From a virus, in IMG/VR virus record IMGVR_UViG_3300027969_000092, positions 2,262-66,261 of that record: a stretch of 64,000 nt of DNA. One strand, written 5' to 3'. The notes under the pieces are model-generated. The model saw only the letters and a program-made list of their open reading frames with translations, searched no databases and had not been told where the DNA came from. This document shows, one piece after another, positions 1 to 64,000 of the stretch (the first letter of the stretch is position 1; the number at the start of each line of letters is the position of its first letter). The translations under genes were made by a program, and so were the position numbers.

Positions 1-1
1 C

Positions 2-1411
2 CCACAAAATGTTTCCCCGCTTCAAAAAATGATATCGTCTTTGCCAGCGGCGCAACAACCCATTGCTATGAACGCATGGAAATCCGGTGATGTGGATACT
101 GTTGAGTCTATGGTTATTGCCAATGAAAAGAACCGCACAACTGAAGCTAAAAACTTAGACATGTTGCGTAGTTTGCCCGCTGGTCCGGAGCGTGATATGT
201 TTATGGCTCAAGCATATAAAGACGCAGCAGCTAATCGTACAATGATTACGCCTGAAGGCGAGATTCCGTTTACACCAAGTTACGCACCTAGGCCACCTGG
301 CATGGGTGGTGCTACCACACCAACACCAACAGGCGGTGTAGATTTAAGACAGGTTGCATTAAATGCTGGAATACCAGCTAGTGCAATTATTAGTGATTAT
401 CGTGATCCCGCCAAACAGTTAAGTTTAATTGACCGTGAAGATCCTAATAATCCTGGAAAATTTTTAACTAAAGAGGGTCGTTCTGTAGCATTACCTGGTC
501 AAAGCGCCCACCAAATTCCGGGGGCTGGTTTAGATCTTAAATTATCTTATACCCCAACTGCAGCACAAGAAAAAGCGTTGGCGGCAGCTGGAGCAATAAA
601 AATTCCAGGTCATGCTGGGCACTATCAACTGCCAATTTCTAAAATGAACGCCTCTTTGGCCGCTAATGCAACAGCCCCAACTGAAAACATTGGTGGCTAT
701 AGTCCTCAATCTAAACAAGGTCAGGAGTTAATTACTAAGGGTATCGCTGGCGACAATGAGTCTCTCATTAAAAATCTTCAAGATCCAGCGCTTGCTCAAG
801 CAAGAGCTCAGGAAAAATTACCAGGTCAAATCACTAGAACTTTAGATATTTTAGATAAAACTAAAACCGGTCCTGGCGCATCTACAGCAATGTTAGTGAC
901 AGAGTTAAAAGGCTTTTTTGGCGAATTAAAACCTGAACAATTGCAACAGTTAGTTAATCAAAAAACAATTACTCAAACCCAAGCAACGTTAATTGCTAGT
1001 GGAATTAAATCTGCGTTTGGTGCTCAGTTGTCCGACAAAGAAGGTGATCGTTTTGCAAAAACCTTGTTTACAATTGACGATCCAAAACAATTTATTAGAG
1101 CAACTTTAGAATTGCAACGAGCTGGTGTTTTTGCTAACAGAGCGTTTGCTAACGCTATGGTTGGTGCTCCTGTTAAAGCACAAGCCTATAGAGAATACTT
1201 ATCAAAAGAAGAATCCATTAATGATAAGATTCTTAAAGAGCATGCTCCAACAGTTTGGGCTCAGATGCAAAAAACTCAAGCTGAGAAACCTGCTGCTGCA
1301 GCTGAAAAACCTGCAAACATTCCGAAAGAATACACTTTGGCCCCGGATAACAAATATTATGCTCCGGACCCAAAACGCCCTGGAAAATACTTAATGTGGG
1401 AAGGTAAATAA
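2..1411 (+). CDS. Internal virion/ejection protein with embedded peptidase M15-like (peptidoglycan hydrolase) domain; 5'-truncated by the window
   Basis: Frame is open from base 2; contains SDYRD..Q..L, VALPGQSAH..GAGLD and GHYQ, matching the M15/LAS SxHxxGxAxD and H motifs; lies at the end of the late operon. Confidence 0.55.
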   Translation, partial: PQNVSPLQKMISSLPAAQQPIAMNAWKSGDVDTVESMVIANEKNRTTEAKNLDMLRSLPAGPERDMFMAQAYKDAAANRTMITPEGEIPFTPSYAPRPPGMGGATTPTPTGGVDLRQVALNAGIPASAIISDYRDPAKQLSLIDREDPNNPGKFLTKEGRSVALPGQSAHQIPGAGLDLKLSYTPTAAQEKALAAAGAIKIPGHAGHYQLPISKMNASLAANATAPTENIGGYSPQSKQGQELITKGIAGDNESLIKNLQDPALAQARAQEKLPGQITRTLDILDKTKTGPGASTAMLVTELKGFFGELKPEQLQQLVNQKTITQTQATLIASGIKSAFGAQLSDKEGDRFAKTLFTIDDPKQFIRATLELQRAGVFANRAFANAMVGAPVKAQAYREYLSKEESINDKILKEHAPTVWAQMQKTQAEKPAAAAEKPANIPKEYTLAPDNKYYAPDPKRPGKYLMWEGK

Positions 1412-1412
1412 T

Positions 1413-3656
1413 ATGGCTGGAGTTCCAGTTGAGCATGACCCATTTGGTGCAAATTCAAAAGCGGTTCCAGTTGAATATGATCCATTTAAAAAAGCAGCTC
1501 CTAAGTACGAGCCTGCAGAGGATACAATGTATTCTCCTGACGGAGCTCCTTTAATTACACCACAATCTATGGGTGAAGGCACCACTGGTGGTAGGTTTGC
1601 TAGGGACATTATGACAGACGTAGTGTCTGCTCCTATTAGAGCCAGTATGAGCCTAGCCAAGCCCGCTGTTGGTGCAGCAGAATGGGCTGGCATATCCACT
1701 CCATCTAAAGCTGTCCTTGAGATGGACAAAGGTATTGCAAAACAATCAGAAATTTTGGATTCCGGTATCAGTCCCTTTTCAACCGCTGCCAGTTTGGCTG
1801 GCGACATTTACGGCTTTAACAAGCTGGGCGGTTTGGCAAGTAAAGTTGCTCCAGCTGCAATGAAAGTACCCGCTTGGTTAAAGCCAATCATGGGTGGTGC
1901 CGCAGCCGGTGCAATTCAGCCAACTGGAAAAGCTATGGGAGAAGAAGGTTTCCTGCCAGAGAAAGCAGCTGACATTGGTATTGGTGCTGCATTAGGCCCA
2001 GTTGCTGAAAAAGTTGTTAAGGGTGCGGGTGCTGTTTTGTCTCCTCAGCTGCAGCGTTTAAAAGATTTAGCTGCACAAGGCATTGACACATCTAAGTTAA
2101 CCTTGGGTCAAATACTTGGTGGTAAAGCTCAATCTGTAGAAAACTTTTTACAGGGTATCCCTGGCGGCGGAGTTAAAACACTTGTAAAAGAAGGTCAAGA
2201 AAGTATTCAAGAACAAGCTGCTAAACGTACATCTAATTTTGATAATCTTTTAGACCAGTTTAAAGATACAAACAAACAAAAAATTACTCAAGATTTTGAG
2301 GCAGCTAAGTTTAATTTAGAGAAACAAGGTTTAGCTTCAGATCCTAAGTTAAATGAATATATTAAAATGATGGAAAAAGGTCTTGCTGATAAAAACGCAG
2401 ACTTTAGCTTGCCAATCTTTAATAAGGTTCTTTCCAATCTTGGTCAAAAACTACCCACTGGTGTTAAAGGTAACGCTGCTGTTGACTTTACACAGACAGC
2501 AGTTTCAAAAGGCTATGATGATGCCCTTGAAAAAATAGGCACTGTAAAAATTACACCGAATCGGATGCAAGAGTTTAATGATATTTTAGAACGAGCCAAG
2601 GGTGAGTTTGGTGATGCAGATCCAGCGTTGTTTAAACAACTGCAAACTGATATTAATACAAAGATGCTAGGTAATTTTGCAGAATCTACAAACATTCCGG
2701 CAAATAAATGGCATACCGTTTTTAAAGAAATTGGTGAGAAATCTTTTGGTAAGCGTGATGCCACTGGGTTTGAAAGAGACTATGCTAAGTCTTTGTATGA
2801 AGCCCAAAAAGTATGGAAAAAGATGGCAGAAGACGCCGATCCAACTGGTGCCATTAAGAAGGTAAACGCAGCTCACTCTGAATTGCAAATCCCACAACGT
2901 GCTGCGTCATACGTTTCTGGTGTTAAGCTACGTGGTGGTGCATTTAGTCCTGAAGAGCTGCTTGGTGCAAGTGCTAAGGAAAGCAGTCAGAAGGCTTTTG
3001 CCGCTGGTAAAGCTCCGTATCAACAGCAAGCCAAAGAAAGTTTTGACACAATGAAATTGGCAGAAAAAGATTTAAATGCCAAAATTAAAGCATTACAAAG
3101 TTCTAAAGAAAAATCTAAAAGCACTAAACTTGAGGCTTTACAAAAAGAACGCGATGTGCTTCTAGAAAACATGAATAGTTTACAAGCTAAATTGGAAAAG
3201 CGTGTTGGTGCCAAGAAAGAAAAGCTAGCTGATGTAGTTGGAGAAATTAAAGAACGTGGCAAGCCTGTCGGTGCTTTAGCTGGTATGGCCCCAATGACAT
3301 TGCCTTTAGTCCCAGCGGCTTTACGTGGTTTAATGCAAAACGAAGGTGCAACAATTCCGAACGTAGCTGCTCAGTTAAGTGATTTAGGGCCAGCGTACTA
3401 TGGTTTATTGGCAGCACCAACTATTGCAACTAAACTTGGATATGGCAACCCATTGGCTCAGAAACTATTCAAGGGCGCTGCAACCACGCGTCCAGAGTTT
3501 ATGACTCAAGCTGGTGAAGCATTAAAGCAAGCGCCTAATACAGGAATGCTTGCCGGTACAGAGGCTGTTCAAGAGCCAGTGAAACAGTTTATGAATCAAA
3601 TACAAGGCCTCGGTCAAAAAGAAGGTGGCCTTGTGTCTTTGGAAAAGAAACAATAA
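1413..3656 (+). CDS. Large internal virion/ejection protein
   Basis: 747 aa, Ala/Gly/Lys-rich and helical; duplicated N-terminal VPVE(H/Y)DPF motif; C-terminal KEGGLV motif; last late gene. Confidence 0.5.
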   Translation: MAGVPVEHDPFGANSKAVPVEYDPFKKAAPKYEPAEDTMYSPDGAPLITPQSMGEGTTGGRFARDIMTDVVSAPIRASMSLAKPAVGAAEWAGISTPSKAVLEMDKGIAKQSEILDSGISPFSTAASLAGDIYGFNKLGGLASKVAPAAMKVPAWLKPIMGGAAAGAIQPTGKAMGEEGFLPEKAADIGIGAALGPVAEKVVKGAGAVLSPQLQRLKDLAAQGIDTSKLTLGQILGGKAQSVENFLQGIPGGGVKTLVKEGQESIQEQAAKRTSNFDNLLDQFKDTNKQKITQDFEAAKFNLEKQGLASDPKLNEYIKMMEKGLADKNADFSLPIFNKVLSNLGQKLPTGVKGNAAVDFTQTAVSKGYDDALEKIGTVKITPNRMQEFNDILERAKGEFGDADPALFKQLQTDINTKMLGNFAESTNIPANKWHTVFKEIGEKSFGKRDATGFERDYAKSLYEAQKVWKKMAEDADPTGAIKKVNAAHSELQIPQRAASYVSGVKLRGGAFSPEELLGASAKESSQKAFAAGKAPYQQQAKESFDTMKLAEKDLNAKIKALQSSKEKSKSTKLEALQKERDVLLENMNSLQAKLEKRVGAKKEKLADVVGEIKERGKPVGALAGMAPMTLPLVPAALRGLMQNEGATIPNVAAQLSDLGPAYYGLLAAPTIATKLGYGNPLAQKLFKGAATTRPEFMTQAGEALKQAPNTGMLAGTEAVQEPVKQFMNQIQGLGQKEGGLVSLEKKQ

Positions 3657-5606
3657 CTACTTCTTATAGCGCTTACTGACCCAGCCCTCTGCAGCTAGGG
3701 GGAAGTCAGAAGCCCAAGATGGTGGTGTAGTCATAATCTGCATCACCTCATTCTCTAGGGCTTCTTCTGCACCATCCTCATCAACTAGGAGTAGCACCTC
3801 ATCGTGAATAGAGTTGATAACCTCGAACCCTTTGTTCTCCAAAGCCAACATGGAGTTAGCCAAGAAATCCCTAGCGGTGCCTTGGACAGCCGATTGGAAG
3901 ATGGAGCTACCAATCAGGGGGTTACGCTTCCACTGTCTGGTGTAGGTGTTCTGAGAATGGATAGTGATGCCGAGCTTCTCCTGACCCCAGGGTGTGGTGA
4001 GCAACTCGAGCTCTGGCCTCTGCCAACAAATCAGCCGTCCACTGGGTAGTTGCATCCACAACGCATTTCTAGCAACCTTTAACTTCAACTTTGTGCCAGC
4101 GACAAACCCTGTACCGGGATTGTTTACCGCATCAATTGCAGCAGCTTCGCATTTACCCCAAAGTGCCTTTACCCTTGCATAAGACGTTCGGTAGTTATCT
4201 ACTGCGTTCTTAGCCTGTCCCTCACTTATCTTGACACCCATCCCCTCAGCATATTTAACAAGGCCTTTAGCACCCTGACCAAACATCGCACCAAGGACCG
4301 CAGACTTGCTAATCTGGCGTTGTTCCTTCGTGACTTCCTCATAGGGTACGTGGTATAAACTTTCCGAAGCGAAGACCTTGTACTCATCTAATCCTTTCCG
4401 GAACAATTCCACTTTGTCATTTTGCCCAGCCAAGTAGACACCAACTCGGTTTTCAATTGAGCTAAAATCCACGTCAACGAAGGTCTTGCCCCGTGGAGCA
4501 ACAATAGCAGATCGGACAAGGGAAGAGAGTTGTTGCATTGTAGCGCGACCCTCATTAAATGCGCTTGGTATTGCGAGTTCAATTTCCTCATCGCTGATGG
4601 TTGGTCGGGCAATATTTTGTAAATTAAGCCCACCACGGCTCGCCCAGCGGCCGGTACTAGCGCCATGATATACCAGTGTATTCCTAATCCTGCCTTCACG
4701 TTGTATCTCCATCATCTTAGCGTACTTAGCCACGCTAGTTTGGCTTCCTTCTTGGCGCAATCTCAGCACCTTTTTAATGCTATCAAATATGTTGCTTTGC
4801 AGCATTTTTTCAACGGTCTCTGCGGTCAAATCTGGCAGTGGTGCATGCGGTACACGCAGGTTAATCCATGCCAGTAATTGAGCCCGTTCAGAGGGCTTAC
4901 AACCGGTCAGGGAGCGACATTCGTCATCCAGTAAGGCCTGGGCATCACCTACAGCTTTGACGGCGTTTTGGAGCTCTATAGGATCCACTGGGACGCCTCT
5001 TAGGTTGATACGCTGGGTGAGGGTCCAGACATCCTGTTCGGCCGGTGATAGGGGCCTTAAATTGGCTGCAATCGCCATCTCTGTACGGACGTCCTGTGCG
5101 CAGTAATCAAACAGCTCTTTTAGAAGAGCAGGATCGTTGTTAAATTCACCTTTGTGGGGTTTGCATAGCTTCTGAATTAGGTATCTGCCACGGGTATCTT
5201 TTTGCTGGTTTGCGTCCATAAAGATAGCCGCTTCACCCAGTGATTGGGGTATGTTATTGGCTGCCGCTATGGCCATGGAGTCAATGCACTGTTCCAGCTT
5301 TAGTGGCGGCCAGCCGTACTTTGGCACACAGACACAGTTCCAGATGGCGTACTCGAACATGGCGTTCCATGCCTGGATTTTGCCGCCACGTTTTACATGG
5401 TCAAGAAGGCAATTAAACTTGTACCTGCGAATTGTTAAATTTTCTGTTGGGCCGGTTTGAGCCAATCCAACAACAGTCACATCGGAAGGTTCGGTGCCGA
5501 ACGCAATACACAAAACTTCTGTGCTGGGGTCGTTGGCGTAAATGTCTAGCCCTTGGTCGGCTAGGTCGATGGCGCTGCGTGTTTCAAAGTCAATGCTGTA
5601 AATCAT
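3657..5606 (-). CDS. polA: Family A DNA polymerase with 3'-5' exonuclease
   Basis: ExoI IDFET, AWNAMFE, motif A VDFSSIENR, motif B RQISKSAVLG, motif C IHDEVL. Confidence 0.95.
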   Translation of the reverse strand: MIYSIDFETRSAIDLADQGLDIYANDPSTEVLCIAFGTEPSDVTVVGLAQTGPTENLTIRRYKFNCLLDHVKRGGKIQAWNAMFEYAIWNCVCVPKYGWPPLKLEQCIDSMAIAAANNIPQSLGEAAIFMDANQQKDTRGRYLIQKLCKPHKGEFNNDPALLKELFDYCAQDVRTEMAIAANLRPLSPAEQDVWTLTQRINLRGVPVDPIELQNAVKAVGDAQALLDDECRSLTGCKPSERAQLLAWINLRVPHAPLPDLTAETVEKMLQSNIFDSIKKVLRLRQEGSQTSVAKYAKMMEIQREGRIRNTLVYHGASTGRWASRGGLNLQNIARPTISDEEIELAIPSAFNEGRATMQQLSSLVRSAIVAPRGKTFVDVDFSSIENRVGVYLAGQNDKVELFRKGLDEYKVFASESLYHVPYEEVTKEQRQISKSAVLGAMFGQGAKGLVKYAEGMGVKISEGQAKNAVDNYRTSYARVKALWGKCEAAAIDAVNNPGTGFVAGTKLKLKVARNALWMQLPSGRLICWQRPELELLTTPWGQEKLGITIHSQNTYTRQWKRNPLIGSSIFQSAVQGTARDFLANSMLALENKGFEVINSIHDEVLLLVDEDGAEEALENEVMQIMTTPPSWASDFPLAAEGWVSKRYKK

Positions 5607-5636
5607 ATATGCTCCTTAGGCAACCGACGTATCGGG

Positions 5637-5662
5637 AAAAAAGGGGGCCGGACTGCGCCCCC
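5637..5662 (-). terminator. Rho-independent terminator
   Basis: Minus strand GGGGGC-GCAGTCCG-GCCCCC followed by TTTTTT. Confidence 0.65.
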
Positions 5663-5687
5663 AAACCAACCACCATGTAAAACTTAA

Positions 5688-5879
5688 TTATACACCAATT
5701 CTATTTATTACCTGTTGCTTTTCACTGTTTGATAAACGGGTCCAAGCTGTAATCTCCTCTCTTGTTCTTTGGCATCCTTTACAAACGCCAAAGAAGTCGA
5801 GTGAACATTTTCCCACACAGGGACTTGCCACCTCCATGCTTCGTTCCAGTTCCACAGATTGAGTGGAGGGCAGGCCCAT
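5688..5879 (-). CDS. DUF1289-like Cys-rich small protein (real start probably Met at 5837)
   Basis: SPCVGKC...CKGCQRTREEITAW signature. Confidence 0.75.
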   Translation of the reverse strand: MGLPSTQSVELERSMEVASPCVGKCSLDFFGVCKGCQRTREEITAWTRLSNSEKQQVINRIGV

Positions 5880-5882
5880 GGA

Positions 5883-7757
5883 TCAGATCTCACAGACACC
5901 AGCGGTACACGCTAACATCTGAGCGCCCTCTACGTTGTCCGTGTTTTCTTTGAGGTCGAGCCAGTTGATCGTGGGGATCTTGGCTTTGAGCTCGTTGTAC
6001 TCTTCTTCGGTGCACTCTTCGTACGGGGCTTGGCGGTACGTTCCTCCGTCGTAAGGCAGGTAGGAAACTCCTGAGATTTCGTCAAAGTTTTCCCACGTCC
6101 AGGCGCCGACTGCTGGCCAGTCTTTTTCTTCAACTGAAATGGTGACCGACGGCTTATGCTCGCACCAGTGTCTTTGGTATGTGAGCCAAAGCGCAAGATG
6201 CGATAGAGGAGTAACATCTGATCTTGTGATTCCGGCGGGTGCTTTTTGAGGAAAGCTAAACACAACCGTCTGATCTGGTTTATAAACACATGCTTCATTT
6301 GGTACTCCTTGATTAACTAAGAACGTTGTGAGAGGATCTTTTTTGTCTCCTCTAACTCGGCGGATATAGAATTTAGAATGTCTTGGGTGGATTCCAGAAG
6401 CGCTGTCAACGAGTTGGCTGACTGTTCCGCTGGGTTTAACGCAAGTAATTGCAGCACTCTTAGGTATTCCAAGCAATCCTGCAAACTCTTCATTAGTTCT
6501 TCTAGCTTCCTCTCGAAGCTCGGTAAGTAAGGCATTTAACTCTTCTCCTTGCGTTGTAAGTAACGGATTATCGTAGATCCCCGTGAGAGAGACTCCGAGG
6601 AGGCGTTCTTCTTCGGTATTGCGTTGCCACACTTTTCGCAGGTAAGGGAATTTTGTGAAGGTGGACTGGATTGTACCAAGGATGGCGGCAAGCCGCACTT
6701 TACGCAATAAGGTTTCTTTGGTGTCATCATGTCTTACCACCACTTCAGAGAGGTTACAAAATTGGTAGGGGCGAAGAACAATTTCGGAACAAGGATTGGT
6801 CCCAAACTCAAAATTAGGATCACGATGACCATATTTAGCCACAGTTTTTTGAGCAGCTTCACGATTAAATATCCCACGCTCACCGGAATGACTATTATAA
6901 AGGCTAAGCCATTCTTCCATAAACTTTCCGACTGTAGGAGTTGTGTTATAGACTGCTGAGTTATTGGCAAGGGCTCTGTGTGGTGCTGTGTCCCACCAAG
7001 GTCCTGCTTTGGCATGGCGAATCCTTTCATCATCAAGGTCAGATAGTGAGATCATTGCAGAGCGGCGAACGCCACCCACTACAACAACTTCACCAATTTT
7101 ACACATCAAGTCGTGGCACTCCAGTGAGTGCAAGCGACGACCTTTAGCATGTTTAAATGTTGCTACAGTAAACTCAAACAGGTCAATCAGTGGTTGTGGC
7201 CCGGAAGCTCTTCCACCAAAAGTTTTGAGTCGTGCTCCGGCAGGGCGCACGGCGCTGACGTCCCACTTTGGTATTTCTCCAGCCCAGAGGTGGGCGAGGA
7301 GTAAACGTAATGATTTTGCCCATCCTTCTTTACTATCGTGTACTGCGATGGTGTGGCTGCTTTCAAATAACTGTTCCGGCACTTCGGGCAAGTTATTAAT
7401 ATACTTAGACTCGACCGAAAAGCCAACGCCCGTTCCGCATAGCAAAATGAACATGGCTTCGTCAAAACTTTTGGGGTCATCAATCGGGAGATAGCTGCAG
7501 TTATATACGCAAGTATTGTCACGGTCGGCACTCTTTCCTGCAGTCATCATGGCTCGCATTGACGGCATAAGTTCTAGGTTTTTAATTGCGGAGAATAATT
7601 CTTCTTTCACCGCAGAATTTGCGGAGATTACAGGAGTTCGGGTAAAAATGTAGTCAACAAAACGTTGTACTGTTTCCTCCCAGGTTTCACGACGACCTTT
7701 GTCATCTTGGAAACGGGCATAACGGCTTGCAGCTATATATTCTTGATATTGATCCAT
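5883..7757 (-). CDS. nrdJ: Class II (adenosylcobalamin-dependent) ribonucleotide reductase
   Basis: GRRETWEETV, GGVRRSA, GTNPCSE, TCVKPSGT, C-terminal CTAGVC; start moved to MDQYQ because the upstream extension overlaps a terminator. Confidence 0.93.
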   Translation of the reverse strand: MDQYQEYIAASRYARFQDDKGRRETWEETVQRFVDYIFTRTPVISANSAVKEELFSAIKNLELMPSMRAMMTAGKSADRDNTCVYNCSYLPIDDPKSFDEAMFILLCGTGVGFSVESKYINNLPEVPEQLFESSHTIAVHDSKEGWAKSLRLLLAHLWAGEIPKWDVSAVRPAGARLKTFGGRASGPQPLIDLFEFTVATFKHAKGRRLHSLECHDLMCKIGEVVVVGGVRRSAMISLSDLDDERIRHAKAGPWWDTAPHRALANNSAVYNTTPTVGKFMEEWLSLYNSHSGERGIFNREAAQKTVAKYGHRDPNFEFGTNPCSEIVLRPYQFCNLSEVVVRHDDTKETLLRKVRLAAILGTIQSTFTKFPYLRKVWQRNTEEERLLGVSLTGIYDNPLLTTQGEELNALLTELREEARRTNEEFAGLLGIPKSAAITCVKPSGTVSQLVDSASGIHPRHSKFYIRRVRGDKKDPLTTFLVNQGVPNEACVYKPDQTVVFSFPQKAPAGITRSDVTPLSHLALWLTYQRHWCEHKPSVTISVEEKDWPAVGAWTWENFDEISGVSYLPYDGGTYRQAPYEECTEEEYNELKAKIPTINWLDLKENTDNVEGAQMLACTAGVCEI

Positions 7758-7790
7758 GGCTTCTTTTATTATTGTAAGGTTATAAGGGGC

Positions 7791-7822
7791 AAAAAGGCCC
7801 AGCGCAGTTTCTACGCCGGGCC
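7791..7822 (-). terminator. Rho-independent terminator after ssb
   Basis: Minus strand GGCCCGGCGTAG-AAA-CTGCGCTGGGCC then TTTTT. Confidence 0.7.
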
Positions 7823-7850
7823 AGCCCATCTACTGGGTACTACTGACTAC

Positions 7851-8381
7851 TTATACTGCGAAGTCTGCTGCGAAGTCGTTGGCAGACACTGAAGCGCCAC
7901 CAAGTTTCTCACCGTCTTCAGTCTTCTTAACTGCGTTTAAACCGATTGCAATACCTTTGGTACCACTCACATCGTACGGATACATTGTGATTGAAGCACG
8001 GCCATAGCAACCGCTATAAAATTCATTCTTGTCCAAGATCTCTTGTGAGTTCTCATCAAAGATGCCAGGCTTCTCGTTAGAGTTAGCATTAAAGAAATAA
8101 TGACCTGCGTATACCTTGTCATCTTTCTCTAAGTCACCGTCACGTAATCCACCCTTTAATACTTTAGGCAATGATCCACCGAAGTAACCAATGTTGGCTT
8201 GCTTTGTTTCCTCAAATGCTTTGTTAAATGCTGCAACACCAGCCTTGTCTGATTTAGGAATCAGAATAGATGCTGAGTATTTCATAGAACCATTAAGTGT
8301 TTCTGCTGGCTCAAATACATGAACGAATGAGAAGCGAACTTTGTTAGTTACGTGTTTTACTTTTGTAGATTTTCCAGCCAT
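7851..8381 (-). CDS. DUF2815-family single-stranded DNA-binding protein
   Basis: VRFSFVHVFEP, KYSASILIPK, LRDGD, FYSGCYGRAS, acidic/aromatic tail. Confidence 0.9.
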   Translation of the reverse strand: MAGKSTKVKHVTNKVRFSFVHVFEPAETLNGSMKYSASILIPKSDKAGVAAFNKAFEETKQANIGYFGGSLPKVLKGGLRDGDLEKDDKVYAGHYFFNANSNEKPGIFDENSQEILDKNEFYSGCYGRASITMYPYDVSGTKGIAIGLNAVKKTEDGEKLGGASVSANDFAADFAV

Positions 8382-8467
8382 GATAGTTATTACCTTTTTA
8401 ACGTTTTATTGGATTGGACTTCAATCGGGGCCAATCCGGCAACCCGTACAACTATTATACTACACAT

Positions 8468-8725
8468 TTACGCATCGTACAATATTCCGTGCTTTGCTAA
8501 TGCTTGCCTCATTGCCAGTGCGTTAACGAAGTCTAAAAGATACTCTTTTTCCTCTAACAACTCTGGCTCTTCTGCAACTATATCCAGTATATCATAAACT
8601 GATTCTCGTAGTTGCCTAATTGAATCATGTTGTCCGCTACCTGGAAGGCACTCAAAATCTTTTGCAAACTTTTCAATCATTATATCAGGTACTTCAAACT
8701 TTGAGTCATAATATTGTACTATCAT
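8468..8725 (-). CDS. Hypothetical protein
   Basis: 85-aa ORF with ATGA coupling to the upstream gene. Confidence 0.6.
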   Translation of the reverse strand: MIVQYYDSKFEVPDIMIEKFAKDFECLPGSGQHDSIRQLRESVYDILDIVAEEPELLEEKEYLLDFVNALAMRQALAKHGILYDA

Positions 8726-8865
8726 TTTGCAACCATTACAAGCCCCACGTTGCCCAGAGCATATCCTAGGAACATGATGCCTGTACCGGTTCCCCCTTTG
8801 TAGAATTGTTCACAAGCTACGACAAAATAAACTACTCCCATTGCTGCAATTAACCATGAGCTCAT
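8722..8865 (-). CDS. Small two-TM membrane protein (47 aa; not in ORF track)
   Basis: MSSWLIAAMGVVYFVVACEQFYKGGTGTGIMFLGYALGNVGLVMVAK; ATGA overlaps at both ends. Confidence 0.7.
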   Translation of the reverse strand: MSSWLIAAMGVVYFVVACEQFYKGGTGTGIMFLGYALGNVGLVMVAK

Positions 8866-9995
8866 TTGAAGTCTTCCTTTGCATCGTCCTTAACTCGTAC
8901 CAATTTTGGCTGACCCTCTGGTCGTGATACCAAGTCGCCTAACCAAGAATCAATAGGAGATTTTGGTGATAGCTTCTTAATGGCTGAAACGGATTTTAGC
9001 TTTGGTTGCTCCCAAATGGCTTTTGCGTCCATACCTTTGTCAACTAAGATTGCTGCAGCTAACGCTGAATCAGTAATCTTTCTGTGTGTCACAGAGGTAC
9101 CTAGTTTAAAACCTGGCGGAATTATGTCTTTATCTACCGCCTGTGATAATGCAAAATCTTCTACATCAGATGCCCATGTACGTAAGTCTTGTGCTTTAGT
9201 AAGAACCTGTGATACTTCATCAGCACTTAGCAGCGGTGGGTCTTTAAATTCCAGTCTTGTAAGCTCTGTGTTGAAATCAGAACGTGCACGGCATTGTGCT
9301 TTTGCCCTACAGAACTGGCAGTGCTCACCCGGTAAGAAATCACCAGCGCCAGCCCATGCCTTCTTGGCTTTTGGTTTTACGAAGTAATTCGCCCAGTCGA
9401 CCAACTTAGCGATTGAAGTGCCATCAGATGAGATGCTGTCCAAGCGAGGCTGGTGGATCGTGTAGGATACCTCTTTGATATCTGGATACTCTTCCTTAAA
9501 TTTTGAGTAAGCACCAAGAGCGTATAGTCGCAGCTGGGCGTTGTCCTGTGCGTAGACAGGCACACCTTTTCCAAATTTGAGGTCGATGACACGAATGGAG
9601 TGCTTAGAAAGTATAACCACATCGGCTGTACCAAAGCCATCAGGTACCCAGTCAGAGAAGTCCACACGCTGCTCAAATAATGGGGTATCTCCTTCACCGA
9701 TTTGAGAACGGACGTATAGAACGTAATTATCGACGTTAGCCTCGAAATCGTCGTTGTAGTAGGGTGTTGCTTTGATGATTTCGATTTCACGTTCGTATTC
9801 TTCATAATCAATTTGTCCAAAATGATGTCGTAATTTAACCTCTGCCAGTGAGTGGGCCATAGTTCCCTCTTGACTAAAGTCAAAAGATCCTGATTGCCGT
9901 TTTTGCTCTGGGAGGGTTGCTTCTAGTCTAGCGCTTGGGGTGCAGGTAAGCCACCGTTTTGCGCCGGACGCACTGAGGAGTGCATGTGCTGTCAT
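8862..9995 (-). CDS. DUF2800 Cas4-like PD-(D/E)xK exonuclease
   Basis: HALLSASGAKRWLTC, EGTMAH, GFGTAD, IDLKFGKG, QLRLYALG, HCQFC..KAQC. Confidence 0.9.
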   Translation of the reverse strand: MTAHALLSASGAKRWLTCTPSARLEATLPEQKRQSGSFDFSQEGTMAHSLAEVKLRHHFGQIDYEEYEREIEIIKATPYYNDDFEANVDNYVLYVRSQIGEGDTPLFEQRVDFSDWVPDGFGTADVVILSKHSIRVIDLKFGKGVPVYAQDNAQLRLYALGAYSKFKEEYPDIKEVSYTIHQPRLDSISSDGTSIAKLVDWANYFVKPKAKKAWAGAGDFLPGEHCQFCRAKAQCRARSDFNTELTRLEFKDPPLLSADEVSQVLTKAQDLRTWASDVEDFALSQAVDKDIIPPGFKLGTSVTHRKITDSALAAAILVDKGMDAKAIWEQPKLKSVSAIKKLSPKSPIDSWLGDLVSRPEGQPKLVRVKDDAKEDFK

Positions 9996-10028
9996 TTTTA
10001 GCCTTTTTAAACGTTTTAGAATCTACTT

Positions 10029-10067
10029 ATACTAATGCAAAAAAGGGGCTATGTCAAGCCCCTTTTT
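10029..10067 (-). promoter_or_regulatory. sigma70 promoter TTGACA-N17-TAGTAT embedded in a terminator hairpin; also carries the GCATTAGT box
   Basis: Minus strand AAAAAGGGGC-TTGACATA-GCCCCTTTTTT-GCATTAGTAT. Confidence 0.7.
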
Positions 10068-10082
10068 GAAATAAATATAAAT

Positions 10083-10469
10083 TTACGCTTTAAGGGCTGA
10101 AATTAAATCTGAAATTTCTTTGTTGAAGTCAATCTTTACTTCTACCTTGGCATCTAGCTTGGTATCACGGGTCTCACGATAGTCAGTCTGAAACTGGCCA
10201 CGGAGTGCGATTTCTGCCAAACGGCTGTTGAAGTTTTTGTTGTCCAAATTGGCGAGCAGCTGTGTCTCCCAATATGCCTGTGAGTGTACCAGGGCTAAGT
10301 CAAGAGCTTCTGCAAACTCAGGGTGATTCTTCTTGTATGCCTCAGCGGTTGCCTTGCTGATGCCTAGTTTAGACCACATCATTTTTTGAGATGCGCCTTC
10401 CTGACCTAGCGCTACCATCTGAGCGCACATGGCTGGATCATACTTGGATAGGGGTTTCTTAGCTGCCAC
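10083..10469 (-). CDS. Terminase small subunit-like HTH protein
   Basis: SKYDP.MC, LGISKAT...YKKNHPEFAEAL, QAYWE pattern typical of TerS. Confidence 0.65.
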   Translation of the reverse strand: MAAKKPLSKYDPAMCAQMVALGQEGASQKMMWSKLGISKATAEAYKKNHPEFAEALDLALVHSQAYWETQLLANLDNKNFNSRLAEIALRGQFQTDYRETRDTKLDAKVEVKIDFNKEISDLISALKA

Positions 10470-10722
10470 ACTTCCACCTTTTCAAAGCTGCTGCTTTTCT
10501 TGTTGGTTTGCCGTTCTCGTCTTTCATTGGGCCTTTAACGCCGCTCATACGAGCACAGAATGAGTCTTTACGTGAACCACCTTCAGGCTGTGGTGCCTTT
10601 AGATTGGAGCCGGTTGCTGCATTGTATTTAGCACGGCCTTTAGCCGTTAGTCCAGCACCTTGGGATGCCGGTAGCTTTTCGCCACGGCCAATGGATAGTG
10701 AAGGATTCTTTTTAGTTGCCAT
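10459..10722 (-). CDS. Small basic phage protein
   Basis: GLTAKGRAKYN..TGSNLKAPQPEGGSRKDSFCARMSG...LKRWKC; Lys/Arg-rich. Confidence 0.7.
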   Translation of the reverse strand: MATKKNPSLSIGRGEKLPASQGAGLTAKGRAKYNAATGSNLKAPQPEGGSRKDSFCARMSGVKGPMKDENGKPTRKAAALKRWKCGS

Positions 10723-10874
10723 TACTTAGTCTTCGCAGTCTTCGCTGATTGTTTAAATGCTTTGGCTGTTGGTGCACCTGTGGCGCCCGGCTTGCGCATC
10801 TTCTCGCCAGAGCCAGCCTTGATGCGTTCTTGTTTAGCGTGGATGTTTGCGTATAGGCCGGGTTTAGTTGCCAT
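10722..10874 (-). CDS. Small basic protein (50 aa; not in ORF track)
   Basis: MATKPGLYANIHAKQERIKAGSGEKMRKPGATGAPTAKAFKQSAKTAKTK; GAGG RBS; TAATG overlap. Confidence 0.75.
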   Translation of the reverse strand: MATKPGLYANIHAKQERIKAGSGEKMRKPGATGAPTAKAFKQSAKTAKTK

Positions 10875-10883
10875 GTTTGCCTC

Positions 10884-11141
10884 TTAGAATGTAATGCCAA
10901 TACCGTTAATGCGTTTTACTGTTTTGAGTAGTTCACGCTCGTTGGCGTCGCTAACAAATTTGTTGATTTCAACAGCTTTCTCAATGACCTCTTCCATAGT
11001 TGGAAACTTAGGTGCTAGTTCGGCTGCGTCTTTAGCTGCCTTGTCTACTGCATCAAAGGCGGCTAGGTTGGCTTTATATTGCTGCTCCATAAAGTCTTTG
11101 GCTGTGTTAAATACGGAAAAGCGTAGTTCAAATGGATTCAT
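10884..11141 (-). CDS. Hypothetical phage protein
   Basis: NPFELR...AKD...FPTMEEVIEKA; AGGAGA RBS. Confidence 0.7.
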   Translation of the reverse strand: MNPFELRFSVFNTAKDFMEQQYKANLAAFDAVDKAAKDAAELAPKFPTMEEVIEKAVEINKFVSDANERELLKTVKRINGIGITF

Positions 11142-11253
11142 GTAATTCTCCTGTGTATGTGTGTGGATGCCCGCATCTAGTAATTCTTACTGTCTTGGGC
11201 GTTGTAAGAATAGGTTTCCGGGCGTCTCCCGACGTACCATACTCCCTATATAC

Positions 11254-11283
11254 ACTAATGCAAAAACACAGAGATTTCCGCCC
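11254..11283 (-). promoter_or_regulatory. Phage late-type promoter GGGCG-N17-GCATTAGT
   Basis: One of 8 exact-spacing copies. Confidence 0.75.
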
Positions 11284-11540
11284 TAGTCCGGCATGATAAT
11301 TTTGCGGATGGGTTTCTGGCCAGCTTGTTCCTGTGCCTTTTGCTCTTCTTCTATCATCTTGCGGAAGGTTGGCATCATTTCGTTGACAATTAGTTTGGTC
11401 ATGGCCTCAGCTTTTAGGCGGTCTTCCATTTCCTTTTCTGCAGACGTGCGCTTGGTCTTTTCATCTACCGCATCGGCAATGTTGTTACCAAACTTACGAT
11501 GCTTTAAAAACTGACGGATAAAGTTCTCATCATTCGCCAT
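11283..11540 (-). CDS. Hypothetical protein
   Basis: ORF in a tightly coupled minus-strand operon. Confidence 0.6.
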   Translation of the reverse strand: MANDENFIRQFLKHRKFGNNIADAVDEKTKRTSAEKEMEDRLKAEAMTKLIVNEMMPTFRKMIEEEQKAQEQAGQKPIRKIIMPD

Positions 11541-11739
11541 CTTTTTTCAGTGCCTCCTCTACGGCTTTTAATGAAGCCTGTGCCTTCTCAATCTGTGGGC
11601 CAGCTTGCATTTGTAACAGTTGAATGAATGCCACCAGGGACACTGAATTGGTGTGTAGTGGGTTGTTAAGGATGTTGAGCAGTGCGTTAATCTCTTTGAC
11701 TGTCAACTCCACGGTTACTGCAAAATCATCTATGGTCAT
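11530..11739 (-). CDS. Hypothetical protein
   Basis: Coupled ORF. Confidence 0.6.
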   Translation of the reverse strand: MTIDDFAVTVELTVKEINALLNILNNPLHTNSVSLVAFIQLLQMQAGPQIEKAQASLKAVEEALKKDGE

Positions 11740-12017
11740 TTCTTATTACCTTTCTTTGGTTTAAATAGTTGTTCTCTTGCTTTTAATTTTTCTGGGTCAG
11801 TGCAATACTGATCCAGCTCAAACTTGCGACTATACGTGTCCATTAGTTTTTCCATACGCATGTCGTGTAAAACTTTAATACCCCACAGTGCATTGCCAAC
11901 TTCATCTTCTGTCATTGGTATTGGATGATCGCCGTGATGCTTGTATAACAAATCAAGATCTTCACTGGTTTGCCAAGCTGCCATAATGGCGCTTTCCAAA
12001 TCTATTTTGTCATTCAT
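11736..12017 (-). CDS. Hypothetical protein (start MNDKID)
   Basis: Coupled ORF; DLESAIMAAW. Confidence 0.6.
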   Translation of the reverse strand: MNDKIDLESAIMAAWQTSEDLDLLYKHHGDHPIPMTEDEVGNALWGIKVLHDMRMEKLMDTYSRKFELDQYCTDPEKLKAREQLFKPKKGNKK

Positions 12018-12214
12018 TTTGTCCTCTTTTTCCAATCAAAAACATAGAAGGGGCCAACAATTTTAAGTGCCTCAAATACTTCTTCAAACGCTTTGAAGTC
12101 ATCTTCATGCCATTGCTCTGGGTGCTTTAAATCTTCCCGTAATTGCTTGTATGTTTGGATTAACTCTGCGCCAATAATCTCATCAACGCATTCATCAGTG
12201 ACTTCTATTTTCAT
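12014..12214 (-). CDS. Hypothetical protein
   Basis: Coupled ORF with GGAG RBS. Confidence 0.6.
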   Translation of the reverse strand: MKIEVTDECVDEIIGAELIQTYKQLREDLKHPEQWHEDDFKAFEEVFEALKIVGPFYVFDWKKRTK

Positions 12215-12432
12215 TTACCGCACTCCCTGTCTGCTTGACGTTTTGCCAGCTCACGGTCGATGTACCACTTTGCTTTCTTAAGATCTTCAATGGCGTCTTT
12301 TTTTAAGTCGCAGCGCCAAATGTATTTAAGTGCGTTACCTAAATTAAAACCCATGTGCTCAGTAATCTGAATGCACTCGATGCCACTGGGGTGGTCGGTA
12401 TAATGCTTAGGATGGTTGACCGGATCGTTCAT
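12211..12432 (-). CDS. DUF3310 family (T7 gp1.7 nucleotide kinase-like)
   Basis: DPVNHPKHY, IECI, FNLGNALKYIWR, EDLKKAKWY. Confidence 0.9.
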   Translation of the reverse strand: MNDPVNHPKHYTDHPSGIECIQITEHMGFNLGNALKYIWRCDLKKDAIEDLKKAKWYIDRELAKRQADRECGK

Positions 12433-12601
12433 GTCTCATTTTCCTTAATTCGTTTTCCATTACCATGGCTTCTTGTTCTGTTGCGCAGACCCATAGCCCC
12501 ATAAAAGGTTGGTACATACTGGTATCAATGTCCTCTACACCAGTGATTGTTTCTAATGTATAACTACCACCTTTGCGATGCTCAACAACAAAGTAGCTCA
12601 T
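12407..12601 (-). CDS. Hypothetical protein
   Basis: Coupled ORF. Confidence 0.55.
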   Translation of the reverse strand: MSYFVVEHRKGGSYTLETITGVEDIDTSMYQPFMGLWVCATEQEAMVMENELRKMRHERSGQPS

Positions 12602-12903
12602 AGCTTCAGTTCCTTTTTAATAAACTCAATGCCTTTAGTAAAATGATACCGCCAGTACTTCTCACTGACACCAACGTCATAGTACATATGGCCATTGAGA
12701 AACGCTGTTAAAACATAGCGTTGCTTTTGTGGCATTTTGGTATCAATTAATCTACGAATATCAATTATATCATCGTTATCCCAAGGAAGCCAGCCCTCTT
12801 GTAATAAATGAAAGCCATCTGGTGCATCGTCTTGCTCAATGGGATCTGGATCTTCGTCAGATAGTCTCGGTGTCACCGCTTTTATTTTATGTTTTTTTAT
12901 CAT
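12598..12903 (-). CDS. Possible sigma region 3.2/4-like protein
   Basis: Acidic linker followed by MPQKQRYVL..FLNG.MYYDVGVSEK..R.H..KGIEFIKKEL, resembling a shortened sigma4. Confidence 0.45.
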   Translation of the reverse strand: MIKKHKIKAVTPRLSDEDPDPIEQDDAPDGFHLLQEGWLPWDNDDIIDIRRLIDTKMPQKQRYVLTAFLNGHMYYDVGVSEKYWRYHFTKGIEFIKKELKL

Positions 12904-14234
12904 ATTACTAATGAGTCTAACAACGCTTCCTGTAAGTTAATTTTGCCTTCTAATACTTTGACTACGTGTTCATCAATACTCTTAGCTATCGTCAGGTGAT
13001 GTATGATAACCGGTTTTTCTTGCCCTTGGCGGTAGATCCTAGCATTCGCCTGGATGTAGTTCTCTGAGCTCCATGGTAGATCGAACCAGACCGTCTGTGC
13101 TGTGTCTCCAACGTTGCACTGTAAATTAAGCCCGATCCCACCACTTTGCGGGTGGGCAAGGAGCATACGAATCTCGCCACGACGCCACGCCGCAATGTTG
13201 TCATCGTCCAGCACCACCGCCTGTGGGAACTGAAGACGTATTCGTTGTAGCGAATGCTTGAAATGATAGAAGACAAGCGTGGGACTTGAAGATTCTTCCA
13301 TGATCGACTCAAGACATTCCAATTTAGAGCGGTGTACTTCTTGTGCCTCTCCTTCCGCATTATAAACTGCTCCCGATGTGAACTGGAGCAGCTTGTTCGC
13401 CAATGCTGCCGCTGTTGGAGCTGTGATTTTTTCTTTCTTGACCTCAACGACCATATCTTTTCTAAGTTGGTCATATTTACTCCTTACATTCTTATCAATT
13501 TCTATGGGGTGATACAAACTGGTACATTCAGGCAGCTGCAAGTAGTCCTCCGCCCGCAATGAAAAGCAGATATCTTCTATTTTACTCTTAATTGCATCTT
13601 CAGCGCCCGCTTGCATCTTCCATGAGTACACCACCTTGGTATGGCGGTTGTACTGGTCTGGTGTCAGGTACTTATCCCTAAACTTGGTAAGGCTAGTCTC
13701 TAGACGTGCCCCTAAGTCCAATATACCCACCTGTGACCAGAGATCAGCCAGGCCTTGAGGGGTGGGTGTGCCGGTGAGGATGATGCGCCTGGTGAACGTT
13801 TTAAGGTGCTTCTTGAGCGCTTTAAAACGCTTGGTGCTGGAGTCCTTGAAACGGCTCGATTCATCTATTACTAAGTTAGTAAACACTAACTTAGGTGAGA
13901 CGTCACAGAGCCATGCTACGTTCTCAAGGTTAACTAAGTATACGTCTGCATCAGCGTTCAATCCAGCCATACGTTGGGTGGAGCTGCCAAGTATCTTCGA
14001 GACCCTTAGATGCTTCAGATGGGCCCATTTCTGTACTTCTGTGTCCCATACTGTCTCGGCCACTCGTTTCGGTGCAATGATCAGCGTTTTCCCTTGAAAC
14101 TGTTCTGCGATGATGGTCAAGGTGGTAGTCGTTTTCCCTAGACCTGGAGGCAGGAAGAGTCCCAGGTTTGGAATCGTCTTCGCTCGGTCGATGATTTGTG
14201 TTTGATACGGATGTAAGTTGGTTCGCTTGAGCAC
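12900..14234 (-). CDS. SNF2-family helicase
   Basis: LHPYQ, PGLGKT, VIDESS, LTGTP, SGGIGLNLQ, QANARIYRQGQ. Confidence 0.93.
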   Translation of the reverse strand: MLKRTNLHPYQTQIIDRAKTIPNLGLFLPPGLGKTTTTLTIIAEQFQGKTLIIAPKRVAETVWDTEVQKWAHLKHLRVSKILGSSTQRMAGLNADADVYLVNLENVAWLCDVSPKLVFTNLVIDESSRFKDSSTKRFKALKKHLKTFTRRIILTGTPTPQGLADLWSQVGILDLGARLETSLTKFRDKYLTPDQYNRHTKVVYSWKMQAGAEDAIKSKIEDICFSLRAEDYLQLPECTSLYHPIEIDKNVRSKYDQLRKDMVVEVKKEKITAPTAAALANKLLQFTSGAVYNAEGEAQEVHRSKLECLESIMEESSSPTLVFYHFKHSLQRIRLQFPQAVVLDDDNIAAWRRGEIRMLLAHPQSGGIGLNLQCNVGDTAQTVWFDLPWSSENYIQANARIYRQGQEKPVIIHHLTIAKSIDEHVVKVLEGKINLQEALLDSLVI

Positions 14235-14592
14235 GTTCTATTCCTTTAACCATGGCTTTTAATATTGGTAGCATTATTTTTGTTCCGTACTCTGACAGGG
14301 CACAGTTTACAGCCCACAGTATAACTCTTGTATTTGATTCTGTATACGGCAGGTTTTTGTCAATACGATCTAATGACGGTGCATCCCAACGCCTAGTGGC
14401 ATTTCCATCTGTTGGTTCAAAACAAAAGTGAAGTCCTGTTATCTCACATGTGCCTCTGGTAAGGTGTGCTTCTATCCACGCTTGAGTAATTGCCAGTTCA
14501 ATACCTTTGTCTTTACATCTGCGCCTAGCATTACCTATTAACGTGTTTGCTCGCCCAACAACAGTTCTTTTGTAGTCGTTACTGTATGCCAT
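13951..14592 (-). CDS. HNH-like (beta-beta-alpha-Me) endonuclease with overlapping C-terminal extension
   Basis: CEITG...PSLDRID...YTESNTRVILWAVNCA. Confidence 0.7.
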   Translation of the reverse strand: MAYSNDYKRTVVGRANTLIGNARRRCKDKGIELAITQAWIEAHLTRGTCEITGLHFCFEPTDGNATRRWDAPSLDRIDKNLPYTESNTRVILWAVNCALSEYGTKIMLPILKAMVKGIERAQANQLTSVSNTNHRPSEDDSKPGTLPASRSRENDYHLDHHRRTVSRENADHCTETSGRDSMGHRSTEMGPSEASKGLEDTWQLHPTYGWIER

Positions 14593-14854
14593 TTATGAAG
14601 TCCTCAACGTCTTCTTTGCTTCGTAAAATATGGACAGGAAACCCCTGTTCACCCAGCTCGTCGAACACGACTACTTGTCTTGGACTTAGTATTCCTGTTT
14701 CCGTTTTTAACTCGACTAGAAAAACTTTCTGATTCAGAAACACTATTCGATCCGGCACCCCCGTCACGCTGCTCAGCCATTTGAATGAGAGCCCCGATGA
14801 CTGCTTGATTCGTTTTGTCAGGTAACTTTCTATTTCTTTCTCTAGTACGCTCAC
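14579..14854 (-). CDS. VRR-NUC nuclease (probable GTG start)
   Basis: LEKEIE, GVPDRIV, VELKT..G.LSPRQ. Confidence 0.88.
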   Translation of the reverse strand: MSVLEKEIESYLTKRIKQSSGLSFKWLSSVTGVPDRIVFLNQKVFLVELKTETGILSPRQVVVFDELGEQGFPVHILRSKEDVEDFINGIQ

Positions 14855-15254
14855 GTTTGTCTTCCTCCGTCGCATAGATTGCGAATACTTGTTTAAATAT
14901 GTGTTCACCTAAATACGAACGACTCTCATCACCAATCTTGGTTTCATCCTCACCAATGAATTCAAAGACGTGGGTGACTGTGTGAGAAACTTCATGGTAG
15001 ATAACCCCCATGCGCTCCAAGGCATCACACTTAGACATCTCATCATAGTTAAACACAATGCCCAACATGGCAGCATGTGTGCCCTCTTGTTGGATTAGAT
15101 GTGACTCTGCCAGGCCAATGTCTAATGACTGATGGCGGGTGGTAATCTTAGAGTCTCTGACTGCTTGCTGGAATGCTGCGTCGTCAAAGCATACCTTGAT
15201 CTTGATACCAAAGTGTCCCGTGTCGGCAATGTAGTATGGCAGTTTCTTTTTCAT
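14649..15254 (-). CDS. HExxH putative metallopeptidase
   Basis: IYHEVSH...E..SY. Confidence 0.55.
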   Translation of the reverse strand: MKKKLPYYIADTGHFGIKIKVCFDDAAFQQAVRDSKITTRHQSLDIGLAESHLIQQEGTHAAMLGIVFNYDEMSKCDALERMGVIYHEVSHTVTHVFEFIGEDETKIGDESRSYLGEHIFKQVFAIYATEEDKRERTRERNRKLPDKTNQAVIGALIQMAEQRDGGAGSNSVSESESFSSRVKNGNRNTKSKTSSRVRRAG

Positions 15255-15421
15255 AGCAAGTCTTTAGATAATATGCCACGTTTATAAAATATCTCTCGGA
15301 TTTTTTGTAGCGCACGTTTTTCAATTGCACTAACTGTCTTGATATCCAAAAACATTACTTCAGCAATTTGAGCATGTGTCATGGCACGATCAAGTATTTC
15401 TTGGCGGTCTTCTTTGTTCAT
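15251..15421 (-). CDS. Stand-alone sigma70 region-4 HTH protein (56 aa; not in ORF track)
   Basis: MNKEDRQEILDRAMTHAQIAEVMFLDIKTVSAIEKRALQKIREIFYKRGILSKDLL aligns by eye to RpoD TLEEVG...RERIRQIEAKALRKLR; ATGA coupling on both sides. Confidence 0.7.
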   Translation of the reverse strand: MNKEDRQEILDRAMTHAQIAEVMFLDIKTVSAIEKRALQKIREIFYKRGILSKDLL

Positions 15422-15531
15422 TTTGTTAGTTCACGCAATAATTTAATAGCTTCTTGAATAAGAGCACAGTCTGGTGCTAACGGATTGCCATATCGTTGGT
15501 CAAGTGCTTCAATTAGTTCTTGGGTTGTCAT
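15418..15531 (-). CDS. Hypothetical 37-aa protein (not in ORF track)
   Basis: MTTQELIEALDQRYGNPLAPDCALIQEAIKLLRELTK; GGAG RBS; ATGA overlaps. Confidence 0.55.
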   Translation of the reverse strand: MTTQELIEALDQRYGNPLAPDCALIQEAIKLLRELTK

Positions 15532-16073
15532 ACTATCTCCTTTTTAATACCATAAAAATACAAATCTGCTGGAAAGTCGCAGGTTGAAAATTTGTGCTCA
15601 GTAAACATAGAATGTAAATCAAACTCACTGGCAAAATCGTATGCAGTCAGATTACTGTAATAGTCGTTTGTGAACGGCGCATCTGCTGGGCTGGTGCGAG
15701 TTGTACCATGCTCTGGTCTGCCAGTGGTAGCGCAACTAAACACAAACAAACCGCCAGGTTTAAGAACGTCGTACATCCTTGCAAATGACTGTCTCCAAAA
15801 CTGATCATGCTCAAAACATTCACAAGAGATAACAGTATCAAATGCGTTGTTCGGTGATTCTAATCCATGGGCTGGGCATACTAGATCCACATCCTTGCCG
15901 GGACCCAAATCAATACCTAGATAGTCACAGTCATCAAAGAAGATACGCACTGAGCCGTTAATGTTTAGTGAACCAACTTCTAATACTTTGGTGTGATTAA
16001 ATGCTTTTGGAAACTTAGTGCGTACACTAGATACAAAATCTAATTGAGTTTGATGAGACATTATTGATACCAC
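15528..16073 (-). CDS. Class I SAM-dependent methyltransferase
   Basis: VLEVGS, YLGID, FDTVISCECFEH, LKPGG. Confidence 0.85.
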   Translation of the reverse strand: MVSIMSHQTQLDFVSSVRTKFPKAFNHTKVLEVGSLNINGSVRIFFDDCDYLGIDLGPGKDVDLVCPAHGLESPNNAFDTVISCECFEHDQFWRQSFARMYDVLKPGGLFVFSCATTGRPEHGTTRTSPADAPFTNDYYSNLTAYDFASEFDLHSMFTEHKFSTCDFPADLYFYGIKKEIV

Positions 16074-16711
16074 CTTCTATATAGTTCGGGTCTGTTTGCT
16101 TTAATCCACTCTTTGGGTTCATTATAGTTCTTTTCGCTGTCTAAGCCAATAGTTGCGCTACCAACGTGGTGAACATAAGCACGGGATGCGTAGTGGTGGC
16201 GTCCTTTGTTAGTCATGTCAAGACATTGGATGTCATCACTGAACCAGTTGATTGGCGGGTAGTCTATCCATGCCTCTTTGCTGATGTATGCAAACAAGGG
16301 GGCTACTGCACCTTGATGCAACAAAGCATTGCCCACAATGTGTTGGTTGGTAGACGGGCGAGCATAGTCTGACTTAGCCGCCACCCATCCCAACTTACCC
16401 ATCTTCTTCAATCCTTGCACATCTTCATTAAGCAAACGATAAGTATCTGGGGTGAGCACTACATCATCGTTCGCCACAATGATTTCATCAAACTCTTGAA
16501 ACGCACGATTGACTACGCAGTTGTATGAGTCGCCATAGTTCGTACCTTTGTTTTCGTGCATGATTGTTATTTGATTGCCAGTAGTGTGAAACTTTAAGTT
16601 TTTAGGTGCAGAGATAAACACCACTACATCGTCCGGCACGTAGTGTTTGATAGATGCCAGCATGACAGGCAAGCATCTTGCATTGATGGTTGCTATAACA
16701 ATCGCTTTCAT
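16061..16711 (-). CDS. Glycosyltransferase family 2-like
   Basis: IVIAT, YGDSYN, IVANDDVV, WFSDD, VHHVGSAT. Confidence 0.75.
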   Translation of the reverse strand: MKAIVIATINARCLPVMLASIKHYVPDDVVVFISAPKNLKFHTTGNQITIMHENKGTNYGDSYNCVVNRAFQEFDEIIVANDDVVLTPDTYRLLNEDVQGLKKMGKLGWVAAKSDYARPSTNQHIVGNALLHQGAVAPLFAYISKEAWIDYPPINWFSDDIQCLDMTNKGRHHYASRAYVHHVGSATIGLDSEKNYNEPKEWIKANRPELYRRWYQ

Positions 16712-16845
16712 TCTGTTTGTGCCTTCATCATCTCAGCTATCAGATGTTGTGTGGTTTCAGGGATTGACGCTACAGGGGCGCCACGGATTAGCAGTCCTAA
16801 TAGGATCATGCCAGTGTAAAACGATTTTTGGTCTTGCTCATTCAT
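16708..16845 (-). CDS. Hypothetical 45-aa protein (not in ORF track)
   Basis: MNEQDQKSFYTGMILLGLLIRG...; TAATG and ATGA coupling. Confidence 0.55.
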   Translation of the reverse strand: MNEQDQKSFYTGMILLGLLIRGAPVASIPETTQHLIAEMMKAQTE

Positions 16846-19154
16846 TAGAATATACTTTCATCAAAGGTTTGGATTGAGTCGACATACTTCTGTGCCTTCT
16901 CGTTTAATTTAACACCACGATAGACATGGGAGCGGTTGCCGTCTGTTCTATCTAATGCTGATTCAATACGGTGTTCTTGTGTAGCTGCCAAGAAACGACG
17001 TTTAAACGCAAGCTCTGTTCCTGGCACAATGCTCTTCTTCAACGCCCAGTGCTTGTAGCAAGCAAACACTTCGTCTTTAGATACCTTGGATTCAGGTTCA
17101 AACACAAGGGCATCTTCTACAAACGAACCGATAGGGTTGCCCAGTTCACTCATCAACTCTAACAACTCAATGCCCGTCTTAGGTTGGATGAAGTGACCAC
17201 CACGTGCTAAGCGACGCTTTAAGCCTTCCATTGCCCAGTTGAAGATACCCGACAGTTCTTGCTCTAACTTGTGTGCTAACTCTGTGTCTTCGTTGTTGTA
17301 GAACGAGCGCGTCATCTTAAGCACTACCATACGACCAGTTAGCGCGTTAGAGTTCTCTGTTAACTGTAAGACCTCGTTTGAATAAACTACTATTCGTGTG
17401 GGTAAGTAACCATTCCACGATTCCTTATTTTTTCTATTAATGGTGATAGTATCACCTCCCACAATGCGCAACAGCTGACTGACCACAGCAGAACGATTAC
17501 GCTCAGGAGCACGGGCATCAGTAAAGGATGCAAGGAGTTTACCCAGCCAAGGTTGTAGTCCAAAAGTATCACAGAGTTCCTCCAGTTGTGGTGCTACAGT
17601 GTTGTGTTGTCCTAACAGGGCAACAAGGATTTTGTTAATTGTACCTTTACCTGAGCGACGTGGGCCAATAATGTTAAAAAACTTCTGCTGGCTGGTATCT
17701 CCTGAGAGGATGTAACCAAACATCTCTTGCAGTGCGTCAATAGACTCTTGATCTTCGTCCCAAACGGATTTAAGAAATGCGAGCCATAGTGGGCAGGTGG
17801 CGCTTTGGTTGTAAGAGAAAGGGAGAGAGTTTTGTGTAAAGAAACCCAATGAGTGCGGTATGAGCAATGTGTCTTCAAGGTGGAAGATACCATTCTGAAG
17901 AGACACCAACTTAGAGGCATCGGGTTTGTCCTGAGCATAAGACTCTAACCAAATCGGTGGCTTTGTATTAGCGTGATTGGGTAAGTGGGTAATTGACTTG
18001 ATGGCATCTAATGCTGCGGATACAGTTGCAGGGGACGGATTAAACGCTTCTAATGCGCCCTTCTTACCAGTTTTCTTACATCTGTCTAGGAGGGCATAGA
18101 GTCTCGAACGGATAGTAGCCTCTTCAATTACATCATAGTTTGTGGTGTTGTAGAGGTAGAAGTCCTGAGCATAGTGTACAAGGCGGTAGCCTTCCTCAGA
18201 GGAGTAGAGGTTGTCTAGGAATGTACGGGCATGGTTCATTGCTCCTTGGTCAAGGATAATCTCGCCACGTTGGAGGGCTTCAGTACGTTCTTGTTGGTTG
18301 ACCTTAAAGATCAATGAGCGCAATGTGGCACCAGAACCCTTAAACGTCGGCCACTTGGAATCACATTGACCAGAGGCATAGTTCTCTACTGAACCATCTC
18401 CATAGCTCCAACGCTCCCATAGTTCTAGGGCTTCGTAATCCCCGCCAAACTGGTGGTGTAGAGCAAACCCTACATTAAGCCAATCCGTATACCCACAGTC
18501 GGGTGATATGTGTGTCAGGATCTCTGTCTCTACCCTATGAATATCATAGTCCGCTACGGGTGGTGCATAATCCTCGAATGCGTCTCCTGTGTTACGAATG
18601 GCTCTAGCCGGAATAATGGATGTGAGGTCTTGTGGTTCCTGTGGCACTGTGCCGGTGAGGTGATGTCCTGTGATGGTGAAGTATCTGCCACGTGGATAGA
18701 TTTCTAAGCCTTTGGTATGGTCAACGTGGGCATTTGGCAGTACAGAACGGGTAAATATCTTTACACCAGTACCAGATGGGCTGATTTCCATGTAACCATC
18801 AATACTATCTGCTAATTGTTGCAGTGCAGCATTTGTAAAGCCTTTGTTGGTGTCGTAGCAATCATCTAAATCTACGCCAATGAGGTTGTCTTCATCGGAA
18901 AAGACGAATCCAACGCCATCAAAGCGGTTTGGGTTGTCCTCATAGGCAGATTGGACAGATAGAAAGTCCGCCCATGTTGCTGGGTTGGTTGAGGAGGCAG
19001 ACTGTCCATTGGATTGGGCTGGCAGTTTTGACCACCTTTTGGTGTCTCCACTGCCAACTTCCACAAATCGCCATAGAACCCACCTTGGAATACGCTTCAG
19101 TTCCATGGGGATGTTTTCAAATATAACTGGTAGGGTGGTAGGTTTTGTATTCAT
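16845..19154 (-). CDS. Primase-polymerase / PriCT-2 / D5-type SF3 helicase
   Basis: RWVLW..K.P..ASSTNPATW, GVDLDDC, EISPSGTG, YTDWLNVGFALH, Walker A GPRRSGKGT. Confidence 0.92.
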   Translation of the reverse strand: MNTKPTTLPVIFENIPMELKRIPRWVLWRFVEVGSGDTKRWSKLPAQSNGQSASSTNPATWADFLSVQSAYEDNPNRFDGVGFVFSDEDNLIGVDLDDCYDTNKGFTNAALQQLADSIDGYMEISPSGTGVKIFTRSVLPNAHVDHTKGLEIYPRGRYFTITGHHLTGTVPQEPQDLTSIIPARAIRNTGDAFEDYAPPVADYDIHRVETEILTHISPDCGYTDWLNVGFALHHQFGGDYEALELWERWSYGDGSVENYASGQCDSKWPTFKGSGATLRSLIFKVNQQERTEALQRGEIILDQGAMNHARTFLDNLYSSEEGYRLVHYAQDFYLYNTTNYDVIEEATIRSRLYALLDRCKKTGKKGALEAFNPSPATVSAALDAIKSITHLPNHANTKPPIWLESYAQDKPDASKLVSLQNGIFHLEDTLLIPHSLGFFTQNSLPFSYNQSATCPLWLAFLKSVWDEDQESIDALQEMFGYILSGDTSQQKFFNIIGPRRSGKGTINKILVALLGQHNTVAPQLEELCDTFGLQPWLGKLLASFTDARAPERNRSAVVSQLLRIVGGDTITINRKNKESWNGYLPTRIVVYSNEVLQLTENSNALTGRMVVLKMTRSFYNNEDTELAHKLEQELSGIFNWAMEGLKRRLARGGHFIQPKTGIELLELMSELGNPIGSFVEDALVFEPESKVSKDEVFACYKHWALKKSIVPGTELAFKRRFLAATQEHRIESALDRTDGNRSHVYRGVKLNEKAQKYVDSIQTFDESIF

Positions 19155-19161
19155 ACCTGTG

Positions 19162-19190
19162 ATTTTATAGTAAGTTTAAACACTTTGCAA
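19162..19190 (-). promoter_or_regulatory. sigma70 promoter for a probably leaderless primase mRNA
   Basis: TTGCAA-N17-TAAAAT, 7 nt before the ATG; GTTTAAAC in the spacer. Confidence 0.6.
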
Positions 19191-19344
19191 ACCTATTTAT
19201 GTAGGTATTTCACATTATGAAATGCCAATTTGCCAAACCTCCCCGCAAACCCTTATAGTAGAGCCATTGTCACGGTAGCTTTCCTATAACCACGGGGGTT
19301 AGCGGGTGATTTGTCACTTTTTGTCGAAAAATTGTCAGGGTACA

Positions 19345-19363
19345 AATGAGAATGATTCCTATT
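19345..19363. promoter_or_regulatory. Fur-box-like palindrome
   Basis: AATGAGAATGATTCCTATT, close to AATGAGAATnATTCTCATT. Confidence 0.55.
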
Positions 19364-19397
19364 TGACTACCAATAATCAACGACTTACGAACAAATT

Positions 19398-19514
19398 GTC
19401 ATAGTAGTCATAGTAGTCACCCTTACTTTTATTATTTTTATTATTTTTAAAAAACATAAAGTAAAGAGAGGGGGTAAAAGTGATTTAGACCCTGACTACT
19501 GTTACTACTATGAC
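19398..19514. repeat. Origin-like element copy 1 (inverted 9-bp iterons around an AT-rich core; IHF consensus at 19375-19387)
   Basis: GTCATAGTA x2 + GTCACC ... AT tract ... CCCTGAC-TACTGTTAC-TACTATGAC. Confidence 0.7.
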
Positions 19515-19715
19515 AATCCATAACTTTTAGTTATATAGAAATTGAAATGCTACTACTTTTGGTTATAAAAAGGGGACGACTTTAATAGCATGTCATATAG
19601 CCACCCTGGGAGATACACACAGTTTGTCCCCCGTTGGGTTGATTAATGATGATAGTTTCCGCAGCCAAAACGGGAGAGCTTATAAGGCATACTGTCAATA
19701 TAACTAAAAGTTTGG

Positions 19716-19910
19716 TCATTTGTTCACCTCATAACCTTTCTGTTCAATCATTCTGTATGCCCATTTTCTGAACTCAATGCGGTTTTCGCTTGTTTGGGCT
19801 TCTTTGTCATCCCATACGGCATCAAGGATATGCTCGCCTGTGGCATCGTTAAACTCAATCTTTAGCATATTGCCGTCTTTATCATAGATATCTACTGGTA
19901 TTGCTCTCAT
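19716..19910 (-). CDS. Hypothetical early protein
   Basis: ORF with ATGA coupling (start MRAIP). Confidence 0.55.
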   Translation of the reverse strand: MRAIPVDIYDKDGNMLKIEFNDATGEHILDAVWDDKEAQTSENRIEFRKWAYRMIEQKGYEVNK

Positions 19911-20179
19911 TTTGCACCCCATGTGTCTTGGTTGTTGTAATCGCCTCTAATCATGCTCATTCTTTCGTCTTTCCTACTTTTTGGCTCAACTGCAAGCCAT
20001 TGTTTAAACATCGCCTGATAGTGTAGGTAGTCATGGTTCATCTCAAACAATGGATGATTCATGCCCGCCACATCAACTGTGCTTAATACATCGCTAGACG
20101 GAATCCATTTATTTGAATGTCGGATTTTGTCTCGGGCTTGAATATATAGGGCATATGCTCGTTTTTGTTCGTCAGTCAT
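19907..20179 (-). CDS. Hypothetical early protein
   Basis: ORF with GAGGAG RBS. Confidence 0.6.
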   Translation of the reverse strand: MTDEQKRAYALYIQARDKIRHSNKWIPSSDVLSTVDVAGMNHPLFEMNHDYLHYQAMFKQWLAVEPKSRKDERMSMIRGDYNNQDTWGAK

Positions 20180-20744
20180 CGTGTTTCTCCTCTAGGTGAT
20201 CATCATTCTTTAACTCATTCAAATATGCGGGTTCTCTTGATATGTGGGCTTGCAATTCACTTATACGGACTTCTGACATCTTTGTATGGCTTGATAGCTC
20301 TGTCTTGGTAGGTTGCCTACATAACGATTGGGATAGGCTTCTCTCTATGTATTTGAGCTTCTTGATATCAAGCATGATATTGACAGGCAAACGGATAAGG
20401 TTCTCGGTGTTGTTTAACTCCCGCTTAACACCCCTCAATATGAATGGCTTGGCATAGGTGGCAAAACTGGCATTGTTAGTGGGTTTCCATGCCCTTGCTG
20501 ACATGAATAGGGCTTCATTACCCATGCTAAGGATGTCCTCAACGGGTGTCTTACCATGTTGCCATGCGGATAGGCTACGGACTACATAGACTACGAATCT
20601 AAGGTTGTGTTTGATTAGCTTTTCTAAGGCTTGTTGGTTGCCCTGTTGAATCTGACTAGCTAATTGGTGCTCCTCTGTAACTGAAAGAGGTTCTATCCCA
20701 TACAGGGATTGGAGGTAATCACTTAAAATATCATTTTGGGTCAT
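20172..20744 (-). CDS. Sigma70-like factor, regions 1.2-2-3 only (no region 4)
   Basis: LSDYLQSL...PLSVTEEHQLA, LIKHNLRFVV, EDILSMGNEAL, SFATYA, LIRLP, RQPTKTELS; ends at region 3.2. Confidence 0.88.
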   Translation of the reverse strand: MTQNDILSDYLQSLYGIEPLSVTEEHQLASQIQQGNQQALEKLIKHNLRFVVYVVRSLSAWQHGKTPVEDILSMGNEALFMSARAWKPTNNASFATYAKPFILRGVKRELNNTENLIRLPVNIMLDIKKLKYIERSLSQSLCRQPTKTELSSHTKMSEVRISELQAHISREPAYLNELKNDDHLEEKHDD

Positions 20745-20925
20745 CAGGGTTTCACATTATGAAATACGAAACCCTGATTATATTACTTTTTGTTATATAG
20801 GTGGTAATGATGCCAACAATACCATATAAGCAATGGTAGCCATGTATAGGTTAGTGCTTCCCACGCTAGACTTCCAAGCCACATGATAAAAACTGCGGGT
20901 AAATATAATATGTTTGCTACGAAAT

Positions 20926-21108
20926 TCATATCAATGCCTCTTTTAATAATGCGGTTGCCAACTCGTAATCTGTTGGTTGGGTTGGGAGTTCGGTTAGGGT
21001 CATGCCCTCTGTTAAGTAGGGCTTTGCCTCTCGTCTTGATGCAAACTTACGCAATGCCCCACCGAACTCATCAACAAGGATAAATTTATAGACAGATCGT
21101 TTAAACAT
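20926..21108 (-). CDS. Hypothetical early protein
   Basis: YKFILVDEFGGALRKFASRREA. Confidence 0.55.
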   Translation of the reverse strand: MFKRSVYKFILVDEFGGALRKFASRREAKPYLTEGMTLTELPTQPTDYELATALLKEALI

Positions 21109-21247
21109 CTTCTTCGTTGTCGTATAGACTATACTCCTCCTCGATCATTTCAATAACTTTCAATCGCCACATTAGCGTAGTCTTATCCTCATACTCATCT
21201 TCCAACTCAGAGTTAAGGATTGCATCTTCAATTTGATCTTGGGTCAT
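21101..21247 (-). CDS. Small acidic protein (start MTQDQ)
   Basis: GAGGAG RBS; ATGA overlap; highly acidic. Confidence 0.55.
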   Translation of the reverse strand: MTQDQIEDAILNSELEDEYEDKTTLMWRLKVIEMIEEEYSLYDNEEDV

Positions 21248-21462
21248 GTTCTGCTCCTCATAATGTCTGCTACTTCTTTGGTTATAACAACACAATCGCC
21301 TACGGGTGCTCGTCTTTCCATTCTGTCAAAACCATATATCAAGCCATTTGCCTCGTAATACTCCTTTGGCGGGTCAAGATATATCGTGCATCCTAACTGT
21401 CTAGATACTTTGCAAGCAAATCCCCTGTGCAACACATAATCTCCAAATTTAACAATGTCCAT
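21244..21462 (-). CDS. Small early protein, shares its C-terminus with the next gene
   Basis: C-terminal ITKEVADIMR. Confidence 0.6.
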   Translation of the reverse strand: MDIVKFGDYVLHRGFACKVSRQLGCTIYLDPPKEYYEANGLIYGFDRMERRAPVGDCVVITKEVADIMRSRT

Positions 21463-21464
21463 GT

Positions 21465-21644
21465 TTAAACACCTCGCATAATGTCTGCTACTTCTTTGGT
21501 TATGGGGTACAACTCATCATTAGATACAATCTTGGGGTGCTTGTTTCCATCCAGATCGAATATGTTTATCTGGGTATACATACCACCCACCACCCACACT
21601 TGACCAACATCCTCATTGGTCATAACCCAATCATTAGGGTTCAT
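21465..21644 (-). CDS. Small early protein, shares its C-terminus with the previous gene
   Basis: C-terminal ITKEVADIMR. Confidence 0.6.
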   Translation of the reverse strand: MNPNDWVMTNEDVGQVWVVGGMYTQINIFDLDGNKHPKIVSNDELYPITKEVADIMRGV

Positions 21645-22450
21645 TCCATCACCCAATATGAGGATTCGTTTTCCCTTAAACCAACACCCTCAACAAAATC
21701 CTTTCCGTCTGTGATATCCAACACAAACATCTTGCCTTTGATATCTTCAGGTAGATCATCTTTGTTGGCTAGTTTTACTACATCCTTTGTGCCGTCTTTG
21801 ATGTATTGCACCTCATTGGCTTTGACCCACACAAAATATGTGACGGGTTTGTAGTCGTGATATTTGTCAATCTGCTCTCGGTTAGTTACTAAATACTCCA
21901 TTGCATTTTTAAATGTAGGGGACTTAGGTGTATAGCCTGTGCTATGTAAGTAAAGCATATCTTCATAAGCAAGGTTAAACGCACCATTGGTCTTTTGATT
22001 TACTTCCCATGACCATTTGTTGCGTAAAGATTGGACTGCTTGTTCGTAGTTTCGCTTGCAACTCTCAATGTGTTGGAAGATAGTAATGGGTGCTAATGTT
22101 TTCTTAGCAATCTTCACAATGTTCTTAGCGTGGATAGACTGTTTCATTTGACCCATACCACCATACCCGTATCTACCATCATCAATGTTGCGGTTGGTAA
22201 TGGTGTATTTGCCGTCATACCTATGCTTTCCAATCTCCCCAATCTGCGTGTTTGGGTCATCGGCATGGTATATCTTCAATCCGAAACAAACACCCTGTTT
22301 AAACTCATCGGGCATATTGTATGTAGATATGTCGCATGGCTTATATGACAAATTGGGTATAGCACTTTGGATGTCTTTAGCTAGTGCCACTAAATTAGAA
22401 TCAACAAACGGAATGTCGTTAAATGGTTCGCAAATAATTTTATCACTCAT
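21641..22450 (-). CDS. Hypothetical early protein
   Basis: 269-aa ORF with GAGGAG RBS. Confidence 0.7.
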   Translation of the reverse strand: MSDKIICEPFNDIPFVDSNLVALAKDIQSAIPNLSYKPCDISTYNMPDEFKQGVCFGLKIYHADDPNTQIGEIGKHRYDGKYTITNRNIDDGRYGYGGMGQMKQSIHAKNIVKIAKKTLAPITIFQHIESCKRNYEQAVQSLRNKWSWEVNQKTNGAFNLAYEDMLYLHSTGYTPKSPTFKNAMEYLVTNREQIDKYHDYKPVTYFVWVKANEVQYIKDGTKDVVKLANKDDLPEDIKGKMFVLDITDGKDFVEGVGLRENESSYWVME

Positions 22451-22460
22451 AATTTTCTCC

Positions 22461-23420
22461 TCAATTAAACCAAGATTTATAGCGGTCTTTACACATCTTA
22501 CCCAATGGCACTTCTACTTCTTTAACAGGTTTAAACAACTCGTAAGCATGTTTGTTCAACAACTTGGGTAACTTTTCTTTGTGATAAGTGACGATTGATT
22601 TAGGATTTTGTCTATCTGTCCAATCATAGCGTTCATTTTTAATGAGATATTTGTAACTCTCTGCTATTGCAAACCAATGTTGGGGTGCATTGTCATCAAC
22701 TTGTTTAAACATATCGTGCTCGTCTATATCTAATTCTTGGCAAGCAAGGGTAATGGGGTTTTGCCAATAACCCACATACTTATCATCCACCATGTCCACC
22801 ATGACATTTAAATACTCTATCAATGGCTTAATTTGTGCTCTTACTTCCTTGGTTTTTGTGCGGTCTAATTGGTGTATTGTTTCACGATGCACTACCAATG
22901 GTTGCCAATACTTATCACCCTGTTTGCGTGTAAATGTAGTATCACCCTTCTCTGCGGTGTAATACTGAAAGCCATCCTCTGTTGATACTGCAACATACTT
23001 ACAAGAATTGTGATTGACCATGTTTAAACCGATTGGTAGGTTGTAATGGTAAAACCCGAATGTTGATGCACTACTCAAATACTTAGGATGTAACTGTGTG
23101 CCTTCTTTCCAATATGCCTTTGGTGTGTGGACTGTAACAGTTTCAATGCCATCGTTTAAACACCATGTAATAGCCCTGTTCAATGTTCTGTTACTGTGTT
23201 GCCATGCGTCAAACACAATCGCATATTCTGTGTCGCTAATCTTTAAAACTTGTTCCCAATCCCTTCTGCGTTCACCACATGGTCGAATGTTCAATGCTTT
23301 GCGTTTGCCTTGCAATGGTTTGATTGATTCATAACGGGATTTAATCTTCTCAAAATCCGAATAGGTTTGTGTTTGTGCCTGTACTTCCATTGGCGTTCTC
23401 ATGTAATTTCCGTAACCCAT
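22461..23420 (-). CDS. Hypothetical early protein (start MGYGN)
   Basis: GAGGAG RBS; IKPLQG...IRPCGERRR. Confidence 0.7.
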   Translation of the reverse strand: MGYGNYMRTPMEVQAQTQTYSDFEKIKSRYESIKPLQGKRKALNIRPCGERRRDWEQVLKISDTEYAIVFDAWQHSNRTLNRAITWCLNDGIETVTVHTPKAYWKEGTQLHPKYLSSASTFGFYHYNLPIGLNMVNHNSCKYVAVSTEDGFQYYTAEKGDTTFTRKQGDKYWQPLVVHRETIHQLDRTKTKEVRAQIKPLIEYLNVMVDMVDDKYVGYWQNPITLACQELDIDEHDMFKQVDDNAPQHWFAIAESYKYLIKNERYDWTDRQNPKSIVTYHKEKLPKLLNKHAYELFKPVKEVEVPLGKMCKDRYKSWFN

Positions 23421-23421
23421 C

Positions 23422-24582
23422 TTAATTCTCCTCAATATGAATTGCTGACCCAATGGTAGGGTTAGCGTGTTTGTTGTTTACAATAGCCCATAAAACAGGG
23501 CAACTCCATGACCCACCCCAATCGTTACCAACATGACCATCCGTTAAGACAATGGCACAAACTGGGTCAATCTTATGCTTACTCATGTACTTAGTAATGC
23601 AAGAGGGTCGTGTACCACCACCCCCGACTGGCTTAGTTGATGATGTCATGCGGGTGGCATCGTTTAAACCATATACCTCATGCCCCGCCACTTCGCTATC
23701 CCAATAGATCAGATCGACTTGTTCAGGGTTCACATTCTCCATAATGCTTGCAACTTCAGAGATAAACCTATTAAGGATGTCACCTTGGATAGACCCCGAT
23801 GTATCAATGGCAACAACAACTCGACCCATAGTTTCACTATATTGTGATGGCATATAGATGTCATGTTGTAACCATCTGCGGTTAGGTTTTCTCCATGTTG
23901 AATCGTCTTTGCCTTGGCATATAGCCGATACAAATTCACGGAGAGCATCTTTCCAATTTACCTTGGCACTCATAAGATCATCAAACGATCTGTTTAAACT
24001 ACCCCCCACCTTACCCGCTAAGATTGCACCTTGTCTAATGGCTTGGTCGATCTCTTTGGCTAATTCTTGGGCTTGGGCATCTGTCATCTCCTCTGCTCCT
24101 TCCCAATCATGCTCATCGAACCCGCCACCCATGCCTTGCCCACCATCTTGACTGTCTAGCAATGCAAACACCTCGGCACTATTTAAGCCACGATACTTCT
24201 CGTCATGTAAGCCACCCTTGGGTAATGTTACAAACCCATTACTAGCTTTGCCCTCATCGACAATCTCAATGTTAATCACATAGTCACAAGCCATATTTGC
24301 CCGTTGTGGGTCTTGCTTATTTAAGTGTTTCCATGTCAGTAGATGTCTATACATTTTGTGCTTTGCCTCATGCAAGATAACACCCCGCAAATCGGCATCG
24401 TTTAAACTCTCTACAAACTCCCTACCAAAATACACATCTTTACCATTGGTGCAAGCGGTTGGCACATCGTCTTTAACCTTAGCCTCGCCAATCATTAAGA
24501 TACCTGAATAGGCAACAAACTGCGGGGACTTCATTAAATCAATGTGTGCTCTTTCAATGCGTTGTTCTGCGGTTAGTGCCAT
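23422..24582 (-). CDS. DUF2201 metallopeptidase-like + vWA domain protein
   Basis: PTACTNG, ILHEAKH, ANMACDYVIN, MIDAS IDTSGS, GGGGT, LTDG. Confidence 0.88.
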   Translation of the reverse strand: MALTAEQRIERAHIDLMKSPQFVAYSGILMIGEAKVKDDVPTACTNGKDVYFGREFVESLNDADLRGVILHEAKHKMYRHLLTWKHLNKQDPQRANMACDYVINIEIVDEGKASNGFVTLPKGGLHDEKYRGLNSAEVFALLDSQDGGQGMGGGFDEHDWEGAEEMTDAQAQELAKEIDQAIRQGAILAGKVGGSLNRSFDDLMSAKVNWKDALREFVSAICQGKDDSTWRKPNRRWLQHDIYMPSQYSETMGRVVVAIDTSGSIQGDILNRFISEVASIMENVNPEQVDLIYWDSEVAGHEVYGLNDATRMTSSTKPVGGGGTRPSCITKYMSKHKIDPVCAIVLTDGHVGNDWGGSWSCPVLWAIVNNKHANPTIGSAIHIEEN

Positions 24583-24751
24583 GATTTTCCCTTTCGATTT
24601 GATTTAAAAAGTGTGCCTTTAATTCTGCACCCGTTCTAGACTTATAAGTTCGATTGTATTTTTCAAACTTGTACTTGCCCTCGGTGACTGTATTCCTACC
24701 AACTCCCCACCTCTCATCTGAATGATCTAATGAATATGCTTGCCACTCCAT
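24554..24751 (-). CDS. Hypothetical early protein
   Basis: GAGGAG RBS upstream of MEWQ. Confidence 0.5.
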   Translation of the reverse strand: MEWQAYSLDHSDERWGVGRNTVTEGKYKFEKYNRTYKSRTGAELKAHFLNQIERENHGTNRRTTH

Positions 24752-24866
24752 AATCAATTCTCCTCTTTAAAGTAAAGACAAAACACAATGTAACCAACAA
24801 TGCCCCAAGCCAATATCCCGCTATATGCTAAGAATGTAAAAAGGTAATCGTAAAATGTCATCATGT

Positions 24867-25946
24867 TTAAACTCCCTGTGCAAATAGGTAATTGTTATTG
24901 GTAGCCCATTTAATGAACCCTTGATTAGTGCCAACTGTTGCCTTCTTGGATGTACGCATAACACTCGTGGCAAACAATCCCTGTGCCTCTTTGGATAGTC
25001 TGTCTAGATACTTCATAAACTTAGACACATCATCTTTTTCAATCCTTTGGATTGCTGAATAGATAAGCATACAAACGGCACTAGGGGACTTAGGAATGGC
25101 ACACTTATCGGGGTTGGCTAGTACATCTTCCCATTGTGGCAACTCGTCATTTAATTGGATGATAGAGAGCATATCGTAGGTGGCTCGTTTTCCTATCGTG
25201 CCTGTGAGAGTATGCCCCATGATGTTTAAACCTAATCCCTTGGTTTTCTTAATGATGTCACTAGCCTTTTCTAAACTGCGTGGGGTAGTAAATGCGGGTC
25301 TAGGTGCTCTTGGGTCGTAGATATATTCATTGTCGCTTGCCTTGTCGAAATCCTCAAAACTTCCAAGCATTTGGGGGAATTGTTTTACAGTCAATAAAAC
25401 TTCAGGGGCAATGTTGTTCTCTAATGCCCATTCAATCCATTGGTCTGCTGATGGCTTGCGAACCTTTACAACTGCTAAGCGATTGCGGGCATGGGGTGGT
25501 AGATTGTCCCCAATAGCCTCATTAGCAAGGTTTGTAGTGGCGAACACAATAGACCCCTTGGGTAGATCATATATGCCTAGCTTGCGTTCTAGCATCAATC
25601 TAAGGCAAGCGTTCATTACTGCTTTACTTGCCTTGCCGATCTCATCAAGCATTAACACAATGGGCTTATTAAGGTGAAAGCCGAATTCCTCATTGGGTAT
25701 GAATGAGCACACCTCTGTGCCGTCAATGGTACGGATTTTAGGCACTAAAAAATCCCCTACATCCTTGGTAGTCATATCGCCATAACATACAAAATGATCG
25801 GGCAATTTGGCTTGTAACATCTTGAGCATGGATGACTTACCAATACCCATTTCGCCTTGTGCTAGGACTGTTACGCTGTCCCCTACGGCATGAATAAGGT
25901 CGGCACACTCTTGGAGAGTGACTGATTTGTATAGATCGTTTGACAT
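24867..25946 (-). CDS. MoxR-type AAA+ ATPase
   Basis: GEMGIGKS, LMLDEI, ATTN, TPRS. Confidence 0.88.
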   Translation of the reverse strand: MSNDLYKSVTLQECADLIHAVGDSVTVLAQGEMGIGKSSMLKMLQAKLPDHFVCYGDMTTKDVGDFLVPKIRTIDGTEVCSFIPNEEFGFHLNKPIVLMLDEIGKASKAVMNACLRLMLERKLGIYDLPKGSIVFATTNLANEAIGDNLPPHARNRLAVVKVRKPSADQWIEWALENNIAPEVLLTVKQFPQMLGSFEDFDKASDNEYIYDPRAPRPAFTTPRSLEKASDIIKKTKGLGLNIMGHTLTGTIGKRATYDMLSIIQLNDELPQWEDVLANPDKCAIPKSPSAVCMLIYSAIQRIEKDDVSKFMKYLDRLSKEAQGLFATSVMRTSKKATVGTNQGFIKWATNNNYLFAQGV

Positions 25947-26130
25947 GGTGTTTAAACTCCTTTAATTGGTATAGGTTGGGTTATATAAATCAGGTGCTAT
26001 ACAAGCCACAAAAAACAGGCAAAGCAATAAGACAATAATTGCGATATTTTCTCTCATAATGTCGTTCCCCATAATAGCAAAATGGCAATAAATATGGCTA
26101 GGGATAAACCCTTTAATAAATAGATCATGT

Positions 26131-26289
26131 TTAAACACCTTCCTTTGGTTTTGTATTAGTTGAATAATGGCTTTTTATATAGTCGGACAATATGTCAGTC
26201 AATCTACCTGAATCCCCATAAAACCAATTATCGGCTTCAATGTATTCAAGTAAATCTTCAAGGGCTTGAAATTCTGCATATGTCATCAT
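26131..26289 (-). CDS. Hypothetical 52-aa early protein (not in ORF track)
   Basis: MMTYAEFQALEDLLEYIEADNWFYGDSGR...KEGV; GGAG-GTTTAAAC-ATG junction. Confidence 0.6.
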   Translation of the reverse strand: MMTYAEFQALEDLLEYIEADNWFYGDSGRLTDILSDYIKSHYSTNTKPKEGV

Positions 26290-26291
26290 GT

Positions 26292-26450
26292 TTAAACCAC
26301 TCCTTCAGGTATCTGTTTAAATAAATAATATAAATGGTCAGGCACATAAACAACTTGCCCTTCTTCATCTCTAAATTCGTGTCCATCGGGGGTCAATGCT
26401 TTTCCCCGTTGGTCTATGTGGTAAAACTGTTCATAAATTGGGGTAATCAT
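26292..26450 (-). CDS. Hypothetical 52-aa early protein (not in ORF track)
   Basis: MITPIYEQFYHIDQRGKALTPDGHEFRDEEG...EGVV; GGAG-GTTTAAAC-ATG junction. Confidence 0.6.
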   Translation of the reverse strand: MITPIYEQFYHIDQRGKALTPDGHEFRDEEGQVVYVPDHLYYLFKQIPEGVV

Positions 26451-26452
26451 GT

Positions 26453-26695
26453 TTAAACACTCCCGTCTAATAGGTTGTCAAAATAGGACTGTGGCAACTC
26501 GGGGGCTTGGACACCATCAAGCCATTTATTGATGTGGCGGGTTGTTGTCTTGCTCCATTTCGTATCAGTCTTAGAAAATGAATAAGTGCTCTTATCAAAA
26601 CTAGCAACGGGTGTGGAATAGCTGAATAAGACTATCTGATTATTTGATTCTAAGAGGGTCATATTAGATGCGAGAATTTTTACTTGTAATGACAT
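26453..26695 (-). CDS. Early phage protein
   Basis: VLFSYSTPVA...WSKTTTRHINKW; AAGGA RBS. Confidence 0.7.
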   Translation of the reverse strand: MSLQVKILASNMTLLESNNQIVLFSYSTPVASFDKSTYSFSKTDTKWSKTTTRHINKWLDGVQAPELPQSYFDNLLDGSV

Positions 26696-26747
26696 GGTGT
26701 GATTCCTTTGTGGTTGGTTTTAAGGGGGTTTTTAGCCCCCGTTTGGG

Positions 26748-26951
26748 TTAGATGGTGGGCTTGCCTAGCATTTGTGCTAATTCGTTATAGACTGCGGTTC
26801 TAGTGCCTTTTAGACCTAGCTCCTTTTTAACTAGGCTATACATGGTCATGCCCCTTGATACTCTCATTCCTTTGATCTCAAGACCTAGACCCCGTAGGAT
26901 AGTTATGTAACGGAATGTTGCTATTTGTGTTGGATTGGTGATCATGGTCAT
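26748..26951 (-). CDS. Early phage protein
   Basis: GLGLEIKGM..SRG...YSLVKKELGLKG; AGGAG RBS. Confidence 0.7.
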   Translation of the reverse strand: MTMITNPTQIATFRYITILRGLGLEIKGMRVSRGMTMYSLVKKELGLKGTRTAVYNELAQMLGKPTI

Positions 26952-26954
26952 GGT

Positions 26955-27128
26955 TTATTCTCCTAAATAAAAATTGTCTGACATTACTACGGGTAGGTAA
27001 TTATTACGGATCTGTCTAAGTGCTCCCGAATCTTTCCCGCTATACCATAGCAAGGACAATTCGTTTTTCCAATTAGCCCCATGTATACGGGCAAACTCTC
27101 TTAATGCGGTGATCTGTGTATCGTTCAT
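26955..27128 (-). CDS. Hypothetical 57-aa early protein (not in ORF track)
   Basis: MNDTQITALREFARIHGANWKNELSLLWYSGKDSGALRQIRNNY...; AAGGA RBS. Confidence 0.65.
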   Translation of the reverse strand: MNDTQITALREFARIHGANWKNELSLLWYSGKDSGALRQIRNNYLPVVMSDNFYLGE

Positions 27129-27186
27129 GGTGTTAGTTTCCTTTGGTGTTGTTTAAACATGGCGGGGGTTTGCCCCGCCTGTTGGT

Positions 27187-27777
27187 TTAATCTTCTTTAA
27201 TCTCTACTGTCATACCCCATCCGTAGGCTTCACAGTCTTGGTCAGGGCAAGTAGGTAGGGCAACTTCGATCCATTTCTTAGATGTGTACACCTGATACTC
27301 ACAATGTGAGCATACGCATTTGATTTGGCGGGTGGTTTGCTTTTTGGTGTTGGATTGCATTAGGGGGGCATGTGGATATTGTCCCGCTTGATCTACCCAT
27401 GACTGAATGAGGGCTTTCAATTCGGCATTGGCACTAGCTGATCTCATTTGACCCTCTAATCCTACGGCATTGGCACATTGTTTAAACACCTTGCCATGTC
27501 CCGCCTTGTTGCCTACTGTGGCATGGCATAACTCATGGATAAGGATATCAATAACCTCTACGCTATCGGCTACCTTGGGGCTAATGAAGATCTCTGATGT
27601 ATTGTCCTCACTATTGGCACTAGACCAACATTCGCCAATGTGTTTCTTACTAGATGTAAGGGAACAAGACATTCTGACATTGTCGGGGATGGTGTAACCC
27701 GCTTTGGCAAAATGCGGTCTAGCATATGTATCGGTGATGTAGTTGAGGTATGTTTCTCTGTTGGTAGTGTGGTTCAT
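27187..27777 (-). CDS. SprT-like Zn metalloprotease with C-terminal Zn ribbon; first early gene
   Basis: IGECW, EIFISP, LIHELCH...GHG..FK, C-x-C-x2-C...CP. Confidence 0.8.
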   Translation of the reverse strand: MNHTTNRETYLNYITDTYARPHFAKAGYTIPDNVRMSCSLTSSKKHIGECWSSANSEDNTSEIFISPKVADSVEVIDILIHELCHATVGNKAGHGKVFKQCANAVGLEGQMRSASANAELKALIQSWVDQAGQYPHAPLMQSNTKKQTTRQIKCVCSHCEYQVYTSKKWIEVALPTCPDQDCEAYGWGMTVEIKED

Positions 27778-27830
27778 GGTTTGCTCTATTCCTTAGTGGT
27801 TAGTTGTCATGGGTTAGCCCCATAACTTAA

Positions 27831-27859
27831 ACAATATAGATGTTTTGGCATTGTGTCTA
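27831..27859 (-). promoter_or_regulatory. Candidate early sigma70 promoter
   Basis: TAGACA-N17-TATTGT with an AT-rich UP-like region. Confidence 0.45.
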
Positions 27860-28100
27860 ATAATAAAAAGTAATATAGGAATGGTTCTTTATACTAAGGG
27901 TTAACCCTGACAAAATCGAGATCGCATGGGGTGTAATAGTAAGGCAAGCCAAGCGATCAAGTCGGCTATAAACCCCCTTAAAACCCCTTGGCTTCGATTG
28001 TCATTTTGTCGGGTAGTTTTCTTGATCTTGGTGGCGGGTTCTTTTTGATGCGTTGCAACATTACTTCCACTCTCCCTCTCAGCTCTCGCACCCGCATAGC

Positions 28101-28350
28101 TATGTTGCACCGCACAAAAACCATACTGCCATTGTGGTTATGTTGCACCGCAACATATTGTTTAAACACCATGCCATTATGTTAGTGTGTGCTAACATCC
28201 GTATCATCTATGTTGCACCGCACCATTATGTTGCGTTGCACAATAACCATATTGCCATTGTGGTTATGTTGCACCGCACAAAGACCATGATGCCATTGTG
28301 GTTATGTTGCACCACACCATTATGTTGCGTTGCATCATTGTTGCACCGCA
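28101..28350. repeat. Array of TGTTGCRYYRCA boxes (8 copies) interleaved with ACCATnnTGCCATTGTGGT (3 copies)
   Basis: Copies at 28103, 28141, 28211, 28229, 28267, 28305, 28323, 28339. Confidence 0.85.
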
Positions 28351-28627
28351 CCATTTCACATTATGAGATATGATTTCACAATGCGAAACAAAGGTAAGGT
28401 TTTTATGATGCGATGCACCATTTTTCGAGACCCCCATGCCACGGTCTTGAGTCTCTACCCAAAAGCCAGCTCCTATAATTCCGGCCCCCAGAAATTTTTT
28501 TTTGAAAATTTGACAGAAATCAATGCACCTTTTTGGTGCATCCATACTACTGTTGCTTTAACTACCGCTCGTAAGTCCTTGATAGTTCGTAGAAGTTGTA
28601 TGACGAGGCGCTCGTAAGTCCTTGATA

Positions 28628-28744
28628 GTAACAGTAGTCATAGTAGTCACCCTTACTTTTTATTATTTTATTATTTTAAAAAAATAAAAAACGTATAGGG
28701 AGCCCTAAAGTGATTTAGACCCTGACTACTATGACTACTGTTAC
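28628..28744. repeat. Origin-like element copy 2 (direct repeat of 19398-19514), preceded by two IHF consensus sites
   Basis: 28633-28660 and 28707-28730 identical to copy 1; WATCAANNNNTTR on the minus strand at 28572-28584 and 28615-28627. Confidence 0.75.
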
Positions 28745-28769
28745 TATTTTTGGTATATTTTTGGATTGA

Positions 28770-28799
28770 GGGCGCTAACCCCCTGGTTTTTGCATTAGT
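28770..28799 (+). promoter_or_regulatory. Late promoter GGGCG-N17-GCATTAGT (leaderless into 28806)
   Basis: Conserved motif; ATG 6 nt downstream. Confidence 0.75.
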
Positions 28800-28805
28800 T
28801 GAAGT

Positions 28806-29114
28806 ATGAGCAAGTATGTCTATCAAATCCAAGGTGCATTGGAAAATGCCCGTGGCCAACTCAAAGGCCTGCGAATTCTGATATGCGACGTGCACAACAT
28901 CGATATGGTAGACGTACCAGTGGAAATCTTGGACCAAGCAACAGCCAAGTATCTGCAGTTTAGGATTAGTATTACATCCAACGCTGTCAATATCCAACGA
29001 CTGCCAGTCGAAGTCCAAAACAAAATACGCGCTCCGTTAGGGAGATGGCTGGACCATTGGGTCCTAGAAAACTTTCATGGCAATCCTAGCAAACGAAAAA
29101 GTACTAACCCTTGA
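28806..29114 (+). CDS. Hypothetical protein, first late gene
   Basis: ORF starts at the predicted +1 of the promoter. Confidence 0.65.
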   Translation: MSKYVYQIQGALENARGQLKGLRILICDVHNIDMVDVPVEILDQATAKYLQFRISITSNAVNIQRLPVEVQNKIRAPLGRWLDHWVLENFHGNPSKRKSTNP

Positions 29115-30069
29115 CTATTGGAAACCAGCCCGCCTTCTAAAGGTCGGTGATTATGTATTTGACCGTACTGGCAAGCTGGTACAGGTTAAATTGGTACAAG
29201 AGTACCGTGCCCAGCGGTGCTACCTAGTACAGTTCTCTGACAACCTGACCATGTCCGGTGATGAGAACCTTGGATTTCTCACAGAAAACAAGTTCCACCG
29301 CAGCAGAATCCACCAGTATAAGCAAGTTCGCAAGTTCAAACGCCCATTACGGCATATTGACGTTAAGCAACTACTTACCAAGTCTCTCAAATGTCGACCA
29401 GTAGAGTATCAGTACTCCATTCAGACTGCGCAACCCCTGGAATTACCCCACCAAACCCTGCCAGTACCCCCATTTGTGTTTGGTTTTTGGTTTTTTAACC
29501 GCAAAATGAACCGGCGCATGACGCCACCCAAAGGTTTTAAGGACGATGTACACCAGGAATTCAAAGACGCTGGGTACAAACTGACAGAAGGGTGGCTATC
29601 CGAATCAGGTGAACGGGAATTCTCTGCGCTTCCTAGCATTGAGCACCACTTACTGCCTAACATCCCTTACAAAATTCCGAATAACTACCTGTTGGCGGAC
29701 AAAGACCAGCGAATTGCCCTGCTCCGTGGCATAATTTATTCCAAACCCCGGCAATACAACCACAAAACTGACACGTTTCGGTTTTCTAACAAGAATTTAA
29801 GTGTTGTGCAGCAGGTTCAGTCCCTGGTAGAGTCCTTGGGGCATAGAACTACCCTGCAACACAACGAACCTAACGGTACCTATATACTTTTATTTAGAAG
29901 TAAGTTAAAATTGGTATCTAACCAAGTATCAAAACCTTTAAAAATTGTATATGGACGTAGATTCATACGGGCTATTGAAGAAATAGCGCCACAATCTTGC
30001 GTTCATATTGAAACCACTGCACCAGACAACACTATTCTCGTAGGAGAAGGATTTATTTCAACATGTTGA
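29077..30069 (+). CDS. Free-standing degenerate intein (Hint-N / LAGLIDADG / Hint-C)
   Basis: AILANEKVLT..W....LKVGDYVFD..G; CYLVQFSD; LPVPPFVFGFW; IPNNYL.A...QRIALLRGI; LVESLG; RFIRAIE; ILVGEGFIST. Confidence 0.8.
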   Translation: MAILANEKVLTLDYWKPARLLKVGDYVFDRTGKLVQVKLVQEYRAQRCYLVQFSDNLTMSGDENLGFLTENKFHRSRIHQYKQVRKFKRPLRHIDVKQLLTKSLKCRPVEYQYSIQTAQPLELPHQTLPVPPFVFGFWFFNRKMNRRMTPPKGFKDDVHQEFKDAGYKLTEGWLSESGEREFSALPSIEHHLLPNIPYKIPNNYLLADKDQRIALLRGIIYSKPRQYNHKTDTFRFSNKNLSVVQQVQSLVESLGHRTTLQHNEPNGTYILLFRSKLKLVSNQVSKPLKIVYGRRFIRAIEEIAPQSCVHIETTAPDNTILVGEGFISTC

Positions 30070-31505
30070 CATCAAAACAAGAGCTTATACTTAAAAAGTT
30101 TGCAGAAGCACATAAACACTGGCCTAAGCAACAGCTTGATGCTGCACTGTGGCAAGTCAAATGGCAGGTTCAAGCCCTGCCGCACCAAAGAGAACCAGAG
30201 GATGGAGAGTATGATACGTTTCTTATGTTGGCCGGACGGGGATCTGGCAAGACGCACACTGCCAGCCATTGGATTGGCATTCGTGCTTGGAAGTATGACA
30301 ACACCCGTTGGCTCGTCACTGCCCCCACTTCCAACGACATACGAGCAACTTGTTTTGAGGGAGATAGCGGACTCCTTAATATCATCCCCGCCAGCCTCAT
30401 TCGGGATTACAACAAATCCCTTTTTGAGATTACCCTCACCAACGGCTCCATCATCCAAGGAATCCCCGCGTCAGAGCCGGAGCGGTACCGTGGTAAGCAG
30501 TACCATGGAGCCTGGTTTGACGAGCTGTGTGCTTTCGACTACATCGATGATGCGTACGATGGTGTTCAGTTCACCTTGCGTCTTAAAGACTCTCGAATCC
30601 CACGAGTCCAGCAGATCATCACCACCACCCCCAAACCTAAAGAGCTCATCGTTGATCTCAACGAAGGTAAGGTCGGTGGAGACGTCTATGTAGCCAATGC
30701 CAGTTCCTATGACAATAGATCCAATCTATCTGAAACGTTCTTCAAACAGCTAGAGACGTACGATGGTACAGACCTAGGTCGTCAGGAGATCTATGGTGAG
30801 ATCCTGGATCCAGAAGCTGCGGGTATTATCAAACGTAAGATGTTCCGCATGTGGCCAGCCAATCGTGCCACCCCAGACCTTGAGTATGTGATTGCCTCGT
30901 ATGATCCGGCTACCTCAGAAAAGACAACCAACGACCCAACGGCATGTACGGTGTGGGGTGTGTTCGAGCAACTGGACTCCGGTACAGCAGTTATCCTGTT
31001 AGATGCTTGGGATGCGCATATGTCCTACCCCGAACTGCGTCGTAAGGTGATTGAAGACTTTAAAGAAGTAGTGTACGGTGCTGACAATGACTTCGGTAAG
31101 GGCCGCAAAGCTGACCTTATACTGATGGAGGACAAGTCTGCAGGTATCTCCCTTATCCAAGAGCTACAGGGCGCAGGGGTGCCTGTACGTGGCTACAATC
31201 CGGGTCGTGCAGATAAGGTGCAGCGTGTTAACATTGTGGCGCCATTGGTTGCTAAGGGCAAGGTGTACATACCAGAAGACATGAAACTTAAGGGTGACTT
31301 TGCCGAATGGGCCAAACGATTCCTCAGACAGGTGTGTTCGTTCCCAGAAGCCGGGGGACATGATGACTATGTGGATTCCCTGTCCCAGGCCTTGCGTGTC
31401 TTAAGAGACTCTGGTTGGGTAAGACTGGATCCTCTGCCAGCTAGGGATTATGACTACGCTGACGATGAGTACAAAAAGAAATTCTTTAACCCGTATGCCC
31501 AGTAG
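30063..31505 (+). CDS. terL: Terminase large subunit
   Basis: AGRGSGKT, WFDE, TTTP, GRQEIYGE, SYDPA, HDDYVDSLSQA. Confidence 0.95.
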   Translation: MLTSKQELILKKFAEAHKHWPKQQLDAALWQVKWQVQALPHQREPEDGEYDTFLMLAGRGSGKTHTASHWIGIRAWKYDNTRWLVTAPTSNDIRATCFEGDSGLLNIIPASLIRDYNKSLFEITLTNGSIIQGIPASEPERYRGKQYHGAWFDELCAFDYIDDAYDGVQFTLRLKDSRIPRVQQIITTTPKPKELIVDLNEGKVGGDVYVANASSYDNRSNLSETFFKQLETYDGTDLGRQEIYGEILDPEAAGIIKRKMFRMWPANRATPDLEYVIASYDPATSEKTTNDPTACTVWGVFEQLDSGTAVILLDAWDAHMSYPELRRKVIEDFKEVVYGADNDFGKGRKADLILMEDKSAGISLIQELQGAGVPVRGYNPGRADKVQRVNIVAPLVAKGKVYIPEDMKLKGDFAEWAKRFLRQVCSFPEAGGHDDYVDSLSQALRVLRDSGWVRLDPLPARDYDYADDEYKKKFFNPYAQ

Positions 31506-31534
31506 GGCGGAAACCCCATACTTTTTGCATTAGT
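31505..31534 (+). promoter_or_regulatory. Late promoter GGGCG-N17-GCATTAGT
   Basis: Conserved motif upstream of portal. Confidence 0.75.
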
Positions 31535-31572
31535 AGGTATAGGACAAATACATCCACCAAATTCAGAGACAT

Positions 31573-34392
31573 ATGGCAAATCCAACAATACCGATGCAAA
31601 TGGGCGCTAACTTGCCCGGGCTAGAGCGAGAAGAAGATGTAAAACTGGCAGCCCAGCAAGAAGCTGAGATGGACCATTACGAGGAAGTTTTGGGTTTAGA
31701 CCCTGATGAAGTAGAGCAAGAAGTTATTGAACTTGATGATGGCTCTGTTGTTGTTAACTTCCAAGAAAAAAGCGGGCCACGCAAAGACCCAGAGTTTTAT
31801 GAGAATTTAGCCGAAGTACTGGACGAGGATTTCCTCGATACATTGGCATCCGATTATCTTGATCTGATTGATGAAGATAAGGAAGCACGTAAAGAACGTG
31901 ACAAACAATACGAAGACGGCTTACGCCGTACCGGTTTAGGTAAGGACGCACCTGGAGGCGCGACATTCGATGGGGCTTCCAAAGTCGTCCACCCCGTTAT
32001 GGCTGAGGCATGCGTTGACTTCGCTGCGTCATCCGCTAAAGAACTTCTTCCACCAGATGGCATTGTTAAGTCAAACATCAAGGGTGAGGCAGACCGCCAA
32101 AAAGAAGAAACTGCTGAGCGTAAAGTAACATTCCTTAACTGGCAGCTAACAGAACAAGTACAAGAGTACCGTGATGAGATGGAGCAGTTGCTCACTCAGC
32201 TACCCCTTGGTGGTTCACAGTACCTTAAATGGCGCTATGACTTAGAACAGTGCCGTCCGATGTGCGAGTGGATTCCAATTGACAATCTACTCCTCCCATA
32301 CGCTTCTACCAACTTCTATACGTCAGCACGTATTACTGAAGTACAAGACATCACTGAAGACATCTTCCAACAACGTATTGAGCAAGGTATCTATCGTGAC
32401 ATAGACGCTTCATATACATCAGATGCACCAATTGATGATATGACTGGCTCAGAAAAAGCCAACAACAAGATTGAAGGTAAGCAGTCATCAGGTAAAAACA
32501 TTGACGGCCTGCGCCGTGTGTATGAAGTAACATGCTTTATGCGTATGGATGAAGACGAAATGACCGATGGTCGTCGTGCTCCGTACATCCTCACAATTGA
32601 TGAATCATCCAGCAAAGTTCTGGCACTATATCGTAACTGGGAAGCAAACGATGAGAAACTTGAAAAACTCGAATGGTATGTCGAGTTTAAATTCATTCCT
32701 TGGCGTGGAGCGTACGCTATTGGATTACCTCATCTCATTGGCGGCCTTTCTGCTGCTCTTACCGGTGCTCTTCGTGCTCTCCTTGACGCTGCTCATATCA
32801 ACAACAGCCAGACACTTCTTAAGCTCAAAGGTGGACGAATTGGTGGACAGTCAGACCGAATCGAACCGACCCAAGTAATTGAGATTGAAGGCGCACCTGG
32901 TGTAGACGACGTACGTAAGATTGCAATGGCAATGCCGTTTAACCCGCCATCATCCGTTCTTATGGAATTAATGGGTTGGTTGACAGCAGCTGCTAAGGGT
33001 GTTGTAACTACATCCGAAGAAAAGATTGGCGAAGCAAACAACAACATGCCAGTCGGCACGGCCCAAGCTCTGATTGAGCAAGGTGCTAAGGTGTTCTCTG
33101 CTATCCACGCCCGCTTACACCGTTCACAAGCTAAGTCTCTCAAGATTATCTCCAGACTAAACCACTGGTACCTTGAAGAGATGGACAACCAGTCTGGCAC
33201 TGAAGTTGAAGTGCGTGACTTTGCGTATAACAACGACGTACGCCCAGTATCCGATCCTAACATCTTCTCTGAGACACAGCGTGTTGCTCAGAACCAAGCT
33301 CTCTTACAGATGGCTTCTTCTGCGCCTCCAGGTATGTTTGACATCCGTAGTGTGTATCGTAGAATTTTGGGACAACTTAAAGTTCCAGCTATTGAGGAAG
33401 TATTGCCAAACCCACTAGGTGCTAAAGAATCCAATCCAGCACTTGAGAACGTGGCTATGACAATGAACCGTCCTGCAGCTGCCTACCCCGACCAAGACCA
33501 CATCGCTCACTTAAAGATCCACCTAGAATATGCAAATAATCCCGCTTATGGCGGTAACCCTGTTATTGGCCCTGTGTTTGCACCTCATGCTTTAGAGCAT
33601 ATCAAACAACATTTAACATTACACTACTTGCAATCCATGCGTGGTTATGTAGCACAAGCCGCAGGCGGCCGTGATTCACTTGAGTTGCACCAAGAGAAGC
33701 CATTGGATCAAGAAGCCCAGCAAGCTCTGGCAATTGCATCTCAAATGGTCAACCAAGACTCACAGCAAGAAATGCAACCGTTTATCCAGCAGATCCAAGG
33801 TCTGGCTCAGAAAGTACAACAAGCCAACCAACAGAAACAAGAGTCTGCTGCTATGGCCGATCCTTCCGCTGCGGTCTTTATGAAGACTCAGATGGCTGAG
33901 ACAGAGCGTAAGAGCAAAGAGTTCCAGTCTAAGATGCAAGCTGAGTTACAAAAATCGCAACAAGAGTATCAACTTAAAACTCAAGAAATGCAACAACAGG
34001 TTCAAGAGCTTATTGCTAAATACCAAACTCAGTCTAACATTGACAGCCAACGTAATGCTACAGACATTGCAATGGCCAACATCAACAATGCAGCAAAAGA
34101 GCGTGTAGCTATGATTTCAGCTGGTGCTCAGTTAGATCAGCAACAACGTATGTTGGAACATGAGCAAAACATGTCTGCTATGGAAGCTACTAGAGCATCC
34201 GAACAAGACATCCGTCAACATGGTATTGCAGTGCAGCAACAAGCGTTCCAAGCGCAAGCTGACCAACAAAACCATCAGTTGGAATTGGAAAAGCAAGCAT
34301 TATTAGCAGATCAACAGCACCAACAACAGATGGCGCAACAAGAGCAACAAGCATCATTAACCCCACCCCCACAACCCACTCAAGGACAATAA
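31573..34392 (+). CDS. Portal protein with Gln-rich coiled-coil barrel
   Basis: Follows terL; FYENLAE, GASKVVHP, G.GLPHLIGGL, RPVSDPN; long C-terminal coiled coil as in P22-like portals. Confidence 0.88.
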   Translation: MANPTIPMQMGANLPGLEREEDVKLAAQQEAEMDHYEEVLGLDPDEVEQEVIELDDGSVVVNFQEKSGPRKDPEFYENLAEVLDEDFLDTLASDYLDLIDEDKEARKERDKQYEDGLRRTGLGKDAPGGATFDGASKVVHPVMAEACVDFAASSAKELLPPDGIVKSNIKGEADRQKEETAERKVTFLNWQLTEQVQEYRDEMEQLLTQLPLGGSQYLKWRYDLEQCRPMCEWIPIDNLLLPYASTNFYTSARITEVQDITEDIFQQRIEQGIYRDIDASYTSDAPIDDMTGSEKANNKIEGKQSSGKNIDGLRRVYEVTCFMRMDEDEMTDGRRAPYILTIDESSSKVLALYRNWEANDEKLEKLEWYVEFKFIPWRGAYAIGLPHLIGGLSAALTGALRALLDAAHINNSQTLLKLKGGRIGGQSDRIEPTQVIEIEGAPGVDDVRKIAMAMPFNPPSSVLMELMGWLTAAAKGVVTTSEEKIGEANNNMPVGTAQALIEQGAKVFSAIHARLHRSQAKSLKIISRLNHWYLEEMDNQSGTEVEVRDFAYNNDVRPVSDPNIFSETQRVAQNQALLQMASSAPPGMFDIRSVYRRILGQLKVPAIEEVLPNPLGAKESNPALENVAMTMNRPAAAYPDQDHIAHLKIHLEYANNPAYGGNPVIGPVFAPHALEHIKQHLTLHYLQSMRGYVAQAAGGRDSLELHQEKPLDQEAQQALAIASQMVNQDSQQEMQPFIQQIQGLAQKVQQANQQKQESAAMADPSAAVFMKTQMAETERKSKEFQSKMQAELQKSQQEYQLKTQEMQQQVQELIAKYQTQSNIDSQRNATDIAMANINNAAKERVAMISAGAQLDQQQRMLEHEQNMSAMEATRASEQDIRQHGIAVQQQAFQAQADQQNHQLELEKQALLADQQHQQQMAQQEQQASLTPPPQPTQGQ

Positions 34393-34625
34393 TGGCTAAA
34401 AACCCACAAGACGGCGGAGAATTAGGCTTCCGCAAGACTTACAAAATGACTGGTACCCCCGGCTTCGGCGGCGGTCCTGGTGAGAAAACTCTCGATGCAG
34501 GTCCATCTGGATCTTCAAGAAAAAACAACTGGAAAATTGGTAACAGCCAAGCCAAAATGGCAAATGCTGAAAAAATTGGTCCAGATAAGAATCTTAAAGA
34601 TATCAAAGGCGGAAACTTTTATTAA
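34392..34625 (+). CDS. Small basic protein
   Basis: TAATG-coupled ORF. Confidence 0.6.
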   Translation: MAKNPQDGGELGFRKTYKMTGTPGFGGGPGEKTLDAGPSGSSRKNNWKIGNSQAKMANAEKIGPDKNLKDIKGGNFY

Positions 34626-34631
34626 TCATTG

Positions 34632-34661
34632 GGGCGGAAACCTCCGCCCTTTTGCATTAGT
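34632..34661 (+). promoter_or_regulatory. Late promoter fused with terminator hairpin (leaderless into 34668)
   Basis: GGGCGG-AAACCT-CCGCCC-TTTT-GCATTAGT-N6-ATG. Confidence 0.75.
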
Positions 34662-34667
34662 AAAAGT

Positions 34668-34856
34668 ATGAAGGACTTTATAAGCACTATTATCGGTCGT
34701 GTAAAGACTGAGCGCAATACCCTTGCAGACACCATCACTGCGGGAATGAATGTAAATACATTTGATGACTATCAGAGGATGGTCGGAAGGTACGAAGGGC
34801 TAACACAGACTTTAAACCTCATTGAAGAAATTTTGACGGAAGACGACGAAGCATAG
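34668..34856 (+). CDS. Hypothetical protein
   Basis: DDYQRMVGRYEGL; lies between portal and GroES-like gene. Confidence 0.65.
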   Translation: MKDFISTIIGRVKTERNTLADTITAGMNVNTFDDYQRMVGRYEGLTQTLNLIEEILTEDDEA

Positions 34857-34869
34857 AAAGGATTGCCGG

Positions 34870-35310
34870 ATGGCGATTGATTTTAACAGTAACGACGAAC
34901 CGGATCTACGTAGCGAGCAGGAATGCTTTCCAGAAGTAGATGCGGGGGTAGAAATCCTTGGGGACCGAGTAATGGTGCAGTTACGCCGTGAAAAGATCAC
35001 AAGTAAAGGCGGAATCATCTTAGTGGATGAAACCAGACAAACTTTACGCTTTAATGAAACAGTAGCTAAAGTAATTGGCATTGGTCCCTTGGCTTACAAA
35101 AGCCCAGATGATCTATCACCATGGCCTGAAGGTCCTTGGTGTAAAGTCGGCGACTTAGTTCGTACTATCAAGTACGGCGGCGATCGGTTTGTTGTGCAAC
35201 CAGACGATGATGGTGCTCCAGTAGTGTTTATTACACTGCAAGCACGTGAAGTGATCTCCAAGATCAAATCGTTCGAGGCAGCACAAAAAATGAAAGCGTT
35301 TGTAGATTAA
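34870..35310 (+). CDS. GroES-like co-chaperonin
   Basis: LGDRVMVQ, SKGGIIL, KVIGIGP, WCKVGD.V...KYGG. Confidence 0.85.
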   Translation: MAIDFNSNDEPDLRSEQECFPEVDAGVEILGDRVMVQLRREKITSKGGIILVDETRQTLRFNETVAKVIGIGPLAYKSPDDLSPWPEGPWCKVGDLVRTIKYGGDRFVVQPDDDGAPVVFITLQAREVISKIKSFEAAQKMKAFVD

Positions 35311-35328
35311 CTTTGTAGAAAGTCGAGC

Positions 35329-36318
35329 ATGGCAGACAATGAAAAAGACGTTCCAATTAAGGAACAGGAAGATGGGTCTATACTGGCCCGCGTCGAACTC
35401 CCCGAGCAAATTGAGGACGACGAAAAAGTAGAAGTTGCGGTAGAAGCATCAGACGATCAAGATGACGAAGGTGGCCAAGATGAAGATAATGGCTCTGACG
35501 ACAACGATAGCGATGAGTCCGATGAAGACCGTGAAAGAATTCGTGAAGCCCGCAGAGAAGAGCGAAAGCTAAAGAAAGAACTAGCTAAGCAACGCGAGGC
35601 ATCCGCCAAACACAAAATCAGTGCGCTTGAAAAGCGTAATGAAGATCTTGCTAGGCGATTGGCAGCTGTAGAAGATACAGCAGCATCATATCAGTTTGCG
35701 CAGATTGACAAGGCCCTTGAAGATGAGGCAACCCGTGTCGAGTACGCTAAGATGAAGATGGTGCAGGCAGCCCAAGCAGGTGATGTAAATGCGCAGATGG
35801 AATACTTGGAGCAGTTAACAGACGCCAAACAGCGTTTGAACCAAGCCCAGCATTACAAGAAAGAACAGCTCGAAAAAGCTAAGGCACCAAAACAAAACGT
35901 TCCAAACCCAGTTAGCAATGAAGTGCAACAAAATGCTAACACATGGTTAAAACGTAACTCTTGGTTTGACCCGCAAGCTCGAGATACAGATAGTAGAATT
36001 GCCAAAGTAGTTGACCAAGAGCTTGTCGCTGATGGTTGGGATCCGTCTGATCCTGAGTATTGGGATGAGTTAGATAATCGTTTAACAGCTCGTTTGCCTC
36101 ATCGCTACACAGCGAAGAGTGGTAACAACCAGCGACGTTCAGCAGGCCCAACAGCCTCTAGCCGAGTTGCAAACACAGCAAGTACCAAGCCAGGTACGAT
36201 CACACTGTCAAGAGATCGTGTGAATGCAATTAAAGACGCTGGCGCATGGGACGATGTAGCTAAACGAAACAAAATGATCCGTGCATATGCACAGTATGAT
36301 CGTGAAAATAAAGGTTAA
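35329..36318 (+). CDS. Putative scaffolding protein
   Basis: Acidic N-terminus, coiled coil, position before capsid genes. Confidence 0.6.
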   Translation: MADNEKDVPIKEQEDGSILARVELPEQIEDDEKVEVAVEASDDQDDEGGQDEDNGSDDNDSDESDEDRERIREARREERKLKKELAKQREASAKHKISALEKRNEDLARRLAAVEDTAASYQFAQIDKALEDEATRVEYAKMKMVQAAQAGDVNAQMEYLEQLTDAKQRLNQAQHYKKEQLEKAKAPKQNVPNPVSNEVQQNANTWLKRNSWFDPQARDTDSRIAKVVDQELVADGWDPSDPEYWDELDNRLTARLPHRYTAKSGNNQRRSAGPTASSRVANTASTKPGTITLSRDRVNAIKDAGAWDDVAKRNKMIRAYAQYDRENKG

Positions 36319-36323
36319 TTATC

Positions 36324-36878
36324 ATGGCAAATCCAAGAATCAAACGTGACATCGAAGACCGCTTAGCGGACCGAGTACAAGAAACAAAAGAACGGATTGC
36401 GGAAGCAGATCCGGGCAATAAGAGCAAGCGCGAACGTGCAGAGGCGTTCAGGGATAAATGGCAAAATAGCGCACTGCCTGACCTACCGGAGGGAATTATT
36501 CCGGGTATGCACTTGTGCTGGTTATCCACCACAAATAATTATGACAGCATCGACAAGCGATTAGCATTGGGCTATGAGCCAGTGAAAGCCAGCGACTTAG
36601 GTAAAGGCTTTGAAAATCTCGGCAAAATGAGTTCCGGCAAGTACGAAGGCTGTGTAAGTTGTAATGAAATGGTTCTTTTTAAGTTACCAGAAGAAATCTA
36701 CCAAGAAGTGATGCGTATGATGCACCTAGAGGATCCGCTAGCTCATCAACAAAATATTACCGCAAACGTTCGGAGCTCAGCTCAAGAAGGTAAAGGCGGT
36801 AGATCAATTCTTGAAGGCGGTATTTTGGAGATGGAAAAAGAACAAGCAAAGGCGAATAGCAATATTCGTTTTGAATAA
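36324..36878 (+). CDS. Head-module protein
   Basis: GMHLCWLS...GYEPVK; position. Confidence 0.6.
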   Translation: MANPRIKRDIEDRLADRVQETKERIAEADPGNKSKRERAEAFRDKWQNSALPDLPEGIIPGMHLCWLSTTNNYDSIDKRLALGYEPVKASDLGKGFENLGKMSSGKYEGCVSCNEMVLFKLPEEIYQEVMRMMHLEDPLAHQQNITANVRSSAQEGKGGRSILEGGILEMEKEQAKANSNIRFE

Positions 36879-36911
36879 CATACTTCAAATTAACAAAGGA
36901 ACTAATAGACA

Positions 36912-37574
36912 ATGTCTACTACATTAAAACCCTTTGGTCTGAAGCCATCGTTCCACCCTAGCGGTCTGGATCGTTCGACACCTTTTGCAGGTACGAACTC
37001 CTTCGTTACTGGAACACCTAACTATTCAGCAAACTACTCTTTGTCAACTGGTCAAGCATTTTACCAGTTTACACCAGTGGCTGTGAATAGTTCTGGCGCC
37101 CTGACCATAGCCGGTACTTCCGGCACACGCTTTTTTGGCTCTTTCGACGGTGTTGAATTCACAGACTCACAAGGTCGTCGTTCAGTATCCAAATGGGCTT
37201 CTAAAGCAACTCTTGACGCTTCAACCGAAATTATTTTCTGGATCTTCTCTGATCCTCAATTAGTTTACGAGGTTCAAGCCGAAGGTACTATTGCTAACAC
37301 AGCAATTGGTAGAGAGTTTGACTTCTCATCCACGGTTGGTTACACAGTTACTGGTGGCTTTGCTATCGGCAATGGTGGCGCTGGCTTCTCAACTACAGCA
37401 ATTAGCAACACTGCCGTTACTTCAGGTACTGGTCAAGGTCAAGTTAAAGTGGTTGGTTTGGGTCGTGAAGTTGCTTACCCAACAGGCGAACTTAATGCGT
37501 GGGGTGATACAAACACCATCGTTCAAGTTCAGATCGCAAACAGCCAGCTCGTAGCCCCATCGGTTTCAGCTTAA
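36912..37574 (+). CDS. Head decoration/minor capsid protein
   Basis: PFGLKP, G.FDGVEFTD, DPQLVYEVQA; immediately before the major capsid gene. Confidence 0.6.
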   Translation: MSTTLKPFGLKPSFHPSGLDRSTPFAGTNSFVTGTPNYSANYSLSTGQAFYQFTPVAVNSSGALTIAGTSGTRFFGSFDGVEFTDSQGRRSVSKWASKATLDASTEIIFWIFSDPQLVYEVQAEGTIANTAIGREFDFSSTVGYTVTGGFAIGNGGAGFSTTAISNTAVTSGTGQGQVKVVGLGREVAYPTGELNAWGDTNTIVQVQIANSQLVAPSVSA

Positions 37575-37599
37575 TCTAACGAAAGAAAAGGAATAGCAC

Positions 37600-38517
37600 A
37601 TGGCAACCCCAATGCGTAGTACCGACTTTCGTGCGGTAGTCGAACCGATTATCAACGAAGTCTTTGATGGCGTATACGAACAACGCGCCGATGAGTGGAA
37701 GGGATTTGTAGAACAGATCCAAGGTATTCCACGTAATTACCACGAAGAAGTAATGCTTTATGGTATGAATGCAGCTCCTGCGATGCCTGACGGCACTCCA
37801 GTTAGCTACGATCAAGGTGGTACATTGTACATCACCCGATTCATCTACCAAATCTATGGCTTGGCTTATGCTTTGACCAAAGTTTTGATGGAAGATGGCG
37901 ATCACATTCGTATCGGTAGCACCTTCGCTAAACACTTAGCTCAGTCTATGATTGAAACTAAGGAAACCCTCTGTGCCAACTTGTTGAACTTCGCGTTCAC
38001 AACTGGTTATGTAGGCGGCGACGGCGTTACTTTGGTTAATACAGCTCACCCTGTTGCTAACGGTTTGACATACTCAAACAAGTTATCAACTCCAGCTGCA
38101 TTGAGCCAAACTTCTGTTGAGCAAATGTTGATTCAGATCCGTTCTGCTATCGACAACAACGGTAAGCGTATCCGTCTGAAGGCAGAACAGTTAGTTGTTC
38201 CACCAGCACTCGAGTTCCAGGCTGAGGTTATCCTCAAGTCTGTACTCCGTTCTGGTACAGCTGACAACGATTTGAACCCTATCAAATCAACAGGCATGTT
38301 GCCTAAAGGCACACACGTGGTAACACGTTTGTCCTCTAGCAAAGCCTGGTGGGTTCAGACTGATGCTGAAAATGGTCTCATGCTCGTAATGCGTCGTCCA
38401 ATGGAGAAATCCATGGAAGGTGACTTCGAGACTGATTCTATGCGTTATAAGGCTACTGAGCGTTATGCTACAGGTTGGCACGATGCGCGTAACATTTACG
38501 GTACTCAAGGCGTCTAA
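37600..38517 (+). CDS. Major capsid protein (Mu gpT-like HK97 fold)
   Basis: GGDGV.L...AHP, LVVPPAL, TADNDLN, YKATERY..GW.D.R; followed by a strong terminator. Confidence 0.88.
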   Translation: MATPMRSTDFRAVVEPIINEVFDGVYEQRADEWKGFVEQIQGIPRNYHEEVMLYGMNAAPAMPDGTPVSYDQGGTLYITRFIYQIYGLAYALTKVLMEDGDHIRIGSTFAKHLAQSMIETKETLCANLLNFAFTTGYVGGDGVTLVNTAHPVANGLTYSNKLSTPAALSQTSVEQMLIQIRSAIDNNGKRIRLKAEQLVVPPALEFQAEVILKSVLRSGTADNDLNPIKSTGMLPKGTHVVTRLSSSKAWWVQTDAENGLMLVMRRPMEKSMEGDFETDSMRYKATERYATGWHDARNIYGTQGV

Positions 38518-38543
38518 GCAAACAACCCCACAAGGGTATTTGG

Positions 38544-38572
38544 AACCCCAGGCTAAAAACCTGGGGTTTTTT
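38544..38572 (+). terminator. Rho-independent terminator
   Basis: AACCCCAGG-CTAAAAA-CCTGGGGTT-TTTT. Confidence 0.85.
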
Positions 38573-38581
38573 GTTTTATAG

Positions 38582-38611
38582 GGGCGGATTAACCGCCTTT
38601 TTTGCATTAGT
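38582..38611 (+). promoter_or_regulatory. Late promoter GGGCG-N17-GCATTAGT
   Basis: Conserved motif with GGCGG/CCGCC hairpin. Confidence 0.75.
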
Positions 38612-38708
38612 AGGTATAGGAAGAATAATCCCATTCTGACCGCCGAACCTTCCCGGCAGGACGACTTAGAGACAGTTTGGGACACCCACTAAGAAATGGA
38701 ATCAAATA

Positions 38709-39170
38709 ATGTCAAGTACATTTACACTACCACTACGTCTTAACACACGTCAAACAACCAGCAATGACGGCACAATTTCTGCCGACAACACTGGCGCAGC
38801 AATGATTTCCCAGCAATCTGCTATTGTTGCTAGTACAGCATCCGTAGATGTATTGCCAGCTGGCTCTATCATTCACTCAATCGATGCTTACCTTAACGTT
38901 GTTGGTGCAGCATCACGTTCTGTAACTTTAACATCAAACGGCACGACCACAACTATCGGCACATTGACAACTACTGCTTTAGGTAAAGCAACTGTAGCTT
39001 TTACAGCATCTGCTGCTGTAGCTAACTTGTTGGCTAACGTTGGTATCTACGACGTGACTATTACTTTAGCTTCTGAGGCTGCTTCTGCTGGCACATTGTC
39101 TATCCAGTACACTGGCCGCAATCAAGACGGTACAATCACTCCTTACGGTTCTGGTTATACAAATAACTAA
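38709..39170 (+). CDS. Virion structural protein
   Basis: Thr/Ala-rich, LPAGSII motif, follows the capsid gene. Confidence 0.6.
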   Translation: MSSTFTLPLRLNTRQTTSNDGTISADNTGAAMISQQSAIVASTASVDVLPAGSIIHSIDAYLNVVGAASRSVTLTSNGTTTTIGTLTTTALGKATVAFTASAAVANLLANVGIYDVTITLASEAASAGTLSIQYTGRNQDGTITPYGSGYTNN

Positions 39171-39216
39171 TTAAGATGGCGGGCTAGTCCCGCCTTCTTT
39201 AACTTAAGGAAAAATA

Positions 39217-39501
39217 ATGACAACATTAAATGATGTAGCTGCGGCCCATTTAAACGCAAGCGGTCAAGCCTTTACCGGCCCCGGTCGTGTTGGTGGCTGG
39301 CAAGTAAAACCAGGGGGCACTGCGGGTTCAGCACTGTTTTATGACAATACTTCAGCAACTGGCACACCACTAATTGAAGTAGACTTAACAACCAATACTG
39401 CGGTTATTTCAACATTGGTTCCGGGAACTGGTATCCGTTTTTCTACGGGCTGTTACGTTACACTACCCGCTTCTGCAGCTATTACAATATTCTGGGGCTA
39501 A
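39217..39501 (+). CDS. Virion structural protein
   Basis: PGTGIRFSTGCYV motif; position. Confidence 0.6.
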   Translation: MTTLNDVAAAHLNASGQAFTGPGRVGGWQVKPGGTAGSALFYDNTSATGTPLIEVDLTTNTAVISTLVPGTGIRFSTGCYVTLPASAAITIFWG

Positions 39502-39504
39502 GTA

Positions 39505-40999
<1,495 letters not shown>

Positions 41000-41000
41000 A

Positions 41001-41405
41001 ATGGCAAACCCAAATATTGCAGCACTAACCACGATCTACGGCAATACTGCTTATGTGGTTCCATCTACCACTGGTGCAACTACAAGCTGGACATATAACG
41101 GCTCAACAACGCTTACTGGTTTAACACCAGCAGCTGGCACTGTTAACAAGATCACTGGCTTGATTGTATCTAACACAACTGCTTCAGCTGCTTATGCAAC
41201 TGTTGGTGTGGGTAACAACGCCACGTTCGGTTCTGCTACAGTCATTGGATATATTTCTTATCAGATCTCTGTGCCAGCTAACGCTTCACTCATCATAGTT
41301 GATAAGACTACTGATCTGTATATTACGGAGAATCAATCTGTTGGTGTGACATCAGGCACTGCAAGTGCTTTGACCTACACAGCAATCTTTGAAGCGATAA
41401 CCTAA
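41001..41405 (+). CDS. Fibre adaptor/structural protein
   Basis: MANPNI...ISVPANASL; lies between fibre and propeller genes. Confidence 0.5.
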   Translation: MANPNIAALTTIYGNTAYVVPSTTGATTSWTYNGSTTLTGLTPAAGTVNKITGLIVSNTTASAAYATVGVGNNATFGSATVIGYISYQISVPANASLIIVDKTTDLYITENQSVGVTSGTASALTYTAIFEAIT

Positions 41406-41406
41406 G

Positions 41407-42546
41407 ATGTCCCTGCGTTACACAGGAGCTTGGCTACAGGACGGAGCGTTCAACCCGCTGACTGCGCCTACGCCCATACCTAACTACCAACTATATTTAA
41501 ATACTTGGGGATATGACGGTTACGGTCAATTAGGTTTTAACAACACAACAAATTACTCTTCACCTAAACAACTTGGATCTTCAATTTGGGCATCACTATC
41601 TGGGCAATGCACTAATTCTTACGGCATTAAAACAGACGGCACATTATGGGCTTGGGGTAGAAATACTTACGGGCAATTAGGTCAAGGAAACACTACATAT
41701 AGATCTTCTCCTGTGCAAGTTGGAGCTTTAACTAATTGGTCTTCACTGGCTACAGGGTCTATAGGCTCAAATGCTATATTAGCAATCAAAACTGATGGTA
41801 CGCTTTGGTCATGGGGTTTAAATAGTTCAGGTCAATTGGGTCTTGGAAATACAACAAGCTATTCATCTCCTAAACAGGTCGGTGCATTAACAAATTGGCT
41901 AATTGTTACTTGTGGGTATACATATTCTTTAGCAATTAAAACCGATGGAACATTGTGGTCATGGGGTGCAAATACATATGGAATGTTAGGTCTTGGCAAT
42001 ACCACTTCCTATTCATCGCCAAAACAAGTTGGTGCGCTTACTAACTGGTTAAATATTTCTGCGGGATATAATTGTCAAATAGCACTTAAAACCGATGGAA
42101 CATTGTGGTCCTGGGGGCAAAATACTTATGGAGCATTAGGTTTAGGAAATACCACTAATTATTCCTCACCTAAACAGGTTGGTGCATTAACTAATTGGTT
42201 AAAAATTGCAGCGGGCACATATTCTATTGCAGCCATTAAAACAGACGGCACATTATGGGCTTGGGGCCAAAATCAATCAGGTCAATTGGCGCAAAATAAT
42301 GTTACACACAGATCATCGCCTGTCCAAATAGGTGCATTAACTACTTGGAAATATGTTTCAGGTGGTCAAAATTATTTTTTATCTTCAAAGACAGATGGCA
42401 CTTTATGGTCATGGGGTGGTAATTCATTTGGTCAATTAGGTTTAGGAAACACCACTTCCTATTCGTCTCCAAAACAAGTTGGCGCTCTTACCAATTGGTT
42501 AAATATTGTTTCTGGTCAATATCACGTTTTAGCACTAACTTTTTAA
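41407..42546 (+). CDS. RCC1/BLIP-II beta-propeller protein A1
   Basis: About 7 repeats of IKTDGTLWSWGxNxxGQLGLGNTTxYSSPKQVG. Confidence 0.92.
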   Translation: MSLRYTGAWLQDGAFNPLTAPTPIPNYQLYLNTWGYDGYGQLGFNNTTNYSSPKQLGSSIWASLSGQCTNSYGIKTDGTLWAWGRNTYGQLGQGNTTYRSSPVQVGALTNWSSLATGSIGSNAILAIKTDGTLWSWGLNSSGQLGLGNTTSYSSPKQVGALTNWLIVTCGYTYSLAIKTDGTLWSWGANTYGMLGLGNTTSYSSPKQVGALTNWLNISAGYNCQIALKTDGTLWSWGQNTYGALGLGNTTNYSSPKQVGALTNWLKIAAGTYSIAAIKTDGTLWAWGQNQSGQLAQNNVTHRSSPVQIGALTTWKYVSGGQNYFLSSKTDGTLWSWGGNSFGQLGLGNTTSYSSPKQVGALTNWLNIVSGQYHVLALTF

Positions 42547-42547
42547 T

Positions 42548-43705
42548 ATGCCAGTTACTTATACCTACCCCTACATTCAATACGGTGGCGTTTGGACAAC
42601 AAGCCAAGCCACTGATGCCGTTGCCTCTGGTACATGGCCCGTACCTACATCGCCTAAACTTTTTGTTTGGGGTGATAATTCAGAAGGGCAATTAGGTCTT
42701 GGTAATACAACAACTTATTCATCTCCAAAACAAGTTGGATCGTCAACCAATTGGTCTGTTATAAATGCTGCGTATGGTAATCTGTTTGCAACTAATGTTA
42801 CTAATCAACTATATGCTTGCGGTGCTGGATATGCTGGTGGCTTAGGTCTTGGTAGTACAACATCATTTTCTTCGTTACAACAAGTTGGCTCGTTAACTAC
42901 TTGGACTAATGTTTCCAGTAATGCTTATAGCACAATGGCGCTTAAAAGTGATGGCACTTTATGGGTTTGGGGAAGAAATAACCAAGGGCAACTAGGTCTT
43001 GGAAATACAACAAACTATTCATCCCCTAAGCAACTAGGGTCTTTAACTACATGGTTAAAAATAAGTGCTGGAATTTATTCAAAATACGCTATTAAAACCG
43101 ATGGCACTTTATGGTCTTGGGGTGGAAATTCTGTAGGGCAACTTGGGCTTGGTAATACGACAAGTTATTCTTCGCCTATGCAAGTTGGCTCCTTAACAAC
43201 ATGGTACGCAATATCTGGTGGACAAAATTTTGCCGCAGCAATTAAAACAGACGGCACTTTATGGACTTTTGGGAATGGATTCCAAGGTCAATTAGGCTTA
43301 GGAAATCAAACATATTATTCATCTCCAAAACAAGTTGGAGCTTTGACTACTTGGGCATATATTAGTGCAGGCGGCACTGGTATGATGGCGCTTAAAACAG
43401 ATGGCACATTATGGTCATGGGGCAGGAACAATGTAGGACAGCTAGGTCTTGGTAATACAACCAATTATTCATCACCTAAGCAAATCGGTGCGTTAAATAC
43501 TTGGAGTATGATTTCAAAAAATAATATCCAAGCAATGGCTTTAAAATCCAATGGAACCGCATGGTCGTGGGGCGGAAATGGTAACGCTCAATTAGGTCTT
43601 AATGACACAACCAGTAGATCATCTCCAACGCAAATTGGCGCTTTAACAAGCTGGTTATCAATATCTTGTGGCTATTTAAGTGGCGCAGGAATAGTAGCAA
43701 CTTAA
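42548..43705 (+). CDS. RCC1/BLIP-II beta-propeller protein B1
   Basis: Same repeats; N-terminal YGGVW...GTWP. Confidence 0.92.
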   Translation: MPVTYTYPYIQYGGVWTTSQATDAVASGTWPVPTSPKLFVWGDNSEGQLGLGNTTTYSSPKQVGSSTNWSVINAAYGNLFATNVTNQLYACGAGYAGGLGLGSTTSFSSLQQVGSLTTWTNVSSNAYSTMALKSDGTLWVWGRNNQGQLGLGNTTNYSSPKQLGSLTTWLKISAGIYSKYAIKTDGTLWSWGGNSVGQLGLGNTTSYSSPMQVGSLTTWYAISGGQNFAAAIKTDGTLWTFGNGFQGQLGLGNQTYYSSPKQVGALTTWAYISAGGTGMMALKTDGTLWSWGRNNVGQLGLGNTTNYSSPKQIGALNTWSMISKNNIQAMALKSNGTAWSWGGNGNAQLGLNDTTSRSSPTQIGALTSWLSISCGYLSGAGIVAT

Positions 43706-43726
43706 CAACATAAAGGACATAACGTT

Positions 43727-45499
43727 TTGAAAAAAACATTGCATTTCTTATCAGGTATTCCCCGTTCAGGATCTACAGTCTTGGCGGCAATCCTTAACCA
43801 AAATCCACAGACGCATGTATCTACAACGTCTGGGTTGGTTCATGCTTTAGATGGCTTGGCTAACACTTGGCACTCCGCTGGGCTACTGAATGAGAATGAC
43901 CCAGAGCGTAAACTCCTTGCCCAGACTATGCGCGGCACGATTGATGCGTTCTATGAGTCTACTGATAAGCCTGTAATTATTGATAAAGGTCGTGGCTGGC
44001 CCGTACCTGTCATCATGCAAGCCATGAGCCAAGTGCTACAACACAAACCAAAGATTATTGCGACTGTACGTTCTGTGCCTGACTGTATGGCATCGTTTGT
44101 GCGTATTGCCAAGCCTGAAGATTTAGATGAGTTTATGCACTCTGGACAGCTTGCTGACCACTTAAAGGCGGCTTATATTTCCTTGCAAGAAGGTTACCAG
44201 TTTATGCCTGAGTGCTTCTTGTTTGTAGAGTATGAAGACCTATTGGCTAACCCAAAGGCACAATTAGACCGCATCCATGAGTTCTTGGAGTTGCCAGCGT
44301 TTGATTATGACCTGTCTAATATTGATGGTTCCTCAGTAAAAGAGGACGATGAGAATTTACATGGTTACTCTGGTATGCACGATGTTAAGCCTGTATTGGC
44401 ACGTCAGCATTCTGAGTCACCAAAAGATGTATTAAAGAACCACTACGCAGCGTTTTGCCAGCCTGAGTTCTGGTTAGCAACACCCCGTACAGTTCCAGAG
44501 TTAACAGACTTAGACCTCCAATTAGCAGCTTCTACCTCTGGTGACTTTGTTGAAGGCTTGCGTCTGGCACAGAAGTTAGAAGCCAATGAGCCTAATAACC
44601 ATCGTGCAGCCTATAACCGTGGTTGGTACGCATTGCGTCAAGGGCAGATTCAAAAGGGCTATCAGCTCATGGATAGGGGTCGCTTTGTTGGTGTATTTGG
44701 CAATAAGCACCCAGAGACAGTCACCCAGCAATGGGATGGCAAGTCTAAAGGCACAATTCTGCTTTATTTAGAAGGCGGTCTAGGAGATCAGATCCACCAG
44801 ATTCGTTACGCTAAAGACATTGCTGACCGTGGCAATAAAGTTGTGGTAGCTTGTACTGGATCCTTGGTTCCAATGTTTAACCAGTTGGACGGTGTTTCTG
44901 CTGTGGTGCAACATGGCGCTGAGTATGGGGTATACCATGACTACTGGGTAGCTGGTATGAGCGCTGTAGTGCCTCTAGGATACGAATTAAAGGACTTGAA
45001 GGGTACGCCCTACATTGACAAGCCAATCGCCATCAAAGGGCGCAAGAAGCGTATTGGACTACGTTGGCAAGGCAACCCTACATTTGAGCATGAGCATCAT
45101 AAGAAGTTCCCATATGAACTAATGTTTGATGCCGTTAAGTCTGACGAGTACGAGTTTATTTCTCTCCAGCGTGATGAAGGCGTTGATGCCTGTCCACCTT
45201 GGGTACGTCAGGTTCCGTTAAATAGCTGGGAAGATACACAAAATGCAATTGCCTCCTGCGATTTGGTTATATCTGCTTGCACTTCCGTTAGTCATTTGGC
45301 TGGTGCTATGGGTGTTGAGACATGGGTGGTAACACCTGTTATGCCTTACTTCTTGTATGCCCTAGACGGTGATAAGACACCCTACTATAATAGTATGACC
45401 CTAATCCGCCAAGAAGTGTTTGGTGATTGGACAGCCCCATTTGACCGCATCAAGACTAAATTGAATGCAACCAAGCAACCTATCAGAATGGTAAGTTAA
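43727..45499 (+). CDS. Sulfotransferase domain + TPR-like linker + GT9-like glycosyltransferase fusion
   Basis: GIPRSGSTVLAAILNQNP (5'-PSB), IIATVR..PDCMASF (3'-PB), VEYEDL; EGGLGDQI, IGLRWQGNP, CDLVISACTSVSHLAGAMG. Confidence 0.85.
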   Translation: MKKTLHFLSGIPRSGSTVLAAILNQNPQTHVSTTSGLVHALDGLANTWHSAGLLNENDPERKLLAQTMRGTIDAFYESTDKPVIIDKGRGWPVPVIMQAMSQVLQHKPKIIATVRSVPDCMASFVRIAKPEDLDEFMHSGQLADHLKAAYISLQEGYQFMPECFLFVEYEDLLANPKAQLDRIHEFLELPAFDYDLSNIDGSSVKEDDENLHGYSGMHDVKPVLARQHSESPKDVLKNHYAAFCQPEFWLATPRTVPELTDLDLQLAASTSGDFVEGLRLAQKLEANEPNNHRAAYNRGWYALRQGQIQKGYQLMDRGRFVGVFGNKHPETVTQQWDGKSKGTILLYLEGGLGDQIHQIRYAKDIADRGNKVVVACTGSLVPMFNQLDGVSAVVQHGAEYGVYHDYWVAGMSAVVPLGYELKDLKGTPYIDKPIAIKGRKKRIGLRWQGNPTFEHEHHKKFPYELMFDAVKSDEYEFISLQRDEGVDACPPWVRQVPLNSWEDTQNAIASCDLVISACTSVSHLAGAMGVETWVVTPVMPYFLYALDGDKTPYYNSMTLIRQEVFGDWTAPFDRIKTKLNATKQPIRMVS

Positions 45500-46632
45500 T
45501 GAGCTATCGGTATGCCAACGCTATAGTAGATCCGGGGTTAAACACCCTAGTAGCGCCTACACCTACGTATAACTACACCTATGAGTTTTGGATGTGGGGA
45601 TTTAATGGTAACGGTGAGCTTGGCATTGGCAATACAACAAGCTATTCTTCTCCTAAACAAATTGGGGCTTTAGTTGATTGGTCAACCGCTGCATTAGCAA
45701 GAAATGGTGCTGTAGCTACTAAAAAAGACGGAACTTTTTGGGCTTGGGGCTCTAACGGCACTGGCCAACTAGGACTTGGAAACATAACATCCTACTCTTC
45801 ACCCAAACAAGTCGGTGCGCTAACCGATTGGCTGGTTGCTGCATCTGGTACATACCATACAATAGGAATTAAAACCAATGGAACACTATGGACTTGGGGT
45901 GCAAATAGTCGCGGTCAGCTAGGGCTTGGAAATATAACACAATATTCTTCCCCAAAACAAGTTGGCAGTTTAACCAATTGGCTTACTGCTGCTGCTGGGT
46001 ATAATTTTACAATTGCTCTTAAAACAAATGGCACTTTATGGTCATGGGGCAATAATGATGCTGGGCAATTGGGTCTAAATGTAGCTTACTATATCGATAA
46101 ATCTTCTCCTAATCAAATTGGTGCATTAACAACATGGGCAGCTATTGGTTGCGGAAGAGCATTTGTTTTAGCCGTACAAACTGACGGAACTTTGTGGGCT
46201 TGGGGTCAAAATGCTTATGGAACGCTTGGTCAAGGAAATACTGCAAGTAGATCCTCTCCAGTTCAAGTTGGTGCGTTAACAAACTGGCTACAAACCGCTG
46301 GAGGAAGCAATCATTCAATAGCTGTTAAAACCAATGGAACACTATGGACTTGGGGTGGTAATGCTCAAGGTCAACTTGGAACTAACAACACAAATTATTA
46401 TTCCTCGCCTAAACAGATCGGGTCGTTAGCAACTTGGTCAATGGTTGCCGCTGGATCAAATTGTTGTTTAGCTACTCAAAGCGGAAAATTATTTTCGTGG
46501 GGACAAAATAGTAGTGGTCAGCTGGGAATAGGAAATACAACATTTTATTCTTCTCCTAAACAAATAGGTGCTTTAGCAACTTGGTTAAAAGTGTACCCTG
46601 CAAGAGCAGATTTTATGTTAGCGTCCAAATAA
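45499..46632 (+). CDS. RCC1/BLIP-II beta-propeller protein A2
   Basis: Same repeats; N-terminus like A1. Confidence 0.92.
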   Translation: MSYRYANAIVDPGLNTLVAPTPTYNYTYEFWMWGFNGNGELGIGNTTSYSSPKQIGALVDWSTAALARNGAVATKKDGTFWAWGSNGTGQLGLGNITSYSSPKQVGALTDWLVAASGTYHTIGIKTNGTLWTWGANSRGQLGLGNITQYSSPKQVGSLTNWLTAAAGYNFTIALKTNGTLWSWGNNDAGQLGLNVAYYIDKSSPNQIGALTTWAAIGCGRAFVLAVQTDGTLWAWGQNAYGTLGQGNTASRSSPVQVGALTNWLQTAGGSNHSIAVKTNGTLWTWGGNAQGQLGTNNTNYYSSPKQIGSLATWSMVAAGSNCCLATQSGKLFSWGQNSSGQLGIGNTTFYSSPKQIGALATWLKVYPARADFMLASK

Positions 46633-46633
46633 T

Positions 46634-47806
46634 ATGCCTGTAATCGTAACTTACCCATACACCCAATACACAGGCATCTGGAAGCTGAACGCAGCAAGCG
46701 CAGCTCAAGGCGCTGGTACTTGGGCTATTCCGCCACAACCCCATTTATACAGTTGGGGTAATGGCGCCAATGGTAGACTTGGTCTTGGCAATACAACTTC
46801 TTATTCGTCTCCTAAGCAAGTTGGATCTCTTACTACATGGAGCATGGTTTCTACATCTGGCGGTAGTTTATTTTCCGTTGCATTAAAAACAGATGGCACA
46901 CTATGGACTTGGGGTCAGGGCGCTCAAGGTCAATTGGGGCAAGGAAATACAACTTCTTATTCATCTCCCAAACAAGTCGGTGCGCTCACTAATTGGTTAC
47001 AAGCATCAGCTGGATATGCTTGGATAGCAGCTATTAAGACTGACGGAACATTGTGGACTTGGGGAAAAAATACTTTAGGTCAACTTGGTCTTAATAACAC
47101 CACCTATTACTCTTCCCCTAAACAAGTTGGCACATTAACTAACTGGTCTAGCGTATCTTGCGGATACTATATTTCTGGAGCTATTAAAACAAATGGAACC
47201 TTATGGACATGGGGATACAACGGATATGGAACATTAGGGTACGGCAATACCAATTATTACTCTTCTCCTAAACAAGTAGGCGCCTTAACTACTTGGCTTT
47301 CTGTTTCGGCTGGATACTTATCCATGTATGCGATTAAAACAGATGGTACTTTGTGGTCATGGGGCAGAAATAATAAAGGTCAATTAGGCAATAGTAATAC
47401 ATCGTATTATTCTTCACCTATTCAAGTTGGCGCTCTTACAAATTGGGTGCTTGTAGGGCCAGCTGCTGCAACCAGTTCATCTGTTTTAGCCATTAAAACA
47501 AATGGAACTCTTTGGGGTTGGGGTGGCAATGGTTTAGGTGCTTTGGGATTGGGAAATTCAACCAATTATTCATCTCCTAAACAAGTTGGAACTTTAACCA
47601 ATTGGTTGAGTGTTGCATCAGGGTATTATCATACAGTTGCTATTAAAACTGATGGTACAGCTTGGTCATGGGGTTACAATAGTTTTGGTCAGCTTGGTTT
47701 TGGAAATGTAACTAATTATTCATCTCCTAAACAAATTGGTAGTTTAACAACTTGGTTGAAAATAGTTGGCGGTCAAAATTCAACATTAGCAATAGCAAAA
47801 ACTTAA
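46634..47806 (+). CDS. RCC1/BLIP-II beta-propeller protein B2
   Basis: Same repeats; N-terminus like B1. Confidence 0.92.
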   Translation: MPVIVTYPYTQYTGIWKLNAASAAQGAGTWAIPPQPHLYSWGNGANGRLGLGNTTSYSSPKQVGSLTTWSMVSTSGGSLFSVALKTDGTLWTWGQGAQGQLGQGNTTSYSSPKQVGALTNWLQASAGYAWIAAIKTDGTLWTWGKNTLGQLGLNNTTYYSSPKQVGTLTNWSSVSCGYYISGAIKTNGTLWTWGYNGYGTLGYGNTNYYSSPKQVGALTTWLSVSAGYLSMYAIKTDGTLWSWGRNNKGQLGNSNTSYYSSPIQVGALTNWVLVGPAAATSSSVLAIKTNGTLWGWGGNGLGALGLGNSTNYSSPKQVGTLTNWLSVASGYYHTVAIKTDGTAWSWGYNSFGQLGFGNVTNYSSPKQIGSLTTWLKIVGGQNSTLAIAKT

Positions 47807-47822
47807 CAAAAGGAGCATTAAA

Positions 47823-48266
47823 ATGGCATTATATGTACAAGTAGTAAACGGGCAAATGGCACAGTGCATTGACACTACGCCACCCGTACCAGTCGGTCAA
47901 GACGGCTGGAAGAACGCAGTTGAAATCAAACCAACACCAGTACCTTATCGTCAAGGTTTAAATGGGCCAGTTTATGATTGCTCTAAAGACCCTGTAGAAA
48001 TCGTATGGACTGTGTTTGATTACGACATCCCAACACGTAAGAACAGCCAATTAGGTCAAGCAGCTGGTCAGTTCAATCAGGTAGTTGCACAGCAATCTGC
48101 CCTTGAGACAGACGGCAACCCAGACAGCCACTATGACGCTACTGTAGTAGCCGCTGCTCAGGTTCGCTATCAGGACTTGCGTGACCAGATCAACGCTGCA
48201 ACAACTCAAGATGAGTTAGATGTAACTCAGGCTGAATTGAACGCAAACCAGATCGCTGGAGTATAA
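47823..48266 (+). CDS. Putative fibre assembly chaperone
   Basis: C-terminal LRDQINAATTQDEL; position. Confidence 0.45.
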   Translation: MALYVQVVNGQMAQCIDTTPPVPVGQDGWKNAVEIKPTPVPYRQGLNGPVYDCSKDPVEIVWTVFDYDIPTRKNSQLGQAAGQFNQVVAQQSALETDGNPDSHYDATVVAAAQVRYQDLRDQINAATTQDELDVTQAELNANQIAGV

Positions 48267-48297
48267 TTAACACCCATCTTTTACTTTGGAGAAAAGT

Positions 48298-49134
48298 ATG
48301 CAAAAGATATTAATCATGGGCCTACCTGGCTCAGGCAAGACGTACCTAGCACAGGCCCTCAAAGCCTATTTAGAAGAGCATGGCGAGATGTCATACGCAA
48401 GAGCATTAAACCAATACATGGGCGATTTGAATTGCGTAGTAACCTGGTTTAATGCTGACGAAGTACGTAAGAAGTACAACGATTGGGACTTCTCAAAAGA
48501 AGGTCGTATTCGCCAATCATTAAGGATGGCCGAGTTTGCCTTGTCCGCTGGTGGTGATTATGTGATCTGCGACTTTGTTGCTCCTTTGGTCGAGATGCGT
48601 AACAACTTCAAAGCGCACTGGACAATTTGGATGGACACGATTGATGCCGGACGCTTTGAAGATACCAACAAGGCATTCGTGCCACCAGAGGTATATGACT
48701 TCAGAGTGACGGAGCAAAACTGCGAGAAGTGGGCTGAGTTCATTGGCAACCACATTATTGAGAACCGCAGACGTCCGGTGTTTAACTGGCAAAAGGAAAC
48801 GGTTCAGATGTTGGGTCGTTGGCAACCGTGGCATGCAGGCCACCGCGCCCTATTTGAGCGCTCGATTGCAAAAACGGGGCAAGTGGTAATTCAGATCCGT
48901 GACTGCCAAGGTTGGCAGGGGTCAAACCCATTTGCCATCGAGCAAGTAAAAAGCTATATCAAACGAGATCTAGATCCGTTGTTTCAAGGGCAGTATGAAA
49001 TTCAAGTAGTACCTAACATCGTTAATATTACCTACGGGCGCGATGTGGGCTACAAGATTGAACAGGAAACCTTTGATGATGCAACGCACTCTATCTCTGC
49101 TACAAAGATTCGTAAAGAGCTGGGATTAAAGTGA
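48298..49134 (+). CDS. Adenylylsulfate-kinase-like domain fused to HxGH nucleotidyltransferase
   Basis: MGLPGSGKT, NADEVR, DFS.EGR, ICDFVAP; GRWQPWHAGH ... SISATKIR. Confidence 0.8.
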   Translation: MQKILIMGLPGSGKTYLAQALKAYLEEHGEMSYARALNQYMGDLNCVVTWFNADEVRKKYNDWDFSKEGRIRQSLRMAEFALSAGGDYVICDFVAPLVEMRNNFKAHWTIWMDTIDAGRFEDTNKAFVPPEVYDFRVTEQNCEKWAEFIGNHIIENRRRPVFNWQKETVQMLGRWQPWHAGHRALFERSIAKTGQVVIQIRDCQGWQGSNPFAIEQVKSYIKRDLDPLFQGQYEIQVVPNIVNITYGRDVGYKIEQETFDDATHSISATKIRKELGLK

Positions 49135-49355
49135 ACAAGTATCACGTTAGGTTTAACACCAAGAACGAAGGTTCAAAGTTAGTCTGGCGTATTTTTGAAA
49201 ATGGTGTGGAACATCTTGCGTCAGATGTCCGCATCATTGGCGAAACGTTTACTGAATGCACTGAAGAACACGGGCAGACTAAATGGAACATTGCCTGTAT
49301 GGGCCGGATGGTATGGGACAAAGACGCCGTTGTGATAGTAACTAATAAAGATTAG
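49131..49355 (+). CDS. Hypothetical protein
   Basis: Coupled ORF; WRIFENG...WNIAC.G. Confidence 0.6.
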   Translation: MNKYHVRFNTKNEGSKLVWRIFENGVEHLASDVRIIGETFTECTEEHGQTKWNIACMGRMVWDKDAVVIVTNKD

Positions 49356-49384
49356 GGCGTAAAACCCCAGTTTTTTGCATTAGT
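49355..49384 (+). promoter_or_regulatory. Late promoter GGGCG-N17-GCATTAGT
   Basis: Conserved motif. Confidence 0.75.
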
Positions 49385-49412
49385 ATATACAGGATAAACA
49401 TCGGAGAGATCC

Positions 49413-50459
49413 ATGAAAATAGCTGTATATGCTATTGCGAAAAACGAAGAAAAGCACGTAAAACGCTTCTGTGAGTCAGCTAAAGATGCAGATCTTATAG
49501 TAATTGCTGACACAGGCTCAGAAGACGATACAGTACCATTGGCAAAAGATTGTGGTGCCATAGTGCATGAAATCAACATCACACCCTTTAGGTTTGATGT
49601 GGCCCGTAATGCAGCATTAGCGCTCGTCCCTGCTGACGTGGACATCTGCGTCTCTATGGACCTGGACGAGCTGCTACTGCCAGGGTGGCGAGAAGAGATT
49701 GAAAAGTGCTGGAGCGAAGATATAACCCGTCTTAATATTGGGTTTGACTTTGGTGAGCATCGTGTATTTTATCCATCCAGAGCGCACAATCGCCATGGTT
49801 ACTACTGGAAGTACCCGTGCCATGAGTACATTACTCCTGACATCCGAGTAAAAGACACCTGTGGTCATACATCCTTTGTGATGATGACTCACAAACCAGA
49901 TGATACAAAATCAAGAGGTCAGTATATGGACCTTTTAGAAATGGCAATAAAAGAAGACCCAAATTGCCATCGTAGTTGTTATTACTATGCCAGGGAGCTG
50001 ACCTTTAAGGCACGATGGCAAGAAGCCATTGTAGAACTTAAACGCTACCTTGCACTACCAGCAGCAACCTGGTCATTAGAGCGCAGTCATGTAATGCGAC
50101 TGATTGGGGCTTCATTGGAAAAGACTCAGCAAGATGGCATTGCTTGGTTTCGTAAGGCGGTAGCAGAAGATCCAAACATCCGGGAAAACTGGTTTGATTT
50201 GGCAATGCTTTGTTACGAAAAGCAACGTTGGGCAGAATCATATAGTGCAGGTAAGAACGCAATAGCAATAACGCAAAATACTGCGCAACACACAGGAGCA
50301 CCACAAGCGTGGGGTTTTATGTTACCAGACGTGATAGCCATTGCGGCGTATCACTTAAAGTTTAAAGACGAAGCAATTAAATACGGTGAGATGGCATTAG
50401 AGATGAACCCCACCGACGGACGATTAAAAACTAACCTTAAGTTTTACAAGGAACTATAA
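49413..50459 (+). CDS. Glycosyltransferase family 2 with TPR repeats (protein O-glycosyltransferase-like)
   Basis: IAKNEE, DTGSEDDT, FDVARN, MDLDE, HE, YYAREL TPRs. Confidence 0.88.
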   Translation: MKIAVYAIAKNEEKHVKRFCESAKDADLIVIADTGSEDDTVPLAKDCGAIVHEINITPFRFDVARNAALALVPADVDICVSMDLDELLLPGWREEIEKCWSEDITRLNIGFDFGEHRVFYPSRAHNRHGYYWKYPCHEYITPDIRVKDTCGHTSFVMMTHKPDDTKSRGQYMDLLEMAIKEDPNCHRSCYYYARELTFKARWQEAIVELKRYLALPAATWSLERSHVMRLIGASLEKTQQDGIAWFRKAVAEDPNIRENWFDLAMLCYEKQRWAESYSAGKNAIAITQNTAQHTGAPQAWGFMLPDVIAIAAYHLKFKDEAIKYGEMALEMNPTDGRLKTNLKFYKEL

Positions 50460-51796
50460 TGGCTCAAACAGGCTACACACCCATTCAGCTTTACCACAGC
50501 ACGACCGCACTGTCGGTGCCGCTTGCTGCGGACTTAGAAACAGGCGAATTGGCGCTCAACGTAGCAGACGGAAAGCTATACTACAAAGACGGCGGCGGAG
50601 CTGTCCAATTACTTACCTCCGCTGGTACCGGTGGCGGTACAGTAACCAGCGTATCAGGTTCAGGTGGCACTACGGGGCTTACATTGTCTGGTGGCCCAAT
50701 CACCAACTCTGGCACACTAACCCTTAGTGGCACGTTAAATATTCTTAATGGTGGTACAGGCCAAACAACAGCCAATGCCGCACTTAATGCACTTATTCCA
50801 TCACAAGCAACTAACTCTGGTAAGTTTCTAACTACCGATGGTACCAATACATCTTGGGCCACAGTTGGTGGTGGCGGTGGTGGCGTAACGGCAGTTAACG
50901 CAGCATTCCCAATCACTGTAACTGGTTCTACAACCCCAACCATTGGTTTAGCAAACGGCGCTGGAGCAGTCACTGGTTCTACAGGAACCGGCGCAATGGT
51001 GTGCAACATTTCACCAACATTAGTAACCCCAGCCCTTGGCACACCTAGCGCATTGGTGCTTACCAACGCCACTGGATTGACATCAACACAAGTTACTACT
51101 GCACTTACGTACACACCTCCGCAACCAAACGGCACTGGAGCATCCGGTACTTGGGGCATTAATATTAGTGGTACTGCGGCAAGTGCATCTTTTGCAACTT
51201 CCGCTGGCAGTGCTACAACAGCTGCTAGCGCAACAACAGCAGGTAGTGCAACAACAGCAACAACCGCGACCAACCAATCTGGCGGTTCTGTCAATGCCAC
51301 AACAGTTGTAGCCTCTGGATATATTACAGGTAATTCAGGCGGCTTTTCTAGACTCGGCGATAATTCCGTTTTCATGTACAACTCAGGTACAAACCATTAT
51401 AACAATGGTTCTCAATTTGGTTGGATTGCTAATAGTGGCCCCACTGTTGCAGCTTTGACCAACACGGGTGCTATGTATAACTTAACAGGCACATACGGTA
51501 CTATTTCTGATTCCAGAATAAAAGAAAACATTGTTCCTGCAAGAAATTATTTAGATAGCCTTTGCCAGTTAAATGTGGTTAATTACAATCTAGTTAATAA
51601 CCCACAAAAAATGCTTGGTTTTGTTGCACAACAAGTGGAAACCGTAATGCCGGGGTTAATAGAAACTTCTCAAAACGATTACTACAATATTGCAGATTTT
51701 AAATCTGTTAAAACATCTGTAATGGTTCCAATGCTAGTTCAAGCTATTCAAGAACTCAAAGCTGAGATTGATGCCCTGAAAGCGGCACAACAATGA
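50459..51796 (+). CDS. Tail fibre with C-terminal peptidase S74 intramolecular chaperone
   Basis: N-terminal GELALNVADGKLYYK; SDSRIKENI, GFVAQQV, LVQAIQELKAE. Confidence 0.85.
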   Translation: MAQTGYTPIQLYHSTTALSVPLAADLETGELALNVADGKLYYKDGGGAVQLLTSAGTGGGTVTSVSGSGGTTGLTLSGGPITNSGTLTLSGTLNILNGGTGQTTANAALNALIPSQATNSGKFLTTDGTNTSWATVGGGGGGVTAVNAAFPITVTGSTTPTIGLANGAGAVTGSTGTGAMVCNISPTLVTPALGTPSALVLTNATGLTSTQVTTALTYTPPQPNGTGASGTWGINISGTAASASFATSAGSATTAASATTAGSATTATTATNQSGGSVNATTVVASGYITGNSGGFSRLGDNSVFMYNSGTNHYNNGSQFGWIANSGPTVAALTNTGAMYNLTGTYGTISDSRIKENIVPARNYLDSLCQLNVVNYNLVNNPQKMLGFVAQQVETVMPGLIETSQNDYYNIADFKSVKTSVMVPMLVQAIQELKAEIDALKAAQQ

Positions 51797-52026
51797 ACAT
51801 GCAAGATATATTTAACATTGCAATACCAGTCATTTGTAGTATTCTTGGCTGGTTTTGCAGAGAGCTTTGGACGGCAGTCCAAGAACTTAAACAAGATCTG
51901 GCTAAACTGCGCGAAGAGTTACCAACGCACTATGTATCAAAAGACGATTTTAATGACCGCTGGAATGAGGTGTTAAAAGCCCTTCATCGTATTGAAGATA
52001 AACTAGATAAAAAAGTAGATAGATAA
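51793..52026 (+). CDS. Single-TM coiled-coil lysis-module protein
   Basis: TM followed by YVSKDDF...RIEDKLD. Confidence 0.6.
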   Translation: MNMQDIFNIAIPVICSILGWFCRELWTAVQELKQDLAKLREELPTHYVSKDDFNDRWNEVLKALHRIEDKLDKKVDR

Positions 52027-52032
52027 CTATGT

Positions 52033-52488
52033 ATGCCACCAGATCCGTTTGGAATTACAGAAGGAGCAAAGACTCTTACAGGTAGCCTTGACGCATCAAG
52101 AGAAGGCGCTAAACAACTAACCAAAAGCATTGAAGGCATACAGCAAGACGCCACCGATGTAGCCCAACAAAAAGCCCAAGAGCGCCGCAGAGCTGCCCGT
52201 GAGGCTGAAATCAAAAAGCAAAACGCCCTCATCAAAGCACTAGATGAGTGGAAACGCAAAAAACAAATCTCCGACGAGGAGGCAAAACTCAAAATAGACT
52301 TCGTAAGGAAGTATGGTGCAAAGGAGTGGGATGCCCTACTCAAAATAAAACTAGACATCGAGAATCTAGAGAGGAAAAATAATGAAGAGTTTCAACACGA
52401 TCTTAAAGCAGTGCGTAGAGTTCAGTTCTACTGTTTTGCAGCGGCTGCGTTCATTGCTTGGTACCTTACTTGGGGCCATAAAGGCTAA
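52033..52488 (+). CDS. Coiled-coil protein with C-terminal TM
   Basis: Composition; lysis module position. Confidence 0.55.
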   Translation: MPPDPFGITEGAKTLTGSLDASREGAKQLTKSIEGIQQDATDVAQQKAQERRRAAREAEIKKQNALIKALDEWKRKKQISDEEAKLKIDFVRKYGAKEWDALLKIKLDIENLERKNNEEFQHDLKAVRRVQFYCFAAAAFIAWYLTWGHKG

Positions 52489-52493
52489 GTTAA

Positions 52494-52901
52494 ATGTTCG
52501 GAATTGATGACATTATTGGTGCCGGTCTTAAGATTATCGACAAGGTAATCCCAGACCCGGCAGCCAAGGCAGCAGCACAACTAGAGCTACAGAAGATTGC
52601 CAACGAGGGCAAGTTAGCAGAACTACAAGCTGACATGAACGAGCAGAACAACATCTCTGATCGTTGGAAAGCCGACCTTGCTTCAGACTCTTGGCTATCT
52701 AAAAACATTCGACCTATGAGCCTTATTGCCATCTTTACTGGTTATTTCTTGTTTGCCATGATGTCGGCCTTTGGTTATGAGGCAAATGAAGCCTATGTAA
52801 CCCTATTAGGTAACTGGGGCATGCTCGTCTTTGGGGCGTATTTTGGATCACGTAGCCTAGAGAAAGTAGCTCAAATGAAATATAAGGCAGAAGATAAATG
52901 A
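52494..52901 (+). CDS. Holin of 3TMs (GTA-type)
   Basis: IDKVIPDP, RWKAD..SDSWLSKNIRP, YFGSRSLEK. Confidence 0.8.
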   Translation: MFGIDDIIGAGLKIIDKVIPDPAAKAAAQLELQKIANEGKLAELQADMNEQNNISDRWKADLASDSWLSKNIRPMSLIAIFTGYFLFAMMSAFGYEANEAYVTLLGNWGMLVFGAYFGSRSLEKVAQMKYKAEDK

Positions 52902-53128
52902 TAGCAAAAGAATCAGTACCTGGGTTTGTAACTGTTACGGTAACCCTGACCCTTTGCGTTGTAGTTTGTGGCATGATTGGCGGAATGTTAGTTGGACTAT
53001 TTGACGACAACATCAACAACGACAAAATATTTGAAGCCATTACGCCAGCGTTCCAGACCATTATTGGTGGGTTCATTGGTCTAATTACTGGCATTAAAAT
53101 AGGACAAGATAGTAATGAATCTGAGTGA
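52898..53128 (+). CDS. Two-TM membrane protein (holin-like)
   Basis: Two hydrophobic helices, PAFQTIIGGFIG. Confidence 0.55.
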   Translation: MIAKESVPGFVTVTVTLTLCVVVCGMIGGMLVGLFDDNINNDKIFEAITPAFQTIIGGFIGLITGIKIGQDSNESE

Positions 53129-53543
53129 GCATTTTACAATTGAAGAACTTACCCATACAGACCATCGCGAGTTTGATAATACTCCTAATGATAGTGAACT
53201 GGCCAATTTGACCAGACTAGCTGCCTTCTTAGAACAAGTAAAGACTGTTCTTGGTGGCAAGCCCATTATGGTCAATAGCGCATTTAGGTCTAAGAAAGTC
53301 AACGATGCTGTAGGATCTAAAGATACCAGCCAGCACCGTATTGGTTGTGCAGCGGACATCCGTGTACCTGGGATGACCCCAGACGAGGTAGTTCGTGCTG
53401 TTATTGCATCGGGGATTGAATATGATCAAGTTATTCGAGAATTTGACCGTTGGACACATATTAGTGTGCCTAATACTACTGGCGGCAAGCCTCGCAGACA
53501 AGCTCTTATTATAGACAAAGCCGGAACTCGCACATTTACTTAA
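53115..53543 (+). CDS. Peptidase M15 endolysin
   Basis: LSEHFTIEEL, NSAFRS..VN.AVG....SQHRIGCAADI, WTHIS. Confidence 0.9.
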   Translation: MNLSEHFTIEELTHTDHREFDNTPNDSELANLTRLAAFLEQVKTVLGGKPIMVNSAFRSKKVNDAVGSKDTSQHRIGCAADIRVPGMTPDEVVRAVIASGIEYDQVIREFDRWTHISVPNTTGGKPRRQALIIDKAGTRTFT

Positions 53544-53576
53544 GTTTGTGATATAGTCACAAACCTGGAGGAAAAT

Positions 53577-54110
53577 ATGATTAAGACAATCACAGCTTGT
53601 CTGTGCTCGGCTGTCATCGTGTTCGGCTCAGTAACATACGACCCGTTTAGCACATGGCTAATACAGTATGAAAAGAAGTTTGAATGGGTGGCAGAGTCAA
53701 CCATTGAACTCATCACCGGCTTTGAGGGCAAGCGCTACAAAGCCTATATTGATGGCGCCGGAAGGTGGACCATTGGCGTTGGGCACATGATACTGCACAG
53801 AGAGTCCCATATGCTGCACAGGGAGCTTTCTGAAGAGGAGGTAAGGGGTATCCTACACTCCGACCTTAAAAAGTGCTCAGATGCCCTAGAATCGGCTGTA
53901 AAGGTGCCTGTTACCAGGACCCAAGCTGACGCTATGCACAGCCTATGCCATAACATCGGTCCAGACCGGATGGTTAAGTCGGACGTGGTAAAGCACTTAA
54001 ACGATGGAAACATATACAAAGCCGCAGACGCTTTTATGAACTGGAGTAATCCAAGTCAGTTAAAGCAACGGCGTAAAGCCGAAAGGGCTTTGTTTTTAGC
54101 TGGAATTTAG
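53577..54110 (+). CDS. GH24 lysozyme with N-terminal hydrophobic (SAR-like) segment
   Basis: FEG....AYID..G.WTIGVGH (E-8-D-5-T triad), RRKAERALF. Confidence 0.88.
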   Translation: MIKTITACLCSAVIVFGSVTYDPFSTWLIQYEKKFEWVAESTIELITGFEGKRYKAYIDGAGRWTIGVGHMILHRESHMLHRELSEEEVRGILHSDLKKCSDALESAVKVPVTRTQADAMHSLCHNIGPDRMVKSDVVKHLNDGNIYKAADAFMNWSNPSQLKQRRKAERALFLAGI

Positions 54111-54139
54111 GGCGCAAATGTGCCCTTTTTTGCATTAGT
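54110..54139 (+). promoter_or_regulatory. Late promoter fused with terminator hairpin
   Basis: GGGCGC-AAAT-GTGCCC-TTTTTT-GCATTAGT. Confidence 0.75.
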
Positions 54140-54188
54140 GTATATAGGGACTGATCACCCAAACTAACCAATTACTCGAGGAAATATC

Positions 54189-54821
54189 ATGGAAGGCTTT
54201 AAGAACACCACTAAAATTCAATACTTCAAAGAAGGCGGATTCGTCACTAAGAAGGAATTTACTAAATACGAGAAAAAAGAAGACAAGTCTGAAGTTAAAG
54301 CTGACATGGCTAAAGATAAGCAACTCGTTAAAAAAGGTGTTAGCCAGCATGAGTCATTCCTCCATAAGGGCGAGCCAAAGACTGAGTTAAAACTCAAGCA
54401 AGGCGGTCGTGCCAAAAAAGACTGCGGTACTGTTAAGAAGTACAAAGCTGGCGGTAACGTATCTAATGTATACGAAGCCAAAAAAGACTCTGGCGACAAA
54501 GACGCCATCAGAAAAGTAAAAGATATTAAGCCTACAATGTTGTGTGGTGGTAAGTCAGTTAAAAAATACCAAGCCGGTGGTATGGTATCCGTAGACCAGA
54601 AATTGGCAGCTCTTGAGCAGCAACGTGCTATGGAAAAAATGAAACGTGCCAAAATGCTTGGCGCCGCTCAGCAAAGCGAACTCATCAAACAAAGCCCTGC
54701 AGCAGCTGGTTTAACTCCCCCTGCAGCAGCTGGTTTACCTGCAGCAGCCCCATCTGCGCCAACGGCTGATGTGAATGGTATGCCAATGAAAAAGGGTGGT
54801 AAAGCTGCAAAAAAGTGCTAA
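54189..54821 (+). CDS. Lys-rich internal virion protein with repeated xxGG motifs
   Basis: FKEGG, LKQGG, YKAGG, LCGG, YQAGG, MKKGG. Confidence 0.65.
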   Translation: MEGFKNTTKIQYFKEGGFVTKKEFTKYEKKEDKSEVKADMAKDKQLVKKGVSQHESFLHKGEPKTELKLKQGGRAKKDCGTVKKYKAGGNVSNVYEAKKDSGDKDAIRKVKDIKPTMLCGGKSVKKYQAGGMVSVDQKLAALEQQRAMEKMKRAKMLGAAQQSELIKQSPAAAGLTPPAAAGLPAAAPSAPTADVNGMPMKKGGKAAKKC

Positions 54822-54997
54822 GCGGCGCTAATAAAAGCGTCGCTAAGAAAATGCAAGCTGGTGGATTAACAAGCGCCGTTCCAATGCAGCAACAACTAGG
54901 CGTTGGTGCAGCCAGCCCATCTGGTGATATGGGTGTAGCAGCCCCCGGTGCAGCATACACACCTGGCAAAGGCCCAAACATTCGAGTAGGATACTAA
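54815..54997 (+). CDS. Small protein with MQAGG motif
   Basis: Overlap-coupled ORF carrying the same motif. Confidence 0.45.
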
Positions 54998-54998
54998 T

Positions 54999-55166
54999 AT
55001 GCCATACGAATCAAAAGCACAAAAAGGCGCAATGTACGCCGCAGCAGCCGGTAAGTCAACCCTTGGCATCCCTAAAAAGGTTGGCAAGGAGTTTGTAAAA
55101 GCTGGTCCTGCATCAAACAAACTCCCAAATAAAGTGCCTAAGCGAGCAGCTGGCAGAGGACGTTAA
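54999..55166 (+). CDS. Small basic protein (55 aa; not in ORF track)
   Basis: [35 protein letters not shown]... Confidence 0.7.
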
Positions 55167-55168
55167 GA

Positions 55169-56248
55169 ATGGCCTACTCCGGCACCTATAATAAAACCAA
55201 GATAACAGTAGACCAACTGGTCTCGTATGCGTATCGTGACGCAGGAAGAACTGCGGAAGAAATTACTCCGGAGTATTCTGATGCTGGTAAGCAAGCATTG
55301 TTCTACATCTTGCAAAACTCTGCTAACCGTGGCATTAATATTTGGCTACAACAAAACGTAGTCCTTGGTGCACAGACCAATCAGCAATGGTTGACTATGC
55401 CAGCAAACTGCGTAGATGTCTTGGAAGCTAACTGGGTATACATTGTTAACCCGTCTATTACTGCAGCTCTGCCGTTGACTAGCGTTGATGCGTATGCTTT
55501 GTTTGATCAAACAGACAACGCAGACCTTGAGCTACATGCTACATCTACGTTAACAGATAACTACTTTGGTGCATCATATAGCGAAGGCACACGTATCTTT
55601 TACGTTGGTTTTAATGCGTATGCTCCAGCTGGTGCAGCAGATTACAGTTTAGATTTAGAAGTAACTAACGATGGTGTTACTTGGACTACTTGGGAATCAT
55701 TCCCAACACAAACACTATCAGACCGTCAGTGGGCTTACTTCACCATTAACGCAACCCAAGAGTTTTATGGTTTCCGTTTAAAGAACCGCGAAACTACATC
55801 CACATTCTCTCTTCGTGCTATTCAGTTTGCACAGAGCCAGCAAGTTATTCCACTGTCCCGTTTAAACCGTACAGACTACTGGAATCTACCAAACAAGCAA
55901 TTCCAAAGTCAACGTTCACTGCAATACTGGTTTAATCGTCAGATTGATCCCCAAATGTACCTGTGGCCAGTGCCAAACAATAACTACCAAGTATTCCAGT
56001 TAATACTAGACATTCAACCACAAGACGTTGGAACACTTACTAACGAACTGTATTTACCAGATCGTGTTATTCCGTATATCCAAGCTGCGTTGTCCCATAA
56101 GGTTGCTATGCAGTTACCTGGGATTGACCTTGGTCGTGTGGGTTATTTAGAAAAGCTGGCATTGCAAGCCCGTACAGAGTTTGAAGAAGAGGATCGTGAC
56201 AAGTCACCGATCTATTTCCAACCTAACTATAGTTACTACACACGATGA
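55169..56248 (+). CDS. Head-tail adaptor-like protein with inserted beta domain
   Basis: ANRGINIW, LNRTDY.NLPNK, YLWPVP, EEEDRDK. Confidence 0.65.
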   Translation: MAYSGTYNKTKITVDQLVSYAYRDAGRTAEEITPEYSDAGKQALFYILQNSANRGINIWLQQNVVLGAQTNQQWLTMPANCVDVLEANWVYIVNPSITAALPLTSVDAYALFDQTDNADLELHATSTLTDNYFGASYSEGTRIFYVGFNAYAPAGAADYSLDLEVTNDGVTWTTWESFPTQTLSDRQWAYFTINATQEFYGFRLKNRETTSTFSLRAIQFAQSQQVIPLSRLNRTDYWNLPNKQFQSQRSLQYWFNRQIDPQMYLWPVPNNNYQVFQLILDIQPQDVGTLTNELYLPDRVIPYIQAALSHKVAMQLPGIDLGRVGYLEKLALQARTEFEEEDRDKSPIYFQPNYSYYTR

Positions 56249-56865
56249 GCGGCGCATACGTAATGACCTATGACAACCTGGTTCAGGATGTCAAAAATTA
56301 CATGGAGCGGGATGATGCTGGATTTATTGCGCAGATTCCTAATCTAATTGGTTTAGCAGAGTCTGCCATTGCGGCAGAGCTAAAAACATTGCTCCAATTA
56401 ACCGTTGTGGAGACAACATTAGCAGTTAACCAGGTGGTGCTTAACAAGCCAGCTCGTTGGCGTAAGACAGTCTCCATGAAGGCCAATGGACGACCATTGT
56501 TACTTCGTTCACAGGACTATGTGGCACAGTACCAGTCAGAGTCTGACGCTAGCACAGTCAAATACTACGCTGAGTACGACTACAACAACTTTGCGTTTGC
56601 TCCTGCACCAGCTGCAGAGACACCAATTGAAATCATTTATTACAGTGAAATTCAGCCGTTAGATACTACCAACCAACAAAACCTATTCACCCGTGAGTGC
56701 CCACAGGCCATGTTATTTGGCACTTTGTTGCAAGCTCAGGGCTATTTGAAGGCACTTGATAAACTGCCTGTTTGGAAATCATACTATACCGATTCATTGA
56801 ACGCACTGAAAAAAGAAGACAATTCACGTCGTGTGGATCGCAACACTACTATTCAAGAGCCCTAA
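56245..56865 (+). CDS. Adaptor/tail tubular-like protein
   Basis: TYDNL...VKNYMERDD, IGLAE, P..LFGTLLQA..YLK. Confidence 0.6.
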   Translation: MSGAYVMTYDNLVQDVKNYMERDDAGFIAQIPNLIGLAESAIAAELKTLLQLTVVETTLAVNQVVLNKPARWRKTVSMKANGRPLLLRSQDYVAQYQSESDASTVKYYAEYDYNNFAFAPAPAAETPIEIIYYSEIQPLDTTNQQNLFTRECPQAMLFGTLLQAQGYLKALDKLPVWKSYYTDSLNALKKEDNSRRVDRNTTIQEP

Positions 56866-56868
56866 TCT

Positions 56869-58137
56869 ATGTCCACTACATTTACCTCGCCGTTTACCGG
56901 CACCGTTGTTGTACCAACAGACGTATCGTACTACGCCTTAGATTTTGCAACAGACACCGAACTATACTGGCCTGCAGTTGTTAATCCAACTCAAGTACCT
57001 GCAGCCCGTATCATGGACTGCACACCGTCAACTTTTGGCTTGACAATCTTTTTACCACAAGGTGATCAGGGTTCCGTTGGCTCAGACATTCTTATTCGTA
57101 ACTTTGGTGCCAACTCATTTATTGTAGCGGACTTTACTGGCGGAGCTTCAATAACAGTAGACCCAGGTATTGCAATTTATTTCTATCTGTCGGATAATAC
57201 TACTGCCGCTGGTGTATGGCAAAACGTTACATTTGGTGCTGGTACATCCTCAGCGGATGCCGCAACACTGCAAGGCGCTGGCCTTACCACTATTGCTGGT
57301 AAGCTGGCAGTAACATCCAATATCTCTCGTGTATCCACAGTACCGACACTCTCTGATTCTAGCCGTGCCACTTCGTTTATCTGGGAAGGTGGTAACAATA
57401 CTTGGAGTTTACCAAGTTCTGTTGGTCTATCAACCGGCTGGTGGATTGCGTTTAGAAACAACGGCACTGGTGCATTAACTATTCAGCCACAGGGCATCTC
57501 ACTTATCAACGGTGAGAGCAACATTATTGCCAACCCAGGGGACTCTGGTTATGTGATGTATGAGCAGTCTACGGGTAACTTCTTTACCATTGGCTACACA
57601 ATTCCAGCTAACGTTACATTTACTGCGGCTACCTATGACGTAGATAGTATTGTTGGCAGCACGTTGAACCTTGTGTCCTATGCACCAATTATTCAAACAT
57701 ATGTAGCCCTATCTGGAACACGTACAAGCACATTGAACGTGGTATTGCCTGCTATTACCCAGATGTATGTGTTGGTTAACAAAGTGCCTGTAGGTACCTA
57801 CAGCACGATTACATTCCAAATCTCTGGTAGCGGTGGCCCATCGTTCTCATTGGCTGGTAATCAAGTCGCTACAGTTATCAGTGATGGCAACACTATTTTC
57901 TCATTGACTAGTGCAACGGTAGACTCATTTTACGCAATTAATGGAACAGCAAGTTCACCTCCGTTCTCATTCCTATCAGATACTAACACCGGCATGTACT
58001 TAGTTGGTGCTAACGTTTTAGGTTTAACAGCAAACGGCACACAAATAATGAGGCTTGATAACTCAAACCTATCAGATCCACAAGTGGTGACTCCTGCTAC
58101 ATTTACGGCGGGCTTAATTAGCGGCGGTTCGTTCTGA
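56869..58137 (+). CDS. Tail structural/fibre protein
   Basis: Thr/Ser-rich beta protein; GTASSPPFSFLSDTNTGMY motif. Confidence 0.6.
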   Translation: MSTTFTSPFTGTVVVPTDVSYYALDFATDTELYWPAVVNPTQVPAARIMDCTPSTFGLTIFLPQGDQGSVGSDILIRNFGANSFIVADFTGGASITVDPGIAIYFYLSDNTTAAGVWQNVTFGAGTSSADAATLQGAGLTTIAGKLAVTSNISRVSTVPTLSDSSRATSFIWEGGNNTWSLPSSVGLSTGWWIAFRNNGTGALTIQPQGISLINGESNIIANPGDSGYVMYEQSTGNFFTIGYTIPANVTFTAATYDVDSIVGSTLNLVSYAPIIQTYVALSGTRTSTLNVVLPAITQMYVLVNKVPVGTYSTITFQISGSGGPSFSLAGNQVATVISDGNTIFSLTSATVDSFYAINGTASSPPFSFLSDTNTGMYLVGANVLGLTANGTQIMRLDNSNLSDPQVVTPATFTAGLISGGSF

Positions 58138-60287
58138 TGGCTGACGGTCAAGTCGATCCTCAGTTTAACCAAATTCATACCCTGGGTGTTACTCAGGGTA
58201 TTAAACGTGACGGTACAGTATTTGAAGCACGTGAATACAGTGACGGTGTATGGTGTCGTTTCCAACGTGGCACACCTAAGAAAATGGGTGGCTATCGTCA
58301 ACTATTTAATAGCTTCAGTGGTATCCCCCGTGGCTTTATTACAAACCCATACAACGGCGTAAACTACTCGTTTGCTGGTACACAGGTTGGTCTAGATGTA
58401 TTTACTACTGGTACTACACTAGGTGCTGGTAGTGGTCCGTTTGCCGCTATATTTACACCGGGTTATTCGCAATTTCCGATAACTGGTGACACAATCACTA
58501 ACACCACGACTTCATTTGTTATTGACAGTAACGCAACGTCACCTATTAATTACACCTCAGTCTATCCTGCAGGCACTAAAGTAATCTTTTCTCAAAGTGG
58601 CACACCCACTGTACACACAGTAACTTCTTCCACTTTTGCAACACCAAACACAACAGTAAACTTTACTCCAGCGGTTGGTGGCTCTGTAGTTATCAGCAAC
58701 GTTTGGATTTATAACACCTACTTTCAGCCAGATCCAAGGTTAATGTGGCAGTTTGACTTCCAATACGACCCATCTGGTGGTGCGTTAAAGTTGCTAGCGC
58801 ATCCAGGGTTAAACCTACAAAACATTGACAATGGCGTTAATACTGCAATCTACTATGGCAACACATTGCCAAACTCTAGCGAGCAGTGGACGTTCCAGGT
58901 ACTAGCCGACAGCACTGGCCAGAACCCCACATATGAACCTATTAGCGTAGATGGCGGTGTGTGCTGTCTGTACCCCTTTATCTTTGCATATGGCTCAAAC
59001 GGATTCATATCTAATAACAACGTAGACACAACCTACGCTGACCAAACCCCTACCGATTGGAACGGCCCCCTAGCAAACCAAGTTAACATGTCGGCCTCTA
59101 AGGTTGTCAAAGGTATGCCAACACGTGGTGGTACCAATGCGCCGTCCGGTTTGTTCTGGGCGTTAGACAGTCTTATTCGTACGTCATTTACAGGCTCAGC
59201 GCCTAACTACTGGCGCTATGATATCGTTTCTAGCCAAATCTCTATTATGTCTTCCGCTTCCGTTGTTGAAATGGATGGAACATATTATTGGATGGGTGTT
59301 GACCGTTTCTATTGCTATAACGGTAGTGTTACAGTTGTTGCCAATGATAAAAACGTAAACTGGCTGTTTGACAACCTTAACTATGAGCAACGCCAAAAAG
59401 TGTGGGCCACCAAGGTACCACGCTACAATGAGATTTGGTTCTTTTATCCACGTGGCACAGCAACAGAATGTACTGATGCAATTATCTACAACGTAAAAGA
59501 TAAGTTCTGGTTTGATGCTGGCCAAGCAGTTGGCGCACAAAGATCTTGTGGCTACACAACAGAGATTTTCCCAACACCTGTATGGTGTGATTGGAATTAC
59601 AACGTAGAATATAGTCAAGGTTTTAACACCATTACAGCTCCATCTGGACTCGCAGCACCAACAACATATCAAATTTATGTTGCAGGTGACCAGAGCCAAG
59701 TGTTTAGCCCTGGTGACTATCTAGCGTTTAGTAACATTCCTGGAGATGTAGCATACCAAGTTGCTACTGCAGATTTTTTATACAATACTAGTGGTAACCC
59801 ACTACCTGGTTGCACATTGATTACTGTTGAAACAGAGATTGACCCTTATCCAGATGTAGGGCAATTGTTCTATATGGTTACCGGCGGATACGCTATTTGG
59901 CAGCATGAGTTTGGACTTAATAAAGTTACATTCTTAGACGAACAAGCTATTCAGTCTAGCTTTACTACCTGTGATATTAGTTGGGTTGGTGGCACACCAT
60001 CCCAAGATACTGCATCCGGTGTTAACCGCCGTATGCACTTACGTCGTATTGAGCCTGACTTTGTTCAAGCTGGTGTTATGAATTTGAATATTATCGGTCG
60101 TAAGTTTGCCAGTGGTGTATCGGAAGAGATATCTGGCCCGTTTGAATTTGATGAGAACACACCAAAGATTGACTTGCGTGTTGAGCACCGTGAGACTCGT
60201 TTGCAGTTTGAGTCTAATACCATTAACGGCAACTACGAAATGGGTCGTATCTTGATCACCGCAGAGTACGGTGACGAGAGGCCGTAA
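58137..60287 (+). CDS. Tail nozzle/stabilisation protein (P22 gp10-like)
   Basis: GIKRDGT, W.RFQRG.PKKMGG, YWMG.DRFY.YNG, NEIWFFYP, RRIEPDF. Confidence 0.7.
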   Translation: MADGQVDPQFNQIHTLGVTQGIKRDGTVFEAREYSDGVWCRFQRGTPKKMGGYRQLFNSFSGIPRGFITNPYNGVNYSFAGTQVGLDVFTTGTTLGAGSGPFAAIFTPGYSQFPITGDTITNTTTSFVIDSNATSPINYTSVYPAGTKVIFSQSGTPTVHTVTSSTFATPNTTVNFTPAVGGSVVISNVWIYNTYFQPDPRLMWQFDFQYDPSGGALKLLAHPGLNLQNIDNGVNTAIYYGNTLPNSSEQWTFQVLADSTGQNPTYEPISVDGGVCCLYPFIFAYGSNGFISNNNVDTTYADQTPTDWNGPLANQVNMSASKVVKGMPTRGGTNAPSGLFWALDSLIRTSFTGSAPNYWRYDIVSSQISIMSSASVVEMDGTYYWMGVDRFYCYNGSVTVVANDKNVNWLFDNLNYEQRQKVWATKVPRYNEIWFFYPRGTATECTDAIIYNVKDKFWFDAGQAVGAQRSCGYTTEIFPTPVWCDWNYNVEYSQGFNTITAPSGLAAPTTYQIYVAGDQSQVFSPGDYLAFSNIPGDVAYQVATADFLYNTSGNPLPGCTLITVETEIDPYPDVGQLFYMVTGGYAIWQHEFGLNKVTFLDEQAIQSSFTTCDISWVGGTPSQDTASGVNRRMHLRRIEPDFVQAGVMNLNIIGRKFASGVSEEISGPFEFDENTPKIDLRVEHRETRLQFESNTINGNYEMGRILITAEYGDERP

Positions 60288-60538
60288 TGGCTCTTGAATC
60301 GTTCTTTCCGTTCACTCCAGACTACATGTCTTGGGAAGATTGGAATGGCAATCTGGTCATGTTCTATGGTGAAGAGCCTATTCCAGTGCTTCCAGAAGCA
60401 GAATGGAAAGCCGTTGCTGATAACGTAGCCCAGCTACCCACGTTTCTTAATTACCCCGTTCCAGACCCGGCCCTATATACAAATTGGCAGGATTGGGCAT
60501 ACGAATTTACCGAAATTATTAACGGGCCAACTCAATAA
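60287..60538 (+). CDS. Small Trp-rich tail-module protein
   Basis: TAATG-coupled; WQDWA. Confidence 0.6.
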   Translation: MALESFFPFTPDYMSWEDWNGNLVMFYGEEPIPVLPEAEWKAVADNVAQLPTFLNYPVPDPALYTNWQDWAYEFTEIINGPTQ

Positions 60539-60541
60539 TTA

Positions 60542-60571
60542 GGGCGTTTTTACGCCCTTTTTTGCATTAGT
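60542..60571 (+). promoter_or_regulatory. Late promoter fused with terminator hairpin
   Basis: AGGGCGT-TTTT-ACGCCCT-TTTTT-GCATTAGT. Confidence 0.75.
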
Positions 60572-60598
60572 TAATGTAGGACAAATTACTTAAAGACC

Positions 60599-63500
60599 AT
60601 GGCACTAGAGACACTAGATACAACACAGCAACAATCTACAGGAGGCCAGCAGCAGGAGGCTAGTCCTATTGTTGGCTTGTATCAAAATGTTTTTAATCGT
60701 GCTCCAGATGCCGGTGGGTTGGCTTATTGGCAAAATGCCTACGACACGGGCACTTCGTTAGACCAAATTAGAAATCAGTTTCAAAACTCACCAGAAGCTC
60801 AAGCAAAACCATACGTCAACACCCTTGGCGGCACTGGGTCCAACCTTGATAAAGATTTTGTAAATCCAAACTTAAATCAACAAATGGGTGTTACTGGCGC
60901 TACTAATCTTTTAGGTGCCGGCAATATTAATCTTACAGGCGCCACTGGTGTTACAGGTGTAACCGGTGTTACTAACGTCACAGGCGCTGTTACCGGCGTC
61001 ACTGGTGTTACTGGTATATATTTAGATGTTTTAGGTCGTGCTCCAGATGCGTCTGGTTTAACTTATTGGCAGAGTCAGATTGATAAAGGCACACCAATAG
61101 AAAAAATTCGTGCTGAAATTGCTGCTTCAAAAGAATCAGCAACACCTAATGCGCAAGTTGCTCAAGCGTACCAAACTATTTTAGGTCGTTCTCCGGATCC
61201 AAACGGGCTGCAATATTGGCAGCAACAAGCTGCTAACGGTGTGCCTTTAGATCAAATTATGGCGGCAATGAAGGCGTCTCCTGATGCCCAAACTTATGCT
61301 ATTAATCAAGCATATAACAATGTTTTGGGTAGAGATGCTGATCCTGAAGGTTTGGCATACTATAAAAAACTTGCAGCAAGTGGCACCCCAATTGATCAAA
61401 TTGTTAAAACCATTCAAAGCACTTCAGAAGGTACTGTTGCTCAAGATTATTTTAATTATTTAGGTCGTAAGCCTGACGCCGCTGGTTTAAAGTATTGGCA
61501 AGATCAGTTAGCCGCTGGCAAAACAAAAGAACAAATTGCACATGAGATTGCATTGTCTGGCGAAAGTGTCACAACAAATGCACCGGACGTTAAAGCATTA
61601 TTAACTGCTACGTTGGATAAAAGTATCGTTGATAAATTGACACCAGATCAACTTACAGCGTATACAAAATTATTTTTAGATACTACCACAGGAAATGAAA
61701 ACGATAATTTAAAAGCAATATATAAACAAATTGCTTTAGACCCAACATTGGGCCCGCAGTTAAAAGCTACAAATCCATTGTTATGGCAAAGAGTAACCCC
61801 GCTAACAAGTAACCCAGATCAAATCATTAAAACAGACCGCATATATTACGGTCAATATGGCACAATAGATATGGGCGGCGTTAAAGTTCCTATACTAAAT
61901 GCTAAGTTATTAGATGGAGATGGCGCATTTGGTGGTGCTAACAGTGGCACTATTCAAGATACCTCACACGGCAGAAACAGCTGGGTTGAACAATTAGGAT
62001 GGCGCAGCAATTCGTTTAGTAGTGCAATTAGAAAAGGCGCTGACGCACTTGGTGTAGTTACGTATCGTGATGACGACGGTAAACCTAACGGCTATACTGG
62101 ATTAAATGAAGCTGCTGATTTGCTTGGAATTGACAAGAGTCAATTTAAAGACAAGGCAGAGCTTTTATTAACTAAAGAGCAAAAAGACGAAGACGGGAAT
62201 GTTGTAGTAAGAGCGGGTCAACAAGTTTATCAAAAAGACGGTGAAGGTAACACAATACTTGATGCTAAGGGACAGCCAGTACCAGCAACATACAGAGTAA
62301 GCGCGGAACAACAACTTTACGACGCCGTAAGCGCCGCAGCAAAAGATATTTATTCAGTTACTGGCGATTCACTAACTTCTGGTCGAGCCAGTGAAGGTGG
62401 CCCTCAAAGTTTTGATACTGTAATGTACAAGCGTGAAGGCGACAAGTTAATTCCTATTAGCGCACCGCAAGCACACGGCGGTATGCAAAACATTGATGTG
62501 TACAATGGTAGTGGTCATGGCTTTATGCGTGATAGTGGAATGATTCAAGGAATGGTATTTATTGGATCCGCTGTTCTTACAGCTATAACACTGGATCCAG
62601 AATTTGCTATAGAAGGAATGTCGCTTGCAGCAAGTATTGGTTCTTCAGTTGGTGCTACCGGAACTACTGCAACTGTTGTGGGTAGTGCTGTAATTGGGGC
62701 CACTATGGGCGCTGCAAATGCTGCCGCTTCCGGTGGAGACGTTGGTAAAGCGGCGTTAACTGGCGGCGCAGTTGCTGGTTTTACGGCTGCTATGGCTCCG
62801 TTAATGAGTCAAGGTGTAATGGGTAACGCGGTCAATAGTATTTCTGAAATGACCAATGGTTTGTATTCGCCGACTCAAGTTGGTAGCATAATTAGTACAA
62901 CGTTGGCAACAACACTGGGTTCAGCCGCAAATGGCGCCAACGGAGACCAAATATTAAAAGCATTTGGAACCTCTTTAGCTTCACAAGGACTTTCTCAAGC
63001 TGCTGTTACCGCTGCAACAAGTGCATTAGGAGATACATTAGGCAAAAATATGCTGCCTAAAATGCAAAGAGCTATGCAAATAATTGGTAGTACCGTTGCA
63101 ACATCTGCATTGACTGGTAAAAATCAACAACAGATTATGAACAATCTGATTGCTCAGTTTAGTGACCCAACAAAAGTATTAAATAATGTTGCCAGTGTTG
63201 GTGGTGCTAAGACAGACGTAACCGCCGGTGGCACAAATACAACTACTACAACAAAAGCAGACACAGTTCCCAGTTCGTTAACTAATTCTGATGCAATAGC
63301 ATCATACAAAAACTATATTACTCAAGGTGCAGATCCTTTATTAGCTCAAACATTGGCTGAAGGACAACAACAATCTGCTGTTGCCGCAGGTACAGGAACT
63401 CAAGTTGCTGGTGGTGATGCACAAGTTATGGTTGATGCGTTAAACAATCCGGATGCAATTAAAACTAAACTGTATGATGCAAAATGGTACAATACAGAAA

Positions 63501-64000
63501 CCCAACAATGGGAACCTATTAAAGTTTCAGATACTGGTGGTGGAGGCTCGGGAACAACGTCAACAGCAGTAGGAACAACTTCTAAACCTGGAGATATTCC
63601 CACCGCAGCAGACTTAAAAAATGATGTTGAAAATGGAACACTACCAACAGCAGGAGAAGTTAATGATTTGCTAGGTACTGGTAAAATGTCAAAAGCTGCT
63701 GCCGATGCTTATTTAAAAGCAATAGCAGATAATCAACCAAAAGCACCAGGTTCTGCAAATAATGACATTGAAGCCGTAAATTTAGCAATTTCAGTAACAT
63801 CTAGTTTAGCTAATAGGGGTGGCAATGTTGCAAATGCGTTAAATATTGTTTCAAAAGCAACTGGAGTTAGCCCTAGTGTAATTGCTAAAGCTATTAATTC
63901 AGGCACAACAGGTACAGGCACAACAGGTACAGGCACAACAGGTACAGGCACAACAGGTACAGGCACAACAGGTACAGGCACAACAGGTACAGGCACAACA
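60599..64000 (+). CDS. Very large protein with five DUF4214-like repeats; runs off the window (absent from ORF track)
   Basis: MALETLD...; Y..(V/I/Y)(L/F)(G/N)R..D..GL.Y(W/Y) at about 60680, 61017, 61168, 61312, 61447; the GTTGT repeats at the window end are in the same frame. Confidence 0.8.
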   Translation, partial: MALETLDTTQQQSTGGQQQEASPIVGLYQNVFNRAPDAGGLAYWQNAYDTGTSLDQIRNQFQNSPEAQAKPYVNTLGGTGSNLDKDFVNPNLNQQMGVTGATNLLGAGNINLTGATGVTGVTGVTNVTGAVTGVTGVTGIYLDVLGRAPDASGLTYWQSQIDKGTPIEKIRAEIAASKESATPNAQVAQAYQTILGRSPDPNGLQYWQQQAANGVPLDQIMAAMKASPDAQTYAINQAYNNVLGRDADPEGLAYYKKLAASGTPIDQIVKTIQSTSEGTVAQDYFNYLGRKPDAAGLKYWQDQLAAGKTKEQIAHEIALSGESVTTNAPDVKALLTATLDKSIVDKLTPDQLTAYTKLFLDTTTGNENDNLKAIYKQIALDPTLGPQLKATNPLLWQRVTPLTSNPDQIIKTDRIYYGQYGTIDMGGVKVPILNAKLLDGDGAFGGANSGTIQDTSHGRNSWVEQLGWRSNSFSSAIRKGADALGVVTYRDDDGKPNGYTGLNEAADLLGIDKSQFKDKAELLLTKEQKDEDGNVVVRAGQQVYQKDGEGNTILDAKGQPVPATYRVSAEQQLYDAVSAAAKDIYSVTGDSLTSGRASEGGPQSFDTVMYKREGDKLIPISAPQAHGGMQNIDVYNGSGHGFMRDSGMIQGMVFIGSAVLTAITLDPEFAIEGMSLAASIGSSVGATGTTATVVGSAVIGATMGAANAAASGGDVGKAALTGGAVAGFTAAMAPLMSQGVMGNAVNSISEMTNGLYSPTQVGSIISTTLATTLGSAANGANGDQILKAFGTSLASQGLSQAAVTAATSALGDTLGKNMLPKMQRAMQIIGSTVATSALTGKNQQQIMNNLIAQFSDPTKVLNNVASVGGAKTDVTAGGTNTTTTTKADTVPSSLTNSDAIASYKNYITQGADPLLAQTLAEGQQQSAVAAGTGTQVAGGDAQVMVDALNNPDAIKTKLYDAKWYNTETQQWEPIKVSDTGGGGSGTTSTAVGTTSKPGDIPTAADLKNDVENGTLPTAGEVNDLLGTGKMSKAAADAYLKAIADNQPKAPGSANNDIEAVNLAISVTSSLANRGGNVANALNIVSKATGVSPSVIAKAINSGTTGTGTTGTGTTGTGTTGTGTTGTGTTGTGTT
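63901..64000 (+). repeat. 15-bp tandem repeat GGCACAACAGGTACA (Gly-Thr-Thr-Gly-Thr), at least 6.6 copies
   Basis: Directly visible; continues past the window end. Confidence 0.95.

What the first reader, a model, noticed from the sequence alone, without database searches (positions are those of the whole stretch)
12598..20744. Split sigma factor: sigma1.2-3 gene lacking region 4 plus separate sigma4-like mini-genes
Seen: 20172-20744 encodes regions 1.2, 2 and 3 of an RpoD/RpoS-like sigma and stops at the 3.2 linker. An unannotated, translationally coupled 56-aa ORF (15251-15421) looks like a pure region-4 HTH (MTHAQIAEVMFLDIKTVSAIEKRALQKIR), and 12598-12903 looks like an acidic 3.2 linker plus a shortened region 4. 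Known: region 4 reads the -35 element; T4 gp55 lacks region 4 and uses gp33 on the beta flap. Inference: this phage may assemble a two-piece sigma in trans, with the sigma4 modules (encoded in the replication operons) acting as a timing or specificity switch. The genome's promoter motif has a fixed upstream box at N17, which the truncated sigma alone should not be able to read.
Basis: partly seen in the sequence, partly recalled or inferred. Interest (0 to 1): 0.85.

Follow-up and report, generated by a model that had tools for sequence, protein, structure and literature searches.

The report
Phage sigma factor in two genes
An uncultured phage lineage encodes a sigma factor that lacks its promoter -35-reading domain, and it always also carries a separate small gene that looks like that missing domain, so promoter recognition is probably shared between two proteins.

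Summary
ORF 20172-20744 (-) is a sigma-70-family protein covering regions 1.2, 2 and 3 that ends inside region 3.2. All 38 viral homologs end the same way, and none of the 120 best database relatives (188-221 aa) carries region 4, so this is not an assembly error.

The conserved partner candidate is the 101-aa ORF (12598-12903), not the 56-aa ORF. The 101-aa ORF co-occurs with the truncated sigma in every locus long enough to show both. It folds as a disordered acidic N-terminus plus a four-helix domain whose best structural matches are sigma region 4. A paralog matches the C-terminal linker plus region 4 of SigH models (E 9e-06).

The 56-aa ORF passes Pfam Sigma70_r4 but is a rare accessory gene, absent from all relatives.

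The promoter is GGGCG (-36 to -32), T-run, TGcATTAGT, then TAGGA near +1. The box holds its position in 19 of 24 sites, with or without hairpin potential.

All evidence is computational. A rival stays open: the 101-aa protein could be a free operator-binding regulator. First-reader notes of this scan describe apparently the same system in other genomes. Other phage groups were reported cut inside domain 4.

The parts
20172..20744 (-). Sigma-70-family protein of 190 aa with regions 1.2, 2, 3.0/3.1 and the N-terminal part of 3.2. It ends in a conserved acidic tail and has no region 4.
   Evidence: Truncation is conserved in 38 of 38 viral homologs. None of the 120 best database relatives carries region 4.
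12598..12903 (-). orf101: a 101-aa protein with a conserved acidic N-terminal motif (PRLSDEDPDPIEQDD), a disordered linker and a four-helix sigma4-like HTH domain (residues 43-98). Proposed trans-acting domain 4 of the sigma.
   Evidence: Family alignments. AF2 model. Fold matches to sigma region 4. Relatives hit SigH, SigM and r4_2 models. Co-occurrence with the sigma. ATGA coupling to neighbouring genes.
15251..15421 (-). orf56: a 56-aa Sigma70_r4-type HTH protein. Rare accessory gene in a hypervariable stretch; not part of the conserved module.
19907..20179 (-). orf90: a conserved 90-aa protein of unknown fold whose start overlaps the sigma stop by 8 nt. Possible sigma co-factor or anti-sigma in one large subclade.
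28770..28799 (+). Phage-specific promoter motif, first of the late (+ strand) block. The predicted +1 A is the ATG of ORF 28806-29114.
31505..31534 (+). Phage-specific promoter motif GGGCG-N12-T5-GCATTAGT.
34632..34661 (+). Phage-specific promoter motif. The box also forms a 6-bp stem, so the site looks like a terminator-promoter cassette.
38582..38611 (+). Phage-specific promoter motif.
49355..49384 (+). Phage-specific promoter motif.
54110..54139 (+). Phage-specific promoter motif.
60542..60571 (+). Phage-specific promoter motif.
11254..11283 (-). Phage-specific promoter motif on the - strand, 1.3 kb downstream of orf101 and ahead of the exonuclease, RNR and DNA polymerase genes. No hairpin is possible at this site.
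10031..10060 (-). Variant site: the TTGCATTAGT core is preceded by a GGGGCT...AGCCCC hairpin in place of the GGGCG box.
20743..20778 (-). Stem-loop between a TATAAT-like hexamer and the sigma start codon. It pairs the first two bases of the AUG and contains the palindrome TTTCATAATGTGAAA.
   Evidence: -19.7 kcal/mol, z -6.4.

Best explanation
The phage makes a two-piece sigma factor.

The 190-aa protein supplies regions 1.2-3 and the start of 3.2. These parts bind core RNA polymerase, recognise and melt the -10 element, and probably contact the TG just upstream of it.

The 101-aa protein supplies the rest of the 3.2 linker, as a free acidic N-terminus, plus a sigma4-like helix-turn-helix domain. 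That domain is proposed to dock on the beta-flap and read the GGGCG box at -36 to -32.

Both genes lie in the part of the - strand operon series that carries no phage-type promoter (28.7 kb down to 11.3 kb). They would therefore be made from host-type promoters early in infection. Together they would then switch the host polymerase to the nine GGGCG / TGcATTAGT / +1 A promoters that head the late structural genes and the DNA polymerase-RNR block.

Shown: the domain content of both proteins, their conserved co-occurrence, and the conserved architecture of the promoter.

Inferred: that both sit on one polymerase, that the 101-aa protein binds the flap, and that it reads the box.
For: Sigma piece:
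- It aligns to primary sigmas from region 1.2 to sigma70 residue 514 and then ends.
- All 38 viral homologs (46-81% identity) are 159-211 aa, three of them cut by contig ends, and end in the same acidic tail.
- 456 database clusters score E<=1e-8. The best 120 are 188-221 aa and none has PF04545 or PF08281. No relative of 334-2000 aa scored.

Partner (orf101):
- It is found in all 15 loci that extend beyond the SNF2 gene.
- Among 42 further loci found with divergent orf101 subfamilies, all 13 with at least 7.4 kb upstream hold a 125-201-aa sigma (the 125-aa one is cut by the contig end). Three more (L084-L086) have an orf101 paralog 0.8 kb upstream of the sigma.
- The complete distant genome G003 (sigma 48% identical) keeps both genes.
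- AF2 gives residues 1-40 disordered and residues 43-98 as four helices at pLDDT about 90.
- In the Foldseek-independent search, nearly all of the top 22 chains are sigma region 4. Examples: SigR sigma4 Z 7.5, rmsd 2.1 A, 57 aligned of 65; SigE region 4 on -35 DNA Z 7.2. LuxR/NarL-type domains score Z 4-5.
- Foldseek's top rows are also sigma4, but all at E>1.
- Scanned one by one, 3 of 25 family members hit SigH models (best 9e-06). 11 of the 16 NCBIfam families listed are sigma factors. 5 of 25 hit Pfam Sigma70_r4_2 (best 0.0046).
- P0032 residues 17-100, from the acidic motif to the end of the HTH, align to SigH model positions 123-207 of 218. The window protein matches that paralog's profile at 3.9e-14.
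- The nearest named ESM Atlas clusters are small sigma-like HTH proteins (0.93 and 0.91). These scores are leads only.
- 190 + 101 = 291 aa, about a sigma spanning regions 1.2 to 4.2.

Docking test:
- orf101 residues 40-101 were tested against E. coli beta 831-1057. The verdict was weak support: score 0.56, best of 3 controls 0.02.
- That mark was reached by 58 of 80 solved complexes and 2 of 110 mismatched pairs. At 0.60 or under it was reached by only 7 of those 80 and by both mismatches that passed.
- The runs agree in at least 77% of contacts and the partner's pLDDT is at least 84.
- My own alignment was used, so these counts hold only roughly. Sigma4-flap complexes are solved, so the pass may reflect likeness only. 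The E. coli flap is a stand-in for an unknown host.

Promoter:
- There are 8 perfect copies of GGGCG-N17-GCATTAGT.
- Across the window and two relatives, 19 of 24 TTGCATTAGT sites have GGGCG at exactly offset -20 and at no other offset. Of those 19, 8 can form a stem of at least 5 bp and 9 have 3 bp or less.
- GGGC(N) sits at that offset in 42 of 75 sites in 80 loci.
- With ATTAGT as -12 to -7, the box falls at the canonical -35 position and TG at -15/-14.

Literature:
- A holoenzyme lacking sigma4 initiates poorly (PMC7948647, abstract).
- Two-subunit sigmas have precedent (preprint 10.64898/2026.10.01.756105, passages; PMC2988020, passages).
Against: - No experiment supports the model, and no RNA data were available.
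- The window's orf101 itself matches no curated family.
- Its family profile finds no sigma chain in the PDB. The best hits are GerE at E 0.4 and FixJ C-terminal domain at 0.53.
- hhalign against five full-length sigmas gives probability 0.2%.
- Pairwise alignments to RpoD C-termini are not above shuffles.
- Fold Z values of 7-7.5 are in the range the tool warns can reflect a common helical arrangement.
- No fused full-length sigma was found among the 34 representatives hit by the orf101 profile.
- The two genes are 7.3 kb apart, and their co-occurrence is partly shared ancestry of one phage lineage. Some loci come from the same contigs (L008/L097; L019 was found twice).
- The residues that read TG in sigma70 are not conserved in the 190-aa protein. 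This judgement combines the alignment with recalled residue numbers.
- Extended -10 promoters can work without region 4.2 (PMC2613000, passage), so the sigma might act alone.
- A conserved palindrome, TTTCA-N5-TGAAA, occurs in 32 of 80 loci and needs a binder. orf101 could be that binder.
- In most relatives another conserved gene, orf90, is the one translationally coupled to the sigma.
Confidence: 0.55

Rival explanations
1. The 190-aa sigma works alone at TGn-type (extended -10) promoters. The 101-aa protein is an independent DNA-binding regulator of the sigma4/LuxR HTH superfamily. It might, for example, bind the TTTCATAATGTGAAA operators at the sigma and primase control regions, or act as a class II-like activator at GGGCG without docking as a sigma domain.
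For: - TG lies at -15/-14 of all core sites.
- TGn promoters function without sigma70 region 4.2 (PMC2613000, passage citing Kumar et al. 1993).
- The best PDB sequence hits of the family profile are GerE and FixJ C-terminal domains, at E 0.4-0.5.
- The palindrome is conserved in 32 of 80 loci, and no repressor is evident in the window (first-reader note e1-6171092).
- About half of the GGGCG sites are also hairpins.
Against: - The model has two helices before the HTH and ends directly after the recognition helix, with no C-terminal dimerisation helix. Reading this as sigma4-like rather than LuxR-like rests on recalled knowledge of the two folds.
- Sigma4 domains outrank LuxR/NarL-type domains: Z 7.5-6 against 5 or less.
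- The curated-family hits of relatives are sigma factors, not LuxR/GerE. They extend through the linker upstream of region 4.
- The long conserved acidic N-terminus has no counterpart in GerE-type factors.
- The 3' half of the GGGCG 'palindromes' varies in sequence and spacing, which does not fit a dimer site.
Confidence: 0.22
2. The sigma's functional companion is orf90 (19907-20179), the gene translationally coupled to it. orf90 would act as a gp33-like co-activator or as an anti-sigma, and orf101 would be unrelated to sigma function.
For: - The orf90 start overlaps the sigma stop by 8 nt.
- orf90 follows the sigma directly in 21 of 38 first-set loci and in 15 of 16 sigma-holding second-set loci.
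- Its model is confident, with mean pLDDT 80.
Against: - orf90 is absent from the complete genome G003 (best E 3.2) and from loci L023-L038. Four of those (L026, L027, L030, L038) keep both the sigma and orf101.
- It has no similarity to any family, solved chain or Atlas cluster.
- Its best fold match is Z 5.3 to unrelated helical proteins.
- It shows no DNA-binding motif, yet the promoters carry a sequence-specific upstream box.
Confidence: 0.08
3. The 56-aa region-4 HTH (15251-15421) is the trans-acting sigma4, either alone or as an alternative module to orf101.
For: - It is the only ORF in the genome that passes Pfam Sigma70_r4.
- It is translationally coupled within the replication operon.
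Against: - It has no homolog in any of the 38 related loci, or in the viral contig collection.
- Relatives carry unrelated small genes in its slot.
- Only 3 homolog clusters exist in 5.8 billion proteins.
- It covers only model positions 18-50 of 50 and has no linker.
- There is no second promoter class with another upstream box.
- The truncated sigma is conserved in hundreds of phages that lack orf56.
Confidence: 0.05
4. The 190-aa protein is not a working sigma. It is a decoy that occupies core polymerase to shut off host transcription.
For: - It lacks domain 4, and a holoenzyme without sigma4 initiates poorly (PMC7948647, abstract).
- The tryptophan pair of region 2.3 in SigA (WW) reads PF in the 190-aa protein (alignment).
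Against: - The genome carries a strongly over-represented, non-host promoter motif at gene starts. No phage RNA polymerase was detected to read it: PF00940 gave no match, although the control genomes were also silent. The large ORFs are replication and structural proteins.
- Regions 2 and 3 are well conserved across 456 clusters.
Confidence: 0.05

Closest known systems
Bacteriophage T4 late system: gp55 plus gp33 (with the gp45 clamp)
   Same: A phage sigma without domain 4 works with a separately encoded protein of about 100-112 residues that occupies the beta-flap. The review itself calls gp55 plus gp33 'a split sigma' and gp33 'a sigma4 mimic' (PMC2988020, passages).
   Different: - gp55 is essentially region 2 only; here regions 1.2, 2 and 3 are kept.
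- gp33 has no sequence similarity to sigma, does not read DNA, and T4 late promoters have no -35 element (same passages). Here the small protein has a sigma4-like HTH fold and the promoters have a fixed -35-position box.
- No sliding clamp gene was noticed in the window.
- orf101 has no PHROG match.
Two-subunit sigma factors of Firmicutes: B. subtilis SigO-RsoA, Tn916 Sig7-Sig8, SPO1 gp33/gp34
   Same: Regions 2 and 4 lie on separate polypeptides that both associate with RNA polymerase and together read the -10 and -35 elements (preprint 10.64898/2026.10.01.756105, passages).
   Different: - Those are ECF-like factors with regions 2 and 4 only, encoded by adjacent genes. Here a primary-like sigma with regions 1.2-3 is cut inside region 3.2, and the genes are 7.3 kb apart.
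- No sequence relationship to those proteins was tested here.
Ordinary single-chain sigma-70-family factors (RpoD/SigA, RpoS, SigH)
   Same: The 190-aa protein aligns to them from region 1.2 to region 3.2. An orf101 paralog aligns to the linker plus region 4 of SigH models. The promoter has -35, TG and -10 elements at canonical spacing.
   Different: The polypeptide is interrupted in region 3.2, and both free ends are conserved acidic tails.
Phage sigmas cut inside domain 4
   Same: An RpoD-like phage sigma lacks its -35 reader, and a conserved small HTH gene lies elsewhere in the genome.
   Different: Those are described as cut before region 4.2, within domain 4. Here the whole of domain 4 plus part of the 3.2 linker is the separate protein. 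These are AI notes that I did not check.
GerE / LuxR-type stand-alone HTH regulators
   Same: A small tetrahelical HTH protein. These are the best, though insignificant, PDB sequence hits of the family profile.
   Different: The helix order in the model is sigma4-like, the structural ranking favours sigma4, and there is a long conserved acidic N-terminus.

Membership tests
Sigma-70 family (the 190-aa protein) | Region 2 (core binding, -10 recognition) and region 3 are present. | tested here: met
   Pfam r1_2, r2 and r3 just under cut-off. PHROG 351 at 1.8e-20. RpoD and RpoS models at about 1e-19. SigA chains at 3e-15.
Sigma-70 family (the 190-aa protein) | Region 4 (-35 recognition, flap binding) lies in the same polypeptide. 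| tested here: not met
   The alignment stops at sigma70 residue 514 of 613. 38 of 38 homologs end there. None of the 120 best relatives carries PF04545 or PF08281.
Sigma-70 region 4 domain (the 101-aa protein) | Sequence match to curated region-4 or sigma models. | tested here: inconclusive
   The window protein has no hit. Relatives give sub-threshold hits: r4_2 in 5 of 25 (best 0.0046), SigH models in 3 of 25 (best 9e-06, model positions 123-207 of 218), and SigM. The PDB profile search finds no sigma.
Sigma-70 region 4 domain (the 101-aa protein) | Four-helix domain with a C-terminal HTH, superposable on solved sigma4. | tested here: met
   AF2 residues 43-98 at pLDDT about 90. Nearly all of the top 22 VIA rows are sigma4, best Z 7.5, rmsd 2.1 A, 57 aligned of 65. 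Caveat: Z under 8 can be a common arrangement.
Sigma-70 region 4 domain (the 101-aa protein) | Docks on the beta-flap tip of RNA polymerase. | tested here: inconclusive
   Complex prediction with the E. coli flap as stand-in gave weak support: 0.56 against a best control of 0.02. The mark was reached by 58 of 80 solved and 2 of 110 mismatched pairs, but at 0.60 or under by only 7 of those 80 and by both passing mismatches. Like complexes are solved.
Sigma-70 region 4 domain (the 101-aa protein) | Reads a -35 promoter element. | not testable with these tools
   Indirect only. GGGCG is fixed at -36 to -32 in 19 of 24 sites, independent of hairpin potential. The residues of the predicted recognition helix are invariant in the family.
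Sigma-70 region 4 domain (the 56-aa protein) | Passes the Pfam Sigma70_r4 gathering score. | tested here: met
   27.7 bits against a cut-off of 24.1, but only model positions 18-50 of 50.
T4 gp33-type flap-binding co-activator | Homology to gp33. | tested here: not met
   No PHROG family for orf101 or orf90 at E<=0.01. Fold matches are sigma4, not gp33.
LuxR/GerE-type HTH regulators | Sequence or fold match stronger than to sigma4, plus a dimerisation helix after the recognition helix. | tested here: inconclusive
   GerE at E 0.4 and FixJ C-terminal domain at 0.53. NarL, DesR and EsrB at Z 4.3-5.0, below the sigma4 rows. The model has no helix after the recognition helix.

The most novel reading that the evidence does not exclude
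The sigma is cut near the tip of its region 3.2 'finger' into a constant sigma2-3 core and exchangeable sigma4 modules. Candidate modules are orf101 and its paralogs (two in locus L085, one next to the sigma gene in L084 and L086) and sporadic extras such as orf56. The two conserved acidic free ends would replace the covalent linker inside the RNA exit path. The phage could then order its promoter classes in time (box-less TGcATTAGT versus GGGCG-bearing) by the supply of the sigma4 piece. That would be a combinatorial sigma, not described for any cellular or viral system.
Probability: 0.15. Interest if true: 0.85.

Novelty: new variant of a known kind. Interest (0 to 1): 0.6.

Why it matters
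Sigma factors are normally single chains whose region 3.2 linker threads through the polymerase and ties -10 reading to -35 reading.

A natural, widespread sigma cut inside that linker would show that the covalent link is dispensable. The family numbers 456 protein clusters at E<=1e-8. Both halves still look like ordinary sigma domains, and the promoter keeps a -35-position box. Such a system would give a simple way to ask what the linker and domain 4 each contribute to initiation. It would also fill the gap between T4's very derived gp55/gp33 pair and normal sigmas.

It would also correct annotation. The 190-aa proteins are labelled 'primary sigma factor' by one source, and the source-given names seen for them do not mention the missing region 4. 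The one orf101-family protein looked up by exact sequence (the window's own) has no hit in Pfam, PHROGs or NCBIfam.

The claim is limited by having no cultured member of the lineage and no experimental data.

Tried and rejected
**Searches that gave nothing**
- Near-identical DNA in the phage collection: none.
- Closest cultured relatives are distant. The sigma is at most about 35% identical to any INPHARED phage. The primase is at most 28.5% identical, to 9NA-like phages.
- orf101 and the paralog P0032 have no tblastn hit in that collection at E<=0.01.
- Family profile of orf101 against PDB sequences: no sigma.
- hhalign of the orf101 family against five full-length sigmas: probability 0.2%. 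It did align the recognition helix with the sigma70 4.2 helix.
- hhalign of the orf101 family against the orf56 family: probability 0.1%.
- Shuffle-controlled pairwise alignments of orf101 to sigma C-termini: z from -0.8 to 2.7. The best local match of the N-terminus falls on the sigma70 3.1/3.2 boundary, but 190 of 2000 shuffles score as well. orf56 also fails this test, at z 1.5.
- Rosetta-stone search: the orf101 profile against 1.84 billion representatives gave 34 hits, almost all 33-129 aa, and no full-length sigma. The two long hits are a 739-aa repeat protein and a 229-aa protein matching only the N-terminal part.
- Longer relatives of the sigma (334-2000 aa): none scored.

**Host and polymerase questions**
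- Host: three MAG contigs, binned to two Bacteroidota and one betaproteobacterium. I treat this as unresolved.
- Single-subunit RNA polymerase (PF00940) in the phage's own genome: no match, but the control genomes were silent too, so this is weak.
- Host-type promoter scan of 19100-29000: 24 sites against 29.3 expected, so no signal.

**Promoter tests**
- Second promoter class: one-mismatch variants of the core number 9, against about 8 expected, and most lie on the wrong strand.
- Box versus palindrome test across 80 loci: both elements are conserved, so the test does not discriminate.
- In G003 the strict GGGCG regular expression found nothing relevant. A looser look found GGGC(G/A/C) at the right offset in 4 of 8 sites.

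**Other**
- RNA evidence: no RNA holder was listed.
- orf90 has no Pfam, PDB-sequence or Atlas hit, and its best fold match is Z 5.3.

**Considered and rejected without a test**
- Rejoining of the two sigma pieces by DNA rearrangement, as for B. subtilis sigK. Both ORFs have their own conserved start, stop and tails, and essential replication genes lie between them.
- Reading the GGGCG box as merely a terminator stem. This is rejected as the sole explanation because 9 of the 19 boxes have 3 bp or less of stem potential.

**An error of mine**
- In some searches the orf90 profile included unrelated downstream ORFs. The orf90 results are void and were redone. The sigma and orf101 results stand.

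Supplementary files of papers were not consulted.

Full report
**What the window is.** The window is bases 2262-66261 of a complete 66,261-bp virus record with terminal repeats.
- Genes on the - strand from about 28.7 kb down to 3.7 kb encode replication functions. These include a D5-type primase-helicase, an SNF2 helicase, a VRR-NUC nuclease, an exonuclease, ribonucleotide reductase and DNA polymerase.
- Genes on the + strand from 28.8 kb onward encode terminase, portal and structural proteins.
- No cultured relative exists in the phage collection searched. There is no near-identical DNA. The sigma is at most about 35% identical to any record there, and the primase at most 28.5%.

**The sigma gene.** ORF 20172-20744 (-) encodes 190 aa.
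- It matches Pfam regions 1.2, 2 and 3, each just under the gathering score.
- It matches PHROG 351 'RNA polymerase sigma factor' at 1.8e-20 and RpoD, RpoS and SigB models at about 1e-19.
- Against solved structures it aligns to SigA at 3.3e-15. Its residues 37-182 align to E. coli sigma70 373-514 of 613.
- It therefore ends inside region 3.2, about at the acidic 'finger'. The position of the finger in sigma70 is recalled knowledge; the alignment is the tool result.
- It has no region 4.

**The truncation is not an artefact.**
- 38 of 38 homologs in viral contigs (46-81% identity) are ORFs of 159-211 aa. Three are cut by contig ends. All end in the same acidic tail.
- In the 5.8-billion-protein collection, 456 clusters score E<=1e-8. 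The best 120 are 188-221 aa, and none carries PF04545 or PF08281.
- No relative of 334-2000 aa scored.

**The 56-aa ORF.** ORF 15251-15421 (-) passes Pfam Sigma70_r4 (27.7 bits, cut-off 24.1), over model positions 18-50 of 50 only.
- It is the sole PF04545 match in a six-frame scan of the genome.
- It is coupled by ATGA overlaps to a 37-aa ORF upstream and to the 201-aa ORF downstream.
- It is not part of the conserved system. None of the 38 related loci encodes a homolog, although 21 cover the neighbouring 201-aa gene.
- The stretch between the primase and that gene is hypervariable, and relatives hold unrelated small genes there.
- The viral contig collection holds no relative.
- Only three homolog clusters exist, of 57-59 aa at 80-86% identity.
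- Its neighbours include a methyltransferase, which is typical of an accessory island.

**The 101-aa ORF is conserved with the sigma.** ORF 12598-12903 (-) has no hit of its own in Pfam, PHROGs or NCBIfam. It is nevertheless tightly conserved.
- It occurs in all 15 loci of the first set that extend beyond the SNF2 gene.
- The family keeps an N-terminal motif P(R/K)LSDEExDxxExxD and a C-terminal block ...QRxVLxAFLxG...V(S/T)EKYWRYH... down to about 25-30% identity.
- Scans with two divergent subfamilies brought 42 more loci.
  - All 13 with at least 7.4 kb upstream of the gene contain a region-4-less sigma. Their ORFs are 181-201 aa, plus one of 125 aa cut by the contig end.
  - The 26 loci without a sigma all have at most 5.1 kb upstream, so they say nothing either way.
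  - In L084 and L086 a paralog with a C-terminal extension sits 0.8 kb upstream of the sigma. L085 has both paralogs.
- The complete, distant genome G003 (sigma 48% identical) keeps one copy of each gene.
- Some loci are not independent: L008 and L097 share a contig, and L019 was found twice. All belong to one phage lineage, so co-occurrence alone is not proof of joint function.

**What the 101-aa protein looks like.**
- AlphaFold2 on the 16-sequence alignment gives a disordered N-terminal 40 residues. Residues 43-98 form a confident four-helix domain at pLDDT about 90.
- In the search that does not depend on Foldseek, nearly all of the 22 best chains are sigma region 4. Examples are SigR sigma4 (Z 7.5, rmsd 2.1 A, 57 aligned of 65), SigE region 4 on its -35 DNA (Z 7.2), SigD4, SigF and BldN. 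LuxR/NarL-type domains come lower, at Z 4.3-5.0.
- Foldseek ranks the same sigma4 structures first, but at E>1.
- The tool warns that Z under 8 may reflect a common arrangement. The consistency of the list, more than the score itself, carries the argument.
- At sequence level, members scanned one by one give sub-threshold hits that are almost all to sigma factors. Pfam Sigma70_r4_2 hits 5 of 25 (best 0.0046). SigH models hit 3 of 25 (best 9e-06). 11 of the 16 NCBIfam families listed are sigma factors.
- The best case is P0032. Its residues 17-100, from the acidic motif to the end of the HTH, align to SigH model positions 123-207 of 218. The window protein matches that subfamily's profile at 3.9e-14.
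- The family is therefore collinear with the linker plus region 4 of a sigma-70-family factor.
- Together, 190 + 101 residues make 291, about a sigma spanning regions 1.2 to 4.2.
- ESM Atlas neighbours are small sigma-like HTH proteins at 0.89-0.93, which are leads only.

**Negative results for the 101-aa protein.**
- The family profile finds no sigma among PDB sequences. The best hits are GerE at 0.4 and FixJ C-terminal domain at 0.53, with a sensible alignment that needs a 4-residue deletion in the first HTH helix.
- hhalign against five full-length sigmas gives probability 0.2%.
- Pairwise scores are not above shuffles.
- No fused full-length form was found.

**Docking test.** Residues 40-101 of the family were docked against E. 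coli beta 831-1057, the flap construct named in PMC2988020.
- The verdict was weak support: score 0.56, best of three controls 0.02.
- The mark was reached by 58 of 80 solved complexes and 2 of 110 mismatched pairs. At 0.60 or under it was reached by only 7 of those 80 and by both mismatches that passed.
- The runs agree in at least 77% of contacts, and the partner's pLDDT is at least 84.
- The counts hold only roughly, because my own alignment was used.
- Sigma4-flap complexes are solved, so this shows likeness, not binding. The E. coli flap is a stand-in, because the host is unresolved.

**The promoter.** GGGCG-N17-GCATTAGT occurs 8 times perfectly, against about 1.1 expected.
- If ATTAGT is read as -12 to -7, TG falls at -15/-14, GGGCG at -36 to -32, and a conserved A at +1.
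- In two cases that A begins an ATG in an open frame (28806-29114, and 34668 in the frame of 34629-34856).
- Seven sites head the + strand late genes.
- One site, at 11254 (-), lies 1.3 kb downstream of orf101, ahead of the exonuclease, RNR and DNA polymerase genes. A variant lies at 10031 (-).
- No site lies between 28.7 kb and 11.3 kb on the - strand, where both sigma pieces are encoded.
- Relatives G001 and G002 have 8 and 7 perfect TTGCATTAGT cores.

**Box or terminator stem?**
- Over all 24 cores, GGGCG sits at exactly offset -20 in 19, and at no other offset in the 45 nt upstream.
- Of those 19, 8 can form a perfect stem of at least 5 bp, 2 a stem of 4 bp, and 9 a stem of 3 bp or less.
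- The box is therefore conserved as sequence, not just as the arm of a terminator hairpin. About half the sites look like terminator-promoter cassettes.
- In 80 loci, GGGC(N) holds that offset in 42 of 75 TGCAT(T/A)AGT sites. In distant G003 it does so in 4 of 8.
- No phage RNA polymerase was detected that could own this motif. PF00940 gave no match, although the controls were silent too.

**Mechanism proposed.** Host polymerase transcribes the early - strand genes, including both sigma pieces.
- The 190-aa protein binds core polymerase through region 2 and reads the -10 element, and possibly TG.
- The 101-aa protein docks its sigma4-like domain on the flap and reads GGGCG. Its acidic N-terminus takes the place of the rest of the 3.2 linker.
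- The literature makes such a helper plausible. [quoted passage not shown] TGn promoters can function without region 4.2 (PMC2613000, passage citing Kumar et al. 1993).
- I put this reading at 0.55.

**Rivals.**
- (a) The sigma acts alone at extended -10 promoters, and orf101 is a free HTH regulator. It might bind the palindrome TTTCATAATGTGAAA, which lies both in the sigma leader and upstream of the primase promoter and recurs in 32 of 80 loci. My test of which element stays constant did not discriminate. I put this at 0.22.
- (b) orf90, whose start overlaps the sigma stop, is the true co-factor. It follows the sigma in 21 of 38 and 15 of 16 loci, but it is absent from complete G003 and from the L023-L038 clade. 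It has no recognisable family or fold. I put this at 0.08. It may well be an additional factor.
- (c) orf56 is the partner: 0.05.
- (d) The sigma is a decoy: 0.05.

**Comparison with what is known.** Two-subunit sigmas are known.
- T4 gp55 plus gp33 is called 'a split sigma' in PMC2988020. There, gp33 has no sigma similarity and reads no DNA (passages).
- SPO1 gp33/gp34, B. subtilis SigO-RsoA and Tn916 Sig7-Sig8 are summarised in the preprint 10.64898/2026.10.01.756105 (passages).
- All of those are region-2 plus region-4 systems.
- My searches for a phage sigma lacking region 4 with a sigma4 supplied in trans found no description of this arrangement. For most of those papers I saw search listings and passages only.
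- The present case differs in three ways. It keeps regions 1.2-3. The cut lies inside region 3.2. The promoter has a canonical -35-position box.
- I rate it a new variant of a known kind.

**Earlier notes of this scan.**
- First-reader notes on other genomes describe what appears to be the same lineage: e1-6177964, e1-6139290 and e1-3276449.
- Follow-up reports describe other phage groups whose sigma is cut inside domain 4: e1-5511131, e1-5668489, e1-5791885, e1-5995258 and others.
- I did not check any of these.

Noticed in passing
window 19907-20179 (-): A conserved 90-aa ORF whose ATG overlaps the sigma stop codon by 8 nt. It follows the sigma in 21 of 38 and 15 of 16 sigma-holding loci, but is absent from the complete distant genome G003. 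The AF2 model is confident (pLDDT 80, alpha-beta-beta-alpha-alpha), with no family, PDB or Atlas match. It could be an anti-sigma or a co-factor.
   Followed up: yes
window 20743-20778 (-): A stem-loop (-19.7 kcal/mol, z -6.4) lies between a TATAAT hexamer and the sigma start codon. It pairs the A and U of the AUG, and no Shine-Dalgarno sequence is visible. Relatives L001, L011, L016 and L017 keep a hairpin at this place with different stem sequences. This suggests control of sigma translation or of mRNA stability.
   Followed up: partly
window 20750-20764 and 19208-19222 (-): The same 15-bp palindrome, TTTCATAATGTGAAA, lies in the sigma leader and just upstream of a host-type primase promoter (TTGCAA-N17-TAAAAT). 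TTTCA-N5-TGAAA recurs in 32 of 80 related loci. In relative G002 it occupies the -35 position of a box-less TTGCATTAGT core ahead of the primase gene (locus L052). Its binder is unknown.
   Followed up: partly
window 14579-15254 (-): The 201-aa ORF (14649-15254; HEVSH motif, PHROG 1365) and the VRR-NUC ORF (14579-14908) overlap out of frame by 260 nt. The overlap recurs in a distant relative: in L037, the homolog at 11705-12313 overlaps the VRR-NUC ORF from 12099. This looks like a conserved long gene overlap, or a mis-set start.
   Followed up: partly
loci L084, L085, L086: A paralog of the 101-aa protein with a C-terminal extension (...RLKLDFNRRNY) lies 0.8 kb upstream of the sigma gene. L085 carries this paralog and the canonical copy together. 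The window has only the canonical copy.
   Followed up: partly
window 13951-14592 (-): An HNH endonuclease ORF (PHROG 3322, 3.4e-21) lies between the VRR-NUC and SNF2 genes. It overlaps the longest-ORF start of the SNF2 gene by about 280 nt. It is probably a mobile insertion.
   Followed up: no
window 60599-64000 (+) and 2-1411 (+): An ORF of more than 1,133 aa runs off the window's 3' end, and another open frame enters at the 5' end. The first has no PHROG hit at E<=1e-5; the 5'-open frame was not scanned. They may be one very large virion protein spanning the record's ends.
   Followed up: no
relative G001 (locus L047, G001:55315): In this relative a full GGGCG/TTGCATTAGT site lies between the 201-aa gene and the SNF2 gene, upstream of the orf101 homolog. 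There the sigma4-like gene may also be under the phage's own promoter, giving positive feedback. The window has no such site.
   Followed up: no

Follow-up and report, generated by a model that had tools for sequence, protein, structure and literature searches.

Stoperators are 13-bp, asymmetric sites that are oriented with transcription and bound by the monomeric helix-turn-helix (HTH) immunity repressor of temperate phages. In Cluster K mycobacteriophages the start-associated sequences, and in T4-type phages the promoter-early stem-loops, occur only at gene starts or between genes. Among proteins, Spartan repairs DNA-protein crosslinks in eukaryotes, and ArdC, an antirestriction protein of conjugative plasmids, binds single-stranded DNA and joins a DNA-binding part to a Spartan-like metalloprotease. 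We know of no sequence-specific docking word for Spartan and of no binding word for ArdC.

Here we analyse GTTTAAAC, an exact 8-letter DNA palindrome repeated through the early block of the window (the whole 64-kb stretch of viral DNA that was analysed). As with the stoperators of Cluster A mycobacteriophages and their L5 gp71-type repressor (PMC9283540 and PMC6550527), a short, well-conserved site is scattered in dozens of copies over transcribed DNA, frequently where genes meet; it differs from clade to clade and is tied to one phage-encoded protein, here a candidate binder. Unlike stoperators, the word studied here is an 8-bp palindrome with half of its sites in genes, and a SprT-like/zinc-ribbon protein is its candidate binder; among the 30 window proteins scanned, neither an integrase nor an HTH repressor was seen. 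The array shares with the Cluster K and T4-type repeats a position just before many early-gene starts, but 11 of its 21 sites fall inside genes, and in unrelated phages the word goes together with one particular protein gene. Cyanobacterial HIP1 is likewise an exact 8-bp palindrome repeatedly written into coding sequence by DNA-level selection; it is, however, a property of the host chromosome with no known tie to a SprT-like gene, whereas GTTTAAAC is phage-borne and, in this clade, limited to one operon. Literature searches turned up no description of a GTTTAAAC array or of its pairing with a SprT-like gene, in agreement with the original prediction, whose author knew of none.

An octamer array confined to the early block

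Exact-word counting found 25 copies of GTTTAAAC in the window, 21 of them within 19174-28167, and recovered every one of the 21 coordinates first listed by eye (19174 to 28160). Outside the block, the three copies already noticed (2630, 17000 and 55860) were found again, together with one that had been overlooked (7935), so that the earlier total of about three becomes four. Extending the count to the full virus record of 66,261 bp added no further copy to the 25 and gave 2 occurrences of a control word, GTTTAAAC read backwards. Across 100 dinucleotide-preserving shuffles of the window, 1.76 +/- 1.42 copies were obtained (largest 6), compared with the 25 observed, and the excess is confined to the early block (21 of 25 copies). 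The word behaves as an all-or-none 8-mer, its one-mismatch variants not being enriched: the block contains 21 exact and 3 one-mismatch sites, and relatives contain 573 exact versus 142 one-mismatch sites, the chance ratio being 22.6 one-mismatch sites per exact one.

By reading, the 21 contexts comprise 6 stop/start junctions, 1 site between a Shine-Dalgarno sequence and ATG, 1 at codons 2-4, 2 intergenic sites and 11 inside genes (Table 1). The junctions have the form GTT-TAA-AC-ATG or an overlapping version of it (26451, 26290, 26129, 24865, 21463 and 21099), and six early proteins therefore carry a C-terminal valine. The same reading bore out the contexts first noted, namely the junctions, the proteins ending in Val (six), the internal location of about half of the sites (11 of 21) and the site in the primase promoter spacer; the corresponding site of one relative, L009, also lies in a primase promoter spacer.

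Table 1. Features of the window, in window coordinates.
Position	Strand	Feature	Evidence
15528-16073		small class-I SAM methyltransferase domain PF08241	Pfam scan
18725..28480		stretch without any ACGT, CCGG, CGCG, GCGC or GGCC; all 21 array sites inside	
19190-19162	minus	promoter match TTGCAA-17-TAAAAT before primase gene	
19174..19181		last GTTTAAAC site of array; intergenic, in 17-nt spacer of promoter match before primase gene	
19395..19517		123-nt element with inverted-repeat structure; one of two copies bracketing early region	
20002..20009		site within 90-aa ORF 19907-20179, Phe-Lys frame	
21099..21106		junction site: GAT GTT TAA stop overlaps ATG TTT AAA, start of 60-aa ORF	
21463..21470		junction site: 63-aa ORF stop, then 72-aa ORF ATG	
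22297..22304		site within 269-aa ORF 21641-22450, Phe-Lys frame	
22529..22536		site within 330-aa ORF 22461-23453, Phe-Lys frame	
22703..22710		site within 330-aa ORF 22461-23453, Phe-Lys frame	
23022..23029		site within 330-aa ORF 22461-23453, Leu-Asn frame	
23154..23161		site within 330-aa ORF 22461-23453, Leu-Asn frame	
23662..23669		site within DUF2201 gene	
23992..23999		site within DUF2201 gene	
24400..24407		site within DUF2201 metallopeptidase/VWA gene (23422-24582)	
24865..24872		junction site: AAA gene stop GTT TAA, then 36-aa ORF ATG	
25224..25231		site within AAA gene, GGT TTA AAC = Gly-Leu-Asn	
25950..25957		site between Shine-Dalgarno AAAGGAG and ATG of MoxR-like AAA gene (24867-25946)	
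26129..26136		junction site: ORF 26131-26289 stop, ATG immediately after	
26290..26297		junction site: ORF 26292-26450 stop, then ORF 26131-26289 start	
26451..26458		junction site: 80-aa ORF stop GTT TAA, AC, ATG starting 52-aa ORF	
27151..27158		intergenic site adjoining terminator-like hairpin 27161-27179; upstream of 57-aa ORF 26955-27128	
27187..27777	-	SprT-like/zinc-ribbon gene, 196 aa; candidate binder of GTTTAAAC	PF10263, phrog_6361, alignment, model, co-occurrence
27480..27487		site within SprT-like gene, frame xxG TTT AAA Cxx	
28160..28167		site at codons 2-4 (ATG GTG TTT AAA C) of doubtful 64-aa ORF, iteron-rich control region	
28625..28747		123-nt element, second copy, 79% identical to first	

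The array adjoins the terminase genes and lies in a stretch of 9.76 kb from which five 4-base palindromes are absent, their density elsewhere being about 11 per kb. As originally proposed, this may be the first-injected DNA, to which these two features point indirectly. The phage-type promoter motif occurs in 8 copies, all of them outside the array. For phage T5, a preprint (Davison, 10.1101/866236) reports that the first-step region is the only place where EcoRI and CRISPR targets take effect, and that the special sequences, DnaA boxes and palindromes, are gathered in one untranslated region. The block resembles the T5 first-step-transfer (pre-early) region in being roughly 9-10 kb long, rich in small early genes and free of five restriction-type palindromes; a T5-type early block must itself lack restriction targets because its products protect only later DNA. 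Unlike T5, the block has an octamer array running through its genes, whereas entry in two steps, with terminal repeats and an injection stop signal, belongs to T5.

Selection on the DNA word

Thirteen sites lie wholly within the 22 called coding sequences, a number reached in 0 of 1000 synonymous shuffles (mean 3.85, max 9) and 0 of 1000 codon-order shuffles (mean 0.19); the excess persists under the codon-aware null that had been named beforehand as a check. Amino-acid contexts able to encode GTTTAAAC do so in 13 of 15 cases. Within ORFs of at least 100 aa, such contexts are 3.5 times denser in the early block, where 10 of 11 are used, versus 5 of 27 elsewhere. In the AAA gene of the array-bearing genomes (n=28), the word is made by amino-acid replacements that fall in differing columns per sub-clade, RTIDG giving RSLNG in 21, RSLEK giving RSLNK in 15 and LGIDI giving LGLNI in 5; at the protein position of site 25224..25231, relatives without a site there read LG[I/D]D[I/V]. 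The 28 genomes of relatives hold about 226 independent GTTTAAAC positions (site clusters), with a symmetric T(-1)/A(+8) flank preference, a purine-rich upstream flank and ATG frequently after the word, whose TAA serves as a stop in 65 of the 226.

GTTTAAAC is under selection as a DNA word, even inside protein-coding sequence. Of the selected protein-binding mark originally proposed, selection at the DNA level is borne out by the shuffles and replacements; binding is the best reading of these sequence data, with a candidate for the binder.

Co-occurrence with a SprT-like zinc-ribbon gene

Loci were collected through the AAA protein (80), by a triple-site pattern scan of IMG/VR (55) and by homology to the SprT-like protein (77), and the counts overstate independent events because close relatives are numerous within each set. 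Of the loci fetched with the AAA protein, 27 bear an array and 53 do not; 26 of the former and 0 of the latter encode a SprT-like homologue. Of the pattern-selected loci (GC 25-53%), 29 carry the homologue within the fetched stretch, and hardly any has another early gene in common with the window; the homologue is absent from that stretch in the other 26, where the gene may lie beyond it. Homology-selected loci have at least 4 sites in 70 of 77 cases and fewer in 7, with zero sites in two (L175 and L207). The isolates R5C, Pan1 and Mica contain 17, 16 and 7 GTTTAAAC sites (0.36, 0.30 and 0.19 expected), and Venkman, ep3 and Persinger contain 34, 4 and 4. Actinophages use a one-base, non-palindromic variant, GTTTACAC, in place of GTTTAAAC, with 23 copies in UtzChips (0.33 expected), 24 in Lizalica and 39 in UNTPL. 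The choice between A and C at position 6 tracks host phylum and protein clade, GTTTAAAC occurring in phages of proteobacteria and cyanobacteria and GTTTACAC in the three actinophages.

The word accompanies the gene and, more precisely, the tail that bears the ribbon. Three phages whose homologue has the protease half and lacks the KQTTR/Cys ribbon contain 1, 0 and 0 sites in 60-64 kb, while 7 of 22 aligned homologues are without HExxH and yet reside in arrays of 1.25-4.0 sites per kb. The ribbon-less homologue of Bordetella phage CN1 is annotated "antirestriction protein". The layout is gene first and array downstream: 27 homology-selected loci extend 4 kb or more to either side of the gene, and in these 177 sites lie in the 4 kb downstream and 37 upstream, the downstream side being richer at 23 loci and the upstream side at 2. 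A site just upstream of its own gene is the mark of an autoregulated repressor; it is not general here (5 of 74 loci versus 6.5 expected), and among the nine array-bearing isolates examined, by reading, eight have such a site within about 16-80 nt and R5C has one about 380 nt away. Placement in promoter spacers is not enriched in the window's clade (8 of 226 site clusters versus 9.3 at random positions); many UtzChips sites were read at a fixed place within TTGCGC-N17-TAnACT spacers. R5C and Pan1 carry sites over the whole genome, with a spacing of about 4.5 kb, and many of these lie within long genes (up to 1,502 codons) in DNA of 62% GC.

In the window, the SprT-like gene stands near the promoter-proximal end of the array, close to where the leftward early operon begins. 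Its product matches PF10263 (E 1.4e-9) and phrog_6361 (E 1.6e-40) and ends in a C-terminal tail with KQTTR and a zinc ribbon. The structure model (pLDDT 90.7) has as its best, weak match the Spartan SprT domain 6MDW (E 2.7e-3, TM 0.34-0.36). Modelling supports a homodimer, with a score of 0.68 versus a best of 0.00 in 3 controls, and among proteins of solved structure 20 of 30 one-chain pairs and 1 of 23 single chains attain that mark; at least 91% of contacts agree between runs, partner pLDDT is at least 86, and the residues E8, L11 and H136, invariant among aligned homologues, lie in or beside the modelled interface. A symmetric dimer is a poor match for GTTTACAC, which is not palindromic.

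Like the DNA-dependent metalloproteases SPRTN/Wss1, the protein appears to place a small zinc-binding DNA-binding sub-domain after a HExxH zincin half, a likeness that rests on the SprT-like Pfam assignment and on 6MDW; unlike them, it belongs to a family in which members have lost HExxH and kept their arrays. It also recalls ArdC, in that it would combine a DNA-binding part with a Spartan-like metalloprotease and may act early, on entering DNA, against restriction. It differs from ArdC in having a word array, which the ribbon-less phage homologues lack.

Candidate binder and rival readings

Since the word is selected in early genes and travels with one zinc-ribbon gene across very different phages, it is probably the docking site of that SprT-like protein, which would act as a stoperator-like roadblock of the early operon. 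Another binder, either a host factor or a different phage protein, on or beside which the SprT-like protein works, for instance by cutting a host protein that has settled on the word, is an unlikely alternative: the family is protease-like, the variant tracks host phylum, the non-palindromic GTTTACAC is awkward for a symmetric dimer, and a host factor, or something else inherited along with the gene, could account for the co-occurrence. Against it, the word is near-identical despite hosts from at least three phyla, unrelated array-bearing phages share no other window gene, and the presence or absence of an array tracks the ribbon tail of the phage protein and not its protease half; lineages without HExxH retain dense arrays, so cleavage cannot be the core role.

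The remaining readings are less probable still. With SD-N-GUU-UAA-AC-AUG as a standard coupled junction, or GUUUAAAC as the target of an RNA-binding regulator or nuclease, the excess would merely reflect many small early genes, as the 7 of 21 sites at stop/start junctions or between Shine-Dalgarno and ATG, the stops in relatives, the purine-rich flank and the frequent ATG might suggest. This is quite improbable, given that 11 of 21 sites are internal and created through amino-acid changes, that R5C and Pan1 place sites inside very long genes of GC-rich DNA, that the word is unable to form a hairpin, that its flank preference is symmetric and that junctions are the cheapest spot for a TAA-containing word. 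We give an equally small chance to a restriction-modification or methylation mark on early DNA, set by a host or phage enzyme of rare-cutter type or a methyltransferase: the word is an exact 8-bp palindrome intolerant of mismatches, it is identical with the PmeI recognition sequence, and the stretch around it is cleared of other palindromes of the restriction type, but it is enriched and not avoided, its actinophage variant is non-palindromic, it tracks the ribbon gene, and among 30 window proteins scanned with Pfam neither a restriction enzyme nor a DNA methyltransferase turned up, only the small class-I SAM methyltransferase domain PF08241. Chi words, which differ between hosts, are exact words of 5-8 letters, and a recombination signal, whether short homology for early-cassette exchange or a Chi-like word shielding an entering DNA end from RecBCD/AddAB, would suit the many sites bordering small, variable early genes and an array that may lie at a genome end; it has a slender probability, the same word recurring across host phyla and genome-wide in R5C and Pan1, with the ribbon-gene link left unexplained. 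Cassette exchange, one of the roles first suggested, is unlikely as the main one because 11 of 21 sites are internal to conserved genes, where they are useless for exchange, and arose through amino-acid changes. That the array is an artefact, whether of codon usage, of composition or of a single repeated segment inherited in common, can practically be dismissed: TTT, AAA and TTA are common codons in the window and the early region is slightly AT-richer than the remainder, but dinucleotide, synonymous and codon-order shuffles all fall short of the observed count, the positions in relatives are independent, and 62% GC genomes carry 16-17 copies versus 0.3-0.4 expected.

Under the docking reading, the SprT-like protein would most likely bind GTTTAAAC as a two-fold symmetric dimer, with the KQTTR/zinc-ribbon tail as the part that appears to track the word. 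With rising amounts of the protein, the 20 sites that lie downstream of the start of its gene would be filled, at junctions, at internal positions and in the primase promoter spacer, and the bound protein would block host RNA polymerase along the early operon, turning early genes off. It would also gate the primase promoter, while the phage-type promoters elsewhere are without the word, and the protease half may additionally clear proteins bound to array DNA. A global early shut-off operator, among the functions first put forward for the protein-binding mark, remains the preferred one for this phage, while the genome-wide spread of sites in R5C and Pan1 suits a guard or organiser better than early shut-off.

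An exact and selected word in the early block

In the window, the 8-bp palindrome GTTTAAAC has 25 copies, whereas 100 dinucleotide-preserving shuffles gave 1.76 ± 1.42 (largest 6). The full 66,261-bp IMG/VR record again holds 25 copies, and only 2 of the backwards control word. An exact count recovered all 21 coordinates of the original prediction, from 19174 to 28167, which form a dense array in the early block; outside it we counted 4 copies (2630, 7935, 17000 and 55860) instead of the roughly 3 reported, the one at 7935 having been missed. Its own overlapping neighbour aside, GTTTAAAC is the commonest 8-mer of the region.

The placement of the sites also agrees with what had been claimed for them. 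By reading, 6 of the 21 are stop/start junctions of the form GTT-TAA-AC-ATG or its overlapping variant, and owing to this form six early proteins, described earlier as "several", end in valine. Eleven sites, the predicted half, lie inside genes and use both frames that avoid an in-frame TAA. Two sites are intergenic, one falls between the Shine-Dalgarno sequence of the AAA gene and its ATG, and one covers codons 2-4 of a doubtful ORF. The site that had been assigned to the primase promoter, one of the two intergenic ones, is indeed found in the 17-nt spacer of a TTGCAA...TAAAAT match upstream of the primase gene.

The excess is more than an effect of codons and junctions, and it persists under codon-aware null models of the kind proposed with the original prediction. 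Thirteen copies of GTTTAAAC lie wholly within the 22 called CDS (8,211 nt), and shuffling synonymous codons within each gene gave 3.85 ± 1.38 sites (maximum 9; 0 of 1000 shuffles reached 13), a null that is generous because the codons used by the sites are retained. Shuffling codon order left 0.19 sites inside CDS (maximum 2). In the early CDS, 13 of the 15 amino-acid contexts able to spell the word do so; for ORFs of at least 100 aa, the contexts used are 10 of 11 in the early block versus 5 of 27 elsewhere, one of these five being in a probably spurious ORF. Per 1000 codons, the early block has 6.3 such contexts and the rest 1.8, a 3.5-fold difference in density. The early block holds 21 exact copies and just 3 one-mismatch sites, and the arrays of relatives 573 and 142, respectively, against a chance ratio of 22.6 one-mismatch sites per exact site. 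The word is all-or-none, and the array is real and strongly selected.

A megablast of the region against named phages gave no match, and relatives were reached via proteins only. The AAA protein retrieved 112 related IMG/VR stretches, and among the best 80 of these, which were kept, GTTTAAAC is present at 0.64-1.9 per kb in 27, the other 53 having 0 or 1 copy. The whole records of five array-bearing relatives contain 44, 29, 32, 33 and 24 copies (0-3 of the backwards control), packed in one block, such as 29 of 32 within 9.5 kb or 27 of 29 within 8.9 kb. Alignment of the AAA gene from 80 genomes (28 array-bearing, the window included, and 52 without arrays) places GTTTAAAC at differing columns in different sub-clades, where it was created by amino-acid replacements: RTIDG to RSLNG/D (AGT TTA AAC) in 21 of the 28 array-bearing genomes, RSLEK to RSLNK/R in 15 and LGIDI to LGLNI in 5. 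What is selected is therefore the word in the DNA and how densely it occurs, rather than any set of fixed positions. Clustering the 652 sites of the 28 genomes by their flanks left about 226 independent positions, of which 65 have the TAA as stop codon, 74 lie inside genes and 87 are of other kinds; the flanks are modestly and symmetrically biased towards T at -1 and A at +8.

Co-occurrence of the word with the SprT-like gene

Of the loci fetched with the AAA protein, 26 of the 27 with an array encode a SprT-like protein and none of the 53 without one do, and the only early proteins common to the window and the 53 array-free loci are the AAA and DUF2201 proteins and two larger ORFs. Since this association could be the history of one clade, clade-independent tests were run in both directions. 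From word to gene, IMG/VR was scanned for three copies of GTTTAAAC spaced 150-180 nt apart; this returned 55 stretches (GC 25-53%), most with none of the early genes of the window, and 29 of them encode a SprT-like homologue (27-79% identity) within the fetched stretch. From gene to word, an alignment of 22 SprT-like homologues used as query found at least 577 relatives in IMG/VR. Among the 77 newly fetched best loci, many of them mutually related, 70 carry at least 4 copies, loci of 56-61% GC included, and 2 carry none.

Isolated phages with a SprT-like homologue extend the picture. GTTTAAAC is found 17 times in Dinoroseobacter phage R5C (0.36 expected), 16 times in Pseudanabaena phage Pan1 (0.30 expected), 7 times in Burkholderia phage Mica (0.19 expected), 34 times in Methylophilales phage Venkman and 4 times each in Escherichia phage ep3 and Pseudomonas phage Persinger; most of the Venkman copies (32 of 34) are found in its first 19 kb, with gp1 as the homologue. 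Actinophages carry GTTTACAC, a variant differing at position 6, in both orientations: Microbacterium phage UtzChips has 23 copies (0.33 expected), Arthrobacter phage Lizalica 24 and Streptomyces phage UNTPL 39, and all three have 0 copies of GTTTAAAC.

The sites lie mostly downstream of the gene. Counted over the 27 homology-selected loci that extend at least 4 kb to each side of the gene, 177 sites fall within 4 kb downstream of it and 37 within the same distance upstream (downstream majority in 23 loci, upstream majority in 2, no site on either side in 2), and the window has 1 site upstream of the gene, 1 within it and 19 downstream. Thus, the SprT-like gene heads the array. A site just upstream of the gene was rejected as a general rule (5 of 74 loci versus 6.5 expected, after leaving out 3 of the 77 loci with a gene start less than 200 nt from the locus edge or no start found); 8 of the 9 array-bearing isolates examined have a site about 16-80 nt upstream of their own gene, and in R5C the distance is about 380 nt.

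By Pfam, the 196-aa protein of the window is a member of the SprT-like zincins (PF10263, E 1.4e-9, 38.2 bits against a cut-off of 25.6), with a putative DNA-dependent protease activity. The HExxH zinc-binding motif of the family appears as HELCH in the alignment, and the Cys-rich C-terminal ribbon has an invariant C156 and a near-invariant C177. Foldseek comparison of the predicted structure (pLDDT 90.7) with the PDB ranked the Spartan SprT domain 6MDW best, a weak match (E 2.7e-3, TM 0.34-0.36), with 0 matches at E <= 0.001. Homodimer prediction scored 0.68 against a best of 0.00 in 3 controls, a mark reached by 20 of 30 proteins solved as one-chain pairs and 1 of 23 solved as single chains. 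Contact agreement between runs was at least 91%, partner pLDDT was at least 86, and the interface is two-fold symmetric with the family-invariant E8, L11 and H136 in or beside it, so that the modelling supports a homodimer.

Seven of the 22 aligned homologues have no HExxH; they keep the invariant YPH...KQ(T/S)TR...Cys-ribbon tail and sit in arrays of 1.25-4.0 sites per kb. Conversely, the homologues of Bordetella CN1 and Pseudomonas Psa21-HRN and Epa43 keep the protease half and the YPH motif with a different tail, and in 60-64 kb of sequence these phages have 1, 0 and 0 copies of either GTTTAAAC or GTTTACAC. Arrays thus go with the ribbon tail and not with the protease half. No obvious ribbon residue separates GTTTAAAC-type from GTTTACAC-type proteins among 10 isolate proteins.

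Several related loci (L069, L055, L046, L081, L077, L067 and L034) have the AAA and DUF2201 genes without the SprT-like gene. Their clades carry perfect palindromes of their own, 17-21 bp long (for example TTCGGGAC-N-GTCCCGAA, TAGGATATAC-N-GTATATCCTA and GCTTCATAT-N-ATATGAAGC), in 6-9 copies just upstream of early-gene ribosome-binding sites, where they take the same junction positions as the word. Another regulator probably uses them as operators.

The early block and its restriction-site gap

All genes of the region are on the minus strand. Together they span the initial 9 kb of an operon that reads leftward out of an iteron-rich control region near 28.1-28.4 kb; from 29 kb onward, the terminase and structural genes point rightward. 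IMG/VR flags the source record with direct terminal repeats, at the contig ends only. Besides the genes of the table, the early block contains many small ORFs, and Pfam and PHROGs found no DNA-binding family among the small early proteins.

Coordinates of genes and sequence elements in and around the early block
Feature	Position	Strand	Remarks
SprT-like protein	27187-27777	-	early block
MoxR-like AAA protein	24867-25946	-	early block
DUF2201 metallopeptidase/VWA protein	23422-24582	-	early block
Sigma-70-like protein, 190 aa	20172-20744	-	early block; regions 1.2, 2 and 3 weak, below Pfam cut-offs; no region 4 match (Pfam)
D5-type primase	16845-19154		after early block, followed by replication genes
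Small ORF(s)	25962-26128	-	by eye, 24-aa hydrophobic peptide, then 31-aa peptide with lipobox-like LFFVAC; by ORF calling, single 58-aa GTG ORF
330-aa ORF	29077-30069	+	overlaps terminase start; weak LAGLIDADG_3 match (E 0.0031)
GGGCG-N17-GCATTAGT	11254(-), 28770, 31505, 34632, 38582, 49355, 54110, 60542		phage-type promoter motif
123-nt element, 2 copies (79% identical)	19395-19517, 28625-28747		each an inverted repeat with 25-nt arms and AT-rich centre
TTTCACATTATGA(A/G)AT, 3 copies	19208-19228, 20750-20770, 28354-28374		upstream of primase gene, upstream of sigma-like gene, in divergent control region
TATGTTGCACCGCA-type iterons	28043-28424		dense, direct and inverted; head of early operon

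The tetramers ACGT, CCGG, CGCG, GCGC and GGCC have 0 copies in 18725-28480; this gap spans 9,757 bp, and the remaining window sequence has about 11 of them per kb. Of the 64 6-base palindromes, 45 are missing from the early block. AGCT and GTAC are depleted across the same interval. Array-bearing relatives keep the gap, within which lie all 22 sites of locus L026, 23 of the 25 of L038 and 31 of the 35 of L014; L020 and L043 are relatives in which it is interrupted. The interval looks like a restriction-naive, early-exposed block. In T5, according to section 4.1.5 of a preprint by Davison (10.1101/866236), targets are exposed to restriction solely in the first-entering DNA of first-step transfer. 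The early block of the window, free of the five tetramers that the rest carries, resembles this arrangement, and by analogy with T5 it may be the first to enter. A link between array and gap was rejected as a general rule beyond the clade of the window: genomes G008 and G006 have arrays without such a gap, and in Venkman and record G009 the five tetramers are near-absent genome-wide. Venkman (MT375522) and G009, both of 34% GC, have 3 and 1 copies of these GC-type tetramers, respectively, in about 39 kb.

The eight exact copies of GGGCG-N17-GCATTAGT (0.09 expected) all lie outside it, and the motif is plausibly a promoter for the phage's own sigma-like factor. The two 123-nt elements bracket the block and could be origins, repeat boundaries or insulators, and the iteron array is likely an origin or control region. 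TTTCACATTATGA(A/G)AT constitutes a second, low-copy operator-like element.

Proposed role and relation to known systems

The co-occurrence across genomes suggests that GTTTAAAC is most likely the docking site of the SprT-like ribbon protein, which would be produced early, from the operon head, and would then fill the downstream sites. We prefer a stoperator-like role, in which the occupied sites would stop host RNA polymerase like a roadblock, and the one in the primase promoter would serve as an operator. This preference is based on the sites favouring gene junctions, on the one site in a promoter spacer in both the window and relative L009, and on UtzChips, in which, by reading, a fixed position within TTGCGC-N17-TAnACT spacers is taken by many of the sites. 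It is also based on the lineages that retain arrays without HExxH, and on the sister clades that lack the gene and carry their long palindromes at the same junctions before early genes. As a clade-wide rule, promoter-spacer placement was rejected, since it is not enriched (8 of 226 clusters versus 9.3 ± 2.9 at random positions), and a promoter and terminator scan of the region gave matches no commoner than in shuffles. Also against the stoperator-like role are the genome-wide sites of R5C and Pan1, inside long genes, and the fact that a site just before the SprT-like gene is not general. Besides, the non-palindromic GTTTACAC sits badly with a symmetric dimer, and the choice between GTTTAAAC and GTTTACAC tracks both host phylum and protein clade, so that a host factor may stand behind the word.

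We consider it rather unlikely that the SprT-like protein is an address-tagged, DNA-activated protease, stationed every few hundred bases by the octamers and destroying host proteins that land or track there. The stretch so guarded would be the first-expressed, perhaps first-entering, phage DNA, and the targets would be proteins such as restriction enzymes, silencers or other defence nucleases. Other roles of the word were dropped: -1 frameshifting on U_UUA_AAC, primase recognition, packaging signals, DNA bendability for last-packaged DNA and a promoter of the phage sigma factor. The reasons are that the word is exact down to its outer G and C, that it occurs in all frames, and that the phage-type promoter is a different motif.

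In the accounts retrieved, the closest system in working principle is that of the stoperators of Cluster A mycobacteriophages, which, like GTTTAAAC, are many dispersed, clade-specific sites in transcribed DNA coupled to one phage protein. However, stoperators are asymmetric 13-bp sites in one orientation relative to transcription, bound by the HTH immunity repressor of a temperate phage, whereas GTTTAAAC is an 8-bp palindrome with symmetric T/A flanks, half of its sites lie inside genes, and its candidate binder belongs to another family. Neither an HTH repressor nor an integrase was found among 30 window proteins by Pfam and PHROGs, and the array is not a member of the Cluster A system. A PmeI-type restriction-modification target would have a cognate DNA methyltransferase or endonuclease and would be avoided or fully methylated; the word is enriched, not avoided, and Pfam found neither enzyme family among the same 30 proteins. 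The Cluster K SAS and T4 PeSL sites are confined to gene starts or intergenic DNA, in contrast to GTTTAAAC, with 11 of 21 sites internal in the window and 74 of 226 clusters in relatives.

To our knowledge, no SprT-like zincin has a known sequence address. As the original prediction had supposed, no description was found in the literature for GTTTAAAC with phage, nor under SprT-like and phage. A Cluster AZ preprint mentions repeat sequences near its SprT-like gene as "data not shown", and therefore its authors may have seen the variant word, although the passages retrieved make no mention of a repeated word. The array is part of a widespread protein-plus-word system for which we found no published account, and whose function we infer from sequence.

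Provided the pairing is right, an undescribed protein-plus-address system is common to at least 577 IMG/VR viral stretches and to phages whose isolation hosts belong to at least three phyla (Actinobacteria, Proteobacteria and Cyanobacteria). Its two parts are a Spartan-like zinc-ribbon protein and an exact octamer, which the genomes carry even where protein sequence pays for it. Direct tests could be made in cultured systems, namely Venkman, R5C, Pan1, Mica and the Cluster AZ and Microbacterium phages. A widespread gene whose annotation now stops at "SprT-like protease" or "transcription elongation protein" would thereby gain a function, and the DNA word with its binder would become available as a compact and portable pair, which in the clade of the window would mark an early block resembling a T5-style restriction-naive region. 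Should the protein act as such an address-tagged protease, it would represent a new anti-defence class, a Spartan-like protease given a sequence address, and this would explain why the array coincides with the sole part of the genome that needs to survive without restriction sites.
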